Shown here: one piece after another, positions 1 to 64,000 of the stretch | Position numbering within the stretch: the first letter of the stretch is position 1 | Layout of the letters: each line of letters starts with the position of its first letter | Assembly: GCA_030606335.1 (NCBI GenBank) | Contig: JAUWGP010000003.1 | Span: 26,065 to 90,064, forward strand | Direction of reading: 5' to 3' | Length of the DNA: 64,000 bases | From: a candidate division WOR-3 bacterium | Lineage (GTDB): Bacteria; Hydrothermota; UBA3073 | Position numbers and translations under genes: made by a program | Notes under the pieces: model-generated | What the model was told of the DNA's origin: nothing | Seen by the model: only the letters and a program-made list of their open reading frames with translations | Databases searched by the model: none

Positions 1-2
1 GT

Positions 3-1220
3 GCAAGACTTGCTGCACGGAAACTTAGAGAAGGTCTAAAAAATCTTGTAATACCTACTATCCTCTTTGAAGAACTGGGCTTAACTTATGTTGGCCCACT
101 CGATGGTCATAATATACGAAGCCTGGTTGAGGCGCTTGAATCTGCTAAGGAATCGAACGGACCTCTATTACTACATGTATTGACAGAAAAGGGAAGAGGA
201 TATGAACCAGCAATAAATAATCTGCCATTATTCCATGGACTTGGACCATTTGATGTGGAGTCTGGAAAACTTATAAAAAAGGATGGACCTCCAACCTTTA
301 CAAGGATATTTGGTGAAACCCTTTGTAAGCTTGCTGAAAAGAACGATAAAATTATTGCTATTACTGCAGCAATGCCTGAAGGGACTGGAACATATCATTT
401 CAGAGATAAATTTAAGGATAGATTCTTCGATGTGGGAATTGCTGAGCAGCACGCTGTGACGTTTGCAGCAGGTATGGCTCTTGAGGGTTATATACCAGTA
501 TGTGCCATTTATTCAACATTCCTACAAAGGGGATTTGATCAGATAGTTCATGACATAGCCCTTCAGAATATCCCTGTTATCTTCTGCCTTGACAGGGCTG
601 GTCTTGTGGGAGAAGATGGACCAACTCATCACGGTACATTTGATCTGACTTATCTCCGCATGATACCAAATATGGTTGTTATGAGCCCAAAAGACGAGAA
701 TGAATTCGTTGATATGCTCAGCTTAGCTGTAAACTATAAAAAGGGACCTATTGCAATAAGATATCCAAAGTCCTTTGCAATAGATTCTAATGAAAAACCA
801 TCAAAAATTAAAATTGGAAAAGGAGAGATCATTAGAGAAGGCAATGACGGTTTTATACTTGCCATAGGTTCACTCGTATACCCTGCAATTGAGGCAAGTG
901 ATATTTTAAAGAAGAAAGGATTTGGTGTTGGTGTATTCAACGCAAGATTTGTAAAGCCTATTGATAAAAGTACAATCATCCAGGTTGCAAAAAAGACAAA
1001 CAAAATAATAACCTGTGAAGAAAATGCATTATATGGAGGATTTGGTAGTGCAGTTTTAGAGGTTCTTGCAGATAATAAAATAATATGTAATGTTCTTCGT
1101 CTGGGAATTCCTGATAAATTCATAGAACATGGCTCAAGAACAATACTACTTGAAAAATTAGGACTTACAGCCAATGGCATAACAAAGAAGGTAGAACAAT
1201 TCCTGAAAAAGGAGAATTAA
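3..1220 (+). CDS. dxs: 1-deoxy-D-xylulose-5-phosphate synthase, C-terminal part (5' end lies outside the window)
   Basis: Frame 3 is open from the window start: ...FEELGLTYVGPLDGHNIRSLVEALESAKESNGPLLLHVLTEKGRGYEPA..., which is the transketolase-like pyrimidine-binding and C-terminal region typical of DXS. The ORF track only begins at the internal TTG at 180. Confidence 0.88.
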   Translation, partial: ARLAARKLREGLKNLVIPTILFEELGLTYVGPLDGHNIRSLVEALESAKESNGPLLLHVLTEKGRGYEPAINNLPLFHGLGPFDVESGKLIKKDGPPTFTRIFGETLCKLAEKNDKIIAITAAMPEGTGTYHFRDKFKDRFFDVGIAEQHAVTFAAGMALEGYIPVCAIYSTFLQRGFDQIVHDIALQNIPVIFCLDRAGLVGEDGPTHHGTFDLTYLRMIPNMVVMSPKDENEFVDMLSLAVNYKKGPIAIRYPKSFAIDSNEKPSKIKIGKGEIIREGNDGFILAIGSLVYPAIEASDILKKKGFGVGVFNARFVKPIDKSTIIQVAKKTNKIITCEENALYGGFGSAVLEVLADNKIICNVLRLGIPDKFIEHGSRTILLEKLGLTANGITKKVEQFLKKEN

Positions 1221-1654
1221 TGTCTCTCTTTACCCCACAGGAGCGTAGGATTATATATATTCTTATAGCTATACTGGTAATTGGCTCTTCTATATATTTC
1301 TATAAATTAAAGAACCCTTTTTTTGCACCAGAGCTTGACAAGGCAATTTTAGAAATGAGCTATAATGAGGAATCCATTGACAGTCTTATCAGGTTATCTA
1401 CTTCATCATCAAAAACAGCCACAAATATCACTTCAAAAAAGGGAAACAATATAACTGAATTGATGATAAACATAAATACTGCAAGTAAAGAAGAACTTAC
1501 ATTACTACCAGGAATAGGGCCAGTATATGCAGAAAGAATAATCGAGTATAGAAAAGAGAATGGCGGTTTCAAAAACATAGATGAGATAACGAATGTGAAG
1601 GGTATAGGGGAAAAGAGATTTGAAAATCTAAGGGATAAGATAAAGATAGAATAA
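1220..1654 (+). CDS. comEA: ComEA-like helix-hairpin-helix DNA-binding protein
   Basis: N-terminal transmembrane segment plus C-terminal LPGIGPVYAERIIEYRKENGGFKNIDEITNVKGIGEKRFENL (tandem HhH motif). AAGGAG Shine-Dalgarno upstream; start overlaps the dxs stop (taATG). Confidence 0.75.
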   Translation: MSLFTPQERRIIYILIAILVIGSSIYFYKLKNPFFAPELDKAILEMSYNEESIDSLIRLSTSSSKTATNITSKKGNNITELMININTASKEELTLLPGIGPVYAERIIEYRKENGGFKNIDEITNVKGIGEKRFENLRDKIKIE

Positions 1655-2037
1655 TGGAAATAGAATCAATAATAGAGAAGGCAAAAAAGGCAAGGGAAAA
1701 CGCATACGCGCCTTACTCCGGCATTAAGATAGGAACAGCTATATTGACTAAAAGTGGAAAGACATTTACAGGCTGTAACATTGAGAATGCATCATATGGA
1801 CTAACAATTTGTGCGGAGAGGGTAGCTATAGCAAATGCTATATCAGAAGGAGAAAGAGAATTTGAGCTTCTTGTTATTGCATCTGATGATTTTTCATATC
1901 CCTGTGGCGCCTGCAGGCAGGTCTTAATTGAATTTTCTGGTGATATAAAGATAATATTGGTAAATAAAAAGGGAGATATAATTGATACAACAATCAAGAA
2001 GCTCCTTCCGCACCCTTTTTATATTTCTCGTAAATAA
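1654..2037 (+). CDS. cdd: cytidine deaminase
   Basis: CAER zinc-ligand motif and PCGACRQ motif; 127 aa is the typical tetrameric CDA size; start overlaps the upstream stop. Confidence 0.85.
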   Translation: MEIESIIEKAKKARENAYAPYSGIKIGTAILTKSGKTFTGCNIENASYGLTICAERVAIANAISEGEREFELLVIASDDFSYPCGACRQVLIEFSGDIKIILVNKKGDIIDTTIKKLLPHPFYISRK

Positions 2038-2051
2038 CTATCATTATATTT

Positions 2052-2525
2052 ATGATAAATCCTATCAGATATTTTCTCTCCCTGCCCATGAAAAGACAGA
2101 TCGTAGATATGGGAGAGATAGCAAGACACTCGAGACACATTGCGGTCATATTCCCAATGAATGATAGTAACATGTTTAAAAGCGATATAGTAAAATTGAT
2201 TAAAGATGACTTCAGTGGATGCAAGATATATGCAATTGTTAGCAGAGGAAGCGAAGTAATTAATTTCGATGAAATAGTATATCTTGACTCGAATTTAGTC
2301 ATCTTCGGAAGAAAGTTTTTCAAAACAAAGGCACTTCTAAGAAATCTCCATATCGATATATCGTTTGATTTAAACCAAACGATAGATATAATAACTTATT
2401 TGGTTGGTGCGTCACTAAGAATAGGAATAATAGACTCACCATTTTTTAACGTTGTAGTGAAAGGAGCAAACAATAACCCCAATAAAATGTTCTCTATTTT
2501 TAATAATAATCCTTTGAGTTTATAG
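2052..2525 (+). CDS. hypothetical protein
   Basis: 157-aa ORF, co-directional with and tightly packed between its neighbours; no motif recognised. Confidence 0.35.
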   Translation: MINPIRYFLSLPMKRQIVDMGEIARHSRHIAVIFPMNDSNMFKSDIVKLIKDDFSGCKIYAIVSRGSEVINFDEIVYLDSNLVIFGRKFFKTKALLRNLHIDISFDLNQTIDIITYLVGASLRIGIIDSPFFNVVVKGANNNPNKMFSIFNNNPLSL

Positions 2526-2598
2526 GACAAATACGTCTCACGGTAACGATATAAAAGTTTTTATTTTAAAATTATTGCATTTACTCACGGAGGTATAT

Positions 2599-3003
2599 AT
2601 GAAAGAAGGAAGAGGTGGACTTGCAAATATCCTAATAGCAGGAACTTACCTTAAAGGCAACCTGAAAGCCGATGGTGGTGTAAGGATTGATGGCACTGTA
2701 GAGGGAGAGGTCACTGTTAGCGACACATTCGTTTTAGGAAAGACGGGTGTAGTAAAGGGAACAATAAAAACAAAAGATGCTCTAATTGGAGGTAAGGTTA
2801 TAGGTAATATAAAGAGCCAGGGTAAAGTCGAGTTGAAGACTGGTTCTGTTGTAAATGGAGATATAATCTGCAAGAGACTAACTATGGAAGAGGGAGCAAC
2901 ATTTGATGGTTTCTGTAAAATGACAGAAGATAAACCTGATAAAGAAAGAAAAATGGTTACACTGAATCAGAAGGAAGTGGAGAAAGAACCAGCAATTAGA
3001 TAA
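2599..3003 (+). CDS. bactofilin-family cytoskeletal protein
   Basis: Gly/Val-rich beta-helical repeats (GTVEGEVTVSDTFVLGKTGVVKGTIKTKDALIGGKVIGNIKSQGKVELKTGSVVNGDIIC), the DUF583/bactofilin pattern. GGAGG lies 5 nt upstream of the ATG at 2599; the ORF track starts at 2575. Confidence 0.7.
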   Translation: MKEGRGGLANILIAGTYLKGNLKADGGVRIDGTVEGEVTVSDTFVLGKTGVVKGTIKTKDALIGGKVIGNIKSQGKVELKTGSVVNGDIICKRLTMEEGATFDGFCKMTEDKPDKERKMVTLNQKEVEKEPAIR

Positions 3004-3174
3004 TACAATAAACCTATTAGTATATAAAAAATACCTCGACAACTGAAACCTTGTAATCAACAAACCTGATTTTTGTCGAACTAGCAGATATAATTACCAC
3101 AAAGTACACAATTTTGCGTCAACGCTTTTATAATTACATTTAATCAGCTCTTCAATAAATCAGGAGGTAAAATT

Positions 3175-3957
3175 ATGTGCTGGGGATTGGAAAATCGATT
3201 AAGTCGCATATTTCAGAAGGATAATCATACCATTATGCTGGCAGTAGATCATGGATACTTTTTAGGACCAACATCTGGTCTTGAAGTTCCTAAAAAGACC
3301 ATTGAACCACTGATTTCCTTTGCTGATTCCTTAATGCTAACCAGGGGAATACTTCGCACTTCTATATCCTCTGATATACCTGTTCCTATTGTACTTAGGG
3401 TATCGGGTGGAAATAGTATCATTGGTAAAGAACTCTCTGATGAAGACATTACAGTTTCGATGGAAGATGCAATCCGCCTTAATGTCTCTGCGGTGGCACT
3501 CTCAATATATGTTGGAAGTGAATACCAGCACCGCACTATTATTAATCTTTCCAGATTGGTTGATGAAGGTGAAAAATATGGTATTCCAGTCCTGGCTGTA
3601 ACAGCAGTGGGAAGAGAAATGGTTCGTGATTCGAAATATCTTGCCTTATGCTGTCGCATTGCAGCAGAACATGGTGCACACTTTGTTAAGACATACCATT
3701 GTAAAGATTTCAGGAAGGTTGTAGAGAGTTGTCCTGTACCCTTAGTAATAGCAGGTGGTAAAAAGATTCCAGAGAAAGATGCACTACAAGTTGCATTCAA
3801 TGCAATACAAGATGGTGCTTCCGGTGTTGACATGGGGAGAAATATCTTCCAATCAACTCATCCTGTTGCAATGATTAAAGCTGTGCGTGCAATTGTGCAT
3901 AAGAATGCTTCTGTAGACGATGCATACAATATATTCAACGAATTAAAGTCGAAATAG
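3175..3957 (+). CDS. class I aldolase, DhnA family (fructose-bisphosphate aldolase / ADH-synthase like)
   Basis: About 260 aa TIM-barrel aldolase pattern (IMLAVDHG...VLRVSGG...HFVKTY...PLVIAGG); AGGAGG Shine-Dalgarno at 3163-3168. Confidence 0.65.
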   Translation: MCWGLENRLSRIFQKDNHTIMLAVDHGYFLGPTSGLEVPKKTIEPLISFADSLMLTRGILRTSISSDIPVPIVLRVSGGNSIIGKELSDEDITVSMEDAIRLNVSAVALSIYVGSEYQHRTIINLSRLVDEGEKYGIPVLAVTAVGREMVRDSKYLALCCRIAAEHGAHFVKTYHCKDFRKVVESCPVPLVIAGGKKIPEKDALQVAFNAIQDGASGVDMGRNIFQSTHPVAMIKAVRAIVHKNASVDDAYNIFNELKSK

Positions 3958-3975
3958 TATACGATCACTTTATGA

Positions 3976-4217
3976 AATGTGCCTGTCATTGCGAACGAAC
4001 GGTGTGCATGGCAATCTCATCCCTTGTTATCAATTATTTTTGGAGTGCATTACCTTGGTAATGCAATATGGTAATCCAATTTCTTTATCACTATTACATC
4101 TAAATGAGATTGCTTCACCCGTCAATTCGTCGTACTTCTTGACGGACGACGGGCTCGCAATGACAAAAGTGAATGCCTGTCGTTGCGAGTGAACTTAGTG
4201 AGTGCAGTAATCTCATA
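3976..4217. repeat. composite dispersed repeat, copy A ('tgtcattgcgag...ggcaatctcat' family)
   Basis: gtcattgcgaacgaac...ggcaatctcat at 3985-4020, gtgcattaccttggtaatgca at 4045, and gacggacgacgggctcgcaatgacaaaagtgaatgcctgtcgttgcgag...gtaatctcat at 4150-4217. The same modules recur at 20598, 27421-27660 and 57100-57440. Confidence 0.6.
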
Positions 4218-4239
4218 TAGATAAATATCTTCAAAATCA

Positions 4240-4995
4240 CTAATGTCCTGTTGGTAGGTCTATAAACTCGATATCTATACCAAATTTCGTGTTGATATAA
4301 CTACCAAGTGCCTTTATACCAAGCGTTTCAGTAGCATAGTGTCCGGCAAATATACAGTTCATCTTTGCCTCTTTTGCCACCCAGTAAGCACTGTGGCGTG
4401 GTTCACCAGTCACAAAGACATCAAATCCCAAATCAATTGCCTCTCTCAGATAACCAATTCCTCCCCCGCTTATATATCCTATTGTCCTAATTCTATCCTG
4501 ACCAAATCTCCAGGAGATAATCTGTGTTTTAAACTCACTATTTATCTTATCTATCAACTCCTCTATATGGATAGACTGTTCTAATATTATCTCTTTTCCT
4601 AAACTTATTCCACCCTCTATACCAAAACCTATACCTTCCTTCCCACCAAATAACTTCACCGCCTGAGCATTGTTACCAAGTTCATGATGGACATCAAGAG
4701 GTAAGTGACATGAGTATAATCCTATATTGTTATCAAGTAGAAATTTTATTCTCTCATATAGCACTCCTGATATATGAGATGCAACTTCCTTTTTAAAAAG
4801 TCCATGATGAACAAGGAGTAGATTTGCGCCTCTTTTTTTCGTCTCTATAAATGCCTCAAGCGATGCATCAACTGAAAGGGCTATCTTTTCAATATCACCT
4901 TTATTATCTACCAATAATCCATTTACAAGGATATCATTAATCTTATCTACCTGTAGTAGTTGGTTTATTTTTTCTGCCAGTTCTCTTGATTTCAT
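4240..4995 (-). CDS. Nif3-family dinuclear metal-centre protein (GTP cyclohydrolase 1 type 2 homologue)
   Basis: NIF3 hallmarks (LLLVHHG, HLPLDVH, AGHYATE). The start is taken at the internal ATG at 4995, which has a GGGGAGAG Shine-Dalgarno; the longer ORF to 5076 would run into the upstream repeat element. Confidence 0.8.
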   Translation of the reverse strand: MKSRELAEKINQLLQVDKINDILVNGLLVDNKGDIEKIALSVDASLEAFIETKKRGANLLLVHHGLFKKEVASHISGVLYERIKFLLDNNIGLYSCHLPLDVHHELGNNAQAVKLFGGKEGIGFGIEGGISLGKEIILEQSIHIEELIDKINSEFKTQIISWRFGQDRIRTIGYISGGGIGYLREAIDLGFDVFVTGEPRHSAYWVAKEAKMNCIFAGHYATETLGIKALGSYINTKFGIDIEFIDLPTGH

Positions 4996-5021
4996 ACTCT
5001 CCCCTTGCCTTTTCCTTAATG

Positions 5022-5412
5022 CAAAACTTAACCACAGAGAACACAGAGAAATTAAATCAAAATTACTAATTAGCAATGTGTAATTATAAATTTGTGAAAA
5101 ATCCTTTTTAAACTGCTAACTTTATATTTTACATTGTTTCTTTGTCTCTGTGACCTCTTATCCATCTCAAGATCTGTTCCGTGGGATCCGTATGGAATGA
5201 ATAGGTATAAGGTCACCTTCCTAATTATCTTACCTGCTAGCTGGCAGGTGGTAGACAGACAATTCCTGTGAAATCATATCCGTTAGCTAATGAACATTAT
5301 CTGGATTCACTCTGTTAAATAGTTATAAAATTGAGTAAAAGAAATCACTCCTGGTACTTTATTTAACAGGAGAACCACGGAGAATTAATTTTTCTCTGTG
5401 CTCTCTGTGGTT
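5022..5412. repeat. MITE-like element with CCACAGAGAACACAGAGAA terminal inverted repeats, copy 1
   Basis: ccacagagaacacagagaa at 5022-5040 and its inverse ttctctgtgctctctgtggtt at 5392-5412. The interior shares ctgtgaaatcatatccgttagctaatgaacattatctgga with copy 2. Confidence 0.55.
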
Positions 5413-5425
5413 TATTTCATATTTT

Positions 5426-7405
5426 TTACAGTATCCTCTTTTTTACCATAGATTGTAATTTCCTTATTCTATCCCTTACTTTAATTGCCTCCTCAAAATT
5501 TTCCTCATCTGCAAGTTTCCCCATAATTTTTGTCAGTTTGCTTATCATCTCCATACCTTCTATGCCTTCTAAAATTTCATACACCTCTCCTTTTTCTTTT
5601 ATACGTGTATCTGCTATGGATGTGGAGCGGAGAATCTCCTCCTTAGTTTTATATATAGTCTCTGGAGTTATGTTATGTTTCCTGTTATATTCTAATTGTG
5701 CCCTACGTCTTCTCTCCGTCTCTTCTATAGTTTTCATCATAGAACCTGTGATGTTATCAGCATACATTATTACTTCTCCATTCACATTCCTTGCAGCTCT
5801 CCCTGCAGTCTGTATAAGGGATGTATATGAGCGTAAGAATCCTTCGTGATCTGCATCTAGAATAGCAACGAGAGATACCTCGGGTAGATCCAGTCCCTCC
5901 CTTAGTAGATTTATACCAACAAGGCAATCAAATTCTGAAAGCCTTAGATCCCTCAGGATGTCTACCCTCTCTATAGCATTTATCTCAGAGTGTATATACC
6001 TTACTTTTATATCTAATCTTGCAAGATAATCTGTTAATTCCTCTGCCATTCTTTTTGTCAGGGTTGTAACAAGAATCCTCTCCCCCCTTTCCACTCTCCT
6101 TTTTATCTCCTCTAAAAGATCATCTATCTCATTCTTTTTTGGTTTTACAGTAATCTTCGGGTCTTGAATACCTGTTGGTCTTATGATCTGCTCGACAATA
6201 TGGGATGAATTTCTAAATTCAAAATCACCAGGTGTTGCTGAGGTAAAGATTATCTGTGGAACTTTCTCTAAAAACTCATCAAATGTAAGGGGGCGGTTAT
6301 CGAGTGCAGAAGGTAGTCTGAATCCATATTCAACCAGTGTCTCTTTCCTCGAACGGTCACCAAGATACATGCCTATAATTTGAGGGATAGTAACATGAGA
6401 TTCATCAATTATACAGAGAAAGTCGTCAGGAAAGAAATCAAGCAGACAGAACGGTCTCGAGCCTGGCTTCCTTACTGAAAGATGACGCGAATAGTTTTCT
6501 ATACCTGTGCAGTATCCGACCTCTCTAAGTAGTTCTATATCATATTTCGTGCGTCCTTCAAGTCTCTGAGCCTCAAGTAGTTTTCCCTTATCTTTAAAAT
6601 ACTTCAACCTATCCTCCAGTTCCTGCTCTATGTCTTTTATTGCCCTTCCTAATCTCGTGTGGTCTGTAACAAAGTGTCTTGCGGGATAAATATGTACCCA
6701 TTCCCTTTCTTCAATCTTCTTGCCTGTAAGTGGATCAATCATAGATATCTTTTCTACAGTATCACCAAAAAAATCAATTCTAACACCACCCTCCTCATAT
6801 GCCGGACGAACCTCAACCACATCACCCTTTACCCTGAATGTTCCTCGGAGAAAATCAAGGTCATTTCTCGCATAATGGATGTCAACAAGCCCTTTTAACA
6901 GCTTCTTTCTCGAGATTAATTCGTTCTTTTTTACCCTTACCACATGTTTTTTATAATCCTCTGGGGAACCAAGTCCGTATATACAGGATACTGATGCAAC
7001 GATAACTACATCATTTCTCTCAATGAGTGCACTTGTAGCCCGTAGACGTAATTTATCTATTTCGTCGTTTATGGAGGCGTCCTTCTCTATATAGAGATCT
7101 GTTGCAGGTAAATACGCCTCAGGTTGATAATAGTCGTAATAAGAGATAAAATACTCAACCGAGCTGCCCGGGAAAAAACCCCTATATTCGCCGAATAACT
7201 GCGCAGCAAGAGTCTTATTATGAGAGATGACGATTGTGGGTTTATCCACTCTCGCTATAACATTACCCATTGTGAATGTCTTGCCAGAACCAGTTATGCC
7301 CAGAAGTGTCTGGAACTTATAACCCTTATTAATCCCCTCTACAAGCCTATCCACTGCCTGGGGTTGGTCACCAACAAGTGAGAATTTCGATGTTATATTA
7401 AACAT
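5426..7405 (-). CDS. uvrB: excinuclease ABC subunit B
   Basis: 659 aa. Walker A GITGSGKT, helicase motifs and a C-terminal UVR domain ([13 protein letters not shown]); the whole length follows the UvrB pattern. Confidence 0.95.
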
Positions 7406-7410
7406 ATCCT

Positions 7411-7560
7411 CTTCTCTCTTCCCCCTTCGCCTTATTTATCCCGTAGAATGCGTAGCTATTCTATCGGGACGCCCTACGCCCTATACTCCTCTCTTATCGC
7501 AACGAGGACGTTGCTCCTACCATAGATCGTCCGTCAAACGACGGACTCCTACTTTTAATT
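7411..7560. repeat. dispersed hairpin repeat ('cccgtagaatgcg...ctattctatcggg' module plus 'ctcctctcttatcg-hairpin-ctcctacc' module), copy 1
   Basis: About 75 nt are near-identical to 25140-25215, and 7478-7522 parallels 24999-25048 with a different but still self-complementary stem. Confidence 0.5.
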
Positions 7561-7599
7561 TACTATTTTCGATTGTCGATTTACGACTGCTTTCCAATT

Positions 7600-7990
7600 T
7601 GTTTTCCTCAATAGTCAGTTGTCATTAGTCATTCAATATCCCCAACATTAAACATTAAACATTTCACATACAACATGTATCATTTAACCAATTAACTTTT
7701 CAACTAATTAATTCGTGTGTTTATTGAGTTTATTGAGTTTGTTGTGTTCATTGAGTTTTTTTAGTTGATTTGGTTTATTTAGTTCGTTTAGTTGATTTAG
7801 TTGTTATATATAATAACCAATAACCATTAACTAATAACATTTAACATTAAACATTTAACATTTACTACTCCACTGATAACCGATAACCTAATTAACTAAT
7901 CAACCAATTAACCAATCAACTATTCCTTCTATCGCGACTGGGAAGTCGCTCCTACCTTATGCCATCTGATACATTTAACATTCAACATTT
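7600..7990. repeat. AT-rich low-complexity degenerate tandem repeats
   Basis: Runs of taaacatt/acatttaacatt, tattgagttt and ttagttgattt units. The ttgagtt motif recurs at 24700-24760. Confidence 0.5.
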
Positions 7991-8009
7991 CACATTCAAC
8001 ATTTTCCCT

Positions 8010-10229
8010 TTATCTCTCCTTCACCTCCAGTATGTACGGAATCATATATAGATACTCAGAGGAAAGGAGCGACCTAATAGACGATAAATAATTGTCTAAA
8101 TCAAATGGTGAACCCATCATGCCTAAACTAAATCCTGTCTTCGGTTTAGGATATATATCGACATCTCTTTCCTTGATATCCGCCATTCTCTGTGCCTCAT
8201 CCAGCGCATCGAGCAAGCCTCCTATTTCATCTATAAGCCCTAACTCCTTTGCCTTAATTCCACTCCATATCCTTCCCTCTCCAATGGAGTGTATATATTC
8301 TTTTGAAGTATCCCTCTCTGATGCAACAAGATTGATAAACCTATCATAATACCATTCAACAGATTTTTTGATTCTCTCACGTTCATATTCATCCCACTTA
8401 TGTATCTCAGACATTATATCTGCATGCTTACCCAATTTTACTATATCCCATGATATTCCAATTTTATCATAGAGCTCCTTAAAAATAAAGTTTATCCAGA
8501 AAACACCTATAGAGCCTGTAAGTGTAGTATTGTCTGAAAATATTTTATCCCCATATATGGATATCACATATCCGCCTGAACCTGCAACACCACCCATTGA
8601 GATTATAACAGGTTTATCCTTACTTATATCCCTTAATGCATTTGTGATTAGTTCTGATGCTAATGCATCTCCCCCACCAGAATTCACTCTCAAGACCACT
8701 GCCTTTACATCTTCATCATCCCTTATACCCTCAAGCGTCTTTACCATATCATCTGAGCCCATATAACCCTGTGATGACTTTCCCCGTATGATATTTCCAT
8801 CCGCAATAACAAGTGCTATCTTTTTCTTGCCTTTTCTCCATTCTCTTCCCACTATCTTTTCTTTTTTAAATTTTCTTGCTCCAGAACCAATAAGCGAATC
8901 CAAATCCTGTTTTTCCAGTGCGGCATCTACCAATCTCGCCTCTATTGCTCCATCACTATTAAAAAAAATGCCTTCATCAATGAGTTTTTGCAGGCTATCT
9001 GTTGACATACCCCTTGCCTCAGCGATAATCTCAATTGTAGGATAATAAACATCTTCAAGATACTCTATGATCTGAAGGCTGTCTTCCTCAGACATATCCT
9101 TTCTTTCAAATGTCTCAGGAGTAGATTTAAATCTACCTATTCCTTCAACCTGAGCCTCTACACCGATTTTTTCCATTGTTCCCTTAAAATATATCCTTCT
9201 GATCTGTATGCCAGGTATAACAACTTTTCCAACTGGATGTACAAATATTGAATCTGCTATAGATGAAAGGTATAAAGAGCCCAGACCATAAGATAGCGAG
9301 TATATGTATATTTTCTTACCACTTGCCTTAAATCGACTCAGTTCATTCCTTATCTCCTCCCATTTGCTCATATGCATCAAAGAACCTTTTAATTCCAAAA
9401 CCAGACCTTTACAGGCATCATCCTCTGAAAGTTCCTTTATCTGAGATAATAACTTATAAAAGGGTGCCTCGATCTTCTCAAACAAAAATTGACTTCTTTT
9501 AAGCTCGGGATAAGAACCTTCTATCTTTAGCTCTGCAAAGCAAGGTTTGGGTTTCATGAAGGTTGGATATTTCTCGTTTGATAGGACTAAACCTGCATTA
9601 TAAGTTTCGTTATCATCATTTTTACCATATCTGCCACCTAAACCGATATTACCAAAAGAGATGGAAATACCTGCATTCCATACATCCTCATTACCATAAC
9701 CCTCTATGAAAATTCCATCCACAGGTTCTACCTTCAATCCCACGAAATAATCCGAAGACTCATCCTCAACATTGTAGTTATAATCAAAACTTAGTGTTAT
9801 TCTATCAGTACCTGGTCTAATGCCTATACCAGACTTGAGTAAAAAATTGTCTCCTATCTTATCACCCACAAACCCAAGTGAAAGAAACCTGTGGGGTCTT
9901 ACCGTTGTTCCAATAAGGTAACCCTTTGTATCACCAAATTTGTATCCATAACCCATATGTAGCCAATTGCATATTCGAGCTCCACTTGATAGCACATAAC
10001 TTGTTTGTTCACCCCTTATAACTGTTCCAAAACCCAGATTACCAAGCGAAAGACCGATGGTATGTGAAGTATCTATATCACTAAAACTTCCAAGATAAGA
10101 TAATTCAAGCCCTGGAGATATTGCAATCCCTGACGGATTTACAAATGACGAAAACGACCTCTGAGTTGTTGATACACTTACATCAGCAAAAAGTGTAATC
10201 ACAACAGACATCAGGATGTTTACCAACAT
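8010..10229 (-). CDS. sppA: signal peptide peptidase SppA (67K type, two ClpP-like domains) fused to an N-terminal beta-rich (outer-membrane-barrel-like) domain
   Basis: C-terminal two thirds carry tandem S49 peptidase domains (VLRVNSGGGDALASE...GGVAGSGGYVIS, and a second, degenerate S49 repeat). The N-terminal ~240 aa have alternating hydrophobic and Gly/Ser/Asn-rich strands (GYGYKFG, ISISFGNIGLGGRYG). Confidence 0.8.
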   Translation of the reverse strand: MLVNILMSVVITLFADVSVSTTQRSFSSFVNPSGIAISPGLELSYLGSFSDIDTSHTIGLSLGNLGFGTVIRGEQTSYVLSSGARICNWLHMGYGYKFGDTKGYLIGTTVRPHRFLSLGFVGDKIGDNFLLKSGIGIRPGTDRITLSFDYNYNVEDESSDYFVGLKVEPVDGIFIEGYGNEDVWNAGISISFGNIGLGGRYGKNDDNETYNAGLVLSNEKYPTFMKPKPCFAELKIEGSYPELKRSQFLFEKIEAPFYKLLSQIKELSEDDACKGLVLELKGSLMHMSKWEEIRNELSRFKASGKKIYIYSLSYGLGSLYLSSIADSIFVHPVGKVVIPGIQIRRIYFKGTMEKIGVEAQVEGIGRFKSTPETFERKDMSEEDSLQIIEYLEDVYYPTIEIIAEARGMSTDSLQKLIDEGIFFNSDGAIEARLVDAALEKQDLDSLIGSGARKFKKEKIVGREWRKGKKKIALVIADGNIIRGKSSQGYMGSDDMVKTLEGIRDDEDVKAVVLRVNSGGGDALASELITNALRDISKDKPVIISMGGVAGSGGYVISIYGDKIFSDNTTLTGSIGVFWINFIFKELYDKIGISWDIVKLGKHADIMSEIHKWDEYERERIKKSVEWYYDRFINLVASERDTSKEYIHSIGEGRIWSGIKAKELGLIDEIGGLLDALDEAQRMADIKERDVDIYPKPKTGFSLGMMGSPFDLDNYLSSIRSLLSSEYLYMIPYILEVKER

Positions 10230-10268
10230 ATACCCTCCTTTGTTTATATAGTATTGTTAAAAATCTCA

Positions 10269-10558
10269 CCACAGAGAACACAGAGAATGTTAAGTATTAA
10301 GGAATTATAAAAGATTCTTCTCCCTCCCCCCTGTGGCCTCTCTATATAACCAATCCTTTGACATTTATACATAGAAATTTATAAATTAAAACAGGGATTT
10401 AAAGAGATTGAAAGAAATTCATTTTTTTAAAAATAATACATTCTCTTAAGTTCTCTTTCCATCCCTGTAAAATCATATCTGTTAGTTAACGGACATTGTC
10501 TGGAGAGCACAGAGAATTAAATTTACTCTGTGATCCGTCTGAGACGGACTGTGGTTTC
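10269..10558. repeat. MITE-like element with CCACAGAGAACACAGAGAA terminal inverted repeats, copy 2
   Basis: ccacagagaacacagagaa at 10269-10287 and the inverted copy ctctgtgatccgtctgagacggactgtggtttc at 10526-10558. The interior is shared with copy 1. Confidence 0.55.
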
Positions 10559-10732
10559 ATATTCTATTTGACACTACCAATTGTTTATATAATAAAAATC
10601 CTAACTAACCCGTATTAATAAATACGAAATTTTTCATAAAAAGTTTCACACAATTATAACCTTAAATTTTTTAAAAGTCAAGAGAAAATGATGTCCGATA
10701 GTTTGTAATAAAGTTGTTTTATATAAAAAATC

Positions 10733-10761
10733 TTGCAAAATTAAAAAATCTGTGGTATAAT
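10733..10761 (+). promoter_or_regulatory. sigma70-like promoter upstream of hsdR (TTGCAA-N17-TGgTATAAT)
   Basis: -35 ttgcaa at 10733-10738, 17-nt spacer, extended -10 tggtataat at 10753-10761, about 24 nt upstream of the hsdR ATG. Confidence 0.45.
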
Positions 10762-10784
10762 TCGTAAATTACTTCTAATAAATT

Positions 10785-13133
10785 ATGGAAAAATTTAATA
10801 TGCATCTCAGCGAAGCAGATACAAGAGCAAAATTAATTGACCCCGCTCTCCATCTTTCTGGATGGACAGAAGACCTTGTAAGACGTGAAGAAACTGAGAG
10901 AGGTATTGATATTATAGATGGAAAACCACGCAGAAGAAGAAGGGGACGAATAGATTATATTCTACGCATTAAAGTTAATATTAACTCACAACCCATCGCA
11001 GTTGCTTTAATAGAAGCTAAGAAAAGCGATAACCCACCTGATAAAGGACTCGAACAAGCAAAGAAGTACGCAAGACTAAATAACGTACCTTTTGTATATT
11101 CTTCCAATGGTCATCTCTTTGTGGAATATGACAACTTTACAGGTAAAACTTCTCACCCGAATTCTTTAGAAAAGTTTCCTACACCATTTGAACTACGACA
11201 ACGCCATGAAAAAGGGATTGGTATTTCACTTGATAAAGAAAATGCAAAGCCACTTCTTATCCCGTATCCAGGAGGTGAAGCAAGCCGTCGTTATTATCAG
11301 GATGCAGCAATTCGTGCTACACTCGAGAAAATTATACAGGGAAAAAAACGGATGCTCCTATTCCTTGCTACAGGCTCCGGGAAAACCTTCATTGCGGTTC
11401 GTCTTTTGAAGAAGATTGCAGATGCTGGGCATTTACATCGTGCTTTATTTCTTTGTGACAGGGATGAACTCCGAAATCAGGGACTTTCAGCATATCAAAA
11501 TATTTTTGGTGCTGATGCTGCTCCTGTATCTACTGCAAATCCACAGAAAAACGCAAGAATTTTAATAGCAACATATCAAACTCTTAATGTAGCAGGCGAG
11601 AACGAAGATGCTAAATTCTTACTCGATAACTATCCTGAAAACTATTTCAGTCATATAATAATCGATGAATGCCATAGGAGTGCCTGGGGTAAATGGAGTA
11701 TCGTGCTAAAAAGAAATTCCGATGCAATTCAAATAGGACTTACAGCCACTCCACGTTACTGGGAGGGTGGTAGTAAGGAGGAAAAAAAAGTAGACAAAGA
11801 GATAACTGCTAACAACCTTCAATATTTTGGCGAACCAATTTACGAATACTCAATGTCACAAGGAATTGAAGATGGTTATCTCCCTGCTTGTGAGGTGATA
11901 AGACGCGATGTGAATCTCGATATAATAGGTGTCACACGAAATGATATTAAAGTATTGGGAGCAAGAGATGCTACAACAGGTAAGCAACTTACACCCGACG
12001 AAACCCGTGAGATATACGAAGCTACATCCTTTGAGGATATTATTCAATTGCCTGACAGAGTAGAAACAATGTGTAAAGACCTTTTTAAAATGTTCCTTCA
12101 AACGGGTGGACCTCACCAGAAGACAGTTATTTTTTGTGTGCGTGATACCCATGCAGATGCCATTGCCGCTGAAATAAATAATCTTTATGCTGAGTGGTGT
12201 GATAGAAATAAGCAAAAAAGATATGAGCCTTATGCATTCAAATGCACTGCTTCTGTGGGAGGAAGCAAATATATATCAGATTTGCGTAGCTTAGAGCGAA
12301 GTCATTTTATCGCTACTACAGTTGATTTAATAACTACAGGAGTTGATATACCAATATTACGTAATGTAGTATTCTTTAGATATATCCGTTCTCCAATATA
12401 CTTTCAACAAATGATGGGAAGGGGGTCAAGAATTCATCTTCCTACAAATAAATTGATGTTTCGGGTTTATGATTATACGGATGCTACAAGACTGTTAGGA
12501 GAAGAGTTTAAGTCAAAACCCTCACCCACACGAGAAAAAAAGGAAACAGAAGAGGGAGAAAAAGAAAGAATAATCCGAGTAGAAGGATTTGATGTTCGAA
12601 TTAATCCTGCCGGAACTTATATTGTCACTGAAAAAGAAGGAAGATTATCAATGGTTACAGTAGAGGAGTACAAGCAGACTATTGCAGAGCACTTGGTTGA
12701 AAATGTTAAAACATTAGACGATCTTCGTCATAGATGGATAAATCCTGAGGAACGTGGAGAGCTTATAGATTCCCTTCCCGAAGACGGACGAGGAATAAGA
12801 ATGCTGCAGGAACTTCTTAATCGAAAAGAATATGACCTTTATGATTTAATGGCAGAAATCGGGTTTGGTGTATCCCCTAAAAGTCGTGAGGAAAGAGTTG
12901 AAGCCCTTCAATATAAACATGCTGACTGGTTTAAACATTTACCCTCAGAAACAGCAAAAACATTGTTTGCACTTGCAAGGCAATTTGAAAGAGGCGGTAC
13001 TGAAGAATTAGAAAACCCGTATGTTTTCAATGCTCCTGATGTTGTTAAAGCGGGTGGACATCAAGCTTTAAAGGTGCTTGGTGGACCAAAAGACATTATT
13101 ATTGAGATGAAAAGGAGGTTATTTGCAGCCTGA
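10785..13133 (+). CDS. hsdR: Type I restriction enzyme R subunit (EcoEI-like size class)
   Basis: N-terminal HsdR signature MHLSEADTRAKLIDPALHLSGW; helicase motif I LATGSGKT and motif II IIIDECHRS; 782 aa. Confidence 0.9.
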   Translation: MEKFNMHLSEADTRAKLIDPALHLSGWTEDLVRREETERGIDIIDGKPRRRRRGRIDYILRIKVNINSQPIAVALIEAKKSDNPPDKGLEQAKKYARLNNVPFVYSSNGHLFVEYDNFTGKTSHPNSLEKFPTPFELRQRHEKGIGISLDKENAKPLLIPYPGGEASRRYYQDAAIRATLEKIIQGKKRMLLFLATGSGKTFIAVRLLKKIADAGHLHRALFLCDRDELRNQGLSAYQNIFGADAAPVSTANPQKNARILIATYQTLNVAGENEDAKFLLDNYPENYFSHIIIDECHRSAWGKWSIVLKRNSDAIQIGLTATPRYWEGGSKEEKKVDKEITANNLQYFGEPIYEYSMSQGIEDGYLPACEVIRRDVNLDIIGVTRNDIKVLGARDATTGKQLTPDETREIYEATSFEDIIQLPDRVETMCKDLFKMFLQTGGPHQKTVIFCVRDTHADAIAAEINNLYAEWCDRNKQKRYEPYAFKCTASVGGSKYISDLRSLERSHFIATTVDLITTGVDIPILRNVVFFRYIRSPIYFQQMMGRGSRIHLPTNKLMFRVYDYTDATRLLGEEFKSKPSPTREKKETEEGEKERIIRVEGFDVRINPAGTYIVTEKEGRLSMVTVEEYKQTIAEHLVENVKTLDDLRHRWINPEERGELIDSLPEDGRGIRMLQELLNRKEYDLYDLMAEIGFGVSPKSREERVEALQYKHADWFKHLPSETAKTLFALARQFERGGTEELENPYVFNAPDVVKAGGHQALKVLGGPKDIIIEMKRRLFAA

Positions 13134-14034
13134 AAAGGAGATATTTGATTTTCTTGTTGAAAATGCAATATACCCTATGATTAGTAAGAAGGGTAAGGTC
13201 TTCTTTAAATATCCGAAGAAAGGAATGTTAACTGAGGCTAAAGCAAGAGAAATTATTGAACAATTGGATATTAAGACCAGAAATGACTGCAAAAAATTAA
13301 GGGAAAAAATCAGAAACCTGAGATCTGCATTCAGAGAAAATCGTCCTATAAGCAAATGGATTAAAGAGGAAAGACCAAGGGAGATGCTGGTTAAATACGG
13401 TCCCGAGTTCCTCCCTTTATCAAAACTTCTTGCAATAATATTAAGGATAGGAAGGGAAGGAATAAGTGCAGAAGAACTATCAAAAAGGTTATTGAATAAG
13501 TTTGGTGCATTAAGGAAAATAGATACTGCAACAATTTCTGAGATACGTGAGATAGAAGGAATAGGTCTTGCAAAAGCAGCACAAATAAAAGCTGCACTTG
13601 AACTTGGTAAAAGGCTATATAAAGAAACTGCTGTAAGGAAGAGAAAGATAACAAAACCAGATGAACTTATTGAGTATGTAGCAGAATATTACGGTCCTTA
13701 TCTAAGGGACTCTGTTAAAGAGTTTTTTTATGTCATACTTCTGGATATAAAAAATAAACCTATTGATAACGTGGAAATAAGTAAGGGTAGTATAAATGCA
13801 AGTGTGGTAGATCCAAAGGATATTGTAAAAGAAGCAACTATACGGTCAGCCTCGTCAATAATTTTGGTTCATAATCATCCATCAGGTGAGACAGACCCAT
13901 CTGAAGAGGATAAAAGGTTAACAAAATCAATTATAGATGCCTGTGAACTCATTGATATAAAGGTATTAGACCATATAATCATTGGAAAAAATCAAGAAGA
14001 CTATTTTAGTTTCGTAAAGAACGGATTGATATAA
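13123..14034 (+). CDS. radC: RadC-like JAB/MPN-domain protein with an N-terminal extension
   Basis: ERPREMLVKYGPEFLPLSKLLAIILRIGREG, HhH motif IEGIGLAKAAQI, JAMM motif LVHNHPSGETDPSEEDKRLT. TTG start with AAGGAGG 5 nt upstream; overlaps the hsdR stop by 11 nt. Confidence 0.8.
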   Translation: MQPEKEIFDFLVENAIYPMISKKGKVFFKYPKKGMLTEAKAREIIEQLDIKTRNDCKKLREKIRNLRSAFRENRPISKWIKEERPREMLVKYGPEFLPLSKLLAIILRIGREGISAEELSKRLLNKFGALRKIDTATISEIREIEGIGLAKAAQIKAALELGKRLYKETAVRKRKITKPDELIEYVAEYYGPYLRDSVKEFFYVILLDIKNKPIDNVEISKGSINASVVDPKDIVKEATIRSASSIILVHNHPSGETDPSEEDKRLTKSIIDACELIDIKVLDHIIIGKNQEDYFSFVKNGLI

Positions 14035-14050
14035 TAGAGATTATTTTATT

Positions 14051-15526
14051 ATGAAAAAATATAAAATATTCGTAAGTGGCGTTCAGAGAGAGCTCAAAGA
14101 GGAGCGGTTTGCAGTAAAAGAAATCATCACTCTGAACACTTTTTTAAAGAAATACTTTGATGTCTTTCTTTTTGAGGACCTGCCAGCCAAAAGCAAGCCA
14201 GCAGAAAAGGTCTACCTTGGAAAAGTCTCGGAGAGTGATATCCTGCTATTGTTATTGGGAAAGGAGTATGGACAACCCAGTCCTGATGGTCTTTCAGCTA
14301 CAGAAAGGGAATTTAGAAAGGCTGTGGAACGGAATTTGAAAATCCTGGTTTTTTTGAGAGGAGAAGATGACTCTACCAGAGACAGGCGGGTTAGAAATCT
14401 TATACGGGAGATAAAAAGACCGGGCAGTGGATATACTTATGATGAATTTAATGGTACGTCCGATTTAAAAGAATGTGTTTTCAATAGTCTTGTAGAACTC
14501 CTGGAGGATGATGGTATTCTTGCCAGGCTCCCCTTCGATTCTACAATTTGTGAAGAAGCAACTTATGAAGACATAAATGAAGAACTGGTAGAGAACTTCC
14601 TGAAGTATAGAGCAATAAAACTAAAAGTGGAAGTTCCTGAAATACCCATAAGAGATTTCTTAGTAAAGACTATTAAAGCGGTCCGGGAATTAGACGGAAT
14701 CTTTAAGCTAACTAATGCAGCGATTCTTTTCTTTTGTGATTATCCTCAAGAATTCATTTCTCAAAGCAGTATAAAGATAGCAAGATACAGGGGGAATTCA
14801 AGGATAGAATTTATTGACTCACAGGAACTTACTGGTCCATTCTATAAAATAATTGATGATTTAGAGATATTCTTTAAAAGAAATACCCGATTAGCCAGCA
14901 AGATTGTGGAGTTTAAGAGAGTGGATATTCCCGAGTATCCCTTTGAGGCAATAAGAGAAGGAATAGTCAATGCAATGGCTCACAGAGATTATCTCCGCAT
15001 TGGTTCTAATATTCAGATGGATATCTTTAACGATAGAATAGAGGTCACCAGCCCCGGAGGACTTCTTCCAGGGTTGGACATTAAAAATCTGGAAGGGGTT
15101 CATGAGACGAGAAACAAAAGGATTTGCAAAATCTTTCACGAAACGAAAGATATGGAAAGATATGGGACTGGTATTACTAAAATGAAGAATTGGATGACAG
15201 AACACGGTTTGAAGCCGCCAGTAATAACTCAACCAGGTGATTTCTTCAGAATTAATTTTTATGGTCCGGGTGATAAGATATTAGATTTAGTTCCCAATAT
15301 ACCCGAAGAAAGACAAACAGATTTGAAAAAATTGGGCTTAAATAACAGACAAATAGAAGCATTAAGATTGATGGTAAATGAAGGGAAAGCCTTAACAAAC
15401 AGAAAATACAGAGAATTGTTTAACGTTAGCAATCAAACATTCGTTAGAGATATGCGACTACTGTCCAAGTTGGAATTTGTCACTTCCGAAGGTAAAGGTC
15501 GGTCTTTGCAATACAAAGCAAAATAA
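14051..15526 (+). CDS. DUF4062 / AlbA_2 (divergent AAA) / HATPase_c_4 protein with C-terminal HTH (Schlafen-like 'RecG-related' regulator family)
   Basis: N-terminus KIFVSGVQRELKEERFAVKEII...ILLLLLGKEYG matches the DUF4062 pattern. The middle has AIREGIVNAMAHRDYLRIGSNIQMDIFNDRIEVTSPGGLLPG (HATPase_c_4). The C-terminus has an HTH (NNRQIEALRLMVNEGKALTNRKYRELFNVSNQTFVRDMRLL). Confidence 0.6.
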   Translation: MKKYKIFVSGVQRELKEERFAVKEIITLNTFLKKYFDVFLFEDLPAKSKPAEKVYLGKVSESDILLLLLGKEYGQPSPDGLSATEREFRKAVERNLKILVFLRGEDDSTRDRRVRNLIREIKRPGSGYTYDEFNGTSDLKECVFNSLVELLEDDGILARLPFDSTICEEATYEDINEELVENFLKYRAIKLKVEVPEIPIRDFLVKTIKAVRELDGIFKLTNAAILFFCDYPQEFISQSSIKIARYRGNSRIEFIDSQELTGPFYKIIDDLEIFFKRNTRLASKIVEFKRVDIPEYPFEAIREGIVNAMAHRDYLRIGSNIQMDIFNDRIEVTSPGGLLPGLDIKNLEGVHETRNKRICKIFHETKDMERYGTGITKMKNWMTEHGLKPPVITQPGDFFRINFYGPGDKILDLVPNIPEERQTDLKKLGLNNRQIEALRLMVNEGKALTNRKYRELFNVSNQTFVRDMRLLSKLEFVTSEGKGRSLQYKAK

Positions 15527-15527
15527 C

Positions 15528-15700
15528 AATGTCACGAAACAAGTCCAAATGTCACGAGAATGTCATGAAAAAGCATGTCACGAAAAGTGAGAGAATGTCA
15601 CGGAATGCGTCACGAAAAAAGTATCCACAAAGGTGGAAAATTAATTTAAGAAATGTCCCTAAAAATTAAAAATGTCCTTAATAATGTCCGAAATCAGTAA
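15528..15700. repeat. array of about 9 degenerate AATGTCAC / AATGTCC motifs
   Basis: caATGTCACgaaa, aaATGTCACgag, aATGTCAtgaaa, gcATGTCACgaaa, gaATGTCACgga, gCGTCACgaaa, then aATGTCCct, aATGTCCtta, aATGTCCgaaa, irregularly spaced 12-21 nt apart. Confidence 0.5.
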
Positions 15701-15767
15701 TCCTAAGATAGAACTTCCAGCAGGCTGGCGATGGGTGAGACTGGGCAAGAAGATAGAAATTTATTGA
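15684..15767 (+). pseudogene. hsdS: hsdS N-terminal remnant (27 codons)
   Basis: Encodes MSEISNPKIELPAGWRWVRLGKKIEIY*, matching the N-terminus of the full hsdS (ILPPDWRWVKLGEVCEF); ctggcgatgggtga is shared at the nucleotide level. Confidence 0.5.
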
Positions 15768-15774
15768 TTTATAT

Positions 15775-16458
15775 GTGGAGGTGTCGTTAATGCTTAATCT
15801 ACAGAGAGGAATTCCAATCGAAGATGGAGATTTGTTTATCTTAGATACAAATCCATTCAGATTTTTGTATCTGGCAGCGGAAAGCCTAATCAAAGATGCA
15901 GAGCAAGCTGCAACCAAAAATAAGCATCGGGTTGAAATTAATCATTCTATTGGAGCACTTGTGGTGCTTCTTCTATCTACCGAAGCACTCATAAACAGAG
16001 TGTATGAGTGTTTCCTTAGAAGTAAATTCCCCAGACAGATATACGAAGAGATTATGGGTAAATGGTCTCTCACAATGAAATGGTATTTTGCTCCTCTGAT
16101 TTATAAATCTGGTGGTAACAATAAAACCTTTGATGTTAAAAAAGAACCCTGGCAATCTTTTTCTGAACTGAAAAAGATCAGGGATTATTTTGCTCACCCA
16201 AAGCCAGCCCAATTTCCCTTTACAGTATTAGATGCTAAAAAAAAGATCTTGGATGTTAATGAGGGCGTTATACCAAGATGGCCCCAAACAACAATTCCTA
16301 AAGACTTGAACCATTTTCGTTGGAAGGATGCTCAAACGGTTTTGGAAATTATTAATAAAATGATTGATAAATTAGACTCCTTCATGGGGGGAACAATCAA
16401 AAAGGACGATTGGTATTTAATAGAACAAATGAGTAAATATGAAAAAGCAGCTGAATAA
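15775..16458 (+). CDS. hypothetical protein embedded in the Type I RM locus
   Basis: About 222-227 aa. GGAGG at 15777-15781 precedes the ATG at 15790; the track ORF starts at GTG 15775. No recognisable motif. The 3' end overlaps the hsdS start by 20 nt. Confidence 0.5.
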   Translation: MEVSLMLNLQRGIPIEDGDLFILDTNPFRFLYLAAESLIKDAEQAATKNKHRVEINHSIGALVVLLLSTEALINRVYECFLRSKFPRQIYEEIMGKWSLTMKWYFAPLIYKSGGNNKTFDVKKEPWQSFSELKKIRDYFAHPKPAQFPFTVLDAKKKILDVNEGVIPRWPQTTIPKDLNHFRWKDAQTVLEIINKMIDKLDSFMGGTIKKDDWYLIEQMSKYEKAAE

Positions 16459-17581
16459 AGAAATACTTCCACCCGACTGGCGATGGGTGAAGTTGGGGGA
16501 AGTATGTGAGTTTGCGTATGGTTCAGGATTACCGGTACGAGATAGATTGAAGGGTCTCATTCCTGTATTTGGCTCAAACGGTGTTATTGGTTACCATAAC
16601 ATGGCAATTACTCAAAGTCCTACAATTATAATTGGTCGCAAGGGTTCAATTGGTCAAGTGAATTCTTCAGAATCTCCATGTTGGCCAATTGATACAACTT
16701 ACTACATTGACGAATCCAAAACCTCCTGTTATCTACATTGGCTGTACTGGTTACTTAAGTACCTGAGACTAGACGAACTTAATAAAGCGACTGGGGTGCC
16801 AGGTTTGAATCGTAATGACGCCTATAGTCAAGTTATCCCCCTCCCTCCTCTTTCTGAGCAGAAGCGCATCGCTGCAAAAATTAAGGAGTTAATGCAGGAG
16901 GTAGAACATGCCCGAACAGCCTGCGAAAAGCAATTAGAGGCAGCAAAAGCCCTTCCCTCCGCATATCTGCGAGAGGTCTTTAAAAGCGAAGATGCAAAGA
17001 AGTGGGAGAGTAAGAGGTTGGGAGAGGTTTGTGAGACTACAAGCGGAGGCACTCCATATAGAGGGAATAAAGAGTATTTTGACGGGGATATTCCCTGGGT
17101 GAAATCGGGAGAATTGGAAGACAATTACATCTATGACACGGAAGAGAAAATAACAGAATTAGGTCTTAAAAATTCTAGTGCTAAAATTTTGCCTATGGGA
17201 ACATTGTTAATTGCAATGTATGGAGCAACTGTTGGAAAGTTGGGGGTCTTGAATATTTCCGCTACTACTAATCAAGCTATTTGTGCCATTATTCCAAATT
17301 CCAAAGCCTCGACCAATTTTCTCTTTTTCTTTTTCATGCATTTTAGAAGAGACCTGGTCAATAAATCTTATGGAGGTGCTCAGCCAAATATCAGTCAAGA
17401 ACTAATAAAAGAAACACACATTCCTTTTCCGTCTATAAAAACCCAGCATCGTATTGCCGCTGAACTCAAAGAAAAAAAAGCAGAGGTAGATAAACTTCAC
17501 TCATCCATTGAAAGACAATTTGAAGCAATAAACGCCTTGCCACAGGCAATTTTAAGGAAGGCATTCATAGGGAAGTTGTGA
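16439..17581 (+). CDS. hsdS: Type I restriction-modification specificity subunit (two target-recognition domains)
   Basis: Two half-repeats, each starting with a conserved motif (LPPDWRWVKLGEVCEF / ESKRLGEVCETTSGGTP), each followed by a conserved coiled-coil spacer (LPPLSEQKRIAAKI..., FPSIKTQHRIAAEL...). Confidence 0.9.
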   Translation: MKKQLNKEILPPDWRWVKLGEVCEFAYGSGLPVRDRLKGLIPVFGSNGVIGYHNMAITQSPTIIIGRKGSIGQVNSSESPCWPIDTTYYIDESKTSCYLHWLYWLLKYLRLDELNKATGVPGLNRNDAYSQVIPLPPLSEQKRIAAKIKELMQEVEHARTACEKQLEAAKALPSAYLREVFKSEDAKKWESKRLGEVCETTSGGTPYRGNKEYFDGDIPWVKSGELEDNYIYDTEEKITELGLKNSSAKILPMGTLLIAMYGATVGKLGVLNISATTNQAICAIIPNSKASTNFLFFFFMHFRRDLVNKSYGGAQPNISQELIKETHIPFPSIKTQHRIAAELKEKKAEVDKLHSSIERQFEAINALPQAILRKAFIGKL

Positions 17582-17634
17582 TGGAAATTAAACCTACTAC
17601 ATTTATCTCTGTGATATCAACAAAAATATAAGAA

Positions 17635-18702
17635 ATGAATCTAAATAAACGGTCAAATAGCTTTTCCCAAGAAAATATTACTCGCATTACAGAATTCTTT
17701 AAAAATCAGCAACTTCCTGAACCTCATTTACATCTTTTTAAGAGTGTGGTTTGGAAGGGATATCGTTGGAGAGCAATTTGGAACACTCTCCATTATCGTC
17801 CACTTCATGAAACATTTCATGAATTTATCATATATATTTTGAAAGCAACTTTTGGTGAAAAATGGCGCAAAGAGCAGATGAATTTGTCTGAAGAAGAAAG
17901 ACATATTCTTATTCGCTGGGTTAAATCTTATGGTGAATGGAAAAAAGCTACTCATAATGATGAAAAGAAAGAAGGCGAGTATATCTATGGTGCTATCCCA
18001 AGTGGTGAAGTTATGGCACTCCATTCATTTGCTTATGATATATATTGCCTCCAAGTAGTCAATAAGTTACCAAACTTCTTAGTAAATAGACTGAAGAATA
18101 AAAATGAATTCCAAGGTGCAAGATATGAAATAGCTGTGGCTGCTATTATCGCTCGAGCGGGCTTTGCTATAACCTTCCTCGATGACAAGGTTAAAAGTCA
18201 AAAGCATTGTGAATTCGTCGCCAAGAATAAATATTCTGGGTTACAAATTGGAGTTGAAGCTAAAAGTCGAAGAAGGAAAGGTGTACTCCATGAAAAAGGA
18301 AATTTGAATTACTCTTCAGTTGTAAGAGGAGACATTGAGAACCTTTTTGAAAAGGCTCTTACTCAGAGGCCCAAGAACATGCCATATTTTATTTTCATCG
18401 ACTTGAATGTAATGCCTACCCCAGACCCAGAAATTCCCCCTGACAAAAAACCATGGTTTAAGGATATAAAATTGCTATTAGATAGATATGGGATACCTTC
18501 TAAAGAAAATCCAGATCCGTTTAATGCATTGGTGTTGACTAATTTTTCTTATTATTATTTGGGAAACTTACCTATTACTCATTTGGGAGAATACGGTCTA
18601 ATCATCTCTGAAATTCCAGAATACCCGTGCAAAGATATGCAGGCTATAAGTGAAATATGGGAAAGTTTAGGACGGTATTCTCATATTCCGAAAGATGTAT
18701 AA
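17635..18702 (+). CDS. hypothetical protein between hsdS and hsdM; possible PD-(D/E)xK-like nuclease core (inference)
   Basis: 355 aa with no P-loop. The segment ARYEIAVAAIIARAGFAITFLDDKVKSQKHCEFVAKNKYSGLQIGVEAKSRRRK fits a helix-E, strand-D, strand-ExK arrangement. Confidence 0.45.
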   Translation: MNLNKRSNSFSQENITRITEFFKNQQLPEPHLHLFKSVVWKGYRWRAIWNTLHYRPLHETFHEFIIYILKATFGEKWRKEQMNLSEEERHILIRWVKSYGEWKKATHNDEKKEGEYIYGAIPSGEVMALHSFAYDIYCLQVVNKLPNFLVNRLKNKNEFQGARYEIAVAAIIARAGFAITFLDDKVKSQKHCEFVAKNKYSGLQIGVEAKSRRRKGVLHEKGNLNYSSVVRGDIENLFEKALTQRPKNMPYFIFIDLNVMPTPDPEIPPDKKPWFKDIKLLLDRYGIPSKENPDPFNALVLTNFSYYYLGNLPITHLGEYGLIISEIPEYPCKDMQAISEIWESLGRYSHIPKDV

Positions 18703-18725
18703 CCTTATACCCTAAATTATCTTAT

Positions 18726-20231
18726 ATGCGAAAAAATTCTCACAAAATAACCACACCACAATCTCTGAATGCCTATATCAAGGGTATCTGTGATATTATG
18801 CGGAGGTCGGGAAGAGCTGGGGCTCTCCAGTATGTGCCTGAACTTACCTGGATGCTCTTCCTCCGTATTCTTGATGAAAAAGAGGAGATAGAAGTAGAAT
18901 ATACTAAAGCATTAGGTAGAGAATTTATTCCTTCACTCCAATATCCATATCGCTGGCGAGATTGGGCTGCTCCTGATGGAGAAAAAAGAAAGGAATTACA
19001 AGAGGGAACATTTGGAAGATTTATGAGCTTCGTCGATGGAGACCTGCTCCCTACCCTCAAAAAATTAAAGGATAAACCTGGTGCAACTCCTCGTCAGAAG
19101 GTTGTCAGTCAAGTCTTCTCCTCTTTTGAAAAAACGGGTATTGATACCGAACGCAATCTTTTAGATATACTTGATAAAATTCATGAACTCTCCTTGGAGC
19201 AAGTTGAAGAAACCCACATGTTCACACTCTCCCAGGTCTATGAGGGACTGATACAGAAAATGGGTGAGAAAAACAACGACGGTGGACAGTTTTTCACACC
19301 AAGAGAGGTTATTCGTGTTATGGTTAAAGTGATTGACCCGAAGATTGGAGAAACCGTTTATGACCCCTGCTGTGGAACGGGTGGGTTTCTGGCTCAGGCA
19401 TATCTACATATGAATAAAAATGCAACAATAGCAGATGACATTGAAACCCTCAAGATTAGAACCTTCTACGGTAGAGAGAAAGAAAATCTTGTTTACCCCA
19501 TTGTCCTTGCAAATCTCGTGCTTCATGAGATAGATGAACCACATATATGGCATGGCAACACGCTAACAGGTCATGAGGTTTATGGTGGACTTTTCCAAAG
19601 TGCACCCGTCCTCTTTGATGTAGTCCTCACTAATCCTCCCTTTGGTGGTAAAGAGGGAAAAGATGCTCGGACTCATTTTGCCTATAAAACCAGCTCTACA
19701 CAGGTATTGTTCTTGCAACATGTCATTGATAACCTTAAAAATAGTGGCAGGTGTGGAATCGTAATGGATGAAGGTGTTTTATTCCGCACAAATGAGAAAG
19801 CCTTTGTCCAGACTAAACGCAAACTCTTGAGTGAGTGCAACCTCTATTGTATTGTAAGTCTTCCTCCCAAGGTATTCCTTAATGCTGGTGCAGCAAGTAA
19901 AACCAATCTACTTTTTTTCACTAAAGGTGAACAAACTAAAGAAATATGGTATTATGACCTATCTGATTTAAATGTAACAAAAAGGCAGCCCTTAACTATG
20001 CATCACTTTGAGGAGTTCTTTAAATTATTACCAGAAAAAAAAGAAAGTGAGCATTCCTGGAAGGTTCCAATAGAAGAAATAGAAGAGAAAAATTACGACA
20101 TAAAAGCAGTAAATCCAAACAGAAAAATCGAGGAAGACACAAGAAGCCCGCAAGAGCTATTAGCAATTATTGAGTCCCAGCAAAAAGAAATCACAAACGC
20201 ATTATCAAAATTGAAAGATAAAGGCTTGTGA
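18726..20231 (+). CDS. hsdM: Type I restriction-modification N6-adenine DNA methyltransferase subunit
   Basis: HsdM N-domain (GALQYVPELTWMLFLRILDEKEE), GTGGFL SAM-binding motif, NPPFGG catalytic motif. The start is taken at the ATG at 18726, after the stop of the upstream gene. Confidence 0.9.
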   Translation: MRKNSHKITTPQSLNAYIKGICDIMRRSGRAGALQYVPELTWMLFLRILDEKEEIEVEYTKALGREFIPSLQYPYRWRDWAAPDGEKRKELQEGTFGRFMSFVDGDLLPTLKKLKDKPGATPRQKVVSQVFSSFEKTGIDTERNLLDILDKIHELSLEQVEETHMFTLSQVYEGLIQKMGEKNNDGGQFFTPREVIRVMVKVIDPKIGETVYDPCCGTGGFLAQAYLHMNKNATIADDIETLKIRTFYGREKENLVYPIVLANLVLHEIDEPHIWHGNTLTGHEVYGGLFQSAPVLFDVVLTNPPFGGKEGKDARTHFAYKTSSTQVLFLQHVIDNLKNSGRCGIVMDEGVLFRTNEKAFVQTKRKLLSECNLYCIVSLPPKVFLNAGAASKTNLLFFTKGEQTKEIWYYDLSDLNVTKRQPLTMHHFEEFFKLLPEKKESEHSWKVPIEEIEEKNYDIKAVNPNRKIEEDTRSPQELLAIIESQQKEITNALSKLKDKGL

Positions 20232-20239
20232 GATATAAT

Positions 20240-20451
20240 ATGATAAAATCTAACCCTTTCACTCCAAAGTCTGGTTTGGAGCAGAAAATCTTTTTCAATA
20301 GGGAAGATGAGATAAAATTGCCGATATTGAGATAAAAAGTTTGAATGTTTATCTTCGTAGGTTGGTAGAGAAAGAAATCTTAATTGGTGTTAGGCGTGGC
20401 GAATATAAATTAAAAGACATTCTATTGTGTGAATACCTGAGAAGAAAATAA
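20240..20451 (+). pseudogene. degraded remnant of an AAA-type (PF01637-like) ATPase gene
   Basis: Frame A encodes MIKSNPFTPKSGLEQKIFFNREDEIKLPILR*, the characteristic NPF.P...FxxREDEI N-terminus of 'archaeal-type' ATPases. A second frame at 20353-20451 encodes LRRLVEKEILIGVRRGEYKLKDILLCEYLRRK*, a wHTH-like C-terminus. The body of the gene is missing. Confidence 0.3.
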
Positions 20452-20812
20452 CAAAAATTACAAATCAAGCCTAATGTTGTAATTTCTGTAATTTTGGATA
20501 TAGAATTCTTAGGGATCGTAGGGTCAAGTCTCAACATAAGACATTTTTATTGGCGAGGGAAGTTCGGTGGCGGGGTACTCCAACGAGAGCTGTAATTTGA
20601 GTGCATTACCTTGGTAATGCAAGTGGGCGGTAGCAAGCTATTGCAATTCTTAATCTCTAAGATAGATTTTATTTAATAAAAAGGAAATATTAATAGGGAT
20701 TACAATTAGAAAGATAAACTTCTTTTGGTAAGACTAATGGGGGTCAGTTCTTGGCACACTCCAAAGAAGTTTTAATAGCACTGTAGAAATTAATCAGTAT
20801 TAGGATATAGAT

Positions 20813-21859
20813 ATGTTTAAACCAAAATTCACAATCACCAATAAAATAAACAATTTCCTTCTTGAAATTGAGAGGGCAAGAGGATTTTTGGAGGCGGCAA
20901 AGTTAAAGGAGGCATGGATAAAGGATATGCAAAGTGAAGCACTTATCCTTGAAGCGCACCACTCTACACATATTGAAGGAACTCAACTGACCTTATCCCA
21001 GGCTCAAAGAATTCTTACCGGCAAATCTGTAAAGGGCATTAGGAAAGATGATCGTCAAGAACTCCTGAACTATAAAGAGGCAACTGATTTTGTCTCCGAA
21101 TACCTGGGGAAGAAATTAGAAATCACGGAGGATTTAATTAAGCAGATACACAAGATTTTAGTTAAAGATGTCAGGGGTGGAACCCTTGAGCCAGGAAGAT
21201 ATAGAAAAGTTCAGAATTATGTAGTCAACTCCTTGACAAGAGCAATAATTTATATTCCGCCCCCTCCAGAGGAAGTTCCTAAACTAATGAAAGAATTCGT
21301 TGAATGGTTAAACGTAAAAAAGAAGATATCACCTGTGCTCATGGCAGGGATCAGTCAATATCAGTTTGTTGACATTCATCCCTTCTTAGATGGAAACGGA
21401 AGGACTGCTCGTGTTTTATGTACGCTCATTCTTTATCAGAATGAATATGATTTTAAAAGGCTTTTTTCATTGTCCGAATATTACGACAAAAAACGCCGGA
21501 GGTACTACGACGCCATTCAATCAGTGAGAGAGAATAATATAGATATGACAGAATGGCTCGAATATTTTACAGAAGGACTGAAAAATCAATTGATAGAAGT
21601 AAAAACAAAGGGAGAAAAGGCAATTAAAAAGGAAGTTCTCATTGAGAAGGCTAAAAGATTTAACTTAAACGAGCGTCAACAGAAAATTTTATTACATTTA
21701 TTGGAGCAAAAGCGGATTTCGGTTGAGGAAATCAGACAGAAATATAATTTGGTTAGAAGAACGATTCAACGTGATTTCTCAAAATTGGTTGAGTTAGGTC
21801 TAATAAAGGAAATAGCAAAAAGCAAGACAGACCCTACAAGGTATTATGAATTACTGTGA
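20813..21859 (+). CDS. fic: Fic/DOC family protein (AMPylator-type) with C-terminal winged-helix domain
   Basis: Canonical Fic motif HPFLDGNGRTARVL; 348 aa. Confidence 0.9.
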   Translation: MFKPKFTITNKINNFLLEIERARGFLEAAKLKEAWIKDMQSEALILEAHHSTHIEGTQLTLSQAQRILTGKSVKGIRKDDRQELLNYKEATDFVSEYLGKKLEITEDLIKQIHKILVKDVRGGTLEPGRYRKVQNYVVNSLTRAIIYIPPPPEEVPKLMKEFVEWLNVKKKISPVLMAGISQYQFVDIHPFLDGNGRTARVLCTLILYQNEYDFKRLFSLSEYYDKKRRRYYDAIQSVRENNIDMTEWLEYFTEGLKNQLIEVKTKGEKAIKKEVLIEKAKRFNLNERQQKILLHLLEQKRISVEEIRQKYNLVRRTIQRDFSKLVELGLIKEIAKSKTDPTRYYELL

Positions 21860-21903
21860 CATTTTACTGCGACAATACTGTGACATTTACTGTGACATAA
21901 TTA
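21857..21903. repeat. 4 tandem CTGTGACAT units (12-13 nt period)
   Basis: ctgtgacatttta ctgcgacaata ctgtgacattta ctgtgacataatt immediately after the fic stop. The core GTGACAT is the reverse complement of the ATGTCAC array at 15528-15700. Confidence 0.5.
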
Positions 21904-21973
21904 TTGAGGTCGGGAGACCTCTCCCACAAAGTTTGTATTGGGAGAAATGGGGGTCAGGCTAATGGAGAAATGG

Positions 21974-22142
21974 GGGTCAGGCTAAGAGATAAGAAATAGA
22001 AAATAATCTCACTACTTTGCCACGAAATATCAGATGATAAAAATCTCCTTCATATTCTATCCTCAGTTTCCTGGCATATTTTTATTTTACTATAACTTTC
22101 CCTCTATCTCAAGCAATTATCTCTTATCTTTTAGCCTGACCC
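21974..22142. repeat. about 170 bp MITE-like element, copy 1 (24-nt terminal inverted repeats gggtcaggctaagagataagaaat / atctcttatcttttagcctgaccc)
   Basis: The TIRs are perfect reverse complements over about 20 nt. The interior is near-identical to 24808-24978. A partial extra TIR copy sits at 21942-21964. Confidence 0.6.
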
Positions 22143-22161
22143 ACAATACCACTCTAAAATT

Positions 22162-24702
22162 ATGTTTAGATTATATAGACTAATCCTATTCACAGTCATC
22201 TCATCCTCCCTGTTTGGCAGGGCATTATCATTAGAAGAGGCAAAGGTATGCAACCCTGAGATTAAGAGGTTGATTGAATGTGCAAGTGGAGATGAAAAAG
22301 AGTGGGTGGATTTGCTTCTTCAATATATGCCAACCATTGACCTTGTAACCCTGAAAGCCGATTCTTTTCTTCTTGATTTTAAAGCCCTACAAATTAATCT
22401 TGATTCACTTCCCTGGGTAAAGGAAATACCTCAAGAATTTTTCGACCACTATGTTCTTCCATATCGGGTGTCACAAGAGCCATTGGAGTATTTTCGACTC
22501 CATTATGGAAGAGAGCTCTTCGAACGTGTTCGAGATTGTTCTGACTTAAAGAGTGCAGTACTTTCAGTAAATGAATGGGCTTATGAACAGATGAAATATG
22601 AACCAACATCCAGATGGGACCAATCTGCAGGTCAGACTATTAGACGAGGCATTGGGCGGTGTGAAGAAATGGCTATACTCTTTATTAAGGCATGCAGGTC
22701 AGTAGGTATTCCAACCAGAATGGTATCTTCACCCTGGTGGCCATTTACTAACTCGAATCATGCATGGGTTGAAGTCTGGACACAAGACGGATGGCATTAT
22801 CTTGGAGGTGCTGAGATGACTGCATTAGATAATACCTGGTTTAGAAAGGCAGTCAGAAGAACAGCAATCATAAAAGGTGTTACGTGGGGAGAATTTACTA
22901 AATCAAAAAAGATGGTATATTATAAAGGAGATGAATATACAGTTCTCAATCTAACATCTAACTATAGTGATACAACAGGTCTATCTATAACTGTAATGGA
23001 TACTGATGGAGCACCTGTAGAAAGTGCAGATGTCTGGATATCTGTCTTCAACTACTCATCTCTCCGTTCTGTTGCACATAAATATACCGACAAATCAGGA
23101 AAAACTCATCTGGTAGTTGGAAAGTGTGACCTATTTATTTCCTGTGGGAAGGACTCACTCTGGGATTATGATATACTGCGATTTTCAGAAGGTAATACAA
23201 CAAGCAATATCTCCCTCTTAATCGAGAAGATTTCGATACCAGATACATCCTTCTGGTTCAGGGTAAAGGATAAAGATGATGTTCCAGGAGATACGACCTA
23301 TAAGCCTCCAGAGCTATCCTATGTTCTTCATGACCTCCATCAGGAACAGGTAACCGCTGTAGACCCTGAGATTCTGAAAGAATTACCAGATACATCTTTA
23401 GAATATCGTCTTTTAAAAAACCTGAATCGCTCTCGTGGAAATCGAGAAACATTGATGAACTTCTGGAGAAAGTATGAGGAGGAACCTGAGCTTTTATTAT
23501 CCTTATGGGATGTTATGCACACAAAGGACCTCGTTGCGGTTGACAGCAGCACCATGCAGAAAATTATAGATTTGTCAAAGGATAGGCGAGAGTATTTTGA
23601 CAACTATGAGTACCCGGATTCACTATTCTTCAAATATGTTGCAAATCCAAGGATTCTATGGGAGGATTTTTATAAAGGTTCTGTATTGTTTAAGAATCCA
23701 TTCTTAGAACTCATAAGTAAAAAGCCAAATGAGATTGCAAATTATGTGGTGAGATATATCCAGAAAGAAATAGATACTCTAAGTGATAAGAACTATTTTG
23801 GTGGAAAGATGAATCCTTATCAAACACTTGCCGCAGAAACAGGCAGCTCAATTGAGAGACTGACCCTCTTTGTAGAAGCGATGAGGTCGGTTGGAATACC
23901 TGCACGCATATACTGGGATTATAAAAGTGCAGAATACTATGATGACAATTGGGTATCAGTTAAATTTGATACAACAGTAGAGATAGAAACCCAGGAGACA
24001 GTGATAGCTGCAAGATTCATACAAAATGGTGAAACACGAATAGATGTTAGATACTATTATGATTTTTCAATATGCCAGATTGAGGATGGAGTATTTAAAG
24101 ACATTACCCCCCCAATGGATACATCAATGGGTATTGTCTCCTTTACGGTTCCTACTGGAGAGTATTGCTTTATTACAGGTTTTCGTCAGGCAAAGGGAGA
24201 TGTCTTTGTCAGGGTTAATCCAGTTAAGACAGAGGAAGATACAGTGAAAATTACGGTAGAATTGGGGTTCCCGCCAATAAATGCAATCGGTTCATTTGAC
24301 TTACTCATAAGGGACTTCAAAGAACTTTCTGATATTTCTATTAGGGATACAGATGGTAATGTTCTCTCTCAGTCCGATTGGCAGAATGGTAATATTATTA
24401 TTGCTTTCCTTGACCCTGAGAAGGAAAGTTCAATATCAACTACCAAAAGACTTGCACTGATTAACGATATTCCTTTTTTGATTTTTATAAAGACTGATAA
24501 GAGGGATAACGCATTACATTTTTGTGTTGAAAATAAACTTGAGGGCAGGATCTTTTATGGTGACGAGGAAAAATTAAAAGAGATATTGAAATTCCATGAA
24601 CTCCCTTCAATTCTATTCCTACGGTATGGAAAGGCAATACTCTGGACAGAGGGTTTAAATCTTGAGATTGCAATTATGATAAGGCAAATAAAAGACAATT
24701 GA
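22162..24702 (+). CDS. secreted transglutaminase-like cysteine-protease-fold protein (two TGase-like cores, the second degenerate)
   Basis: Signal peptide. Core 1 has GRCEEMAILFIKACRSVGIPTRMV ... HAWVEVW ... DGWHYLGGAE (Cys-His-Asp). Core 2 has GSSIERLTLFVEAMRSVGIPARIYWDY (Cys replaced by Ser). Confidence 0.7.
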   Translation: MFRLYRLILFTVISSSLFGRALSLEEAKVCNPEIKRLIECASGDEKEWVDLLLQYMPTIDLVTLKADSFLLDFKALQINLDSLPWVKEIPQEFFDHYVLPYRVSQEPLEYFRLHYGRELFERVRDCSDLKSAVLSVNEWAYEQMKYEPTSRWDQSAGQTIRRGIGRCEEMAILFIKACRSVGIPTRMVSSPWWPFTNSNHAWVEVWTQDGWHYLGGAEMTALDNTWFRKAVRRTAIIKGVTWGEFTKSKKMVYYKGDEYTVLNLTSNYSDTTGLSITVMDTDGAPVESADVWISVFNYSSLRSVAHKYTDKSGKTHLVVGKCDLFISCGKDSLWDYDILRFSEGNTTSNISLLIEKISIPDTSFWFRVKDKDDVPGDTTYKPPELSYVLHDLHQEQVTAVDPEILKELPDTSLEYRLLKNLNRSRGNRETLMNFWRKYEEEPELLLSLWDVMHTKDLVAVDSSTMQKIIDLSKDRREYFDNYEYPDSLFFKYVANPRILWEDFYKGSVLFKNPFLELISKKPNEIANYVVRYIQKEIDTLSDKNYFGGKMNPYQTLAAETGSSIERLTLFVEAMRSVGIPARIYWDYKSAEYYDDNWVSVKFDTTVEIETQETVIAARFIQNGETRIDVRYYYDFSICQIEDGVFKDITPPMDTSMGIVSFTVPTGEYCFITGFRQAKGDVFVRVNPVKTEEDTVKITVELGFPPINAIGSFDLLIRDFKELSDISIRDTDGNVLSQSDWQNGNIIIAFLDPEKESSISTTKRLALINDIPFLIFIKTDKRDNALHFCVENKLEGRIFYGDEEKLKEILKFHELPSILFLRYGKAILWTEGLNLEIAIMIRQIKDN

Positions 24703-24807
24703 GTTTCTTGAGTTTTCACAGTTTATTGAGTTTCTTGAGTTATTGGGTTTGTTGGGTCTTAGGGTAGTACTTAAGGGGGTCAAGAAATGGGGGTCATCAA
24801 GAAATGG

Positions 24808-24978
24808 GGGTCAGGCTAAAAGATAAGAGATAGAATATAGTCTCACTCCTATTGCCACGAGATATCAAATGATAAAAATCTCCTTCATATTCTATCCTCA
24901 GTTTCCTGGGCATATTTTCGTTTTACTTTAACTTTCCCTCTGTCTCAAGCAATTATCTCTTATCTTTTAGCCTGACCC
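24808..24978. repeat. about 170 bp MITE-like element, copy 2 (same orientation as copy 1)
   Basis: gggtcaggctaaaagataagagat ... atctcttatcttttagcctgaccc, with an interior matching copy 1. Confidence 0.6.
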
Positions 24979-24998
24979 GCAATATTCCCGCAATATTA

Positions 24999-25262
24999 CG
25001 CCCTACGCTCCTCTCTTATCGCCCCGCCAAAGGCGGGGCTCCTACCTTTTTTCTTTTCTCCTAAGTTATTCTAAATTGCTAATTGCTAATTTTGCATTGA
25101 TAATTGACTTCACCTTCTCTATTCCCTCTTTCCTCATCTCTCTTCCCCCTTCGTTTTATTTATCCCGTAGAATGCGCAGCTATTCTATCGGGACGCTCTA
25201 CGCCCTTCGCCTTACGCTCTACGCCTTACGCCCTACGCCCTTCCCTCATCACTCTTCCGTCT
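24999..25262. repeat. dispersed hairpin repeat, copy 2, plus cttacgcc/ctacgcc microsatellite
   Basis: acgccctacgctcctctcttatcgCCCCGCCaaaGGCGGGGctcctacc, tctcttcccccttcgttttatttatcccgtagaatgcgcagctattctatcgggacgc, and (c)ttacgcc x6. Confidence 0.5.
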
Positions 25263-27146
25263 TCACTTCTCCCACCTATCAGGTGTAATGTAGTCTCCGT
25301 ACTTTTCCCCTGCCTCGTTCAAACGTCTCTTTTCCTCTTCTAAAATTTTAAACAATACGGGGGGTGTATCAGTAACAGTGGTCTCATATATTTTCTTAAT
25401 TCTCTCAATCTTTGAAAGGCTTTCGGGCACCTTGATGGTAAACTGTTTTATGTAATCTTCCCTTGAATATATCTTGTTCAACAGCTCTTTAAAGATTTTC
25501 CTGAGGTCATCGTACATGGGTATATATCCTGTGGGAGTCTTTAATGCATCAATCTCGTTATACACACGCAATTCCATCCACTTGAGCCAGACACCCTTGT
25601 CAACCCTCTCGTTCATAAAATTTCCATTTCTGTCCTTAAGGAAATAGTTAACCCCAAATATCTTAGGTGGTTTTTCCATAGAACTACCGAATTTTAAATT
25701 CATATCTACGTATCTGCCAATTGGCACTGAAAGAAAATCCAGATTTGACATAGGGTTGAATTGTCTAACACCTTCTTTACCAAGTGTGGCAGCAGTTGTT
25801 TCTGATTCGAGTGATGCACCTTTGGTTATTATTCCATGTGTCCAGTCGAATGCCTCCTCTACAGGAACCCATGTATCTGAATCCCTGCCCCCATATATCA
25901 TCCCACCTATCTCAACCCCGTTTGGGTCATTCATCTTAAAGTCCACGCTCTTTAAACTACTCAGTTTAATTGTAAATCGTGCGTTTTTATGTGAGGGTGT
26001 AACCTCATTACCCTCTGTATCCTTTTTACCAGGTACCCATTCACCTGAATGGTTTTTACCCTTCTTAGGCACATCACCATCTTTACCAATCCAGTATACA
26101 CCTTTATCTTCTTTAATTAGAACATTTGAGAATATAATCTCGTTCGGTGAATTTAAAGCATTCCATATTATTGGGTCATCCTTAGAATTTACACCCATTA
26201 TTATCCCAAAAACACCTGATTCTACATTAACTGCATATGCCTTATCCCCTCTCTTCCTGATATAGGCTATGTCATCACCAACTATGGTTTCATGAGGTAT
26301 CATGGCTGTTGAGGTCTTTCCACATAAAGAAGGGAAGGCACCAGTAAAGTATGTAGTTCTTTTATCTGGTCCATGAACACCCATTAAAAGCATGTGTTCT
26401 GTAAGCCATCCCTCCTTTGCGGCTCTATGAATAGCCAAACGCATGGCAAGTTTCTTTAATCCTATCGTATTACCACCATATTGTGTGTTAACTGAATATA
26501 CAACTGCGTCTTCAAAATCAATATATATCCTTCGCTTATCTATATTCCTACTTACCTTTCTTTCATCAAGCTCCCCAGCACTGTGGACAAATTTAAAAAA
26601 CTGAGCCGAACGACCCTGTCTTTTGAATTCTTCATAACCATTTCTATAGAGCAAATCTTCACTGTGTGCCACATAAGCAGAATCAGTAAGCTCAACACAG
26701 GGAATTGAGAACTCTGAATTCGTTGGACCAAGACAGAAAAATCTTATATAGAGTTCATGTCCCTTCATTATGTCTTTCATAATCTCATGAATCTCCTGGA
26801 GACCTTCATGTTTATCAATTGTGTTTAAGTTTGGACCTAAATCTACGCCCTTTGGGACGAGAAATTTAGTGTGTCCTTTATCTCTTGCCTGGTCATAGTA
26901 TCCATCAAAATGAACAGAATGTCCCTCTATAGCCAGCTTCATTTCTTCGCCATTCCTTATTGCAGTTTCTTTGATATACCTTATATCCTCTTCTGAATCT
27001 GTTGAGATAAATACCTTATCTGGATTACACAACTCTATATACTCTGCCACAAATTGGTGCAAATGTGGATTATCTATTGCCATAAGCTTGTGATAATTTT
27101 TTTTATCCAATCTGTTTTCATGCAACTTTATTATATTTTCAGGCAT
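25263..27146 (-). CDS. pckG: phosphoenolpyruvate carboxykinase (GTP)
   Basis: FPSLCGKTSTAM kinase-1a loop, GDDIAY, QYGGNTIGLKK; 627 aa. Confidence 0.9.
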   Translation of the reverse strand: MPENIIKLHENRLDKKNYHKLMAIDNPHLHQFVAEYIELCNPDKVFISTDSEEDIRYIKETAIRNGEEMKLAIEGHSVHFDGYYDQARDKGHTKFLVPKGVDLGPNLNTIDKHEGLQEIHEIMKDIMKGHELYIRFFCLGPTNSEFSIPCVELTDSAYVAHSEDLLYRNGYEEFKRQGRSAQFFKFVHSAGELDERKVSRNIDKRRIYIDFEDAVVYSVNTQYGGNTIGLKKLAMRLAIHRAAKEGWLTEHMLLMGVHGPDKRTTYFTGAFPSLCGKTSTAMIPHETIVGDDIAYIRKRGDKAYAVNVESGVFGIIMGVNSKDDPIIWNALNSPNEIIFSNVLIKEDKGVYWIGKDGDVPKKGKNHSGEWVPGKKDTEGNEVTPSHKNARFTIKLSSLKSVDFKMNDPNGVEIGGMIYGGRDSDTWVPVEEAFDWTHGIITKGASLESETTAATLGKEGVRQFNPMSNLDFLSVPIGRYVDMNLKFGSSMEKPPKIFGVNYFLKDRNGNFMNERVDKGVWLKWMELRVYNEIDALKTPTGYIPMYDDLRKIFKELLNKIYSREDYIKQFTIKVPESLSKIERIKKIYETTVTDTPPVLFKILEEEKRRLNEAGEKYGDYITPDRWEK

Positions 27147-27420
27147 ATTATTCCTCCCCTATTTATGATGTAATACGTCAAAGAATAGCATACCATAATA
27201 TGTGGATAAAATTGGTTTCTATTATAACACCAATTTCTCAAAATGTCAATCTTTTTATATACTTCAATCTCATTTAACCTCTTAAATAACACAAGAATTT
27301 ACTTTCTATAATTTAGTTGATTCAAAATACATACGAGCATATGAATAAACTCTTAAATATAGGAATTATTAAATTTTTCTATAATCGCAGGGCTTACATG
27401 CCTAACAGCAGTCAGTAAGA

Positions 27421-27660
27421 CTTGTCGTATATTCTCTCTATTGTAATGAGATTGCCACGCTCCTGTTAGTCGCTCGCAATGACAAATAAGTCATTAAATG
27501 GTAGGCGTAGACTTTATGCCTGCGAAGGAACGAATGAGATTGCTGCGCTCACTTCGTTCGCTCGCAATGACCGGGGTTGGTATCTGTCATTGCGAGGAGT
27601 CCGTCGTCCGTCAAGAAGTGCGACGGATTGACGGACAACGAAGCAATCTTATCACTTAGA
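27421..27660. repeat. composite dispersed repeat ('cattgcgag' family), copy C
   Basis: gagattgccacgc...gtcgctcgcaatgac, gaacgaatgagattgctgcgctcacttcgttcgctcgcaatgacc, gtcattgcgaggagtccgtcgtccgtcaagaagtgcgacggattgacggacaacgaagcaatc. Inverted relative to copy A. Confidence 0.6.
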
Positions 27661-27752
27661 TTCTATGGAATACTATGTGTTAATCTTATTCTTTTAATAA
27701 TATGATAATTGGCTTTTTCAAATTTATTTTCCTAATGATATACCTAAAATAC

Positions 27753-27781
27753 TTGACAAGTCAAAAAAAATGTGATATAAT
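27753..27781 (+). promoter_or_regulatory. consensus sigma70 promoter upstream of thiC (TTGACA-N17-TGaTATAAT)
   Basis: ttgaca at 27753-27758, 17-nt spacer, extended -10 tgatataat at 27773-27781, 39 nt before the thiC ATG. Confidence 0.55.
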
Positions 27782-27819
27782 AGTCGTGCTTTTAATTTTC
27801 TTACTCAAAATAACCCACT

Positions 27820-29127
27820 ATGACTCTTATAGAAAACGCTAAAAAGGGTAAAATTACCTCAATTTTCAGGACAATAGCTAAGGAAGAGGGACAATTACCT
27901 GAATATATAAGAGAGGGTATATCAAATGGGACTATAGTAATCCCCTCTAATAGTAAAAACCCACCCAGGAAAGCCGTTGGCATAGGTAAGGGATTGCGGA
28001 CTAAAGTTAATGCAAATATAGGTACATCACCTGATATTGCTGATATAGAAACGGAGATTAAGAAGGCACGCATTGCTGATAAATATGGCTCAGATACAAT
28101 AATGGATCTATCAACTGGTGGTGATCTTTCTAATATTAGAAAGAAGATCAGAGAGGAATTTCCAGGTCCGCTTGGAACTGTTCCCATCTATGAGATAGCC
28201 TGTAGAAAGGCTCAAAAAGAAATAGATTTTAGAGATGCGGGTGAAGAGGAGATAATTGATATTATTGAGGAACATGCAAGAGATGGTGTCGATTTCGTAA
28301 CAGTGCACTGTGGGGTTACAAGAGGCGTTGTCGACCTACTCAAAAGCCATGGAAGAGTTATGGACATAGTATCTCGAGGGGGGTCTATTCTTGCTGCATG
28401 GATGGAATACAATAAGAAAGAAAACCCTTTATATACATATTTTGATAGACTTATTGAGATAGCAAGGGAATACGATCTGGTTCTTTCGCTCGGTGATGGA
28501 CTTCGTCCCGGCTCAATTATTGATTCGACAGACAAACCTCAGATAGAAGAAATGATAGTGCTTGGTAAATTAAGAGACAGAGCACTCAAAGCAGGTGTCC
28601 AGGTAATGATAGAGGGACCTGGACACATTCCAATTCATGAAGTAGAAATGAATATCAGGATAGAGAAAAGCATTTGCAAGGGTGCTCCATTTTATGTTCT
28701 TGGTCCAATTGTGACTGATATAGCACCCGGCTATGACCACATTACATCTGCAATCGGTGGTGCACTTGCAGCAGCCTGTGGTGCAGATTTCCTGTGTTAC
28801 GTTACTCCTGCAGAACATATTGGCCTACCTACAGTGGATGATGTAAAAGAAGGTGTAATTGCTGCAAGGATCGCTGCACATGCCGGGGATCTCGCCAAGG
28901 GGATAAGAGGAGCTTCCCAGATAGATAAAGAAATATCCATGGCAAGAAGGAGTCTTGACTGGAAAGAACAGAGAAAACTCGCCATAGACCCGGAAAGAAT
29001 TTCAGAAAAAAAATCAATAGAGACCTGTACAATGTGTGGTAATTATTGCGCAATAAAAATAACAGAACAGTACGTAACCAGTAAGATAGGTAAGAATGCA
29101 AAAAAAATTAAAAAGTCACAGAGATAA
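27820..29127 (+). CDS. thiC: phosphomethylpyrimidine synthase, short form
   Basis: 435 aa. ThiC core motifs including the C-terminal CTMCGNYC Fe-S cluster motif. Confidence 0.9.
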   Translation: MTLIENAKKGKITSIFRTIAKEEGQLPEYIREGISNGTIVIPSNSKNPPRKAVGIGKGLRTKVNANIGTSPDIADIETEIKKARIADKYGSDTIMDLSTGGDLSNIRKKIREEFPGPLGTVPIYEIACRKAQKEIDFRDAGEEEIIDIIEEHARDGVDFVTVHCGVTRGVVDLLKSHGRVMDIVSRGGSILAAWMEYNKKENPLYTYFDRLIEIAREYDLVLSLGDGLRPGSIIDSTDKPQIEEMIVLGKLRDRALKAGVQVMIEGPGHIPIHEVEMNIRIEKSICKGAPFYVLGPIVTDIAPGYDHITSAIGGALAAACGADFLCYVTPAEHIGLPTVDDVKEGVIAARIAAHAGDLAKGIRGASQIDKEISMARRSLDWKEQRKLAIDPERISEKKSIETCTMCGNYCAIKITEQYVTSKIGKNAKKIKKSQR

Positions 29128-29344
29128 ATCAAAAATACATAAGCTAACGTTAAAATTCTAAACAACAATTTCTAAATCCTAAACAACATCTAAATCCCAA
29201 TTTTCCAAATTCCCCGAAACATCACATGATTGTTAGGAATATATAATTTGAAGTTTATTTATAATTTCGTATTTTGAGTTTTAACTTTTTGTTTGTAATT
29301 TTTATATTTGATATTTAATTTTTTATTTTATTATAGGGGGTATT

Positions 29345-30685
29345 ATGGCTGAGAAGAAATTGTCAGTTGAAGAGCTCCTTGCAAAAGCAAATAAGCCTGG
29401 AGAGGATGCTATGAAACTACATCCTTTCTATCGAGGAAAGGTAGAGATTGTTCCTAAGTGCTGTGTTCGTGATTTTGATGACTTTGCAATATGGTATACA
29501 CCCGGAGTTGCAAAACCTTGTAGGGACATAGAGGCACATCCCGAGAAGGTATTCGAGCACACCAACAAGGCAAACTTCGTTGCGGTCATAACAGACGGCA
29601 CCAGGGTACTTGGGCTTGGTGACATAGGTCCTGAGGCGGGAATGCCTGTTATGGAAGGAAAGGCACTTCTCTTTAAATATCTTGGAGGAGTGGATGCATT
29701 CCCAATATGCCTCGATACAAAAGATCCCGAAAAGATCATAGAGACCGCTCTTCTGCTCCAACCAACTTTCGGAGGTATTAACTTAGAGGATATCTCTCAG
29801 CCGAAGTGTTTCCATGTTCTTAACGAGTTGAGGAAGCGTGCCAGAATTCCTGTATGGCATGACGACCAGCAGGGTACTGCCGCTATTATATGTGCTGGAT
29901 TAATCAACGCCGTAAAACTTGTAGGAAAGGAACTGAAAAATGTTAAAATAGTAATGGTCGGAGCTGGTGCAGCAAATATTAGAACTGCATGGGTAATTAT
30001 AAAGGCGGGTGTGGAACCAGCAAATATCATCCTTTGCGATACAAAAGGGACGCTTCACAAAGGGAGAACAGACCTCGTAGAAAAATATAAAGAAAAATGG
30101 GAACTTTGTAAGATTACCAATGCAGAGGGATTAAAAGGAGATGTTGCTGATGCTATGAAGGGAGCCGATGTTTGTATCGCAGCATCTAAACCAGGACCAG
30201 GTACCATAAAACCTGAGTGGGTTAAGAGTATGGCAAAAGATGCTATAGTATTCCCCTGTGCAAATCCAATCCCGGAAATATGGCCCTGGGAGGCAAAGGA
30301 AGCTGGAGCAAGAGTTATAGCCACAGGTAGATCTGATTTTCCTAACCAGATTAACAACTCACTTGGATTCCCTGGAATATTCAGAGGAACACTGGATGTT
30401 ATGGCAACTACTATTACCGATGAGATGTGTATAGCAGCTGCTCAAGAACTTGCAAAATGTGCTGAAGACAAGGGTTTACATGAGGAATACATTATCCCGA
30501 GTATGGGTGAGTGGGAGGTATTCCCCAGAGAGGCAGTTGCCGTCGGGCTCAAGGCTATAGAACAGGGTGTTGCAAGAATAAAACTTGGCAGAGAAGAGCT
30601 GATGAAGATGGCAGAGGAGAAAATCAAGAGGGCAAGAGATGAGACAAGCGTATTGATGAAAGAGGGATTTATTCCTTTGCCGTAG
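29345..30685 (+). CDS. NAD(P)-dependent malic enzyme (short MaeB-type)
   Basis: YTPGVAKPC, VITDGTRVLGLGDIGP, VMVGAGAAN Rossmann motif; 446 aa. Confidence 0.9.
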   Translation: MAEKKLSVEELLAKANKPGEDAMKLHPFYRGKVEIVPKCCVRDFDDFAIWYTPGVAKPCRDIEAHPEKVFEHTNKANFVAVITDGTRVLGLGDIGPEAGMPVMEGKALLFKYLGGVDAFPICLDTKDPEKIIETALLLQPTFGGINLEDISQPKCFHVLNELRKRARIPVWHDDQQGTAAIICAGLINAVKLVGKELKNVKIVMVGAGAANIRTAWVIIKAGVEPANIILCDTKGTLHKGRTDLVEKYKEKWELCKITNAEGLKGDVADAMKGADVCIAASKPGPGTIKPEWVKSMAKDAIVFPCANPIPEIWPWEAKEAGARVIATGRSDFPNQINNSLGFPGIFRGTLDVMATTITDEMCIAAAQELAKCAEDKGLHEEYIIPSMGEWEVFPREAVAVGLKAIEQGVARIKLGREELMKMAEEKIKRARDETSVLMKEGFIPLP

Positions 30686-30749
30686 TTCCTTATTCGTTTA
30701 TTGCTCTCTGTAGTAAGTTTGGCGGATTATACACCAAATAAGAATATAA

Positions 30750-30770
30750 GGACAGGGGTTTTTTCTGTCC
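30750..30770 (+). terminator. rho-independent terminator after the malic enzyme gene
   Basis: ggacaggggttttttctgtcc: a GGACAG/CTGTCC stem with a T-rich loop and tract. Confidence 0.55.
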
Positions 30771-30931
30771 AGAGGTATATCAGCCAATCAGATTATCAGT
30801 AGGAAGAGTATCAGGGCATCAGCATATCCGTTAAGATAAGGGAAGTGCCTGATACCCTGGTAAGCTGATATTCTGCCCGCTGATATAGAGATATCCTGAT
30901 ATGCACTAAAATTAATTGATCAGGGAGGTCT

Positions 30932-31438
30932 ATGTCATATATCATTGCTTTTCTGCTGTTGGTAGTACCCCAGGATTTTTTCCACCTCTCTTTAACATCA
31001 GAAGGGAAGTGCTTTGACCTTTTTCTTCCTCTACAACTTATTGAATATACGGATATATTTATGGAGAGTGAGGGTGGTCTGGATGAGTTACTAAAGAAAG
31101 CAGAACTTCATATTGGAGACACTTTAATAGATATAAATACTGAAGAAGATAAGCTGCTTATGGTTATTGTGGGAAAAGATGAGATATTGGAAAGGGGAGA
31201 AAAGTGTCTAAAGTGGCTTTGTTTGAAGATAGAGGATAAAAAAGAGGGAGACGTTACGATAAAAATTCCAATATGGGCTTTTAATGTATTATCAAAGTTC
31301 GGGGTTGATACGATGGGTGAGTTAGATGCTACTTTTTTATATACACTTGTAGAATCCATAGAGGAGATGGGAGGGGGAAGATATAAGTTTTTGGAGATTA
31401 GAGATGTAGAAAGCTCGATAGATATTTATATAGAATAG
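30932..31438 (+). CDS. hypothetical protein
   Basis: 168-aa ORF, followed by a strong bidirectional terminator. The true start may be the ATG at 31063. No motif recognised. Confidence 0.4.
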   Translation: MSYIIAFLLLVVPQDFFHLSLTSEGKCFDLFLPLQLIEYTDIFMESEGGLDELLKKAELHIGDTLIDINTEEDKLLMVIVGKDEILERGEKCLKWLCLKIEDKKEGDVTIKIPIWAFNVLSKFGVDTMGELDATFLYTLVESIEEMGGGRYKFLEIRDVESSIDIYIE

Positions 31439-31456
31439 AATCTATCTGTTAAAAAA

Positions 31457-31478
31457 GGGGGTGAGTTGTCTCACCCCC
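31457..31478. terminator. bidirectional rho-independent terminator between convergent genes
   Basis: aaaaaaGGGGGTGAGttgtCTCACCCCCtttcc: a perfect 9-bp GC-rich stem flanked by an A-run and a T-run. Confidence 0.65.
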
Positions 31479-31505
31479 TTTCCTTGTTAACCTCTTTTAG
31501 TAGTC

Positions 31506-32306
31506 TCAATCATCCCCCAGTCGCCTGAATCCTGCAACAGGCTGGAATCCGTACTTGAAGATGAAGTTGTGATGACCATTTACCTTTCTACTCGTAACCA
31601 ACATCTTGAGATAGTAACCATTTTCCAGGTAAAGGATATATATACTCCCGGTTGCTGTTATCTCTGCGTAGTTTAGATAAGCCCCTATACCGAATTCCGG
31701 AGCTATCTTTGTATTTGTGAAACCCGTCTCCCCGGTTAATGCTGTAGTATGGAATCTTGTCTCATTAGCATCATCCCACCATGCATCAGTACTTATTATC
31801 TTATCTGTTCCCTTTGCTACGCTCACTGTATCCATATAGAAATCAATTAAATCTTTGTTGCCAACTACCATAGAATATGTATTCCCGGCACCATTTTCAT
31901 CCCATCCATAGGCACTGTATCCAGTGTCAATGGGTGCATCGAACCACCAGACAGGGCCCTGATTTGCAGCAATAATTAGTTCTGTACTTGCCTCTATAGG
32001 ATTGCTCTCATCGTCGTTCCTATACGCCCTAACCCTGTATGTACCAAGTTCTGTTGGGTTATTATGGGTATATTCTGTATTGGTTACATTATCTATACTT
32101 ACATCATTCAGTCTTATGACATATCCATCGATATCAGAAGTAGGAGACGCATCCCAGGTGAGTTTAATGGAAAGACTATCGTTACCCGCAACCTCAATCT
32201 GAAGGTTACTTGGGGCCTGTAATGCCTCTACAGGTTCTGTTTTACAACCGCCGCCTGATAAAATTAGACATATTGGTGTTAGTAAAAACGGGATTAATTT
32301 TTTCAT
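31506..32306 (-). CDS. lipoprotein with fibronectin type III-like domain
   Basis: Signal peptide plus ILSGGGC lipobox-like cysteine; LQIEVAGNDSLSIKLTWDASPTSDIDGYVIRLNDVSI...YRVRAYRND (Fn3 pattern). Confidence 0.55.
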   Translation of the reverse strand: MKKLIPFLLTPICLILSGGGCKTEPVEALQAPSNLQIEVAGNDSLSIKLTWDASPTSDIDGYVIRLNDVSIDNVTNTEYTHNNPTELGTYRVRAYRNDDESNPIEASTELIIAANQGPVWWFDAPIDTGYSAYGWDENGAGNTYSMVVGNKDLIDFYMDTVSVAKGTDKIISTDAWWDDANETRFHTTALTGETGFTNTKIAPEFGIGAYLNYAEITATGSIYILYLENGYYLKMLVTSRKVNGHHNFIFKYGFQPVAGFRRLGDD

Positions 32307-32318
32307 ACCACCTCCTTT

Positions 32319-32855
32319 TTAATATGTTTTCTTTTCTATTTTTTTACGCTCTGCTTCTTTCTCCTCTTCAATTCTTTCTTCTGGCTTCTCGACAGTCTCT
32401 TTCTCTTTCACGTCGATTTTTCCTCCTTTTATATATGCTTTTAGTCCCTCAAGTCTCACACCCTCACCTTTCAATACCTCAATATCTTCAAAAAGTCCCC
32501 CAATCCTATCCCTGATGATAGGGATTTCTTCCTTTATGGGACGGGTTGCTCTGGGGTTCCCTTCTAAAATATTAAGAGAATCATTAATGGTTTTAAGTCT
32601 TATTTCTAATGATATTAACTCACGCATTCGATTCTTGAGTTTGTCTATCTCAGGGATAAGTTCCTCAGATGGATTTTCAATAATTTGCTTTTCAAGGTTA
32701 GAGGCTTGTTCTATTAAATGTTTACCTTCCTTTATATCTTGTGATAGAGAAATTATATCCGCCTTTAATCCCTTCAATCCTATCCTTACAGGATTTGCAC
32801 AGGCAAGAATAAGTACTAATCCCAGAAGCACTGCTATTGTCCATTTAAATTTCAC
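32319..32855 (-). CDS. coiled-coil lipoprotein
   Basis: Signal peptide with LILAC lipobox; heptad-rich, charged C-terminus (EEKEAERKKIEKK). Confidence 0.5.
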   Translation of the reverse strand: MKFKWTIAVLLGLVLILACANPVRIGLKGLKADIISLSQDIKEGKHLIEQASNLEKQIIENPSEELIPEIDKLKNRMRELISLEIRLKTINDSLNILEGNPRATRPIKEEIPIIRDRIGGLFEDIEVLKGEGVRLEGLKAYIKGGKIDVKEKETVEKPEERIEEEKEAERKKIEKKTY

Positions 32856-32906
32856 GATACCCCCATAATAATATTAAATATCAAAAATCAAATTGCAAAA
32901 AATTAA

Positions 32907-33204
32907 CCACAGAGAGCACAGAGATTAAAGATTATTTTCTCTGTGTTCCCTAAAGCACTATGTTTTTCTAATTCATATAATAGAATAAAAGATAATAATT
33001 CCTTTAATCTAATAGTGTAGGTGCTTTTTAAAAGAAAAACAAGTTTATTCGAAGAATCCTCCTGAAAAGTTCTCAAATCTTTCACCCTCTTATTTTGAAA
33101 TAGGAGAGCACACAGAGGAACCAAAGAGTTCTTATTTCTTTTTCCCTGCTCGCTCTATGTCTCGCTAAGGCGGGACGACCTCTGTGGTTACACTTCTGTG
33201 GTTT
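32907..33204. repeat. MITE-like element with CCACAGAGAGCACAGAGA-type ends, copy 3
   Basis: ccacagagagcacagaga at 32907-32924, ggagagcacacagagg at 33103-33118, and inverted cctctgtggttacacttctgtggttt at 33179-33204. Confidence 0.5.
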
Positions 33205-33341
33205 ATTCATAAATTTAACATAACCATTAAGAATATCAAAGATAAATCCACAAAAATATTATAAACCAATTTTAATGTTTTGTCAAGGAAATTTTTAGAG
33301 AGCTCAAAGGTAGTTTTTTAGAAGCTCTCTAAAAAATTTAC

Positions 33342-33369
33342 TTGACTTTTTCAGGATTTGTGATATAAT
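33342..33369 (+). promoter_or_regulatory. consensus sigma70 promoter (TTGACT-N16-TGaTATAAT)
   Basis: ttgact at 33342-33347, 16-nt spacer, tgatataat at 33361-33369, 12 nt before the 33382 start. Confidence 0.5.
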
Positions 33370-33381
33370 TATGAATACTAT

Positions 33382-35505
33382 ATGGAAACAATTATATCCA
33401 TATTAATCCTTACTACACTTATTTCTAATAATGGAAACATCGAAAATTTCCTGAACTCAAGCCATATATATAGTATGTTCCACAATGAGAACTTGATATA
33501 TTGTGCAACAAGTGGTGGTGCAGCGATTTTTGATACAAGTACAGGTAGTTTTGATAGAATTTTCACAGGCAAAGGACTTGCTAAAAATGATGTAAGAGAT
33601 ATTATTTTAGATAAATATGGCAATATTTGGTTTCTATGCTATGGTAAAGGTATATCGATTTTATCACCTAATAATATATGGAAAGAAGTAAGCGGCGAAT
33701 GGTATGAGATTCCTGAGTCGGTATTTTGTATAAATATCCTTTCTGATACTGTCCTTGTTGGAACTCACGATGGAATTAGATTATGGGACATAAAAAATAC
33801 GAACCCAATGGAAAAGACAGACAAAATGGAAAAAATCTCAACATATCCAGGAAATTTTGTAAAAAATATAATTTTTTTAAATGACACCTTATATATATGT
33901 ACTGATGAGGGAATCGGAAAGGTCACCCTGTCAAACATCGAGCATTTCTCAGAATGGAATACTATTACTGAAATTGGTAACGTTAATTCTGTTGAGATGT
34001 TAAGAGATACGTTATGGATAGCAACATCAGGTGGTATCTCATACATTAATGACGGAGATTATCATTATGTTGCCTCATATGACTCAAGAGATTTTACTGT
34101 TTGGGGTGGAAAATTATGGGTTGCGACATACAACGGACTCCGCCGATGGAATGGTACAGGATTCTCATTTACCCCAATCATAAAGGAATTAAGATGTTTT
34201 CTTCCTCTGTCCAAGCTCTGGATAGGTTCCTGGGGAGAGGGTATCTTAGAGTTTAATTACGATACGGTAATAACTCATATTCCTGAAGGACCAGGAGATA
34301 ATAGGATTGGTGATATAGCCGTTGATGAAGCTGGAAACCTCTGGAGTATTAATGGAGGATGTATGGTTTCTAAATACAATGTAGAGGAAGGTATATGGGA
34401 AATTTTCAATCTAAATAACGAGTGGAATGTACAAGGAGGCGGTTTAAGTGCGCTGGCAGTTGCAAAAGATAGTAAAGTATGGTTGGGTGTTTGGAACTGG
34501 TCTAACGAGGGACCTGCTCTTATACGACTATATCCTGATGGCACCCTCGACACCCTCTTCCGTCTTCAGGGTAACAATGTAATAAGTGATATTGCAATTA
34601 GTGATAGTAATGATGTATGGGTTTCAACATGGAAAATAGAGGGGGAAATTTCACGCCTTCGAAGATATAGGCGGGGTTCTATTGATTCTATTGATATTTT
34701 TACCTTTCCACCTGGAATTAACCGTATTACATTTGATAACCAGTTAAATACATGGGTTGGGTGTACCTATGAACTAAGTGGAGGTGTTTATAGAATAATA
34801 AATCAATCTGAAGCAGAAGAGCTCTTATGTCCCGAAATCCAGGGAGAGGAAATTCATTCTCTTGCATTTGACTTTGAGGGGAGAATATGGATTGGAACAC
34901 CAGCAGGGACATATGTGATCAGAGACGGAATCATAGAATATTTACTAACGAGCGGGGATACAGATGTGGTAGGAGACGTAGCACAAGACATCATATGTGA
35001 CATCCATGGCAACATCTGGCTATTACTCGAACCAACTCCTGGTGTTACTGAAGGGGGCTTAACAAAAGTCACAAGTAACTTTGAGTTCTCATCCATTACA
35101 CATGCAGATGGACTTCTACCTGTGAGTATAGACTACAGCAAAGGAAAAGACTATCTTGCCTATGACGCAACAAGAGGCTGGTTATGGATAGCAACCAGTG
35201 AGGGTATTTCAAGATACGACACTGGGATTACCCCCCCCTCCACAATCTTCTCGGTACTGGTCTATCCAAATCCCTTTTTAGAAGATGTACATACCTTCAT
35301 TAAGTTCTATTCTGATGATTTAATGGGGGGGAGCATAAGAATATACTCTCTTAGCGGTCAATGTATAAAAACATTCTCTAACATAAACGGAGATACACTA
35401 AAATGGATAAACCCTGTTCTTGCAAGCGGGGTTTACATATATACTGCATATGCTGGTTCTGAGAATAAAGATAAAACGATAGGAAAATTTTCAGTTATTC
35501 GTTAA
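33382..35505 (+). CDS. secreted beta-propeller (two-component-regulator-propeller, Reg_prop-type repeats) protein with T9SS C-terminal sorting domain
   Basis: Repeated W/G-rich blades (NIWFLCYGKGISIL, LWIATSGGISYI, LWVATYNGLRRW, RIWIGTPAGTYVI, WLWIATSEGISRYD). C-terminus VLVYPNPF...GVYIYTAYAGSENKDKTIGKFSVIR is the por-secretion-tail pattern. Confidence 0.7.
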   Translation: METIISILILTTLISNNGNIENFLNSSHIYSMFHNENLIYCATSGGAAIFDTSTGSFDRIFTGKGLAKNDVRDIILDKYGNIWFLCYGKGISILSPNNIWKEVSGEWYEIPESVFCINILSDTVLVGTHDGIRLWDIKNTNPMEKTDKMEKISTYPGNFVKNIIFLNDTLYICTDEGIGKVTLSNIEHFSEWNTITEIGNVNSVEMLRDTLWIATSGGISYINDGDYHYVASYDSRDFTVWGGKLWVATYNGLRRWNGTGFSFTPIIKELRCFLPLSKLWIGSWGEGILEFNYDTVITHIPEGPGDNRIGDIAVDEAGNLWSINGGCMVSKYNVEEGIWEIFNLNNEWNVQGGGLSALAVAKDSKVWLGVWNWSNEGPALIRLYPDGTLDTLFRLQGNNVISDIAISDSNDVWVSTWKIEGEISRLRRYRRGSIDSIDIFTFPPGINRITFDNQLNTWVGCTYELSGGVYRIINQSEAEELLCPEIQGEEIHSLAFDFEGRIWIGTPAGTYVIRDGIIEYLLTSGDTDVVGDVAQDIICDIHGNIWLLLEPTPGVTEGGLTKVTSNFEFSSITHADGLLPVSIDYSKGKDYLAYDATRGWLWIATSEGISRYDTGITPPSTIFSVLVYPNPFLEDVHTFIKFYSDDLMGGSIRIYSLSGQCIKTFSNINGDTLKWINPVLASGVYIYTAYAGSENKDKTIGKFSVIR

Positions 35506-35529
35506 TATCTACTAATTTGAATTTTTTTC

Positions 35530-35558
35530 TTGACAAATCAGGTTTTTTTTGTTAAAAT
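35530..35558 (+). promoter_or_regulatory. consensus sigma70 promoter (TTGACA-N17-TAAAAT with upstream TG)
   Basis: cttgacaaatcaggttttttttgttaaaat; nearly identical in architecture to the promoter at 61470. Confidence 0.5.
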
Positions 35559-35634
35559 ATACTAAGCACTAAAGACCTTTAGTTTTTCTTATGTTGTTTT
35601 TAATATAAACCTATCACCCCAAAAAGGAGGGGAT

Positions 35635-36801
35635 ATGCTGTTCAACTTTAAGGACATACTACGCTCCATGCGGCTTGGCTTTTCTGCCAAAAAGATATGG
35701 GTTGGGTTCCTTGGCATCCTTATTGGAACCATATTATATTCGATACTCTCATATGTAGCATTTACTCTATCACCAGACTGGAATTGGATTGAGGTTTGGA
35801 GAGAGTATAGGTTTATCCCTGTCCCAATAATAGGTTACACATTAATGCCATGGTTTAGTTGGTTAATATGGGGAGTTGGTATTGCATTCTTTGTTTTCAT
35901 AAAACTACTTGCAATTGGTGCAATATCTAAGATAACATACGAACAGCTTAAGGGAGACGAGTTCTATGAGGTCACCGAGGGAATCAAGTTCTCACTGAAG
36001 AAGTGGAAGGCTATAATATTATCTCCTATAACACTTATTATAATAACCGCTGTTATACTTCTATGTGGATTTATTTTTGGTGTGGTTGGCAGGATTCCTT
36101 ATTTTGGACAACTTGCAATTGGCATTCTCTTTATACCTATAGCTCTTGGTGCCCTATTTCTTGTATACCTTACTGTGGTACTTTTCCTTTCATTTCTTAT
36201 TGCACCCTCTGTTGTTGCCACCACCAAAAGCGATACATTTGATACACTGTTCGAGGTCTTCAGTGTACTCAATGACCAGACATGGAGGCTGGTAGTCTGG
36301 GAGATATTGGTGGCGTTTCTTTCTCTTGCTGGCACAACGATATTAGCCTTGTTTACAAAGAAGGCCTTCAGGCTTACCTATTTTGCTATTTCTTTCTGGC
36401 AGGGTCCAAGGGAATGGTTTGAAGTAATGTGGAACAATGCATTATGGTATCTACCATCCTGCCCTCCCGTTATCTGGACTGAGAATATTATAGGTAGATT
36501 TCTACCTACACTCCTTCTTCCTCATACATGGGCAACCCAGAACTGGGCAACTACATTTGGTGGTTTCTGTGTCGGAATAAGCTTTCACTTAGTTGCAATT
36601 TTCGTACTCGCCTATGGTTTATCTATATGGAGTGTTGGACAGACGATGATATATACTGTCCTTGTTAAAATGAAGGACGATAAAAACCTCCTTGAGGTAA
36701 AAGAAGAAGAGTTTGAAGAAGAGTTTGAAGAAGAAAAGGAGGAGAAGTTAGAAGAAGAAAAAGAAGAGAAATCAGAGGAAGAAAAAGAAGAAAATAATTA
36801 A
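35635..36801 (+). CDS. polytopic membrane protein with poly-Glu/Lys acidic C-terminal tail
   Basis: At least 8 predicted hydrophobic helices. C-terminus EEEFEEEFEEEKEEKLEEEKEEKSEEEKEENN. AAAGGAGG Shine-Dalgarno upstream. Confidence 0.55.
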   Translation: MLFNFKDILRSMRLGFSAKKIWVGFLGILIGTILYSILSYVAFTLSPDWNWIEVWREYRFIPVPIIGYTLMPWFSWLIWGVGIAFFVFIKLLAIGAISKITYEQLKGDEFYEVTEGIKFSLKKWKAIILSPITLIIITAVILLCGFIFGVVGRIPYFGQLAIGILFIPIALGALFLVYLTVVLFLSFLIAPSVVATTKSDTFDTLFEVFSVLNDQTWRLVVWEILVAFLSLAGTTILALFTKKAFRLTYFAISFWQGPREWFEVMWNNALWYLPSCPPVIWTENIIGRFLPTLLLPHTWATQNWATTFGGFCVGISFHLVAIFVLAYGLSIWSVGQTMIYTVLVKMKDDKNLLEVKEEEFEEEFEEEKEEKLEEEKEEKSEEEKEENN

Positions 36802-36922
36802 GAATACACAAACCTGGAGCTTTTTGCTGACAAGCCTGTCTATCGAGAGCTCCAGGTTTTTCATACTAAATGTGGTTTCGTAGGAAAGGTTAGGTTCGAC
36901 GCTATACCTCATAATATATATA

Positions 36923-37213
36923 ATGAAAGAAGATTTGATAAAGAAAATCGAGAATTTGATAAACAAGGTTCTGTGGGATAAGAACATACGTCTTGTTAGG
37001 TTGGAGCTTAAAGGATGTGAACCATATTCAATCTTAAGAGTATTTATAGATAAACCGGGTGGGGTTACAGTCGAGGATTGTAGTAATGTTTCAAAGGAAC
37101 TTTCAAATTTACTTGACATTGAAGATCCTATAAAACCGAGGTATACCCTTGAAGTATCATCACCTGGTATTGATATTAACTCTGATGTAAAAATCAATAA
37201 GAAGAAACGGTGA
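36923..37213 (+). CDS. rimP: ribosome maturation factor RimP, N-terminal domain only
   Basis: [38 protein letters not shown] matches the RimP N-domain. Sits directly upstream of nusA-infB-rbfA. Only 96 aa, with no room for the C-terminal domain. Confidence 0.6.
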
Positions 37214-37295
37214 GAAAATATAAAAAACCACACCTTCCTGCAAGCAAGCAGGTCTGTGGTTTGGCTACTAACAATAAAAAGGGTAAGGTGAATAT

Positions 37296-38534
37296 ATGAC
37301 AGTGTATAACGTATCACACTTTCTAAACCAGCTTGCAGAGGACAGGAAAATTGATCTATCCAAGGTTCAAGAACTGTTTGAAGATACTATCAAAACTATA
37401 GCCAGAAAGACCTTTGGAAGGGATACCGATGTAAATGTAAATATAAATGAATCTGATGGTTCTATATCAGTTATTATCTTAAAAGAGGTGGTAAAAAGAG
37501 TCGAACTTCAATCAAAAGAGATAGCACTGAAAGACGCAGTAAAATATGATGAGTCTGTAAAGATAGGTGATACATTGAGCATTCCCATAGAATTTGAAAC
37601 ATTTGGAAGAAATGCTATTCTATTAACCAAGCAACTTCTTTTCCAAAAACTCCGAGAGGTAGAAAGAGATGCAATATATTCTTCCTTTGAACAAAGAGTA
37701 GGTGAGATTGTAACAGGCAGCATAAGAAGAATAGAAGGAAAAAGAATATTAATTAGTCTCGATAAAACTGAAGGAGTACTCCAAAAAAAAGAACAAATTC
37801 AGGGAGAATACTTCCGCCAGGGAAGCATAATAAAGACATATATACTCTCGGTAGATCTAAAAGATGGTATACAACTATCTCGAACACATCCAGATTTCCT
37901 CAGGGGATTATTTGAATCTGAGGTTCCTGAAATTAAGGAAGGGATAGTAGAAATAAAGGACATTGTAAGGATTCCCGGGATCAGGGCAAAAGTAGCTGTC
38001 ATCAGCAATGATCCGAGGATTGATCCAGTTGGTGCATGCGTTGGTGTAAAAGGATCAAGGGTTCAGGTTGTGGTTAAAGAACTGGCAGGTGAAAAGATAG
38101 ATGTTATACAGTGGAGTCAGGATTCTCTCGTTTATGTTTCAAGGTCACTTTCTGGTGTAAAAATATTAAAAGAGGACAGGGATGAAGATAGTAAGAGAAT
38201 ACAAATTATTGTAGGCGATGATGAACTTCCCATTGCAATTGGTAAGAATGGACAAAATGCATTTCTATCCTCAAAATTGACCGGATACAGAATTGATATT
38301 ATTTCTGAAAGTATGTACAACAAAACTTCCATTGCTAACATAAAAGGATTAGCATCAGGTCTAAAAACAAAACTTCTTGATAGTGGATTTATAAGTGCGT
38401 ACGATGTTGTATTTAATGGTTTACCAAAACTACTTAAAATAAAAGGTATAGGAAAAAACCTTGCGAATAAGGCTTACGAAATTTCATCCGAAGTTGTAAA
38501 AAATATTAAACATTCGTCCGTCAATAAATCTTAA
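37296..38534 (+). CDS. nusA: transcription termination/antitermination factor NusA
   Basis: S1 domain (GEIVTGSIRRIEGKRILISL) and KH domains (PVGACVGVKGSRVQ; IGKNGQNAFLSSKLTG), within the conserved operon. Confidence 0.9.
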   Translation: MTVYNVSHFLNQLAEDRKIDLSKVQELFEDTIKTIARKTFGRDTDVNVNINESDGSISVIILKEVVKRVELQSKEIALKDAVKYDESVKIGDTLSIPIEFETFGRNAILLTKQLLFQKLREVERDAIYSSFEQRVGEIVTGSIRRIEGKRILISLDKTEGVLQKKEQIQGEYFRQGSIIKTYILSVDLKDGIQLSRTHPDFLRGLFESEVPEIKEGIVEIKDIVRIPGIRAKVAVISNDPRIDPVGACVGVKGSRVQVVVKELAGEKIDVIQWSQDSLVYVSRSLSGVKILKEDRDEDSKRIQIIVGDDELPIAIGKNGQNAFLSSKLTGYRIDIISESMYNKTSIANIKGLASGLKTKLLDSGFISAYDVVFNGLPKLLKIKGIGKNLANKAYEISSEVVKNIKHSSVNKS

Positions 38535-38577
38535 ATTGACATATCTATTGTTATATTGAGATATTTACTTAAACCTT

Positions 38578-40680
38578 ATGGAACATCTCCGAGTATATGA
38601 AGTTGCAAAAGAATTGAATCTATCAAGCGAGGCATTAACCCACCTCTTGAGAGAACAAGGCTTTAAGGTCCGCGGTTATATGAGTGTGGTTACTCAGGAA
38701 ATGCTCGATAAAGTCAAAAAAAGGATGGACGAGGACAAGCAAAGCATAAAGAAAAAGGACATGCGAAAGGAAAGACTTCGTAGAAGAAGGAAAGGAAAAT
38801 TAGAGAAGACGTTAAAGAGACCAGAAGAAAAGAAAAGAGCTGAGCTTAAAGTTAAGGAAACTCTCACTAAAATAAAGATAGGTGAGCAAAAACCTACAAA
38901 AAAGAAAGAAAAGGCTGAACAAGTTCCATCAGATGAAAAGAAAGATGAAAGAATTATACAATTACCTGAACTTATCAGTGTAGAGGAACTCGCAAAACTC
39001 CTTCTTATTTCCCCGCTTTCACTTATTAGCAAATGCGTTGAACTTGGACTCATGGTTACTATAAACCAGCGTCTGGATTATGAGACAGCAAGCATGATAG
39101 CATCTGAGTATGACTACGATACTAAACTTATATCATATTATGAAGAAGTTGCAGAAGATGAAGAAGCAAAGATAGAGAGGGCTCCCGTTGTAACACTAAT
39201 GGGACATGTTGATCATGGGAAAACCACACTTCTGGACTATGTAAGAAAGACAAATGTCGTAGCTGGTGAGAAGGGTGGAATAACACAACATATTGGAGCT
39301 TCTATGGTTGTACACCATAATAAGAAAATAACCTTCCTGGATACACCTGGTCATGAGGCATTCACAGCCATGAGAGCAAGAGGTGCACAGGTTACAGATA
39401 TAATTCTAATAGTCGTTGCTGCTGATGACGGAGTTATGCCCCAAACCGTAGAAGCAATAGACCATGCCCGTGATGCGAAGGTTCCTATAATTGTGGCAAT
39501 AAATAAAACTGACCTTGAGAATGCACACCCTGATAAGATTAAACAACAACTAATACAGCATAAACTTATGTTGGAAGAAATGGGTGGTGATATACCTACT
39601 ATTCTTGTCTCAGCAAAAAAGGGAGATGGAGTTGATGAACTCCTCGACTCAATACTTTTAATTGCTGAGATGGAGGAACTCAAGGCTCAAGAAAAGGGTA
39701 GAGCTAAAGGGTATGTAATTGAAGCGAAATTGGATAGATATAAAGGTACTGTAGCAACTATTCTCATAACTGGTGGTAGATTAAAGAAAGGAGACAGTTT
39801 TGTAGTAGGAACTACATATGGAAAGGTTCGCGCCATATATGATGAATTTGATGATATTGTAGAGGAAGCACAACCATCAGAACCTGTTATGGTACTTGGT
39901 TTCGAGGATATCCCCAGAGCTGGTGATAGATTCGTAGTTATAGAGGAAGACAGGCAAGCAAGAGAGATTGCCCGTAAAAGAAAATTAGCTAAGAAGGAGA
40001 TGACTTACCGTCCAACTGCTGTGAGAACCCTCCAATCTATTCAAGATCAGATCCAAAGTGGAGAAGCAAAAGAACTAAAAGTAATAATTAAAGGAGATGT
40101 TAGTGGCTCTGTCGAGGCCATTTCAGATTCTTTCAGGGAATTATCTACAGAAGATACAAAAATCTTGGTTGTTCATAGTGGTGTTGGAGAGATCACAGAA
40201 TCCGATGTCCTTCTGGCAAATGTCTCAGGTTCAATAATAGTTGGATATCATATTGGAGCTCCAAGCAATGTAAAAGTATTAGCTAAGAGCGAGGGTGTAG
40301 AGTTAAGGATGTATGATGTAATATACAAAGCACTTGAAGATATAAAACTAGCACTTACAGGTTTACTTGAACCCGTTTTCGAAGAAAAATTGATTGGCAA
40401 AGCTGAAATAAGAGAGGTATTTACCATACCCAGGATTGGCAAAATTGCAGGCTGCTATGTAAAGGACGGTGTGGTTGTAAAAAATGCAACTGTTAAAATC
40501 CTTAGAGATACAGAGGTTATAGGAGAGGGAAAAATAATTTCATTAAGAAGGATAAAGGACGTAGTAAATGAGGTGACAGCAGGATTCGAATGTGGGATAG
40601 GATTAGAGGATATAGATGAGTTTTATAAAGGAGATATGATTCAGGTGTATGAGGTGATTGAAAAGAATAGGGAGATTTAA
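38578..40680 (+). CDS. infB: translation initiation factor IF-2
   Basis: GHVDHGKTTLLD G1 motif, DTPGHEAF, NKTD, and a lysine/glutamate-rich N-terminal linker; 700 aa. Confidence 0.95.
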   Translation: MEHLRVYEVAKELNLSSEALTHLLREQGFKVRGYMSVVTQEMLDKVKKRMDEDKQSIKKKDMRKERLRRRRKGKLEKTLKRPEEKKRAELKVKETLTKIKIGEQKPTKKKEKAEQVPSDEKKDERIIQLPELISVEELAKLLLISPLSLISKCVELGLMVTINQRLDYETASMIASEYDYDTKLISYYEEVAEDEEAKIERAPVVTLMGHVDHGKTTLLDYVRKTNVVAGEKGGITQHIGASMVVHHNKKITFLDTPGHEAFTAMRARGAQVTDIILIVVAADDGVMPQTVEAIDHARDAKVPIIVAINKTDLENAHPDKIKQQLIQHKLMLEEMGGDIPTILVSAKKGDGVDELLDSILLIAEMEELKAQEKGRAKGYVIEAKLDRYKGTVATILITGGRLKKGDSFVVGTTYGKVRAIYDEFDDIVEEAQPSEPVMVLGFEDIPRAGDRFVVIEEDRQAREIARKRKLAKKEMTYRPTAVRTLQSIQDQIQSGEAKELKVIIKGDVSGSVEAISDSFRELSTEDTKILVVHSGVGEITESDVLLANVSGSIIVGYHIGAPSNVKVLAKSEGVELRMYDVIYKALEDIKLALTGLLEPVFEEKLIGKAEIREVFTIPRIGKIAGCYVKDGVVVKNATVKILRDTEVIGEGKIISLRRIKDVVNEVTAGFECGIGLEDIDEFYKGDMIQVYEVIEKNREI

Positions 40681-40689
40681 CAAACAAGA

Positions 40690-41001
40690 ATGCGAGATTA
40701 CTCCGATAGGAAAAATAGAAGAACAGAGACACTTTTTAAAGAAGAAATTGCCAGAATCCTTACTGAGAGAAAGGATCCTGAAATTGGTTTTGTTACAGTA
40801 ACGAGAGTGATAATCGGAAAAGATAGAAGAAAATTATTCTGTTATGTGAAATTTCTATCTGATAAAGAGAAAGGTTTGGCTGCTCTTGTATATGTAAAAA
40901 ATTCTATAAAGTCTGCAATAGCCTCAAGCGTCCCCCTAAGATTCATGCCTGATATAGAATTTCTATTAGATGAAGAATCTTATTATTCAACAATAAGCTA
41001 A
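40690..41001 (+). CDS. rbfA: ribosome-binding factor A
   Basis: About 100 aa; FVTVTRV...KL KH-like RbfA pattern; positioned after infB. Confidence 0.8.
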   Translation: MRDYSDRKNRRTETLFKEEIARILTERKDPEIGFVTVTRVIIGKDRRKLFCYVKFLSDKEKGLAALVYVKNSIKSAIASSVPLRFMPDIEFLLDEESYYSTIS

Positions 41002-41011
41002 CTTACCATAA

Positions 41012-43633
41012 ATGAGAAAGACCACACTTTTACTATTAATTACTTCTTTATTTTATCTCACCCAGGATACAAGCACAGCATCTATTCATCCATCCTCAGA
41101 AAGTGAAAAATTAACTCTATCAAATGGTCTTACTGTCATATTGGCACCAATAGACGCCTCTCCTATTTTATATACTGCAGTTTGCGTTAATGCAGGAAGT
41201 ATATATGAGGATGAATATCTCGGATGCGGTATATCACATTTCGTAGAACATACATTGACTGAGAGTACCCACAATATGACCCACAAGGAAATAGAAAGAA
41301 TGAGAGATAAAATGGGTGGGATTGAAAACGCATACACCACATATGACCATACCTGCTACCATATCACTATAACCCCGAAATACCTCTCCAACGCGCTATA
41401 CCTTCTATCATCTTACATCATGTATTCTGCCTTTGATGAATTTTTTGTTAATCAAGAGAGGGAGGTTATCTTAAGGGAAATTACAATGGGTGAAGATGAA
41501 CCAGACAATGTTATCTATAAAAAGTTTATCGAGACAATGATGAGTGAACATCCAATGAGATACCCAATTATTGGATGCACCGAGCTCTTTAAGACACTGA
41601 CAAGGGATGACCTTGTAAAATATTATGAGAGAATGTATCACCCTGAAAATACAACAGTAATAATAGCCGGTGGATTCGATAAAGATTCCGCAACTACTCT
41701 GATAGATAATTACTTTTCTGAATGGGAACGAAAACCAAACAGGAACCCTATTATTAGAGATGAATCCCCTCAGATAAGTCAAAGAAGGATTTATGTAGAT
41801 AAGGAGAGTGGTTTATCTCATCTGTTTATCGGATTCCATACCGTTAGTATAACCCATCCTGATATGTACCCCCTTGATGTTCTTTCTACTATTCTTGGTG
41901 GCAGTGAAAGCTCCCTGCTTCAGAGAGAGATAATCCAGAAAAAAGGATCGGCTTATAACGTATATTCATATTCATATACACCCCATTTTGGGGGTGGATA
42001 TTTAGGAATTTATGCCATGTGTGAACCAGGTAAAGAGATGAAATTAGAAAATGCGATTCTTAATGTGCTTGGAAATATAGAAAAGGAGGTATCTGAACAG
42101 GGTATTATAACTGCAAAAAGGAGAATGAGACGAAGGTATGAACTTGCAATCCAGACACCAGAAGACAAGGCTCAAATCCTTATTAGCAATGAGCTATCTA
42201 CTGGAGACATTGAATTTACAAATACGTACCTCTTAAACATAGAAAAGGTAGAAAAAGAAAATATTATTAATGTATGGGAGAAATATCTAACAAGGGATAA
42301 CATGACTGTAGCTGTTCTGGGCAAAGAAGAATTGCTTGAAGAAATTAGCTATGAGATTCCCTCATTCTCACAAAAACACTGGACAGACGACATAATCTAT
42401 GATACATTGAGTAATGGCATAAGGTATCTTATAAGAGAAGATTATAGTTCTTCTGTACTTTCAATTCAGTTGGTGATACTCGGTGGAGTAAGAATCGAAA
42501 CAGAGGGTAACAATGGAATATCAAATTTATTATTAAATACCTTAATACGCTCTACTGAAAAAAGGGAAACACAAGAAATTAACCAGATATTGGACGATAT
42601 GGGAACAAGTTTCAAGCCTTTTGTAGGTAACAATACTATGGGAATATCCATAGATGTGGTTAAGGAAGATAGTGAGAGAGGTATAGCACTTTTATCCGAA
42701 ATAATAAATTTTCCCTCATTCGATGAGATTGAACCAGCCAGAAAAGAGATTCTGGGTACAATAGAAAAGCAAAACGAACAACCCGCATTTTTTACCATAA
42801 ATAAAACCAAGGGGGTCTTATATAGTTCCCACCCTTACTCATTAAACCCAAAAGGAAGAAGAGAGGTTGTAGAGAATTTAACCAGGAAAGACCTAAAGGA
42901 TTTTTATGCTGCATATCTACCAACAAAGGAAATTGTAATCTCGATATTTGGAAACACGGATAAAGAGGAGGTTAAGATACTCTTAGAAAGATACTTTGGT
43001 AACATAAATGAGAAGAAAAAAGTTATTCCAGTCTTTATGAGTATTGAATTCCCTGACTCGAGCATAACAACTGAAGTTGCAGCGAATTTTGGGCAGGTAG
43101 TTGTATGTATAGCATTCCCTGGTATAGACAATAAAAATTATGACAGGTTTGCATTTGATGTAATGGATGCAGTACTAACAGGTTCATACATGCCTTCGGG
43201 CTGGCTTCATCAGGCATTGAGAGGAGAAGGCAAGGGGTATGCATACTGGATGCAGGGTGGTAATATCACTGGAATAGATGGAGGTATGTACTACTTGATT
43301 GCTGGTACTACTGAGGAATACCTGGAAACTGTAAAGGAGATAATGCTCGACCTTGTAAAAAGAATAAAGGAGTCACAGGTAACAGAAGAAGAAATTGAAG
43401 TCGCAAGAACAAGGTGTATTATGGCAAATGCCACATCTCAGCAGAAGAATAGTGATATGGGACTCAACTCTACCCTTAATGAAATATACGGACTTGGTTA
43501 TGACGCAGATAGAGACTACGAGTCTAATATTATGAAAATTTCACCCTCCGATATAAACAAGATCGCCAACAAGTATCTGAATGAATATGTTATGGTAGTT
43601 CTTACCTCAAAGGCTAATAAAGATGATCCCTGA
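41012..43633 (+). CDS. secreted M16-family zinc metallopeptidase (two-half pitrilysin-like)
   Basis: Signal peptide. Inverted zinc motif HFVEH plus a downstream Glu (EREVILRE); 873 aa, two M16 halves. Confidence 0.8.
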   Translation: MRKTTLLLLITSLFYLTQDTSTASIHPSSESEKLTLSNGLTVILAPIDASPILYTAVCVNAGSIYEDEYLGCGISHFVEHTLTESTHNMTHKEIERMRDKMGGIENAYTTYDHTCYHITITPKYLSNALYLLSSYIMYSAFDEFFVNQEREVILREITMGEDEPDNVIYKKFIETMMSEHPMRYPIIGCTELFKTLTRDDLVKYYERMYHPENTTVIIAGGFDKDSATTLIDNYFSEWERKPNRNPIIRDESPQISQRRIYVDKESGLSHLFIGFHTVSITHPDMYPLDVLSTILGGSESSLLQREIIQKKGSAYNVYSYSYTPHFGGGYLGIYAMCEPGKEMKLENAILNVLGNIEKEVSEQGIITAKRRMRRRYELAIQTPEDKAQILISNELSTGDIEFTNTYLLNIEKVEKENIINVWEKYLTRDNMTVAVLGKEELLEEISYEIPSFSQKHWTDDIIYDTLSNGIRYLIREDYSSSVLSIQLVILGGVRIETEGNNGISNLLLNTLIRSTEKRETQEINQILDDMGTSFKPFVGNNTMGISIDVVKEDSERGIALLSEIINFPSFDEIEPARKEILGTIEKQNEQPAFFTINKTKGVLYSSHPYSLNPKGRREVVENLTRKDLKDFYAAYLPTKEIVISIFGNTDKEEVKILLERYFGNINEKKKVIPVFMSIEFPDSSITTEVAANFGQVVVCIAFPGIDNKNYDRFAFDVMDAVLTGSYMPSGWLHQALRGEGKGYAYWMQGGNITGIDGGMYYLIAGTTEEYLETVKEIMLDLVKRIKESQVTEEEIEVARTRCIMANATSQQKNSDMGLNSTLNEIYGLGYDADRDYESNIMKISPSDINKIANKYLNEYVMVVLTSKANKDDP

Positions 43634-43691
43634 TGATGTTGAAAGCTTTGCATCTAATGTCATACGTTAGACAATATCATTGATTCATTTT

Positions 43692-45167
43692 TTATTTGCT
43701 AGTCTTCACAAATTTCACTGCCTTAATATAATCCTCAGAACATCTTACTCCAATAATTTTCTCTTTTAATCTCTTAATAATTTCTTCTTGTTTCATAAAA
43801 CCGAATTCTCCATCAATCTTATATCCTTCGGAGAGAATCTGCTGCATACTATTTTCGTATTCTTCAACAATATCATATGTACCCCTATATCTTATAATAA
43901 ACCACACCTCATCTAACTTAGTGATTCCCATGAGCGAATCAAGTTTATCTACACCAAGGTATGTATCCAACTTTGTACTTCCATAGAACCGAAATGGAAA
44001 TTCTGCTGTCATTACAATCGAATTATCGCTTGCTTCTTCTTCTACAGTTTCTACAATCTCTCTCCAGGGTACGATATATGCTTGATTGTGGAAATGCCTT
44101 ACCGTGTAGTAATTGAAAAGTCCATATAGATTACAGCAGATCAATAGAAAAAGGAGTGTATTACCAAATTTGGTTTCTTTTACACCTGCTGCTACAATAG
44201 TATAGGCAATCGGTGCAAGAAAAATTAGTCTGCTGGAAGAAAATGGAAAAAGTATTTGGGCAAATACAGTTGAAAGAGCAGTTGTACCAATAATAAGTGG
44301 AAGAATAAAAAAGGAAAAAGAGTATTTAGGATACCTCAGCATCCCCTTGAAGAATAGAAAATAGAATATCACTATAGTCGGTAGAGCAATAAAGAATTCC
44401 CATAGAAATATCGTCTCACCAATAGAGTAAGAGTATAGTGGATATAGCAATTTAAGGAAAAAATCTAAAGGAAGGTATGTTAAATTTCCTCCGATATGTA
44501 GAAAAAGAAGAACATAAATCCATGGAAGAAAGAGAAATACCACGATTGATTGCATAAATATCCATGTAGATAGACTGACTACCCTCTTTTCTTTCTTCTT
44601 GATAAGAAAATAAACGTTTTCTGCTACAAATAATATAACTCCTGGGTAAGCTGTATACAAGAGTAGAATATTGGACACACAGTAAAGCAATTTCCACCTT
44701 CTTTCAGGTCTCTTTATAATTTCGAGAAGTGATATTATAGACAAAACACCAAAAAACATCATAAGTGAGTAATATCTTCCCATTCGTGAATACATTACTA
44801 TGAATGGTGATGACATAAATAATAATAAGGATGAAATACCCAATTTACTCTTCTTGAAGTAGAAAAACATAAGAATGAGTGTTAACATAGAGAATACAAT
44901 GGAAGGGAATCTCAAAGCAAATTCACTTTGACCAAATGGAATCATCCAGAAATGAATAAAAATATAGTACATCGGGGAATGAATATCTATTACAAGGAGG
45001 TGTTTTAATATCTGTGATAACGGTTTTGATGCAACAATTATTGTACCTATCTCATCCCCCCAGAAGGCAAGGTTACCCAGTCTATAAATGAGTAACATGA
45101 AGAATACAATTATTAATAACCATTTATACCCCTCTATCTTATGAACCGATGATAAGAATTTATTCAT
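43692..45167 (-). CDS. GT-C fold membrane glycosyltransferase (ArnT/PMT-like, polyprenyl-phosphate-sugar dependent)
   Basis: About 11 TM helices. Acidic WGDE motif in the first extracytoplasmic loop. C-terminal soluble domain. Confidence 0.5.
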   Translation of the reverse strand: MNKFLSSVHKIEGYKWLLIIVFFMLLIYRLGNLAFWGDEIGTIIVASKPLSQILKHLLVIDIHSPMYYIFIHFWMIPFGQSEFALRFPSIVFSMLTLILMFFYFKKSKLGISSLLLFMSSPFIVMYSRMGRYYSLMMFFGVLSIISLLEIIKRPERRWKLLYCVSNILLLYTAYPGVILFVAENVYFLIKKKEKRVVSLSTWIFMQSIVVFLFLPWIYVLLFLHIGGNLTYLPLDFFLKLLYPLYSYSIGETIFLWEFFIALPTIVIFYFLFFKGMLRYPKYSFSFFILPLIIGTTALSTVFAQILFPFSSSRLIFLAPIAYTIVAAGVKETKFGNTLLFLLICCNLYGLFNYYTVRHFHNQAYIVPWREIVETVEEEASDNSIVMTAEFPFRFYGSTKLDTYLGVDKLDSLMGITKLDEVWFIIRYRGTYDIVEEYENSMQQILSEGYKIDGEFGFMKQEEIIKRLKEKIIGVRCSEDYIKAVKFVKTSK

Positions 45168-45179
45168 AAATCTCCTCCC

Positions 45180-46619
45180 TTATTTCATATAATCCTTTGT
45201 ATTTCTTAGTAGGAATATGGAGATGCCATTGCATTCCTTTATCTTTTCATAGCCCATTTCTCTTAATCTAAAAAACTCTAAGTCTTCATCATCAATTACA
45301 TCTACTATTAACCGGGGTTTATAACGTTGTAAAAGATTAGGGATATCTTCATAGGTAATAAGGTGATATCTCTCCCTTAATCTTGGAGCCACATTCTCAC
45401 TTACGTCATAGTTCGGTATCGCAAACTCAGGAACAGTTTCTCTGTCTGCCAGAAATCCAAAATAGAATCCAAAGGAAACTACCTTGTCATCCTTTTCTGT
45501 AACTGCTTCAATAGCCCTGGTTACATCTCTTATATTTGAAATTATATATTTCTTCTGCCATTCTCTTACATTAGAGAAATACATAAGAGAGCACGGAATG
45601 TAGGATGTTATGTATAAGATAAGAAGCCATTTGCTCCATGTTTTTCTTTTTAGATAACCAATATATGGTACAAGTAAGAATAAAAGAAATGGATAAATCT
45701 CTGTCATATAGCCGAAATGCGTAGGAGTAAGTATGAAATAGTATACTATAAAAAGAACTACAGCACAAATTAATGCCAACAATTCCTCTCTTCTCATTTT
45801 TCTCCACTTAATAGCTATTGCAAGTAGTATAAAAAGCACAATATTTGATGGAAAAAAGACAACCTTGGCAAGAATTAGGAATCTGTGGGTTATAAACCAA
45901 TAAAATGAAGGGGTAGTTCTGTTGAAATGATATAAAAAGTTACAGAAAAGAAAACAATCCGTATATTTAAAAAAATAATACAATGATGGAATAATACCAA
46001 GAACAAAACCAGCAACTGTATAAAGTATCATCTTCCACTCTCGCCTAAAGAGAAGAAGAATAATCGTAATAATAAGTAATACAATAAATATTGAGCGAAA
46101 ACTCACTGAAAGACCAATACAAATACCAGAAAGCAAAGAATATATACACCTTCTTCTCTTCAGGGAAAAGGAAAATAAAATAAGAAATAGAATATTTAAT
46201 AAATTCACCCAGGCTCTTTGTGTTGCCTGGATGGAGTTGTAGAAAAGCACTGCGTTACCTGTCCAGAGTATACCCATATAAACGGTCTCCTTCTTAGACT
46301 TATTAATATAAAATGTATATAGAAGGAGGATAACACCTGAGATAAGAGCAATAAGGGAAGATGATATTCTGGCGAGAAAGAAATTAGACCAACCACCACC
46401 AGAAAAAGGCAGAAAGACTAAAGCTGAGAGCGGCATCTGAGGGAAGAAAAAATCTTTATATAAGTGCATTCCTCTCGATATTAGTCTTGCTGCGGGAAAA
46501 TAATAGCTCAATTCATCTGTGAAAACATTTTGTATAAAGACAAGAGCAATAAGAATACTACCACTTATAATACAGTATAATATAATAAATTTGGATATGC
46601 TATTTCTACTTTGTTTCAT
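45180..46619 (-). CDS. GT-C-like polytopic membrane glycosyltransferase, paralogue 1
   Basis: 479 aa. TDELSYY acidic motif after TM1. About 85% identical to the 46901-48331 product. Confidence 0.5.
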   Translation of the reverse strand: MKQSRNSISKFIILYCIISGSILIALVFIQNVFTDELSYYFPAARLISRGMHLYKDFFFPQMPLSALVFLPFSGGGWSNFFLARISSSLIALISGVILLLYTFYINKSKKETVYMGILWTGNAVLFYNSIQATQRAWVNLLNILFLILFSFSLKRRRCIYSLLSGICIGLSVSFRSIFIVLLIITIILLLFRREWKMILYTVAGFVLGIIPSLYYFFKYTDCFLFCNFLYHFNRTTPSFYWFITHRFLILAKVVFFPSNIVLFILLAIAIKWRKMRREELLALICAVVLFIVYYFILTPTHFGYMTEIYPFLLFLLVPYIGYLKRKTWSKWLLILYITSYIPCSLMYFSNVREWQKKYIISNIRDVTRAIEAVTEKDDKVVSFGFYFGFLADRETVPEFAIPNYDVSENVAPRLRERYHLITYEDIPNLLQRYKPRLIVDVIDDEDLEFFRLREMGYEKIKECNGISIFLLRNTKDYMK

Positions 46620-46639
46620 TAAAATCCCTTAAGGATTTT

Positions 46640-46760
46640 CTAATTTATTTCTATGTGTTTTAAGAAGTTGGTGGTGGGTCTAAGCTGTTTTCATAGCAAT
46701 CCTGTCCCAAGAAAAATACTATTTGACAAACCCTTTATCACTACGAGATAGGGTTTCTTT
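46640..46760 (-). pseudogene. degraded 3' fragment of the GT4 glycosyltransferase gene (duplication scar)
   Basis: The reverse complement reads ETLSRSDKGFVK*YFSWDRIAMKTA*, against the intact C-terminus ETLSHKGKKLVKEYFSWDRIAVKTAETYQQL of the 48342-49526 gene. Confidence 0.5.
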
Positions 46761-46900
46761 TTTATTTTTACCCTTTAATAAATGTATAAGAAAGTCAGTT
46801 CTGCAGCATTTTATCACTGATTGTATTAAAAATTAATTTTATTTACCTTTCTGGGTTCCTATGGAAAGTAAGTAAAATTTACAAACTTATCTTTTATATC

Positions 46901-48331
46901 TCAATCACCAACTAATAAAAGCGATATACCCCTGTAATCTCCTATTTTCTTATAACCTAATTCCTTTAACTTAAAGTATTCTAATTCTGTCTTATCAATC
47001 ACATTTACTATTAGCCTGGGTCTATAGCGTTGTAAAAGCTGCGGGATGTCCTCATAAGTAGTAAGATGATACCTTTCCCTCTGTTTTGGACTTATATCCT
47101 CGCTTATGTCGTGAAGATAAAAAGCAAGTTCTGAAACAGTTTTTCTTTTCGCCAGAAATCCAAAATAGAATCCAAAGGAAACTACCTTATCATCCTTTTC
47201 TGTAACTGTTTCAATAGCCCTGGTTACATCTCTTATATTTGAAATTGAATGCCCCTTTTGCCAATCTCTGATGTTAAAGGAATACATTAAAGAGCACGGT
47301 ATATATGATGCAATATAGACAATTAGAAGCCATTTACTCCATGTTTTTCTTCTTAGATAACAGATATAGGGTACAAGTAAGAATAAAAGAAATGGGTAGA
47401 CCTCAGTCATATAACCGAAATGTGTAGGGGTAAGTAAGAAATAGTAAACTATAAAAAGGACTGCAGCACAAATTAATGCTAACAATTCCTCTCTTTTTAT
47501 TTTTCTCCACTTAACAGCTATTGAAAGTAATATAAAAAGCACAATATTTGATGGAAAAAAGATAACCTTGGAAAGAATTAGAAATCTGTGGGTTACAAAC
47601 CAATAAAATGAAGGGGTAGTCCTATTAAAATGATATAACAAATTACAGAAAATAAAATTATCCGGATATTTAAAAAAGTAATATAATGAAGGAATGACAC
47701 CAAGAACAAAACCAGCAACTGTATATAGTATCATTTTCCACTCTCGCTTAAAGAGAAGAAGAACAATCGCAATGATTAACAGTATTACAAATATTGAGCG
47801 AAAACTCACTGAAAGACCAATACAAACTCCAGAAAGTAAAGAATATATACATTTTCTTCTCTTTAAGGAAAGGGAAAATAAAATAAGAAACAGAATATTC
47901 AGTAAATTCACCCAGGCTCTTTGTGTTGCCTGGATGGAGTTGTAGAAAAGCACTGCGTTACCACTCCACAGGACACCAATATAAATAGTATCTCTCTTAG
48001 ATTTATTAATATGAAAGGTATATAGAAGAAGGATAACACCTGATATAAGTGTAAGTATGGAAGAAGATACTCTGGCGAGAAAGAAATTTGTCCATCCACC
48101 ATTTGAAAAAGGCAGAAAGACTAAAGCTGAGAGTGGCATTTGATTAAAGAAAAAATCTTTATATAATTTCTTTCCTATTGCTATTAAAGATGCTGCAGGA
48201 ATATAAGTACTTAATTCATCCGTATAAACATTTTGAGTAAAGATAAGAGCGACAAGAATACCTCCACTTATGATGCAGAATAATATGATAATTTTAAATA
48301 TGCTATCCTGACTTCGCCTCATGAAAACCAT
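46901..48331 (-). CDS. GT-C-like polytopic membrane glycosyltransferase, paralogue 2
   Basis: 476 aa, collinear with paralogue 1; even the antisense ORF shadows match (46205-46399 and 47908-48102). Confidence 0.5.
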   Translation of the reverse strand: MVFMRRSQDSIFKIIILFCIISGGILVALIFTQNVYTDELSTYIPAASLIAIGKKLYKDFFFNQMPLSALVFLPFSNGGWTNFFLARVSSSILTLISGVILLLYTFHINKSKRDTIYIGVLWSGNAVLFYNSIQATQRAWVNLLNILFLILFSLSLKRRKCIYSLLSGVCIGLSVSFRSIFVILLIIAIVLLLFKREWKMILYTVAGFVLGVIPSLYYFFKYPDNFIFCNLLYHFNRTTPSFYWFVTHRFLILSKVIFFPSNIVLFILLSIAVKWRKIKREELLALICAAVLFIVYYFLLTPTHFGYMTEVYPFLLFLLVPYICYLRRKTWSKWLLIVYIASYIPCSLMYSFNIRDWQKGHSISNIRDVTRAIETVTEKDDKVVSFGFYFGFLAKRKTVSELAFYLHDISEDISPKQRERYHLTTYEDIPQLLQRYRPRLIVNVIDKTELEYFKLKELGYKKIGDYRGISLLLVGD

Positions 48332-48341
48332 TTAAAGATTT

Positions 48342-49526
48342 TCAACTAACTACTGTGTGTTTTTTAACAAGTTGTTGGTAGGTTTCGGCTGTTTTTACAG
48401 CAATCCTGTCCCAGGAAAAATACTCTTTGACGAGCTTTTTACCCTTATGAGATAAAGTTTCTCTTAATTTCATGTCCTTCAACACATGTATAATCTTTTG
48501 TGCAATTTGCTCCTGATTTTGAGGGTCAATGAGCACTGCACTTCCTTCAATCAATCCAACGACATCCCTTACTGGACCAATATCTGATGCGATAACAGGA
48601 ACTCCAAATGCCATAGCTTCAATTAGCACTATCCCTTGAGTTTCGTAAAGTGTTGGGAAAACAAAAATACTCGCCTTTTTATATAACTCGTATATTTTCT
48701 GTCTTGGTAGGGGTCCAGTAAACTCTATATTTGAGGTTAGGTTGTTTTCCTTTATAAATTTCTGCAGTGAGTTAAAATAACCTTTTTCATCTACAGGTCC
48801 AGCGAAGATAAACATCGTATCAGGAACTTCTTTTAAAACACCTATAGATGCCCTTACTAAAGCTAACTGATTTTTTCTCCTGCAAATTCTTGCAGGGTAC
48901 ATCACAATATGTCTTTTTTCCCTGTTAGATTTATTATAATTAATATATTCCTTTATTTTTTCTACCTCTAATCCATAGTGTATCGAAGTAATTTTCAAAG
49001 AATTTAATCCAAAATGAGACACAAGTGTGTTCTTTACGCTTATAGTGGGGGTAAATATGTGGTCAATCCTCTTAAGTAGTATAGACTCTGCTATGTGCTT
49101 TATCCTGTTTAAAAGTGAGGGGTTGAGTATAAACTTAGTGTTATGAGTGGTATATAATATAACTATATGCCATTTGAAAATACTCTTTGCAATCAGTACA
49201 AACAAACCTGCAAATTGTGAGTGACTATGAATTATATCTACAGGCTTCTCTTTTAATAAGTAGTATAATTTAGGTATTGTACTATAGGCAAATGAGAGAA
49301 CCTGTAATAATGGGTGAACATCACATAGGGAGGGTATCTTTACCTCACAGAAAACAATTCCTGTTTTTCCTCTATCTATATTCGATTTTATATCGATTAT
49401 ATCAACACTATTTCCATATTTAACTAGCTTCTTAGAAAGTTCATATATTGCATTCTCTACGGCACCGACACCAATAGGTGGGATAGACATAATACCCGTA
49501 CCAATATGGACAATATTCATTCCCAT
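48342..49526 (-). CDS. GT4-family (group 1) glycosyltransferase
   Basis: GT-B C-terminal motif E...GIVLIEAMAFGVPVIASDIGPVRDVV; 394 aa. Confidence 0.8.
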   Translation of the reverse strand: MGMNIVHIGTGIMSIPPIGVGAVENAIYELSKKLVKYGNSVDIIDIKSNIDRGKTGIVFCEVKIPSLCDVHPLLQVLSFAYSTIPKLYYLLKEKPVDIIHSHSQFAGLFVLIAKSIFKWHIVILYTTHNTKFILNPSLLNRIKHIAESILLKRIDHIFTPTISVKNTLVSHFGLNSLKITSIHYGLEVEKIKEYINYNKSNREKRHIVMYPARICRRKNQLALVRASIGVLKEVPDTMFIFAGPVDEKGYFNSLQKFIKENNLTSNIEFTGPLPRQKIYELYKKASIFVFPTLYETQGIVLIEAMAFGVPVIASDIGPVRDVVGLIEGSAVLIDPQNQEQIAQKIIHVLKDMKLRETLSHKGKKLVKEYFSWDRIAVKTAETYQQLVKKHTVVS

Positions 49527-49592
49527 ATTATCCGTCTTGTATAAAAATCCTAATTTTTATGTCATCTATCACCAGATCCATATAATAACATA

Positions 49593-52500
49593 CTATCTGA
49601 TATATACAAGTTTAGATGTTTTAAGTTCGCCCTCTGTATCGAGAACAATAAAATAGACCCCATTTGCAACCTTGTTTCCGTTTTCACCTACTCCACTCCA
49701 TTTTAATGTATAAGTTCCACCCTCTCTGGGCTCGTCAAGAAGTGTCTTTATGACTCTGCCACATACATCATACACTTTTATCTTCACATGTTTAATAGAG
49801 GATATTTGATACCTTATATCAACTATTCCTCTCATGGGATTAGGATAAGGTGGAAAAATACAGTCTATATACGGAAAGTCCATAGTAACTTCTGTAATTT
49901 CAGGTATAACAAATCCGTAAAGTCCTGTGTTCCATCTATCATGTCTTGCTGAGCCCCATTCAATACTATCTCCCTCAACCTCCCATACGTATAAATAAGT
50001 TCCCTGATAGTTAGTCACCAGAAGTTCATTCATACCGTCGTCATCTATATCATCAATCACAGGAGACCTCTTTATGTTATGGTATGTCTGTACTGGAAAG
50101 CCCGGCGTGAATGAACCATCTGCCTCTATAGAATATACAGCGCCATCTGTTCCTCCAACAACCACCTCCATGTTACCATCACCATCAACATCGGCTATCA
50201 GGGGTGGAGATGCAGGGAGTGCATCTCTATGTCTCATCCTCAAGTGAACAGGCCAACCTGAAAGTAACATTCCTTCTTTATTCCATGCAGTAACCTGATC
50301 AAAACACACCATTACTATATCAGGTTCGCCATTACCTGTTACATCACCCACTGCAATACCAGGTCCCTCAGATGGAGGAGGAGAATATTCCTGTGGCCAT
50401 CCTGTTAGTGGTCTGCCAAACCTATTCAAAACCCACAACTTTTCTTCTGTAGCTGTAATAATCTCAAGTCCATCCATCTTTAAGTCTATATCTGCGATTG
50501 ACGGGTTCACTATGACATCAGCCTCAAGCCATACAGGAAAGCTGTCAATTACCTCTCCTTCAGGATTCCATACATAAAGGCTGTCTCCACCTGCAATTAT
50601 CTCAAGTGTGTCATCTCCATCTATATCGGCAATAGAAGGTGAAATTAAACTTGGGTTGACTCCAACATTAGAAAAAAGGTTCACACTCCCTGTATGCTCA
50701 ATTAAATATATATTTCCAGAAAAGGTGAGAACAATAATCTCAAGAAATCCATTGCCATATATATCTTGCAGAACAGGTGAACCAATAAGACCAACTCCTG
50801 CATCAGGTAGTAGTACAGGGAAACCCTGTTCAATCTGCCCCTCTCCATTAAAAACATATATTGAACAACATGAGGAAGCCCAAAATGGTGCAATTATAAT
50901 CTCCTCCTCTCCGTCTGCATCAATATCTCCTACAGCTGACCTGCCCCATACAGGATATTCTACATTAGCAAATTCTTCCTCATCTAAAAGCGTAGAACCA
51001 TCACAATGCCATCCATAAAGTCGACCATCATCACACCCACAAAAAACCTCTTTCCCGGTATGAGTTTTATCTATATCTGCGCAGACTACTACCCAGAAAG
51101 GCTTTTCCTTTGGTCCCTTCTTGGGCCATCCGGTTTTCATCACGGGATTTGTCTTGCCATAAATATGAGCTGATAGCCCACTTTCATTCATAAAGGAATC
51201 TATTGCACTTACTCTGTAGTAGTAGCCTGTCCATGGTAAAAGACCCTGATCGAGTAACATAGAATTTTCACTCTGTATAATTGAGTTTAATTTAATATAT
51301 CCAGTTTCTTCTACACCACTCCTGTAGATGTTGTATCCAATAGCATAATCTACAGGTTGCCAGAAAATTCTCATGCTTGTCTCACCTGGAAAGACATATA
51401 AACCCTCCGGAGGTAGTAAATTCCTTACTATAAAAGTATCCACCCATGTCCTGTCTAATCCATCTATCACCACAATACTAAAGATTGAATCACCTCCTGT
51501 ATAGGAAAATGCATCTTCTATTAGAAGGAGTGTATCGGGTTCAAATAAATCGATATTATATATACTATCAATTATATTGCTGGAGCTCAATGTTGCTGTC
51601 AGACTCTCTACCTCTCCAAATCCTGAATTCCTTAAAACAATTGACATAGAGAAGGTATCTGTTGATATTTCATTTATACTATGTCCATAGTGAAAAATCT
51701 CTGGATAATAAATATAAAGTAGGGTAGAATCCCTTGAACTCAATGTGTCATTATAATAAATATTAAAGGCAAGATATACTATAGGATCTTCCATCTCCTT
51801 GTTTATAAGAATGGTTGCAATAACTGTATCACTCTCACCTTGAGAGAGGTCCTTCATAATAAATAATGTATCTATCAGGTTGACAAGCGTGTCATTGGTA
51901 TAACCTTTTGCAGATATATTCCAGGCATCTGAACCACCACTATTCATAAACTCACATAAAAACGAAATAGAATCACCTGAAGATAAAATCTCAGGCGAGA
52001 AATCCTTAATTATAATATAAGGTTGCTCGGGTTCTACATACAGCTCACCCTCATAAGGTATATAATTATGTGCTGTCACAACAATCGATAGCATACCCTC
52101 TACCTCTGGTGTCAGCTCAAATGAGGCAACGCCGCTTTCATCTGTATATGCAGTGGCATATACATTCTCGTTTGATACACATATATAGGCACCTGAAAAA
52201 GGAAATTCATCATCGGTTACATATATATCAAATATCTGTTGTCCAACATCCACTGTGTCATCGTAGACTACAGATAATGTGTCAGGAAAATCCGTCCAGA
52301 GGTATATCTCAGGGTCTCCCAGATAATTAAGTGCATAGTTCTCCCATCTCCACCAGACCCCAGTTCCTCCAGTTATCTTGGATGCTGCATCTGCCTCTGC
52401 TGGAGAGAATAGAGAGTCGGTAAAAATAGCCTTAAAGAATGCTCTATTTATAGGTCTGGAACATTCGGGAAAGTCTGACCTTGTTGAGGCAATTATCCCA

Positions 52501-53987
52501 ATTCCACCGCCAAGGTTGCTCTCAATGTAATGTGCACAGAAGTTGTCTGAATCATAGGAATTTGTCCAACATGTTGTTAGATACATAAATCCAGATGGGT
52601 TTATCAGTGAATCCCAGTCACTTCTCCAGATAGGTGGCCATCTGGAGAGCATAACCCTTAGATCTTCGATGTACCCATGACATACAGCATACACCATATT
52701 ATAACCGGTTACGATTGAATCCAGAAATTCCTCTCTTGTGGGATATCCATAATACTCATACATCTTGCTAACAGTAAAATCATCTGGCAACTCATCTGCT
52801 ATATCCTCACAGTGTTCCATTCCATCTAAACCCCATTCTCCATTACCTGAGAAGAGCTCTGAACCTACAAGCATAATCTTCTTCTGATAGCCATATAGGG
52901 GAGATTTTTCGTATAAAAGGAGTTTTTCAACAAGACTCTCTGCTCCTTCCCTGGTTTGTACAGGTAATCTTCCTATAAATACATCATATCCCATATCGAC
53001 GTCATCCTCAGACTCGCCAAATATTCCATTGTCATTTGCATCCCAGTCTCCATCAAGACAGGCATAATACATATCAGTTGGTATCAGTTCACCTAAATTA
53101 TACTCTGCCTGAATGAATGCATACCTCACTGGTATTATATTTATACCTCCCCCAATTACTATATAACATAACCCCCACTTCTGGTACGCATCCTTTATAA
53201 AGTTTCTTATCTTCTCAGATACATCACATCCTGTATAGTATGACTCGATCCATTCCAGAGTCCTAATGGTCGACCTTACTCCCTTTCTTGATTTCCAGTA
53301 TATTAGCGGCATAAAGGATTCTTTCAGTGAATCGCTGGTTATAAGACATAGGTCTATCCTATCAGAGGTGTAACTTGGTAACTCTGTCTCGCTTTTCATT
53401 TTTAAAACTGAAAATCTTTCTTTACAATTCTTAGACCAATCACTCTCAAATATTGATAGAAACCTGTTAATTCTCTCTCTTGTGTAAATGCTTCTTTCTG
53501 GAGAGACAACGTATACTGGTTTATAACTGAATGAGAAATCAATATTCTGAATAAATGAAATACTGCTGTCTTCAGGATGATAAAGCAGTGGGTGAACTGC
53601 TATAGTAACTATTCTTTCACCAAAATATACATCCTCCCTTTTTATCTCAACTATAGAAGACGGATATATATCTGCACATTCTAATGAAATAAATGGTCCC
53701 TCTTCATTGTCAAGCCTTTTATATGGTTGAAAGGGATAGGGTATGAACTTGCCATCGAGTGATATCATCATTATATTTTCCAATCTTACTTTAGAGATTG
53801 CCATGCCATGCGGCATGACAAAATGAAGAAGTCTTTCAGGTAGTTCAGGTTGACCTACCTTCTCAGTTTTAGTACATCCACACATGGATATTCTATCGTA
53901 ACAACCCTGCTTAAGGATTGTTAAATCTCCTATATCGAAGGTCAGAGTGGTAGTAAATAATGAAATCGTTATGAAGATGCTTATCAT
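49593..53987 (-). CDS. C25 (gingipain-like) cysteine peptidase with Fn3 domain, FG-GAP/VCBS repeats and T9SS C-terminal sorting domain
   Basis: C25 core (LCLITSD...WKSRKG...IVIGGG...DMYYACLDGDWD...FIGRLPV); catalytic His (AVCHGY) and Cys (YLTTCWT); Fn3 (IFWQPVDYAIGYNIYRSG); repeated DIDADGEEEI / DVDGDGNMEV / DIDDDGMNEL FG-GAP units. C-terminus PYPNPM...KWSGVGENGNKVANGVYFIVLDTEGELKTSKLVYIR. Confidence 0.7.
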   Translation of the reverse strand: MISIFITISLFTTTLTFDIGDLTILKQGCYDRISMCGCTKTEKVGQPELPERLLHFVMPHGMAISKVRLENIMMISLDGKFIPYPFQPYKRLDNEEGPFISLECADIYPSSIVEIKREDVYFGERIVTIAVHPLLYHPEDSSISFIQNIDFSFSYKPVYVVSPERSIYTRERINRFLSIFESDWSKNCKERFSVLKMKSETELPSYTSDRIDLCLITSDSLKESFMPLIYWKSRKGVRSTIRTLEWIESYYTGCDVSEKIRNFIKDAYQKWGLCYIVIGGGINIIPVRYAFIQAEYNLGELIPTDMYYACLDGDWDANDNGIFGESEDDVDMGYDVFIGRLPVQTREGAESLVEKLLLYEKSPLYGYQKKIMLVGSELFSGNGEWGLDGMEHCEDIADELPDDFTVSKMYEYYGYPTREEFLDSIVTGYNMVYAVCHGYIEDLRVMLSRWPPIWRSDWDSLINPSGFMYLTTCWTNSYDSDNFCAHYIESNLGGGIGIIASTRSDFPECSRPINRAFFKAIFTDSLFSPAEADAASKITGGTGVWWRWENYALNYLGDPEIYLWTDFPDTLSVVYDDTVDVGQQIFDIYVTDDEFPFSGAYICVSNENVYATAYTDESGVASFELTPEVEGMLSIVVTAHNYIPYEGELYVEPEQPYIIIKDFSPEILSSGDSISFLCEFMNSGGSDAWNISAKGYTNDTLVNLIDTLFIMKDLSQGESDTVIATILINKEMEDPIVYLAFNIYYNDTLSSRDSTLLYIYYPEIFHYGHSINEISTDTFSMSIVLRNSGFGEVESLTATLSSSNIIDSIYNIDLFEPDTLLLIEDAFSYTGGDSIFSIVVIDGLDRTWVDTFIVRNLLPPEGLYVFPGETSMRIFWQPVDYAIGYNIYRSGVEETGYIKLNSIIQSENSMLLDQGLLPWTGYYYRVSAIDSFMNESGLSAHIYGKTNPVMKTGWPKKGPKEKPFWVVVCADIDKTHTGKEVFCGCDDGRLYGWHCDGSTLLDEEEFANVEYPVWGRSAVGDIDADGEEEIIIAPFWASSCCSIYVFNGEGQIEQGFPVLLPDAGVGLIGSPVLQDIYGNGFLEIIVLTFSGNIYLIEHTGSVNLFSNVGVNPSLISPSIADIDGDDTLEIIAGGDSLYVWNPEGEVIDSFPVWLEADVIVNPSIADIDLKMDGLEIITATEEKLWVLNRFGRPLTGWPQEYSPPPSEGPGIAVGDVTGNGEPDIVMVCFDQVTAWNKEGMLLSGWPVHLRMRHRDALPASPPLIADVDGDGNMEVVVGGTDGAVYSIEADGSFTPGFPVQTYHNIKRSPVIDDIDDDGMNELLVTNYQGTYLYVWEVEGDSIEWGSARHDRWNTGLYGFVIPEITEVTMDFPYIDCIFPPYPNPMRGIVDIRYQISSIKHVKIKVYDVCGRVIKTLLDEPREGGTYTLKWSGVGENGNKVANGVYFIVLDTEGELKTSKLVYIR

Positions 53988-54079
53988 AATAAAAAATTAG
54001 TTATTGGTTTACCCTGCCTGCCATATTTAATGTTTCACTTTATTACATTATGGCTTGTCCTGTAGCACAGTGTACAGGG

Positions 54080-54165
54080 TGAAATGCGAACTTGTGAGCT
54101 ATTTCATCAGGGTCATTAGTTTACCCTATGAAATGTGAACTCGTGAGCTATTTCATTGGGGTCAT
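54080..54165. repeat. tandem about 49-bp duplication, each unit carrying an ATGAAAT/ATTTCAT hairpin
   Basis: gtgaaatgcgaacttgtgagctatttcatcagggtcattagtttaccct followed by atgaaatgtgaactcgtgagctatttcattggggtcattgggctattcc. Confidence 0.5.
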
Positions 54166-55097
54166 TGGGCTATTCCCAACCTCCTTGGTAAATACATGGC
54201 AGCAAGGTCCACTGTTCTCTGACAGTTTAACCAACATCGATTACATCGGGTAAATGAACGAATCGCTTCTTTTGTCTTTCTATCTCTCCATATCTGTCCG
54301 AAACTTCTCTTATGTAGATTACCAAGCTTTATTTTCCTTGCCTCACACAGTTCAACATCACCATTTGGTTTTATTACCGGTCTAACATATATACTAAGGC
54401 AGGGAAGGTTTAACCTCCTATTTGCCCATAGAGAATAAAGGCTGTAATAATCTGAAGTAAACATATCCGATACATCATAGAGTTCTAATACTTCTCTTTC
54501 TATACCGAAATATTCAACAAAAGAGAAGTATCCAACACTGAGTCCAATATTGTGACTTTTGGTAAAATCAAGTACAAACTCCAAGTCCTCTTTTGTGTTC
54601 CATTTACTTATTGTATATTCAATCTCAATACTGCTGAACTCCTTAATTTCATCAACAATTTTCTCGACGTTCCTAAATGTATCTATACCCCTTATATACT
54701 TGTTGGTTTCAGGTTTTCCATCAAGTGAAACTGAGACATATTTCACCTTTTCGTCCTTTACAAGCGAAATCAGTTCATCTACTAAGATTCCGTTCGAAAA
54801 AACCCTTATATTTTTCCCTCTGAAAAGGGATACAATCTCTCTGCATTCAGGATGAAGGAGAAAATCACCACCTGTGATAATAAATTCCATATCATCTCCA
54901 ATTTCATCATCCGCTAATAGCATTTCAATTATAGACTTATCCAGGTCAATTTTTTCTACCATTCTCCATATATTACAGGTCCTACATCTCGATGTACATC
55001 TATTAGTTATATATATAGGCATGGAGAGAATTCGTCTTCTCCTTATCGAATAAATAAGCCTTGAGAGATTAAACGCTTTATTAAAAAATCTATCCAT
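54162..55097 (-). CDS. radical SAM enzyme with C-terminal SPASM/twitch-like Cys cluster
   Basis: CTSRCRTC (CxxxCxxC) near the N-terminus. C-terminal CEARK...CNRCWLNC cysteine cluster. The start may be the internal ATG at 55022. Confidence 0.75.
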   Translation of the reverse strand: MDRFFNKAFNLSRLIYSIRRRRILSMPIYITNRCTSRCRTCNIWRMVEKIDLDKSIIEMLLADDEIGDDMEFIITGGDFLLHPECREIVSLFRGKNIRVFSNGILVDELISLVKDEKVKYVSVSLDGKPETNKYIRGIDTFRNVEKIVDEIKEFSSIEIEYTISKWNTKEDLEFVLDFTKSHNIGLSVGYFSFVEYFGIEREVLELYDVSDMFTSDYYSLYSLWANRRLNLPCLSIYVRPVIKPNGDVELCEARKIKLGNLHKRSFGQIWRDRKTKEAIRSFTRCNRCWLNCQRTVDLAAMYLPRRLGIAQ

Positions 55098-55227
55098 TTA
55101 TAAAGCCAGATTAATATAAAATTCAGCTGTATTATAGTTATATTTAATGAACTTTTATGTAAATAATTATACCATACATAAAAAGAAATGTCAATAATTT
55201 AAAAATAAAAGACTGACCAAACATTCT

Positions 55228-56229
55228 TCAAAGATTTCCTATCAGAGATTTTAAAATTTTATAATAGCAATCCTTCGAACCAAAATATCTTGTGATAGAC
55301 CTTTTTCCAAAATCTATAAACACACCAGGTGCGTAATAAAAAAACCATGAAAGAATTTTTGCAGGCATAAAATTCTTATGAAACTCCCTAAAATATGGGT
55401 CTAAAAACGGTTTTTGGAATTTTAGATGTTGTTCTATCATCTTACCTGCCAATAATGCTGAAAGAACTCCAGAGTATATACCTGCTGCAGTAATTGGTGA
55501 GGCAAAAGCTCCTGCATCACCAATCAGAATCATATTTTTCTTTATCCTTATCCCTTCTCTCCAAATTGGGTAGCGATAGTGGTATACCTTTCCACATAGT
55601 TCAATCTCTAATTCTTCTCTCAGTTTTATTGCCCACCTTTTAGGGTCCTCAAACCCTCCAGCGCCAAAAGCAACTGTGCTTTTCTTTGGCCAGAACCATG
55701 TATATCCTGCTCCAGGTCCAATTGAAACTATAAAATCTTCAGCGCGAAGGGGTAATTCCCATTCAACAGTTTCAATCCATCGAGGATACTGGATACCTAT
55801 AGTTTTCCTCACTATGCTGAACGGTCCATCAGCACCTACAATAATTCTAGCTTCATATATAGAATTACCTGTATATACATAATTATCCTTGACCCTTCGA
55901 ACCATCTCAAAGACAACTTTGGCTCCAGCATCTGTTGCCATATCGAGCAGATAACAATCAAAATCTTCCCGTTTCACAGTAACTATTGGAGCAGCGAGTT
56001 TTAATTGCCAGCTTCTATTACCCTTTTTTAGAGTTAGATGGTCAAATCTACGCTCAAAAGGGAAATCACCTATCAGTTCACTCAGAATAAAGGGAATAGC
56101 TCCCGCACAGACCTTATACCTGGGGAATTTTCTCTTCTCAATTATCAGGACATCAAATCCTTTCGATGAAAGTAATCTACCCAATGTAGAACCTGAGGGT
56201 CCCCCACCAACAACTATTACATCGTACAT
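55228..56229 (-). CDS. FAD-dependent oxidoreductase, geranylgeranyl-reductase family
   Basis: YDVIVVGGGPSGSTLGRLLSSKGFDVLIIEKR dinucleotide fold with CAGAI; 333 aa, the typical GGR/FixC-like length. Confidence 0.7.
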   Translation of the reverse strand: MYDVIVVGGGPSGSTLGRLLSSKGFDVLIIEKRKFPRYKVCAGAIPFILSELIGDFPFERRFDHLTLKKGNRSWQLKLAAPIVTVKREDFDCYLLDMATDAGAKVVFEMVRRVKDNYVYTGNSIYEARIIVGADGPFSIVRKTIGIQYPRWIETVEWELPLRAEDFIVSIGPGAGYTWFWPKKSTVAFGAGGFEDPKRWAIKLREELEIELCGKVYHYRYPIWREGIRIKKNMILIGDAGAFASPITAAGIYSGVLSALLAGKMIEQHLKFQKPFLDPYFREFHKNFMPAKILSWFFYYAPGVFIDFGKRSITRYFGSKDCYYKILKSLIGNL

Positions 56230-56312
56230 ATAACCTTATTATATTATAAACAAATCGATTTATAAAAAAGTTACCAGGCAGGTTCCTATTTTTAAAGCTA
56301 AATATTTCCTTT

Positions 56313-56975
56313 TTAAGTTCTTCGGTGAGCCTTCAGGAATATATGCACCCCGAATCGACCACTTTTTATATTGAAGTATAAACTCTCATTTATATGTCTT
56401 ATGAATGGTATCCCAAGCGGTTTTGTATAAACTTTATCAACATTAAATCCAGCTTTTAAAAAGAGCGATAAAAGGCTTTTATGGTTGAACAACTGGATAT
56501 GAAGAGGGTCATATAGATAGTCATAGCCAGTAATAGCAGACTTAATTTTATGCAGAAATGCCCATCTATTGGGTGTAGAGACAACAATCCTCCCCTCCTT
56601 CTTGAGTAATCTCTTTATGCTGCGTAGTGTATTGAGAGGCTTGGGTAGATGTTCAACAACCTCTATCATTGTTACTGCATCATAGATATCCTTATCCATA
56701 TCTTTCAGCTTTATATTTTTAAATGATATGTCTGGATAGTTTGAAGATGCTATTTTAAGTGCCTTTTCATTTATATCTATCCCCTCTGGGACCGCTTCAT
56801 ATTTCTTTTCCAGGAGATAACAGAATTCCCCTGTTCCACATCCTACATCAAGTATCCTCTCCCCCTTCTTTGGCGAAAGGATTGTAATAATCTCCCTAAA
56901 CTCCCAATTATCGTAATCCTTAAGATGGAGTATGGCGTATCTATAGTCGTATTCCATAGTAAAATCAAAAATCAA
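56313..56975 (-). CDS. class I SAM-dependent methyltransferase
   Basis: Motif I ILDVGCGTGEF; motif post-I/II (GIDINEKALKIA; AVTMIEVVEHL). Confidence 0.75.
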   Translation of the reverse strand: MIFDFTMEYDYRYAILHLKDYDNWEFREIITILSPKKGERILDVGCGTGEFCYLLEKKYEAVPEGIDINEKALKIASSNYPDISFKNIKLKDMDKDIYDAVTMIEVVEHLPKPLNTLRSIKRLLKKEGRIVVSTPNRWAFLHKIKSAITGYDYLYDPLHIQLFNHKSLLSLFLKAGFNVDKVYTKPLGIPFIRHINESLYFNIKSGRFGVHIFLKAHRRT

Positions 56976-57099
56976 ATATTAAATATCAAAATTTTTAGCC
57001 ACAGATTACACAGATTCTCGATCTCACCTCTTTTTAAACAGGGACTTGAACGAGACATAAACGAGATTTTATCTAAAGAATAACGTGCAAGAGAGCCTA

Positions 57100-57440
57100 T
57101 GTTATTGCGAGTTAATTCCATCCTGGCTGGTGTCTTGTTAACTAACTTAGTTCACCTTTTTTCTTTGTCAAGATGCTATGGTAGTATCAGGTTCCTACCT
57201 ACGATTATGAGTCACAACGAGCCTGTCTACCGTCAGGTAGATAGGTTGCTCCAACCTCCAAAGGATACATTATTTTATAGAACACTAACTGTCATTGCGA
57301 GACTGAACGAAGTGAAGTCGTGGCAATCTCATCCTTTACTTCTAATATCTAAATGCGATTGCTTCACCTATGGTTCGCAATGACAAAAGTGAATGCCTGT
57401 CATTGCGAGCGAACAAAGTGAGCGTGGCAATCTCATTCTT
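57100..57440. repeat. composite dispersed repeat ('cattgcgag' family), copy D
   Basis: gttattgcgag..., tgtcattgcgagactgaacgaagtgaagtcgtggcaatctcat, gattgcttcacc...ttcgcaatgacaaaagtgaatgcctgtcattgcgagcgaacaaagtgagcgtggcaatctcat. The 94-aa ORF here is repeat-derived. Confidence 0.6.
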
Positions 57441-58839
57441 TATTACCTAAAACAACCCTTATATCCTCTTTTGTTATCCCCTTCATAATATAGAGTAAAA
57501 ATGTATATATAACTGCACCAATAAACACAAGCAGAATAACATTTAACGACCTCAAGAAGTAAAGAATGGCACACATTATTGCTGAAGCAAAAATCGGCTT
57601 TCCAAAAAATGTAAACAACCTAAACTTCACTACTCTATGAAAAACACGATACATAAGGTAGAACATAATTAACTCAGCACATATAGTTGCTAAAGCCGCT
57701 CCTATTATACCAAGTCTTGGTATCATAATCACATTCAGAATTATATTCGACACAGTGCCTGTCACCATTGCTACTGCATATCTCTTCTCCTGTCCTGTGC
57801 CAATTAACCCCTGTGTGTATATACTTCCTATCGTAGTAATTGCCAGGGTCCATATAAGTATCTGGAGGACTGGAGTTGAGGATGTGTAACCTTGTCCAAA
57901 TATAAACCTTATGATGGGCATTGCAAGCAAGGTCCCTCCGGCACATATTGGAATAACTACAGTTATAACTGCCCTGGCAGCCATAGAGAGTATCTCCTCA
58001 AGTTTCTTAATCGATTCCTTATAATATCTCGAAATAAGGGGAAGTATAACCATTGAAAAAACCCTATCCACAAGTAGAAGAAACATTAGAAGTTTATAGG
58101 CAACAGTATAAAGACCAACATCCGTTGTGCCTCTTATAAATCCAAGCATAGTAATATCGAAGTTAAAATATATCTGAGTCATCACAGTTCCTATTCCTAT
58201 AGGTAGGGCATGTTTCAATATTTCCCAGGTTCTGATTTCCAATCTCGGACCAACGACCTTCAGCTCACTTCTTCTTCGCACCATTAAACCGAGATATAGA
58301 GCCGCCACTGCACTTCCAGTAAACCAGAGAATCGGTACAAGATATATATTACCCGTACTTCTGACAAATAAAAGCACCAGAAATAGATACGAACCATATG
58401 ACATTATCATTGATGTACCTATGTTTCTCATCTCCTCGATTCCTCGGAAAAACCACTCAAGGGATAATGCGTATGGAAAGACAGAAAGGCAATAGAGGAT
58501 TATAAGCAGCCTCATATCCATCATGCCTTTGATAAGGAAGGTTAATATTGTAATAATTGTAAAGGCGGTTGCTGCAAGTAAAAATTTTAAGGGAATTATT
58601 TTAGTTATGTAGTCTTTTGAAAGGAGGGGTGCCTTTGCAATCTCTCTTGTGCCAATAGTTGATAAACCGAGGTCAGTAAAAATGAGTGCATAACCGAGGA
58701 ATGTGAAGGCAAAACTTAATGCGCCAAATCCTGCGACTCCCAGCACTCTCGCAAGCCAGATTGTAGCAAAAAAACCCAGGAGACGAGATAAAACATCTCC
58801 AGAGAATACAAATAGAATGTTCTTTGCAATTCTTCTCAC
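57433..58839 (-). CDS. MOP-superfamily polysaccharide/oligosaccharide flippase (Wzx-like)
   Basis: About 12-14 TM helices; N-terminus KNILFVFSGDVLSRLLGFFATIWLARVLGVAGFGALSFAF is the Polysacc_synt pattern. Confidence 0.75.
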   Translation of the reverse strand: MRRIAKNILFVFSGDVLSRLLGFFATIWLARVLGVAGFGALSFAFTFLGYALIFTDLGLSTIGTREIAKAPLLSKDYITKIIPLKFLLAATAFTIITILTFLIKGMMDMRLLIILYCLSVFPYALSLEWFFRGIEEMRNIGTSMIMSYGSYLFLVLLFVRSTGNIYLVPILWFTGSAVAALYLGLMVRRRSELKVVGPRLEIRTWEILKHALPIGIGTVMTQIYFNFDITMLGFIRGTTDVGLYTVAYKLLMFLLLVDRVFSMVILPLISRYYKESIKKLEEILSMAARAVITVVIPICAGGTLLAMPIIRFIFGQGYTSSTPVLQILIWTLAITTIGSIYTQGLIGTGQEKRYAVAMVTGTVSNIILNVIMIPRLGIIGAALATICAELIMFYLMYRVFHRVVKFRLFTFFGKPIFASAIMCAILYFLRSLNVILLVFIGAVIYTFLLYIMKGITKEDIRVVLGNKE

Positions 58840-58843
58840 AGTT

Positions 58844-59740
58844 TTAATCTATATCCTCAAGCTTCTCAACATTCGTTATCTCTACATCTGGTAGGGTTCT
58901 TTTTATCAATCCTTTCAATACCTTGCCAGGACCCACCTCTACAAACCGACTCACACCGTATTCTTTCATCGCCGTAACACATTCTACCCATCTCACAGGT
59001 GAGACTATCTGTTTCTTGAGTGCATCTTCTATCTGATTTACATCTCTGGTTAATGCTCCGGTCACGTTCAAGGCAACAGGAATATTGGGTGTGTTAAATT
59101 TGAATTTGGTCAAAACCTTACCGAATTTTTCAAAGGCAGACTGCATAAGAGGAGAATGAAATGCACCTGAAACCTGCAGCTTGATAACTCTTTTTGCACC
59201 TGCCTTCAAAGCCCTGGCAGAAGCAATCTCAACTGCCTTCTCATTTCCCGATATCACAGTTTGTGCAGGTGAATTGTAATTCGCAATAATAACATTATCG
59301 ATCTCATCTATTATTTCCTTTACCGCAGTCGTATTAAGTCCAATAATTGCACACATAGCACCAGGACTCTTCTTTCCAGCCTCTGACATAAGTTCTCCCC
59401 TGAATCTAACAATATGTAGTACATCATCAAATGAGAATACACCAGCAGCATAAAGCGCAGAATATTCTCCAAGTGAGTGTCCAGCAAAACAGTCCGGATT
59501 TAAACCCTTTTCTTTGAGTAACTCAAAACATATAATGGAATTCATAAGTATGGCAACCTGGGCATTTTTGGATTCTTTTAGAATATCTTCAGGTCCACTA
59601 AAAAGTATGTCTTTTATGTCAAAACCGAGAACCTTCTTAGAACTCTCAAAGAAATATTTTGCCTTTTCACTACCATCGTACAGGTCTTTTGCCATACCAA
59701 CATACTGTGAACCCTGTCCCGGAAAGACAAATCCAATCAT
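58844..59740 (-). CDS. fabD: malonyl-CoA:ACP transacylase
   Basis: FPGQGSQYVGM, GHSLGEYSALYAAG active-site motif. Confidence 0.9.
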   Translation of the reverse strand: MIGFVFPGQGSQYVGMAKDLYDGSEKAKYFFESSKKVLGFDIKDILFSGPEDILKESKNAQVAILMNSIICFELLKEKGLNPDCFAGHSLGEYSALYAAGVFSFDDVLHIVRFRGELMSEAGKKSPGAMCAIIGLNTTAVKEIIDEIDNVIIANYNSPAQTVISGNEKAVEIASARALKAGAKRVIKLQVSGAFHSPLMQSAFEKFGKVLTKFKFNTPNIPVALNVTGALTRDVNQIEDALKKQIVSPVRWVECVTAMKEYGVSRFVEVGPGKVLKGLIKRTLPDVEITNVEKLEDID

Positions 59741-59754
59741 AAATCCTCCTTAAC

Positions 59755-60010
59755 TCTTAAACGCAGATTACGCAGATATTTACTCTTAAACGCAGATTGC
59801 ACGGATTACACAGATTTCCACAGACTAAAATAATCTCAAATTATGTGTTAAGAAACCATTCACCCCGTGAAATAATTTATTTCACAGGGCAGGGATTATC
59901 ACAAGATACAAATCATTAAGTTATTTCCAAGCTTGTTCTTTAATTACTTAATTACCCAATAACCCAATTACCTTTTTTGATATAATCAGTAAAATCCGTG
60001 AAATCTGTGG
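59755..60010. repeat. CGCAGATT/CACAGATT-type repeat block with inverted ends (MITE-like)
   Basis: ctcttaaacgcagattacgcagat / ctcttaaacgcagattgcacggattacacagatttccacag at the left end; inverted aatccgtgaaatctgtggc at 59990-60010. A related tagccacagattacacagatt sits at 56990. Confidence 0.45.
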
Positions 60011-60030
60011 CTTAAGCTAATCCGTGGTCC

Positions 60031-60753
60031 CTACAATCGAAATCGCTCTCCTAAGTATATCCTTCTTGCTTCTTCATTATTTATCAGTTCTTCTGTTTTT
60101 CCAGATAGAAGTACTTTGCCATCATATATTACATAGGCACTGTCAGTTATCTCCAGTGTCTCTCTTACATTGTGGTCCGTTATAAGAATACCTATCCCCA
60201 TTTCCCTAAGGTTCATTATAATATCCTGTAAATCACTCCTTGAAATTGGGTCAATACCTGTAAAAGGCTCGTCAAGAAGCAAAAAGACGGGTTTTGTAGC
60301 AAGTGCTCTTGCAATCTCGACCTTCCGCCTCTCTCCTCCAGATAATATAGATGCCCTACTCTTTCTTACTTTGTTCAGATTGAATTTATTTATAAGTTCG
60401 TCAGTCCTTTTTTTTCGCTCTTCCTTTGGCTCTCTCATTATCTCCAGTATAGCAAGTATATTCTCCTCTACAGTGAGTTTGCGGAATACAGAAGCCTCTT
60501 GAGGAAGATAACTAATACCTCTTCTTGCCCTTAAGTGCATCGGCAATCTCGTGACATCCTCTTCATCAATATATATCCTACCACTTTCCGGGGTAAGAAG
60601 TCCTACAATCATATAGAAGGTGGTGGTTTTGCCTGCTCCATTTGGACCAAGAAGGCCGACAACCTCACCATTTTTTACCTCTATAGTGACCTCGTTAACT
60701 ACTTTCCTCCTGCTATAAACCTTTACAAGTTTTTCTGCTCTGAGTACAGCCAT
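60031..60753 (-). CDS. lptB: LPS-export ABC transporter ATP-binding protein LptB
   Basis: Walker [13 protein letters not shown] signature [15 protein letters not shown], Walker B LLLDEP; about 240 aa. Confidence 0.85.
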
Positions 60754-61246
60754 ATATAATAATTAAAGTTATTAATAACATCCAGTAGTATTATACATTA
60801 TATACAAACAAAAGTCAAGCAAAAAATTGGACGTCCCGCCTTTGGCGGGATCCCGAAGAAAGCGGGACAGATTCACCCTGTTAAATAACTACAATGGTAA
60901 ATGTTAAAAATCACTAATAGCTGGATATTTAACACGGTAACCGCTGATTACTCCTAATTTCTTTATTTTTGTAATTGAAAAACATTTGATACCAAAAAAA
61001 TGCTTATACTAAGCTGTATCCTCGTTTCATGTTTATCATCTTTATTCCTTTTACCCCGCCAAAGGTGGGGAAACGAAGCTTCCCAGAATTCGTATCCATA
61101 CGACCCTACGGCTCGTTCACAGAATCCGTATGGATGTGAGATCCTTACAATCTACCTAAAAAACATCATAGTAATTAGATTTGTATAATACTATTTTTAA
61201 CCAGTTAGTGTAAAAATTTTATAAATACCAATTCCTTTTGAAATCC

Positions 61247-61310
61247 GTTGAATAAATGTAATCTGCTCAATCCGTTGAATCCGTTGAATAAATATAATCT
61301 GCTCAATCCC
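61247..61310. repeat. 2.x tandem copies of a 30-nt unit (aatccgttgaataaatRtaatctgctcaatcc)
   Basis: Direct visual repeat in the 1.29-kb non-coding gap. Confidence 0.5.
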
Positions 61311-61469
61311 TGCCTACCGGCAGGCAGGCGTTGACCTGATTTTTTATAATTTTGTGAACGTATAAGCTACATTCACAGATAGAAACCTGGAAACCTTTTC
61401 CCACAATCATTCAATATTTGCTATTCACTATTTACTACTAAATATTTACTATTTAATATCATTTTTTCC

Positions 61470-61498
61470 TTGACAAATTGGTATTTTTTGATTATAAT
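61470..61498 (+). promoter_or_regulatory. consensus sigma70 promoter (TTGACA-N17-TATAAT)
   Basis: ccttgacaaattggtattttttgattataat; same architecture as the 35530 promoter. Confidence 0.5.
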
Positions 61499-62040
61499 AT
61501 ATATAAAGAGTTTTTGTAAAAATTTTTCTTCAATCTACTAAAAATATATAGGGGGTGAGGATTTATGAGGTGAGATGATTGGAGATTATTTATACCTGGT
61601 ATTTCCATGGTTTTTTGACCACTGACTACGCAATCTGAGTAAAAATCACTATAAAATAGATAAAATTACTGTTATATTTCCCATTCTTACCAAAAGAATC
61701 ATTATAGTACTTCCTCGTTAAGGATTGAAAAATTCACTCACCTTTGATCTTACAAACTAACTATAAATTTCAAGCAGCTTAAATCTCCTACCACATTTTT
61801 CTAAAATCTTCTACTATACTCAAAAAAATTCTTTACTCTATAGAAGTTTGGTTCGTATATTTTCTATTACTTACACGCAAAAAGTAATGAATTAGAAAAA
61901 AGTAAAGAGCTCTTATAAAAAATTATAGAGGATCACTATAATATAGGGAGTAAAGTTTCACAAAAAAAGAGTTTAAGCTATCTTCTATTGTATTCAAATT
62001 AGGAAAATTTACAATACAAGCTCTTTGAAAAGGAGGACAA

Positions 62041-64000
62041 GATGAAGAGTGTAAAGATATTTCTTGTAATGCTACTCGTAGGTACTATTACAAGTGGCAT
62101 ATACGCAAGACCGGTTGAAGTGTACCTCCTGCCGTCCAGTCCTGGTGAACCAAGTAAAATGATATCGCCTGATAAGCCCTCAGGCGAGTGGCTAATACAG
62201 TATGACGGCGGAGAAGGTATTTGGTATCTCATAGGACTCTTTCCCGGCGATACACTGGGTGTTTTTTTTACACCACCTGCAGCCTGTTCTCTTGTTGAGG
62301 TGCACTTCTGCAAAAAGAGATGGGGTGACGAAAGTGGTCCAACTCAATACTATGGTATTGCTGCTTATGTACCAGGAGGTGTAACACTTGATGATTATGA
62401 TGAATATCACTCCGATGCATCTATGCCTGGTCCAAGCTGCATTGGTACTATTCTTGCTGGACCCACTGCATTGGATATTAATGCTTTTGATGAGTTCGAG
62501 TGGGACACCCTTGATGTGCCTGGTAATCCTGATATAGGCACGAACAACTTCTGGGCTGGAACGACAATAGAGGATACAACGCATTCAACGAGAATAGATG
62601 CAACTGTGGACCCTCCACATCGTGCGATATGCTATAAGCAGGGAGGTACCGGACCAGAGACTAACGGTCCCGGTTGGTACTCCTCATGGCACCTCTTCTG
62701 GGTGAGGGCACTTGTTAGGGTATATGAGAACATCCCTCCTATTGTTGATGCTGATGCGTTGCTGGGAACATATGACACAAGTGACAGAACTGTGTATATC
62801 TACACAGAGGACTTTGGTCCAGTAGCTCCAGGAATTGATGAAATATACCTGTATTATTACTTAGAAGGGAAAACTGATACTCTTGCAGCTATTATGGTTC
62901 AGGATTCAGTCCTCACAGAAGGTAGTTTTGAATATGCATGGTGGCATGCAGATATACCCGGACAGTCGGCTGGATCAGTTGTACATTATTGGGTCGAATG
63001 TACTGATAATGAAGGTGCCGACGGCTCATCAGGCGAATTCTCCTATGGTGTAGGCGCAGGTACATCTGGATATGGTCTTTTATACGTGGAAAGTGATGAT
63101 GTATATGGAGATGTGGGTGTGCACGATGCATTTGGTGCTTTTTTATGGGATGTATGGTACGAATCGACCAATGGCGTCGCTGACAATACCGTAACAGACT
63201 TCTATATCAGTGGGGCTGGTGTAAAGGCGGTTTCATGGCTCAGTTTTTCAAGCTATAGTTTTGCCAACTGGTCCTTCACTCAGGCATTTAGTGACTTCAT
63301 GGATAATGGAGGATGTGTATTTATTTCCTCAGAAGATGTGGTTGGTAGTGGCTATGGTTTAGGATATGGAGGGTGGTCAGCACCATCACCACACCCACTC
63401 AGGGACTATCTAAAGGCCTATACAGGCACCGATGATTACATCACCACATCACCATTCACATTGTATGTTGAAAATACTGATTTCCTGACAGCGGGTATGC
63501 AAGATGAGCTGACAGTTGACTGTGATTCTATTGGACCCGGCACCTGGGTTGGTATATTCACAGACATTGATGCCAACTGCGTTCCTCTGTTTTATGACGG
63601 TGAAGGCAACATCCTGGGATATAGGTATGAGTCATCTAAGGGTTTTAAGGTTGTGTTTCTTTATTTTCCGTTTCATGGTATAACCTCTACAGACGACCAG
63701 GATGAATTTATATCTAACATCACTGGCTGGTTTGGTGTCGGAGCAGACATCACTGTATCTCCCGATTCTTTATACATTATAACACCCATAATAGTTACTG
63801 ATTCTTTCTGGATTGGAAATTTGGGTTCTGTTTCGCTTTCTGTAGACTCTATAACCCATGCTGCTACATGGATTACTGATATCTCACCAACAAACTTCAC
63901 AGTTGACTCAGGGGATTCTACTCCTGTGTATATAACGATGGATCCAGACTCCTTTGTATTGGGCGTTTTTGTAGGTAAAGATACACTCTGGATATGGTCT
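62041..64000 (+). CDS. large secreted protein, N-terminal about 650 aa (3' end lies outside the window)
   Basis: AAGGAGG Shine-Dalgarno at 62030-62036. Signal peptide MKSVKIFLVMLLVGTITSGIYA. Frame 1 appears open to the window end by my manual translation, and no long ORF exists on either strand here in the supplied track. No motif recognised. Confidence 0.5.

Follow-up and report, generated by a model that had tools for sequence, protein, structure and literature searches.

A gingipain-family (C25) peptidase with a predicted FG-GAP-type propeller and a type IX sorting domain in a candidate division WOR-3 bacterium

We found that a gene within a 64,000-nucleotide (64-kb) stretch of DNA from a candidate division WOR-3 bacterium, here called the window, encodes a protein that, judged by its sequence, is an intact gingipain-family (C25) cysteine protease with a predicted eight-bladed calcium-type propeller and a T9SS tail (Table 1). 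The open reading frame runs from an ATG to a stop codon and specifies 1464 amino acids; an in-frame TAA 12 nt upstream of the ATG rules out a longer N-terminus. A 98% identical protein of the same length (1464 aa; P0001) had already been deposited from a WOR-3 genome, and a 63% identical WOR-3 protein has 1463 aa (P0002), both matching over their full length. Neither the open reading frame, nor its domain features, nor the tandem repeat upstream is due to chance, and the host, originally described as a probably uncultivated lineage, is uncultivated WOR-3. The original prediction had described a 1464-aa C25 peptidase with FG-GAP repeats and a T9SS tail, and the Peptidase_C25, FG-GAP and sorting-domain models do indeed all score above their curated cut-offs.

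Table 1 Features of the C25 peptidase gene and its upstream region (positions are those of the window)
Feature	Residues or size	Position	Strand	Basis or remark
C25 peptidase gene with propeller and sorting domain, complete		49593..53987	(-)	ORF list and translation
Presumed atypical Sec signal, MISIFITISLFTTTLTF	1-17	53937..53987	(-)	kept in P0001 and P0002
Gingipain-type N-terminal prodomain	about 11-180	53448..53957	(-)	profile matches and model
Disordered Lys/Arg-containing linker, DWSKNCKERFSVLKMKSET	183-201	53385..53441	(-)	pLDDT < 50
C25 catalytic domain	205-561	52305..53375	(-)	Pfam PF01364, profile and Foldseek matches
Catalytic His, followed by Gly438	His437	52677..52679	(-)	aligned to RgpB His211 and Kgp His444
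Catalytic Cys	Cys473	52569..52571	(-)	aligned to RgpB Cys244 and Kgp Cys477
Ig-like domain after the catalytic domain	565-650	52038..52295	(-)	aligned to RgpB/Kgp IgSF (profile and fold)
Two CARDB-like beta-sandwiches	655-760 and 762-856	51420..52025	(-)	model, motif
Fibronectin type III domain	859-946	51150..51413	(-)	profile and both models
Eight-bladed FG-GAP-type beta-propeller	about 950-1350	49938..51140	(-)	repeats, model, Foldseek
Type A T9SS C-terminal sorting domain	1381-1464	49596..49847	(-)	TIGR04183, PF18962
Repeat copy 1, short form, slightly degenerate	55 nt	54113..54167	(-)	overlaps the stop codon of a radical SAM gene
Repeat copy 2	118 nt	54001..54118	(-)	stops about 14 nt short of the C25 start codon

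The catalytic domain carries the family assignment. With Peptidase_C25 (PF01364), residues 214-561 aligned to positions 2-372 of the 374-position profile at 146.4 bits (cut-off 23; E 1.7e-42), and searches with the family profile hit both RgpB (1.4e-40) and Kgp (1.7e-34). Structure prediction, proposed originally as a check, agreed with this assignment: the AF2 model (pLDDT 86.2) has the gingipain fold, in which a catalytic alpha/beta domain is followed by an Ig-like domain, and it matches both of these domains of Kgp and RgpB. Its top PDB matches in Foldseek were 4rbm, 4ief and 1cvr (E about 1e-22; target-normalised TM 0.76-0.83; rmsd 3.7-4.9 A), the best being Kgp 4rbm (E 2.8e-22). The motifs AVCHGY (residues 434-439) and YLTTCWT (residues 469-475) had been read as the context of a catalytic dyad, a reading that depended on their alignment to C25 catalytic positions. 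It withstood that comparison: hmmalign, profile against PDB and hhalign, three independent alignments, each placed His437 and Cys473 in the catalytic columns of RgpB and Kgp. Both residues are invariant in alignments A1, A2 and A7 (13, 40 and 31 homologues, respectively), and Cys473 also in alignment A6. As for other gingipain residues, Glu377 sits at the position of RgpB Glu152; the acidic S1 residue behind the Arg specificity of RgpB, Asp163, is paired with Met390, placed beside Asp388-Gly389 or left in a gap, depending on which of three alignments is used; and the Kgp S1 residue Asp516 lies in an insertion that is absent from the family of the WOR-3 protein. These data indicate that the protein is a clan CD, family C25 cysteine endopeptidase whose catalytic dyad is intact in the sequence.

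At the N-terminus, we found a hydrophobic stretch of 15-17 residues that contains no basic residue. In more distant homologues the signal peptides are longer and of the classical kind, and WOR-3 members have a shorter N-terminus. Residues 11-16 are already assigned to the prodomain by the model and by the Kgp alignment, and they overlap the presumed signal. With the single sequence, the Pfam model Propeptide_C25 scored 20.8 bits, just below its cut-off of 22, and the Kgp prodomain (5mun) was matched at E 0.006; with the family profile, the latter match reached 1.6e-14 and the RgpB prodomain was matched at 5.8e-9. In the model, the prodomain forms a beta-sandwich with pLDDT 84-96. As in gingipain zymogens, the linker that follows it may be where the prodomain is cleaved. 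A second protein of the window with a sorting domain has a similar N-terminal start, METIISILILTTLIS.

A series of all-beta modules follows the catalytic domain. The Ig-like domain was matched weakly by Peptidase_C25_C from Pfam (17 bits). The CARDB-like region is modelled as all-beta with pLDDT 80-90, and its conserved residues N682/G684 and N787/G789 belong to an N-x-G-x-x-x-A motif; 4 of the 31 family members have a Pfam CARDB match, the WOR-3 protein itself none. The single-sequence Pfam match to fn3 was below the cut-off (16.8 against 25), the family profile matched Fn3 domains of titin and fibronectin (E 6e-21 and 2e-6), and both models show a beta-sandwich here. For the propeller, FG-GAP_3 (PF13517) scored 63.1 bits against a cut-off of 26.9 and FG-GAP (PF01839) 36.8 against 22.1. 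Eight units resembling D-x-D-x-D-G begin at residues 971, 1021, 1075, 1121, 1166, 1215, 1266 and 1313. Four blades have canonical Asp-rich loops, DIDADGE (1021), DIDGDD (1121), DVDGDG (1266) and DIDDDG (1313), which are predicted to be of the calcium type; the loops of the other four are degenerate. The modelled propeller is closed and eight-bladed (pLDDT 86), and Foldseek matched it to the eight-bladed BamB and Ika8 and also to ITFG2, with profile matches to integrin alpha-V, ITFG2, CRTAC1 and PL11 lyases. Pfam searches of the protein gave no match to haemagglutinin or cleaved-adhesin domains at E up to 0.1. The domain order proposed originally, from Fn3 through the propeller to the sorting domain, is correct according to Pfam, the model and the repeat units.

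The C-terminal domain scored 32.7 bits with TIGR04183 (cut-off 23) and 29.7 bits with Por_Secre_tail PF18962 (cut-off 27), the matches spanning residues 1381-1461 of 1464. It contains the motifs YPNPMRG, NGVYFIVL and a terminal KLVYIR, and in the model it folds as a beta-sandwich. Among the roughly 45 open reading frames of the window, we found none of the core T9SS genes porK/L/M/N, sov/sprA, porV or porU; the second sorting-domain protein shows partial similarity to PorZ (99.8 bits, below the cut-off of 260). Besides Bacteroidota, several other phyla of the FCB superphylum are reported as possibly having a T9SS (PMC11285876). NCBI taxonomy does not include WOR-3 in the FCB group, and our search of the literature found no paper that links WOR-3 with the T9SS.

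Comparison with characterized proteins places the WOR-3 protein close to the gingipains in its enzyme unit and apart from them in the modules that follow. RgpB (gingipain R2 of Porphyromonas gingivalis, MEROPS family C25; 1cvr, 4ief) likewise has an inhibitory-type prodomain, a caspase-like catalytic domain of two subdomains, an Ig-like domain and a sorting domain, with the His-Gly and Cys in the same alignment columns and Glu152 as the equivalent of Glu377. However, the two share only about 18% identity in the structural alignment, in the WOR-3 protein the Ig-like and sorting domains are separated by about 730 residues more, which form two CARDB-like domains, an Fn3 domain and the propeller, and its host is an uncultivated environmental bacterium rather than a pathogen of the Bacteroidota. 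In Kgp and RgpA, too, a C25 catalytic unit precedes large binding modules without catalytic function and a sorting domain, but where they have haemagglutinin/cleaved-adhesin domains, the WOR-3 protein has a propeller. The module of FG-GAP propeller and sorting domain is shared with NF052323, a T9SS-dependent M6-like inactivated metalloprotease, whose profile positions 789-1036 of 1043 matched residues 1211-1460 (117 bits in total, far below the cut-off of 600); its N-terminal enzyme domain is M6-like, whereas that of the WOR-3 protein is C25.

Further counterparts are environmental proteins with C25, FG-GAP and sorting domains, such as the NCBI 'C25 family cysteine peptidase' of Candidatus Krumholzibacteria and that of WOR-3 JGI_Cruoil_03_44_89, which are colinear over their full length at 24-63% identity. 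Their domains follow in the same order, and they share the invariant His and Cys; nothing essential sets the WOR-3 protein apart from this group, of which it is a member. Of the 150 best cluster representatives, about 60 align colinearly with the WOR-3 protein, and C25 and FG-GAP occur together in all 31 sampled family members. The arrangement had been called non-standard for a gingipain, which holds relative to P. gingivalis; it is not rare, however, as it recurs in dozens of environmental clusters defined at 50% identity. Judged by sequence, the protein is thus an ordinary member of a large, uncharacterised environmental protease family whose architecture differs from that of the P. gingivalis gingipains.

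We consider it likely that these features describe a secreted C25 zymogen with a propeller module, exported by a T9SS in an uncultivated WOR-3 bacterium, and that the repeats upstream of its gene are not dedicated to it. By analogy with gingipains, the protein would cross the inner membrane through Sec, with the prodomain blocking the active site and keeping the zymogen latent. The sorting domain would then direct export across the outer membrane, followed by release or surface anchoring, and removal of the prodomain would activate the protease. The propeller, together with the rigid stalk that the beta-sandwiches would form, may serve as a ligand- or substrate-binding module that keeps the protease on a polymeric substrate or on the cell surface. 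The likely role of the protease would be to degrade protein outside the cell for nutrition. C25 peptidases are reported to be more abundant than any other predicted exported peptidases in White Oak River sediments (PMC6752024).

Two other readings of the protein were weighed against this secreted protease. PorU (6za2; NF033707) also combines a C25-like catalytic core with a C-terminal sorting domain, and the family profile matches 6za2 at E 1.4e-25; the protein might therefore be a PorU-type sortase or another T9SS attachment component rather than a degradative protease, cleaving sorting domains and linking cargo to a surface glycan that the glycosyltransferase cluster next to the gene would make. 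The gene is indeed flanked by a polysaccharide flippase/modification cluster and by GT4 and GT-C-like genes, an order that is kept in a 63% identical orthologue. However, the glycosyltransferase neighbourhood is not conserved in more distant homologues, some genomes carry tandem paralogues, unlike a single-copy machinery gene, and the WOR-3 protein has a gingipain-type prodomain, which distinguishes it from PorU. The PorU equivalog NF033707 scored 57 bits against a cut-off of 420, profile scores favoured gingipains over PorU (142 against 93 bits), and the overall fold match to PorU was poor (Foldseek TM 0.17-0.19, against 0.76-0.83 for gingipains). We regard a PorU-type function as very improbable. 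Somewhat less remote, yet still unlikely, is an active C25 peptidase that is not exported by a T9SS, its C-terminal beta-sandwich being a FlgD-Ig-like or other binding domain in an organism that uses another export route or has no T9SS. FlgD_ig from Pfam scores about as well as Por_Secre_tail on the same residues (30.7 and 29.7 bits), Por_Secre_tail attains E 1e-3 in only 12 of the 31 family members, and the lack of T9SS core genes in the window and of literature on a T9SS in WOR-3 points the same way. Against this stand the scores of TIGR04183 and PF18962, both above their curated cut-offs, and the position of the domain at the very end of the protein, where it shows the typical motifs PNP, GxYF and K-x-x-x-R. 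The second protein of the window has the same tail together with its partial PorZ similarity, and a T9SS type A sorting domain is part of the NCBI annotation of the 98% identical protein.

The hairpins upstream of the gene raise a separate question, namely whether they form a dedicated cis-regulatory leader of the C25 gene, such as a riboswitch-like element or an attenuator. The tandem duplication in the original prediction is real: two 49-nt units (54069-54117 and 54118-54166), 82% identical, each contain an inverted repeat. A regulatory role might be read from the leader, which retains about 90% conservation between genomes although their C25 proteins share only 63% identity, from its folding better than shuffled controls (z -2.43) and from the orientation of the elements along the direction of transcription. 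However, the same element adjoins unrelated housekeeping genes in five WOR-3/Stahlbacteria genomes, where we found it at 18 loci and in 29 distinct copies; its neighbours elsewhere include mlaE, secA, ftsZ, yjeF, a POR subunit, a phosphoribosyltransferase and an eRF1-like gene. All loci lie between open reading frames, with the repeat usually starting 6-40 nt past the stop codon of the preceding gene, the downstream gene is on the opposite strand at 5 of 19 loci, and the repeat has no match in Rfam. This distribution largely refutes a dedicated leader, to which we give very little credence. What had seemed a feature of the C25 gene is instead two copies of a dispersed, lineage-wide intercistronic repeat, and no dedicated C25 regulator.

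Compared with the protease, this repeat is the less ordinary item of the locus. Copy 2 consists of a closing stem (P1), a conserved hairpin (P2) and two nested hairpins, and its predicted fold has -27.9 kcal/mol (z -2.39). Between 2 and 5 copies with an exact core were detected per draft genome. In proteobacteria, REP/BIME elements are short imperfect palindromes, strictly intergenic and multicopy, often just past a stop codon and built of mosaic modules. The WOR-3 element resembles them in being short and imperfectly palindromic, intergenic, multicopy, often close behind a stop codon and a modular mosaic. It differs from them in having no sequence similarity to them, few detected copies per genome, a 15-nt loop that is nearly invariant and a sequence that hardly varies from one species to another. 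No Y1 (RAYT-type) transposase was present among the open reading frames of the window. The inserts within the WOR-3 element, of 0, 26-27, 33, 60 or 63 nt, are consistent with nested hairpin modules.

The peptidase gene was present as predicted, running from ATG to stop in both the ORF listing and the translation, and a longer N terminus is impossible because an in-frame TAA lies 12 nt 5' of the ATG. Its G+C content is 0.388, compared with 0.371 for the window. Pfam placed a Peptidase_C25 domain at residues 214-561 (E 1.7e-42; 146.4 bits versus a cut-off of 23), and FG-GAP_3 (63.1 bits versus 26.9), FG-GAP (36.8 versus 22.1), Por_Secre_tail (29.7 versus 27) and FlgD_ig (30.7 versus 27) also exceeded their cut-offs. 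Propeptide_C25 (20.8 versus 22), Peptidase_C25_C and fn3 remained below threshold. Searches of NCBIfam added a T9SS type A sorting domain (TIGR04183; 32.7 bits versus 23), and the propeller and tail together gave a partial match to the model for T9SS-dependent M6-like inactivated metalloproteases.

The original prediction proposed a catalytic His/Cys pair in the motifs AVCHGY (residues 434-439, containing His437) and YLTTCWT (469-475, containing Cys473), and misalignment of these residues with the C25 catalytic positions had been set beforehand as its refutation. Both residues fell on the catalytic positions of RgpB and Kgp by profile, HMM alignment and hhalign. Because a single-sequence phmmer search of the PDB reached just the Kgp prodomain as its sole match, and the catalytic domains needed a family profile, we built family alignments. 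A profile of 13 full-length homologues matched RgpB at 9e-30, and a 40-homologue profile matched RgpB at 1.4e-40, Kgp at 1.7e-34 and PorU at 1.4e-25, together with the prodomains of Kgp (1.6e-14) and RgpB (5.8e-9). The conserved His-Gly of the family aligned with YTGHGSE in RgpB (His211) and YTAHGSE in Kgp (His444), and the conserved Cys with DVACVNG in RgpB (Cys244) and the second Cys of GNCCITA in Kgp (Cys477); RgpB and Kgp residue numbers were confirmed by counting along the chains in the alignments. When RgpB and the peptidase were both aligned to the family HMM, His211, Gly212, Cys244 and Glu152 of RgpB corresponded to His437, Gly438, Cys473 and Glu377, a mapping with which hhalign agreed at 99.6% probability. 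His437 and Cys473 were invariant in alignments of 13, 40 and 31 sequences. The S1 residue Asp163 of RgpB was placed opposite Met390 by the family HMM, beside the conserved Asp388-Gly389 by the profile and in a gap by hhalign, and Asp516 of Kgp sits, in the 40-homologue profile alignment, in an insertion that the peptidase family is without. We dropped the assignment of P1 specificity from these two residues, as the three alignments conflict.

The AF2 model of residues 1-960 had a mean pLDDT of 86.2, with disorder confined to residues 1-9, the linker at 183-201 and the cut end. The top Foldseek matches in the PDB were Kgp (4rbm and 6i9a) and RgpB (4ief and 1cvr), at E about 1e-22, with target-normalised TM scores of 0.74-0.83 and 17-18% identity. 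By contrast, PorU matched far less well (TM 0.17-0.19), and the NCBIfam model of the PorU sortase gave just 57 bits versus a cut-off of 420. In the model, a gingipain-type Ig domain (residues 565-650) is followed by two beta-sandwiches (655-760 and 762-856) and then by an Fn3 domain (859-946). Both sandwiches contain N-x-G-x-x-x-A, a characteristic motif of CARDB domains; Pfam detected CARDB in 4 of 31 relatives. A model of residues 861-1464 (pLDDT 86.0) comprised the Fn3 domain, a closed propeller and, after a short disordered linker at about 1362-1372, a beta-sandwich at the C terminus. Eight Asp-rich units start at residues 971, 1021, 1075, 1121, 1166, 1215, 1266 and 1313, a spacing of about 48 residues, and half of them (4 of 8) have the canonical D-x-D-x-D-G. 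The propeller resembled eight-bladed BamB, the designed Ika8 and ITFG2 by Foldseek, and integrin alpha-V, ITFG2, CRTAC1 and PL11 lyases by sequence profile. Taken together, the domain, alignment and structure evidence upholds the original observation and its interpretation, and the specificity, activity and secretion route of the peptidase are inferred.

One part of that interpretation needed narrowing. The arrangement had been described as not standard for a gingipain, which is correct with respect to P. gingivalis but not in general, as it recurs in metagenomic relatives. The peptidase shares 98% identity with one NCBI protein and 63% with a protein of WOR-3 JGI_Cruoil_03_44_89; relatives that match over the full length at 24-30% include one from Candidatus Krumholzibacteria named "C25 family cysteine peptidase". 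An exhaustive HMMER search with residues 1-1200 against 1.84 billion cluster representatives returned 1895 proteins with E values no higher than 1e-30, and in about 60 of the best 150 of these, counted from the table of matches, a catalytic domain was followed colinearly by a propeller. Among 31 relatives sampled from a 62-member alignment, all had both Peptidase_C25 and FG-GAP_3 by Pfam at E 1e-3 or better, and 20 had FlgD_ig and 12 Por_Secre_tail at the same threshold. In a survey of White Oak River sediments, C25 enzymes were the most abundant predicted exported peptidases (PMC6752024). Because the arrangement is widespread in the cluster representatives and in view of the sediment survey, it is non-standard relative to P. 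gingivalis alone. We found nothing relevant in the literature on C25 combined with FG-GAP. The peptidase is ordinary for its environment and nothing new in kind: databases already contain a near-identical, automatically annotated sequence, and metagenomes commonly encode the C25-propeller-sorting-domain architecture. What is gained is a confident domain map, with catalytic residues, for a large and biochemically untouched subfamily of gingipain relatives, and such proteins are probably relevant to protein breakdown in anoxic sediments. A 1.1-Mb metagenomic contig (L005) carries two C25 plus FG-GAP paralogues of 1621 and 1612 aa in tandem (2825-7690 and 8001-12839).

No core T9SS genes were found within the 64-kb window. 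A second ORF, of 707 aa, also encodes an above-cut-off sorting domain of T9SS type A, together with Reg_prop propeller motifs, and matches PorZ in part (99.8 bits versus 260, profile positions 12-360 of 757); a single-sequence search of the PDB returned no match for it. It could be a PorZ-like component of the attachment complex, or simply another propeller cargo. Both sorting-domain proteins have short, hydrophobic N termini without Lys or Arg, which may reflect a signal-peptide habit of the lineage or mis-called starts. The adjoining 388-aa ORF was considered as PorV and rejected: it encodes a polytopic membrane protein with a long, acidic, Glu/Lys-rich C-terminal tail, and gave no family or PDB match. 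T9SS may occur in several FCB phyla besides Bacteroidota, according to a review that leaves WOR-3 unmentioned (PMC11285876); in the NCBI taxonomy, WOR-3 (Caldifarciminota) falls outside the FCB group, and we found no literature linking WOR-3 and T9SS. The peptidase documents T9SS-type cargo in WOR-3, a phylum outside those usually listed with T9SS.

The window derives from a WOR-3 chromosome and carries, among others, the housekeeping genes uvrB, nusA, infB, PEPCK and thiC and a type I restriction-modification system. The three polytopic proteins 3' of the GT4 gene gave a weak match to GT87, a weak match to PMT_2 and no match, which suggests that they are GT-C-like enzymes. The order C25-GT4-membrane protein and the nearby rbfA-infB-nusA are common to the locus of the 63% orthologue, which has one polytopic protein. 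We found no similar neighbourhood around three more distant homologues, and we treat the order as lineage synteny. A conserved functional unit of the peptidase with its glycosyltransferase and radical SAM neighbours was rejected, as the order held in two WOR-3 relatives alone.

Features in the window by position and strand
Position	Strand	Feature
10785-20231	+	HsdR, HsdS and HsdM, interrupted by RadC-like, DUF4062/HATPase_c_4 and two unannotated genes
20813-21859	+	Fic/DOC gene, after the type I restriction-modification system
22162-24702	+	846-aa protein with two transglutaminase-core stretches, without other recognised domain
33382-35505	+	Sorting-domain protein with partial PorZ match
33382-33430	+	N terminus of the preceding protein, METIISILILTTLIS
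35635-36801	+	388-aa ORF
43692-49526	-	GT4 glycosyltransferase, then three tandem polytopic proteins (476-491 aa); directly downstream of the peptidase gene
49593-53987	-	C25 peptidase gene, 1464 aa
53937-53987	-	N terminus of the peptidase, MISIFITISLFTTTLTF
54001-54118	-	Hairpin element copy 2, 118 nt
54113-54167	-	Hairpin element copy 1, short and degenerate
54162-59740	-	Glycan/lipid modification cluster upstream of the peptidase gene, same strand: radical SAM/SPASM, FAD-binding protein, class I methyltransferase, Wzx-type flippase, malonyl-CoA-ACP-type acyltransferase
62001-64000		G+C up to 0.44 versus about 0.36-0.37 elsewhere in the window; no Rfam match
62192-62584		Sole complete ORF of 62001-64000, without Pfam match

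The tandem hairpin duplication predicted upstream of the peptidase gene is real, with two 49-nt units that are 82% identical. In aligned orthologous leaders, the sequence was nearly identical in the 98% relative and about 90% conserved in the genome of the 63% orthologue, which has two complete 82-nt units. When 185,579 species genomes were scanned for the core TGAAATAGCTNACNAGTTCNCATTTCA, matches came from 18 loci, confined to five WOR-3/Stahlbacteria genomes that carry 2-5 loci apiece; in metagenomes, a loop-only 19-mer matched 18 stretches, roughly half of which were loci already found in the genomes. There were no further copies elsewhere in the window, and an nhmmer search of the window and the loci with the repeat core added none. 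The short form is 55 nt, with a closing stem (P1; ACCCYG/CRGGGT) around the hairpin P2 (TGAAAT-N15-ATTTCA), whose 15-nt loop, AGCTCACAAGTTCGC, is almost invariant. Long forms have one or two added hairpin modules, each starting CCCTGT and nested after the hairpin, before the closing stem's 3' arm. Across the short and long forms, the inserts observed measure 0, 26-27, 33, 60 or 63 nt. Folding energies are -16 to -17.5 kcal/mol for short forms (z about -3.5) and -10.5 (z -1.7) for the degenerate copy 1 of the window. In a tally of closing-stem pairs over 29 distinct copies, the fourth was T-A in 13, C-G in 4 and a mismatch in 12, and the fifth was G-C in 24, A-T (both sides changed) in 2, G-T in 2 and a mismatch in 1. 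Pairing of the closing stem is favoured, not strict.

Copies of the element sit between ORFs, often 6-40 nt past a stop codon and flanked by arrays of (A/T)ATTGAC-like octamers; several lie at contig ends. The downstream gene was co-directional with the element at 14 of 19 loci. Genes 3' of the element are functionally unrelated: mlaE and secA (two genomes each), ftsZ, yjeF, and genes for a POR subunit, a phosphoribosyltransferase, an eRF1-like protein and the C25 peptidase. Scans for promoter and terminator consensus sequences around the peptidase gene remained at chance level. We read the upstream hairpins as a lineage-specific, REP/BIME-like intercistronic repeat without a role as a regulator of the peptidase gene. 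The element is retained across species at orthologous sites before the C25 gene, mlaE and secA, and this retention, together with the near-invariant loop, leaves room for a sequence-specific function. A bolder proposal is that it is an undescribed structured intercistronic element of WOR-3/Stahlbacteria, not a selfish REP-like one, to which a sequence-specific protein or RNA partner would bind, with effects on transcript processing, stability or termination in housekeeping operons; and, separately, that the C25-propeller proteins would be evidence of working T9SS-type export in a phylum so far undiscussed as having T9SS. We consider this proposal improbable.

The repeat family is a more unusual by-product of this analysis than the peptidase. 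In Rfam, nothing passed the gathering threshold, and relaxing the limit to E 1 gave just one match, at chance level; a description of the family could aid annotation of WOR-3/Stahlbacteria genomes and explain contig breaks in assemblies. A second, related hairpin family, GATTTATCCCGTGGAATGCG...AGCTATTCCATCGGGAC, with a stem like that of the first, lies directly beside the first element in several contigs of WOR-3/Stahlbacteria, at about 5390-5430 in one compared stretch (L016) and also in four others (L020, L022, L023 and L028).

Follow-up and report, generated by a model that had tools for sequence, protein, structure and literature searches.

The three adjacent genes described here, which encode a radical SAM enzyme (rSAM), a GGR-family FAD flavoprotein and a class I SAM-dependent methyltransferase (MT), appear to be tailoring genes that were acquired separately by a locus for a cell-surface sugar polymer. 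With modest confidence, we favour the view that each plays a tailoring or accessory part of its own in a locus that assembles a cell-envelope glycan, and that together they are neither a RiPP system nor a fixed three-enzyme pathway. They lie within a window of 64,000 nucleotides, the whole stretch of DNA analysed, from a candidate division WOR-3 bacterium, and Pfam confirms the three ORFs, all on the minus strand, exactly where a preliminary description had placed them (Table 1). That description wavered between a lipid- or glycan-tailoring set and a maturation system for a hidden peptide. The former is now the better-supported direction, with rSAM and MT relatives in glycan clusters, fusions to GT2 domains, and likenesses to BlsE and GGR enzymes in its favour, but the trio as a fixed set has not stood.

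Table 1. Features of the locus, with positions in the window
Feature	Position	Strand	Basis or remark
PMT_2 GT-C protein	43692-45167	-	Pfam
Two paralogous GT87-like GT-C membrane proteins	46901-48331, 45180-46619	-	Pfam; paralogy from cross-hits
GT4 glycosyltransferase	48342-49526	-	Pfam
C25-peptidase / FG-GAP / T9SS C-terminal-sorting-domain protein	49593..53987	-	1464 aa; Peptidase_C25 146 bits, Por_Secre_tail
rSAM-to-C25 spacer	53988..54161	.	Two local direct repeats, no conserved ORF
Radical SAM enzyme (rSAM), predicted Twitch-type C-terminal domain	54162..55097	-	311 aa; Pfam Radical_SAM and SPASM
Predicted sigma-70-type promoter of the rSAM gene	55166..55194	-	TTGACA-17-TATAAT, extended -10 TG
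GGR-family FAD flavoprotein, short	55228..56229	-	333 aa; FAD_binding_3, TIGR02032, motifs
Class I SAM-dependent methyltransferase (MT)	56313..56957	-	Methyltransf_23; ORF as listed to 56975, 220 aa
Intergenic spacer with palindromic repeats	56976..57432	.	Alignment against contig L008
Wzx-type (MOP family) polysaccharide flippase, conserved upstream neighbour	57433..58839	-	Polysacc_synt 122 bits

The locus runs in the order LptB-FabD-Wzx-(MT-GGR)-rSAM-C25/T9SS protein-GT4-three GT-C. The glycosylation neighbours noted earlier are thus borne out, with the Wzx flippase upstream and the giant C25/T9SS protein, the GT4 enzyme and three GT-C-type glycosyltransferases downstream. GT-C enzymes use polyprenyl-phosphate-linked sugar donors. 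The LptB-FabD-Wzx synteny recurs in the comparison loci L008, L019, L041/42, L047 and L048, and the rest of the window holds housekeeping genes, a type I R-M system, Fic, PEPCK, ThiC and similar genes; an Rfam scan at gathering thresholds and a tRNA scan found no RNA elements or tRNAs anywhere in it. The trio region itself bears signs of rearrangement and repeat insertion. Aligned against the near-identical contig L008, which lacks them, palindromic repeat elements make up about 400 bp of the spacer between MT and wzx. The window has 10 copies of the motif TCGCAATGACA, where 0.64 are expected, and ATGAAATAGCTCAC is found twice, 49 bp apart, in the spacer between rSAM and the C25 gene.

What kind of enzyme is the rSAM? 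Its membership in the radical SAM superfamily is plain from a Radical_SAM (PF04055) score of 52 bits against a cut-off of 29.5, from the SAM-cluster motif CX3CX2C at C34/C38/C41, which is invariant over 50 family representatives, and from a fold that matches dozens of rSAM structures (AF2 model, pLDDT 89.9). G76 and G77 are likewise invariant and are followed by E at position 78 in at least 90% of the family, the window protein reading GGD. The preliminary description had seen a C-terminal auxiliary cysteine cluster of the SPASM kind. The cluster is there, but a full SPASM domain, with seven cysteines for two auxiliary [4Fe-4S] clusters (CX9-15GX4C...CX2CX5CX3C...C), is not, because only C233, C251, C285 and C288 are invariant across the 50 representatives; C292, found throughout the WOR-3 clade, has been lost from many other family members. 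The spacing, C233-X12-G246-X4-C251 followed by C285-X2-C288, corresponds to a Twitch domain, a truncated SPASM with four cysteines for a single auxiliary cluster (C-X~17-C, then CX2C). The Pfam SPASM model still matches above its cut-off (34 bits), since Twitch-like sequences fall within its reach too. Judged by these cysteines, the rSAM is a compact, BtrN-like enzyme with a canonical SAM cluster and one predicted four-cysteine auxiliary site.

Within the superfamily, the rSAM lies outside the well-characterised housekeeping subgroups of heme and quinone biosynthesis, one of which the preliminary description had named as the outcome that would count against its proposal, because neither it nor any of 49 other family members reaches, or even comes near, a curated NCBIfam cut-off. 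The rSAMs of heme and heme d1 synthesis (NirJ, AhbC, AhbD) and MoaA were rejected as identities at about 35-44 bits against cut-offs of 231-650; over the 50 family members, the best E-values to these families fall between 1e-13 and 1e-16. The clade is rare, with about 70 representatives among 1.84 billion, the search at E<=1e-30 returning 108, and literature searches on rSAM enzymes in polysaccharide or nucleotide-sugar pathways and on isoprenoid or geranylgeranyl enzymes in WOR-3/Stahlbacteria turned up no account of it.

The domain architecture and some of the top database matches of the rSAM would fit the maturation of a small, unannotated precursor peptide encoded nearby, as the preliminary description had entertained: RiPP maturases (the ACGX system, ScmE) are among its top NCBIfam matches, SkfB is among those in the PDB, and the gaps between the genes do contain small ORFs. 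Yet the RiPP-maturase scores are far below the family cut-offs, and neither an adjacent precursor gene nor the N-terminal RRE or leader-binding domain usual for such maturases was found. We listed all ORFs of at least 20 aa in 53900-57450 and aligned both gaps with orthologous loci; the search of 53988-54161 and 55098-55227 that the preliminary description had called for yielded no conserved small ORF, and nothing coding is conserved there. A 26-aa ORF (55144-55224) overlaps the rSAM promoter and is not kept in L041, and the spacer 3' of rSAM shrinks to just 17-65 bp in other lineages. A 53-aa ORF of the L003/L004 clusters was considered as a peptide substrate and set aside, its sequence being unremarkable. 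The modelled core of the rSAM begins at residue 24, after a single N-terminal helix, so that an RRE-type domain is predicted to be absent, and no set of transporter, protease or immunity genes of the kind common in RiPP clusters was seen near the gene. What is conserved in the gap between GGR and rSAM, when the window lineage is compared with L041, is a single block, the promoter, which matches the consensus at 12 of 12 positions; equivalent TTGACA...TGGTATAAT promoters precede the rSAM orthologues in L016, L017, L020, L021 and L022. On this sequence evidence the rSAM gene has a conserved promoter of its own. With no conserved small ORF, no leader-binding domain and a promoter in the gap instead, the RiPP reading is unsupported, and we regard it as very improbable.

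The same promoter could also be taken to serve a protein maturase, in which the rSAM would modify the giant C25/T9SS protein, much as anSME acts on secreted sulfatases, with MT and GGR as unrelated neighbours. The C25 gene follows rSAM directly, with gaps of 17-65 bp, in four WOR-3 lineages (L010, L016 and L041 among the loci), the two are probably co-transcribed, and the best PDB sequence matches, SkfB and CteB, are peptide-modifying enzymes. However, at least five other WOR-3/Stahlbacteria loci carry the rSAM without an adjacent C25 gene, the wider family sits in glycan clusters rather than beside large secreted proteins, the enzyme has one predicted auxiliary cluster and no peptide-binding domain, and BlsE is clearly the better fold match. 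We consider such a maturase role quite unlikely.

Returning to a role in a glycan locus, what evidence does the company of the rSAM provide? Homologues at 35-48% identity adjoin genes for GT2, DegT aminotransferases and PglD-like acetyltransferases, as well as RmlA/RmlC-like, polysaccharide-deacetylase-like and MT genes. This glycan and nucleotide-sugar company recurs across unrelated lineages, with examples from Fervidobacterium, from a MAG of the Gammaproteobacteria and from several metagenomic lineages, and among still more remote relatives there are GT2-rSAM fusions. The neighbours of the orthologue in many genomes of WOR-3 bacteria are a MacB-type ABC transporter and rbfA; since these genes are unrelated to it, the glycan-context evidence is thin for the WOR-3 subclade. 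By its relatives and their neighbourhoods, the rSAM is a member of a rare and so far uncharacterised clade with ties to glycan loci. Speaking against our main reading, the DegT, acetyltransferase and deacetylase partners of the distant clade are missing from the window, where we found none of that clade's DegT, PglD-like acetyltransferase, deacetylase-like, B12-rSAM or uncharacterised 300-aa proteins.

Searched by sequence, whether with the protein alone or with a profile, the PDB gave weak matches only, to SkfB, CteB and BlsE, the best profile match being the RiPP maturase SkfB (49 bits), a further point against our main reading. The closest fold match is BlsE (PDB 7vob), the cytosylglucuronate decarboxylase of the blasticidin S pathway and thus a sugar-nucleoside decarboxylase, albeit at 14% identity and with a profile match of 29 bits confined to the N-terminal core; the context of BlsE is a nucleoside antibiotic, that of the rSAM an envelope glycan. 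BtrN (PDB 4m7s), a Twitch rSAM dehydrogenase of the butirosin pathway, has one auxiliary cluster, whose first two cysteines are about 17-18 residues apart and are followed by CX2C, and it oxidises a carbohydrate-like secondary alcohol, feeding a DegT-type aminotransferase. The rSAM family shares this one-cluster cysteine logic, and its distant members adjoin DegT genes. The SPASM maturases SkfB, CteB, anSME and PqqE, in contrast, have seven auxiliary cysteines against four, and the rSAM differs from them further in its glycan-gene neighbours and in having neither a leader-binding domain nor a conserved precursor ORF.

The MT meets its fold family firmly, with Methyltransf_23 at 93.7 bits against a cut-off of 27 and the SAM-binding motif VGCGTG of a class I enzyme (GxGxG). 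Its start is probably the ATG at 56957, the TTG at 56975 being doubtful, because homology with the near-identical contig L008 begins at the former. It falls below every curated NCBIfam equivalog cut-off, and quinone methyltransferases were rejected as identities (UbiG 62 bits against 103, UbiE 49 against 216, MenG 39-40 against 235-420). Orthologues form a small WOR-3 clade, in which the gene overlaps wzx in L047 and follows it in L048, and the nearest relatives outside lie in glycan clusters (L049 and L050, with Wzy/GT/Bac_transf and DegT). The fold family, the coupling to wzx and the relatives are those of the O-antigen and capsule sugar methyltransferases (class I, Methyltransf_23/11), although no curated equivalog is reached. 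Its likely function is that of a sugar or glycan methyltransferase.

The flavoprotein matches FAD_binding_3 at 52 bits, and its best NCBIfam match is TIGR02032 (134 bits, E 7.6e-39), below the cut-off of 158.8. We assessed its place in the GGR family (TIGR02032 / arCOG00570-type) by the GxGxxG motif, a cysteine near the flavin, the YxWxFP motif of the catalytic cavity, the RxxFD and LxGD FAD motifs and the GGR fold, with motif definitions taken from PMC10821996. It agrees with the family in motifs and fold: GxGxxG, PRxKxCxG (C41), RxxFD, GADG, GYxWxxP and GD are invariant, and the top fold matches of the AF2 model (pLDDT 93.4) are two archaeal GGR structures (3oz2, 3atq). Compared with archaeal GGRs (TaGGR 3oz2, SaGGR 3atq), the H. 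volcanii dolichol-phosphate GGR and HepR, it is about 60 residues shorter than the canonical enzymes, reads YxWxWP in place of YxWxFP, and comes from a bacterial host with a score under the TIGR02032 cut-off. Such motif and fold evidence makes it a GGR-family member and a probable polyprenyl reductase, whose substrate would be a carrier lipid by analogy with the GGR paralogues that saturate dolichol or polyprenyl carriers, namely the H. volcanii GGR and mycobacterial HepR (reviewed in PMC10821996).

The GGR identity of this protein, together with the weak UbiG/UbiE likeness of the MT (62 and 49 bits), could place all three enzymes in one isoprenoid-lipid pathway, in which GGR would saturate, MT methylate and rSAM modify the same polyprenyl, quinone or archaeal-type ether lipid, in the manner of MenJ with MenG or of archaeal lipid GGR and rSAM steps. 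A second lineage retains the trio with about 65% identity, and GGGPS and DGGGPS homologues are widespread in FCB-group phyla (PMC6431249). Against this, the three genes are found apart in related genomes, the MT scores far below the UbiG, UbiE and MenG cut-offs, the relatives of both MT and rSAM occur in glycan clusters, the latter with GT2 fusions, and no isoprenoid or quinone synthesis genes were found elsewhere in the window. A shared lipid pathway is therefore doubtful, and we give it little credence.

The GGR-like gene may alternatively serve general saturation of membrane isoprenoids and simply have come to rest in a hotspot of variation downstream of wzx, functionally unconnected with the glycan genes. 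The rearrangement and repeat insertion in the region would suit such a juxtaposition, as would clade members at 41-56% identity in contexts unrelated to glycans: L043, beside a canonical GGR and riboflavin genes; L045, isolated; and L046, with Fe-S electron-transfer subunits and an LPG_synthase_TM protein. These relatives and the score below the cut-off also count against our main reading. Many enzymes of the locus, however, need polyprenyl-phosphate carriers, and no fewer than three contigs of distinct sequence keep MT next to GGR (window/L008, L041/42 and a 2.1-kb contig common to P0029 and P0155). Pure juxtaposition thus seems unlikely to us.

Do the three genes then form one unit, as the preliminary description implied? 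The full trio, in the order Wzx-MT-GGR-rSAM, is confined to two WOR-3 lineages, window/L008 and L041/42; elsewhere Wzx is followed by rSAM (L019) or by MT (L047, L048), rSAM stands alone (L001, L013, L017-L020), and so does GGR (L043-L046). The co-occurrence across lineages and the shared transcription unit expected of a conserved operon were not found. As each gene also occurs without the others and the rSAM has its own promoter, the three do not make up a fixed module, and the case for a single unit is weakly supported.

In the scenario of independent tailoring genes, the rSAM would abstract a hydrogen from a nucleotide-sugar or from a lipid-linked or polymeric sugar, leading to oxidation, decarboxylation or epimerisation as in BlsE, BtrN and DesII, and its auxiliary cluster may take up the electron. 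The MT would methylate a sugar of the same glycan, which could then be flipped by Wzx. With reduced FAD and the conserved Cys41, the GGR-family flavoprotein would saturate double bonds of a polyprenyl, most plausibly those of the polyprenyl-phosphate carrier on which Wzx and the GT-C enzymes draw. Presumably, MT and GGR entered some of the WOR-3 lineages together, as a cassette that came to lie between wzx and rSAM.

A more far-reaching proposal, which we put forward tentatively and hold to be rather less probable than not, is that the rSAM represents an unrecognised one-auxiliary-cluster clade for O2- and NAD-independent sugar or glycan modification in anaerobic bacteria and archaea, acting by oxidation, decarboxylation or epimerisation on nucleotide-sugars or nascent glycans while envelope polysaccharides are made; the WOR-3 lineage of the window would pair it with a bacterial GGR paralogue making a dolichol-like carrier, a partly saturated polyprenyl-phosphate. 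To our knowledge, few sugar-acting radical SAM enzymes have been characterised, and BlsE, BtrN, DesII and AprD4 come from antibiotic pathways. Should neither part of the proposal be true, what remains is a variable glycan gene cluster of the ordinary sort. If the first is true, the clade, found repeatedly at envelope-glycan loci and sometimes fused to glycosyltransferases, would bring radical chemistry into the ordinary surface-polysaccharide biosynthesis of anaerobes, and the rSAM, at 311 aa, would offer enzymologists a compact target. If the second is true, a GGR acting on a glycan carrier would add a bacterial phylum without cultured members to the archaea and mycobacteria in which dolichol-like carrier saturation has been documented so far.

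Do the three genes at 54162-56975 constitute a single pathway? The observation in the preliminary description, a radical SAM enzyme, a flavoprotein and a methyltransferase side by side, is borne out: three ORFs fill the interval, with limits and domain families as described, and their products are members of known superfamilies (see table). Genes for LptB, FabD and the Wzx flippase lie upstream on the same strand; downstream follow a C25-peptidase/FG-GAP protein with a T9SS sorting domain, a GT4 protein, two paralogous GT87-like proteins and a PMT_2-type GT-C protein. The GT87-like pair, tandem multi-pass membrane proteins about 77-80% identical (cross-hits), of which one only reaches the Pfam GT87 cut-off, adjoins the PMT_2-type protein, yielding three consecutive GT-C-like enzymes. 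A near-identical contig, L008, shares 96-98% amino acid identity with the window.

Features of the window and their coordinates
Feature	Position	Strand	Description
hsdR	10785-13133		type I restriction-modification
RadC-like	13123-14034
DUF4062/HATPase_c_4 protein	14051-15526
two ORFs	between DUF4062/HATPase_c_4 gene and hsdS		no Pfam match
hsdS	16439-17581		type I restriction-modification
hsdM	18657-20231		type I restriction-modification
Fic/DOC protein	20813-21859		after hsdM
thiC	27820-29127		ThiC
GT87-like pair	45180-48331		476 and 479 aa
C25 protein	49593-53987	-	1464 aa
Direct repeats	54094-54156		radical SAM-C25 spacer
Radical SAM enzyme	54162-55097	-	311 aa; Pfam Radical_SAM, SPASM
Flavoprotein	55228-56229	-	333 aa; Pfam FAD-binding families
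Methyltransferase	56313-56975	-	220 aa; Pfam class I methyltransferase families; start probably ATG at 56957
Palindromic repeat clusters	3984-4188; 27474-27595; 57100-57408		intergenic
Repeat ORFs (examples)	57342-57416; 57353-57421	-; +	spurious
wzx	57433-58839	-	flippase
Hairpin	59861-59891		LptB-FabD gap

The order Wzx-methyltransferase-flavoprotein-radical SAM-C25 recurs in one further lineage (L041/42, about 65% identity), and methyltransferase and flavoprotein apparently stand together on a third, 2.1-kb contig; each of the three genes is also found without the other two. Moreover, a strong TTGACA-17-(TG)TATAAT promoter precedes the start by 60-90 bp in nearly all WOR-3/Stahlbacteria radical SAM orthologues and is the sole conserved block in the flavoprotein-radical SAM gap between the window and the roughly 65% identical L041 lineage, so that this gene, inside the trio region, is its own transcription start. 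The database call for the L041 orthologue (P0008, 2861-3895) begins within this promoter (ATG in TTGACATTTATTTTTATATG) and thus wrongly adds about 33 aa to the N-terminus; its true start aligns with Met1 of the window protein. Rather than a dedicated three-step pathway, the locus is best seen as a variable hotspot, situated downstream of LptB-FabD-Wzx, that collects accessory genes for glycans. What makes a single tailoring pathway for isoprenoids or quinones less likely is that the genes are distributed independently and that relatives of both the methyltransferase and the radical SAM enzyme occur in glycan contexts. These contexts partly support the glycan- or lipid-tailoring role originally proposed, for substrates that we infer for all three enzymes.

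The wzx-methyltransferase spacer of the window holds about 400 bp of palindromic repeats, an insertion relative to L008, which generate small spurious ORFs that mirror each other on the two strands. The family (core TCGCAATGACA / GAGATTGCCACG) occurs 10 times in the window, against 0.64 expected, in three clusters, one of them upstream of thiC in place of a TPP riboswitch, which an Rfam gathering scan did not detect; the scan returned zero RNA families over the whole 64 kb, and the window likewise yielded no tRNA genes. A hairpin with a 14-bp stem (CCCTGTGAAATAAATTATTTCACGGGG, flanks TTGTATCTTGTGATAAT... and ...TGAATGGTTTCTTAAC) is, with its flanks, near base-for-base alike in the window, L001 and L013, upstream of FabD-Wzx in the former and about 60-100 bp upstream of the radical SAM start in the latter two; it matches no Rfam family and may act either to terminate the gene before it or as a leader or regulatory element common to these loci. 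Type I restriction-modification genes, with other genes between them, occupy 10785-21859.

NCBIfam places the flavoprotein with the geranylgeranyl reductase (GGR) family TIGR02032, at 134 bits (E 7.6e-39), below the cut-off of 158.8. All GGR hallmarks (GxGxxG, catalytic Cys, YxWxFP, RxxFD, LxGD; PMC10821996) are present and invariant over 37 relatives, YTWFWP for YxWxFP being the sole departure. It falls in a small clade whose members are short GGR paralogues, about 333-360 aa long. As Wzx and GT-C enzymes, of which the locus encodes three, need polyprenyl-phosphate carriers, the most economical guess would be that it saturates such a carrier. Saturation of glycosyl-carrier polyprenols by GGR paralogues has precedents, among them Haloferax (dolichol phosphate) and a mycobacterium (heptaprenyl diphosphate; PMC10821996). 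Since other members of the short clade lie in unrelated contexts, carrier saturation is a role that we infer.

The methyltransferase, near no curated NCBIfam equivalog, has orthologues in a small WOR-3 clade (at least 59% identity), beyond which similarity is generic (<40%). Its gene overlaps wzx in L047 and follows wzx in L048 without the other two genes; of the two nearest outside relatives examined, one lies within a Wzy/GT2/GT4/Bac_transf cluster and the other overlaps a DegT gene. The protein is best read as a sugar methyltransferase.

The radical SAM enzyme carries its CX3CX2C motif at C34/C38/C41. Four auxiliary cysteines (C233-X12-G-X4-C251, C285-X2-C288) prove invariant when it is aligned with 23 close and 50 diverse relatives; C292 is not conserved. 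By sequence, the pattern is that of a one-cluster Twitch arrangement and not that of the seven-Cys SPASM motif. In a confident AF2 model (pLDDT 89.9) a single N-terminal helix precedes the core, leaving no room for a leader-recognition domain. A RiPP system, in which the enzyme would mature a small precursor, is unlikely: it lacks an RRE, its scores for all RiPP families fall far under cut-off, and nearby small ORFs are not conserved, which leaves the hidden precursor suggested earlier unsupported. The best fold match is the sugar-nucleoside decarboxylase BlsE (24.1), followed by SuiB (20.3), SkfB (20.0), MoaA (18.6), anSME (18.2), DesII (17.0), GDGT-MAS (16.8) and BtrN (15.5); PDB sequence matches to the family profile are weak (SkfB 49 bits, CteB 35, BlsE 29). 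The clade is rare and uncharacterised: a word-indexed search of 5.8 billion clusters yielded 23 real homologues, and an exhaustive profile search of 1.84 billion representatives 108 at E<=1e-30, roughly 70 of which score as full-family members. In NCBIfam the enzyme is far from every curated equivalog and none of 50 family members reaches a curated family, so that the housekeeping heme or quinone subgroup envisaged as counter-evidence was not encountered.

Orthologues in WOR-3/Stahlbacteria (63-82% identity) have varied settings: 108 bp downstream of Wzx in L019; between a MacB-type ABC transporter and convergent rbfA-infB-nusA in L001, L013, L017, L018 and L020; and directly before the C25 gene in the window, L010, L016 and L041. 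Gaps of 17-65 bp suggest co-transcription with the latter where adjacent, and a maturase of the C25 protein is possible, but the wider family lends this no support. In the window and L008, though not in other lineages (spacer 17-65 bp), a roughly 45-bp unit (containing ATGAAATAGCTCAC) is present twice, in direct orientation, in the intervening spacer.

At 35-48% identity, homologues lie within sugar pathways. Fervidobacterium-type loci run GT2, PglD-like acetyltransferase, radical SAM, class I methyltransferase and DegT aminotransferase, followed by an RmlA-like (L011) or RmlC-like gene (L037); other lineages hold two or three paralogues amid several GT2 genes, partnered by DegT, a GFO/IDH/MocA oxidoreductase, a deacetylase-like protein, a methyltransferase and a B12-radical SAM protein. 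For this distant clade, a BtrN-like oxidation that supplies DegT is an attractive possibility, but DegT is absent from the window. Some glycan clusters with distant paralogues (L024, L026, L027, about 3.9-8.5 kb and 16-17 kb; L003-L005, ALAD gene) contain aminolevulinate-pathway genes, namely glutamyl-tRNA reductase (hemA), a HemL-type class-III aminotransferase and porphobilinogen synthase (hemB/ALAD), interspersed with GT2, DegT and radical SAM genes, an unusual association for a polysaccharide-type cluster. Together with the BlsE match, the sugar contexts, including the GT2 fusions described next, point to a substrate that would be a carbohydrate rather than a peptide. In more distant relatives, a single polypeptide combines GT2, radical SAM/SPASM and a second radical SAM domain; in those recovered by the exhaustive profile search (P0262, 1141 aa; P0274, 1167 aa; similar others) GT2 is N-terminal. 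Such fusions tie glycosyl transfer to radical SAM chemistry as natural Rosetta-stone proteins.
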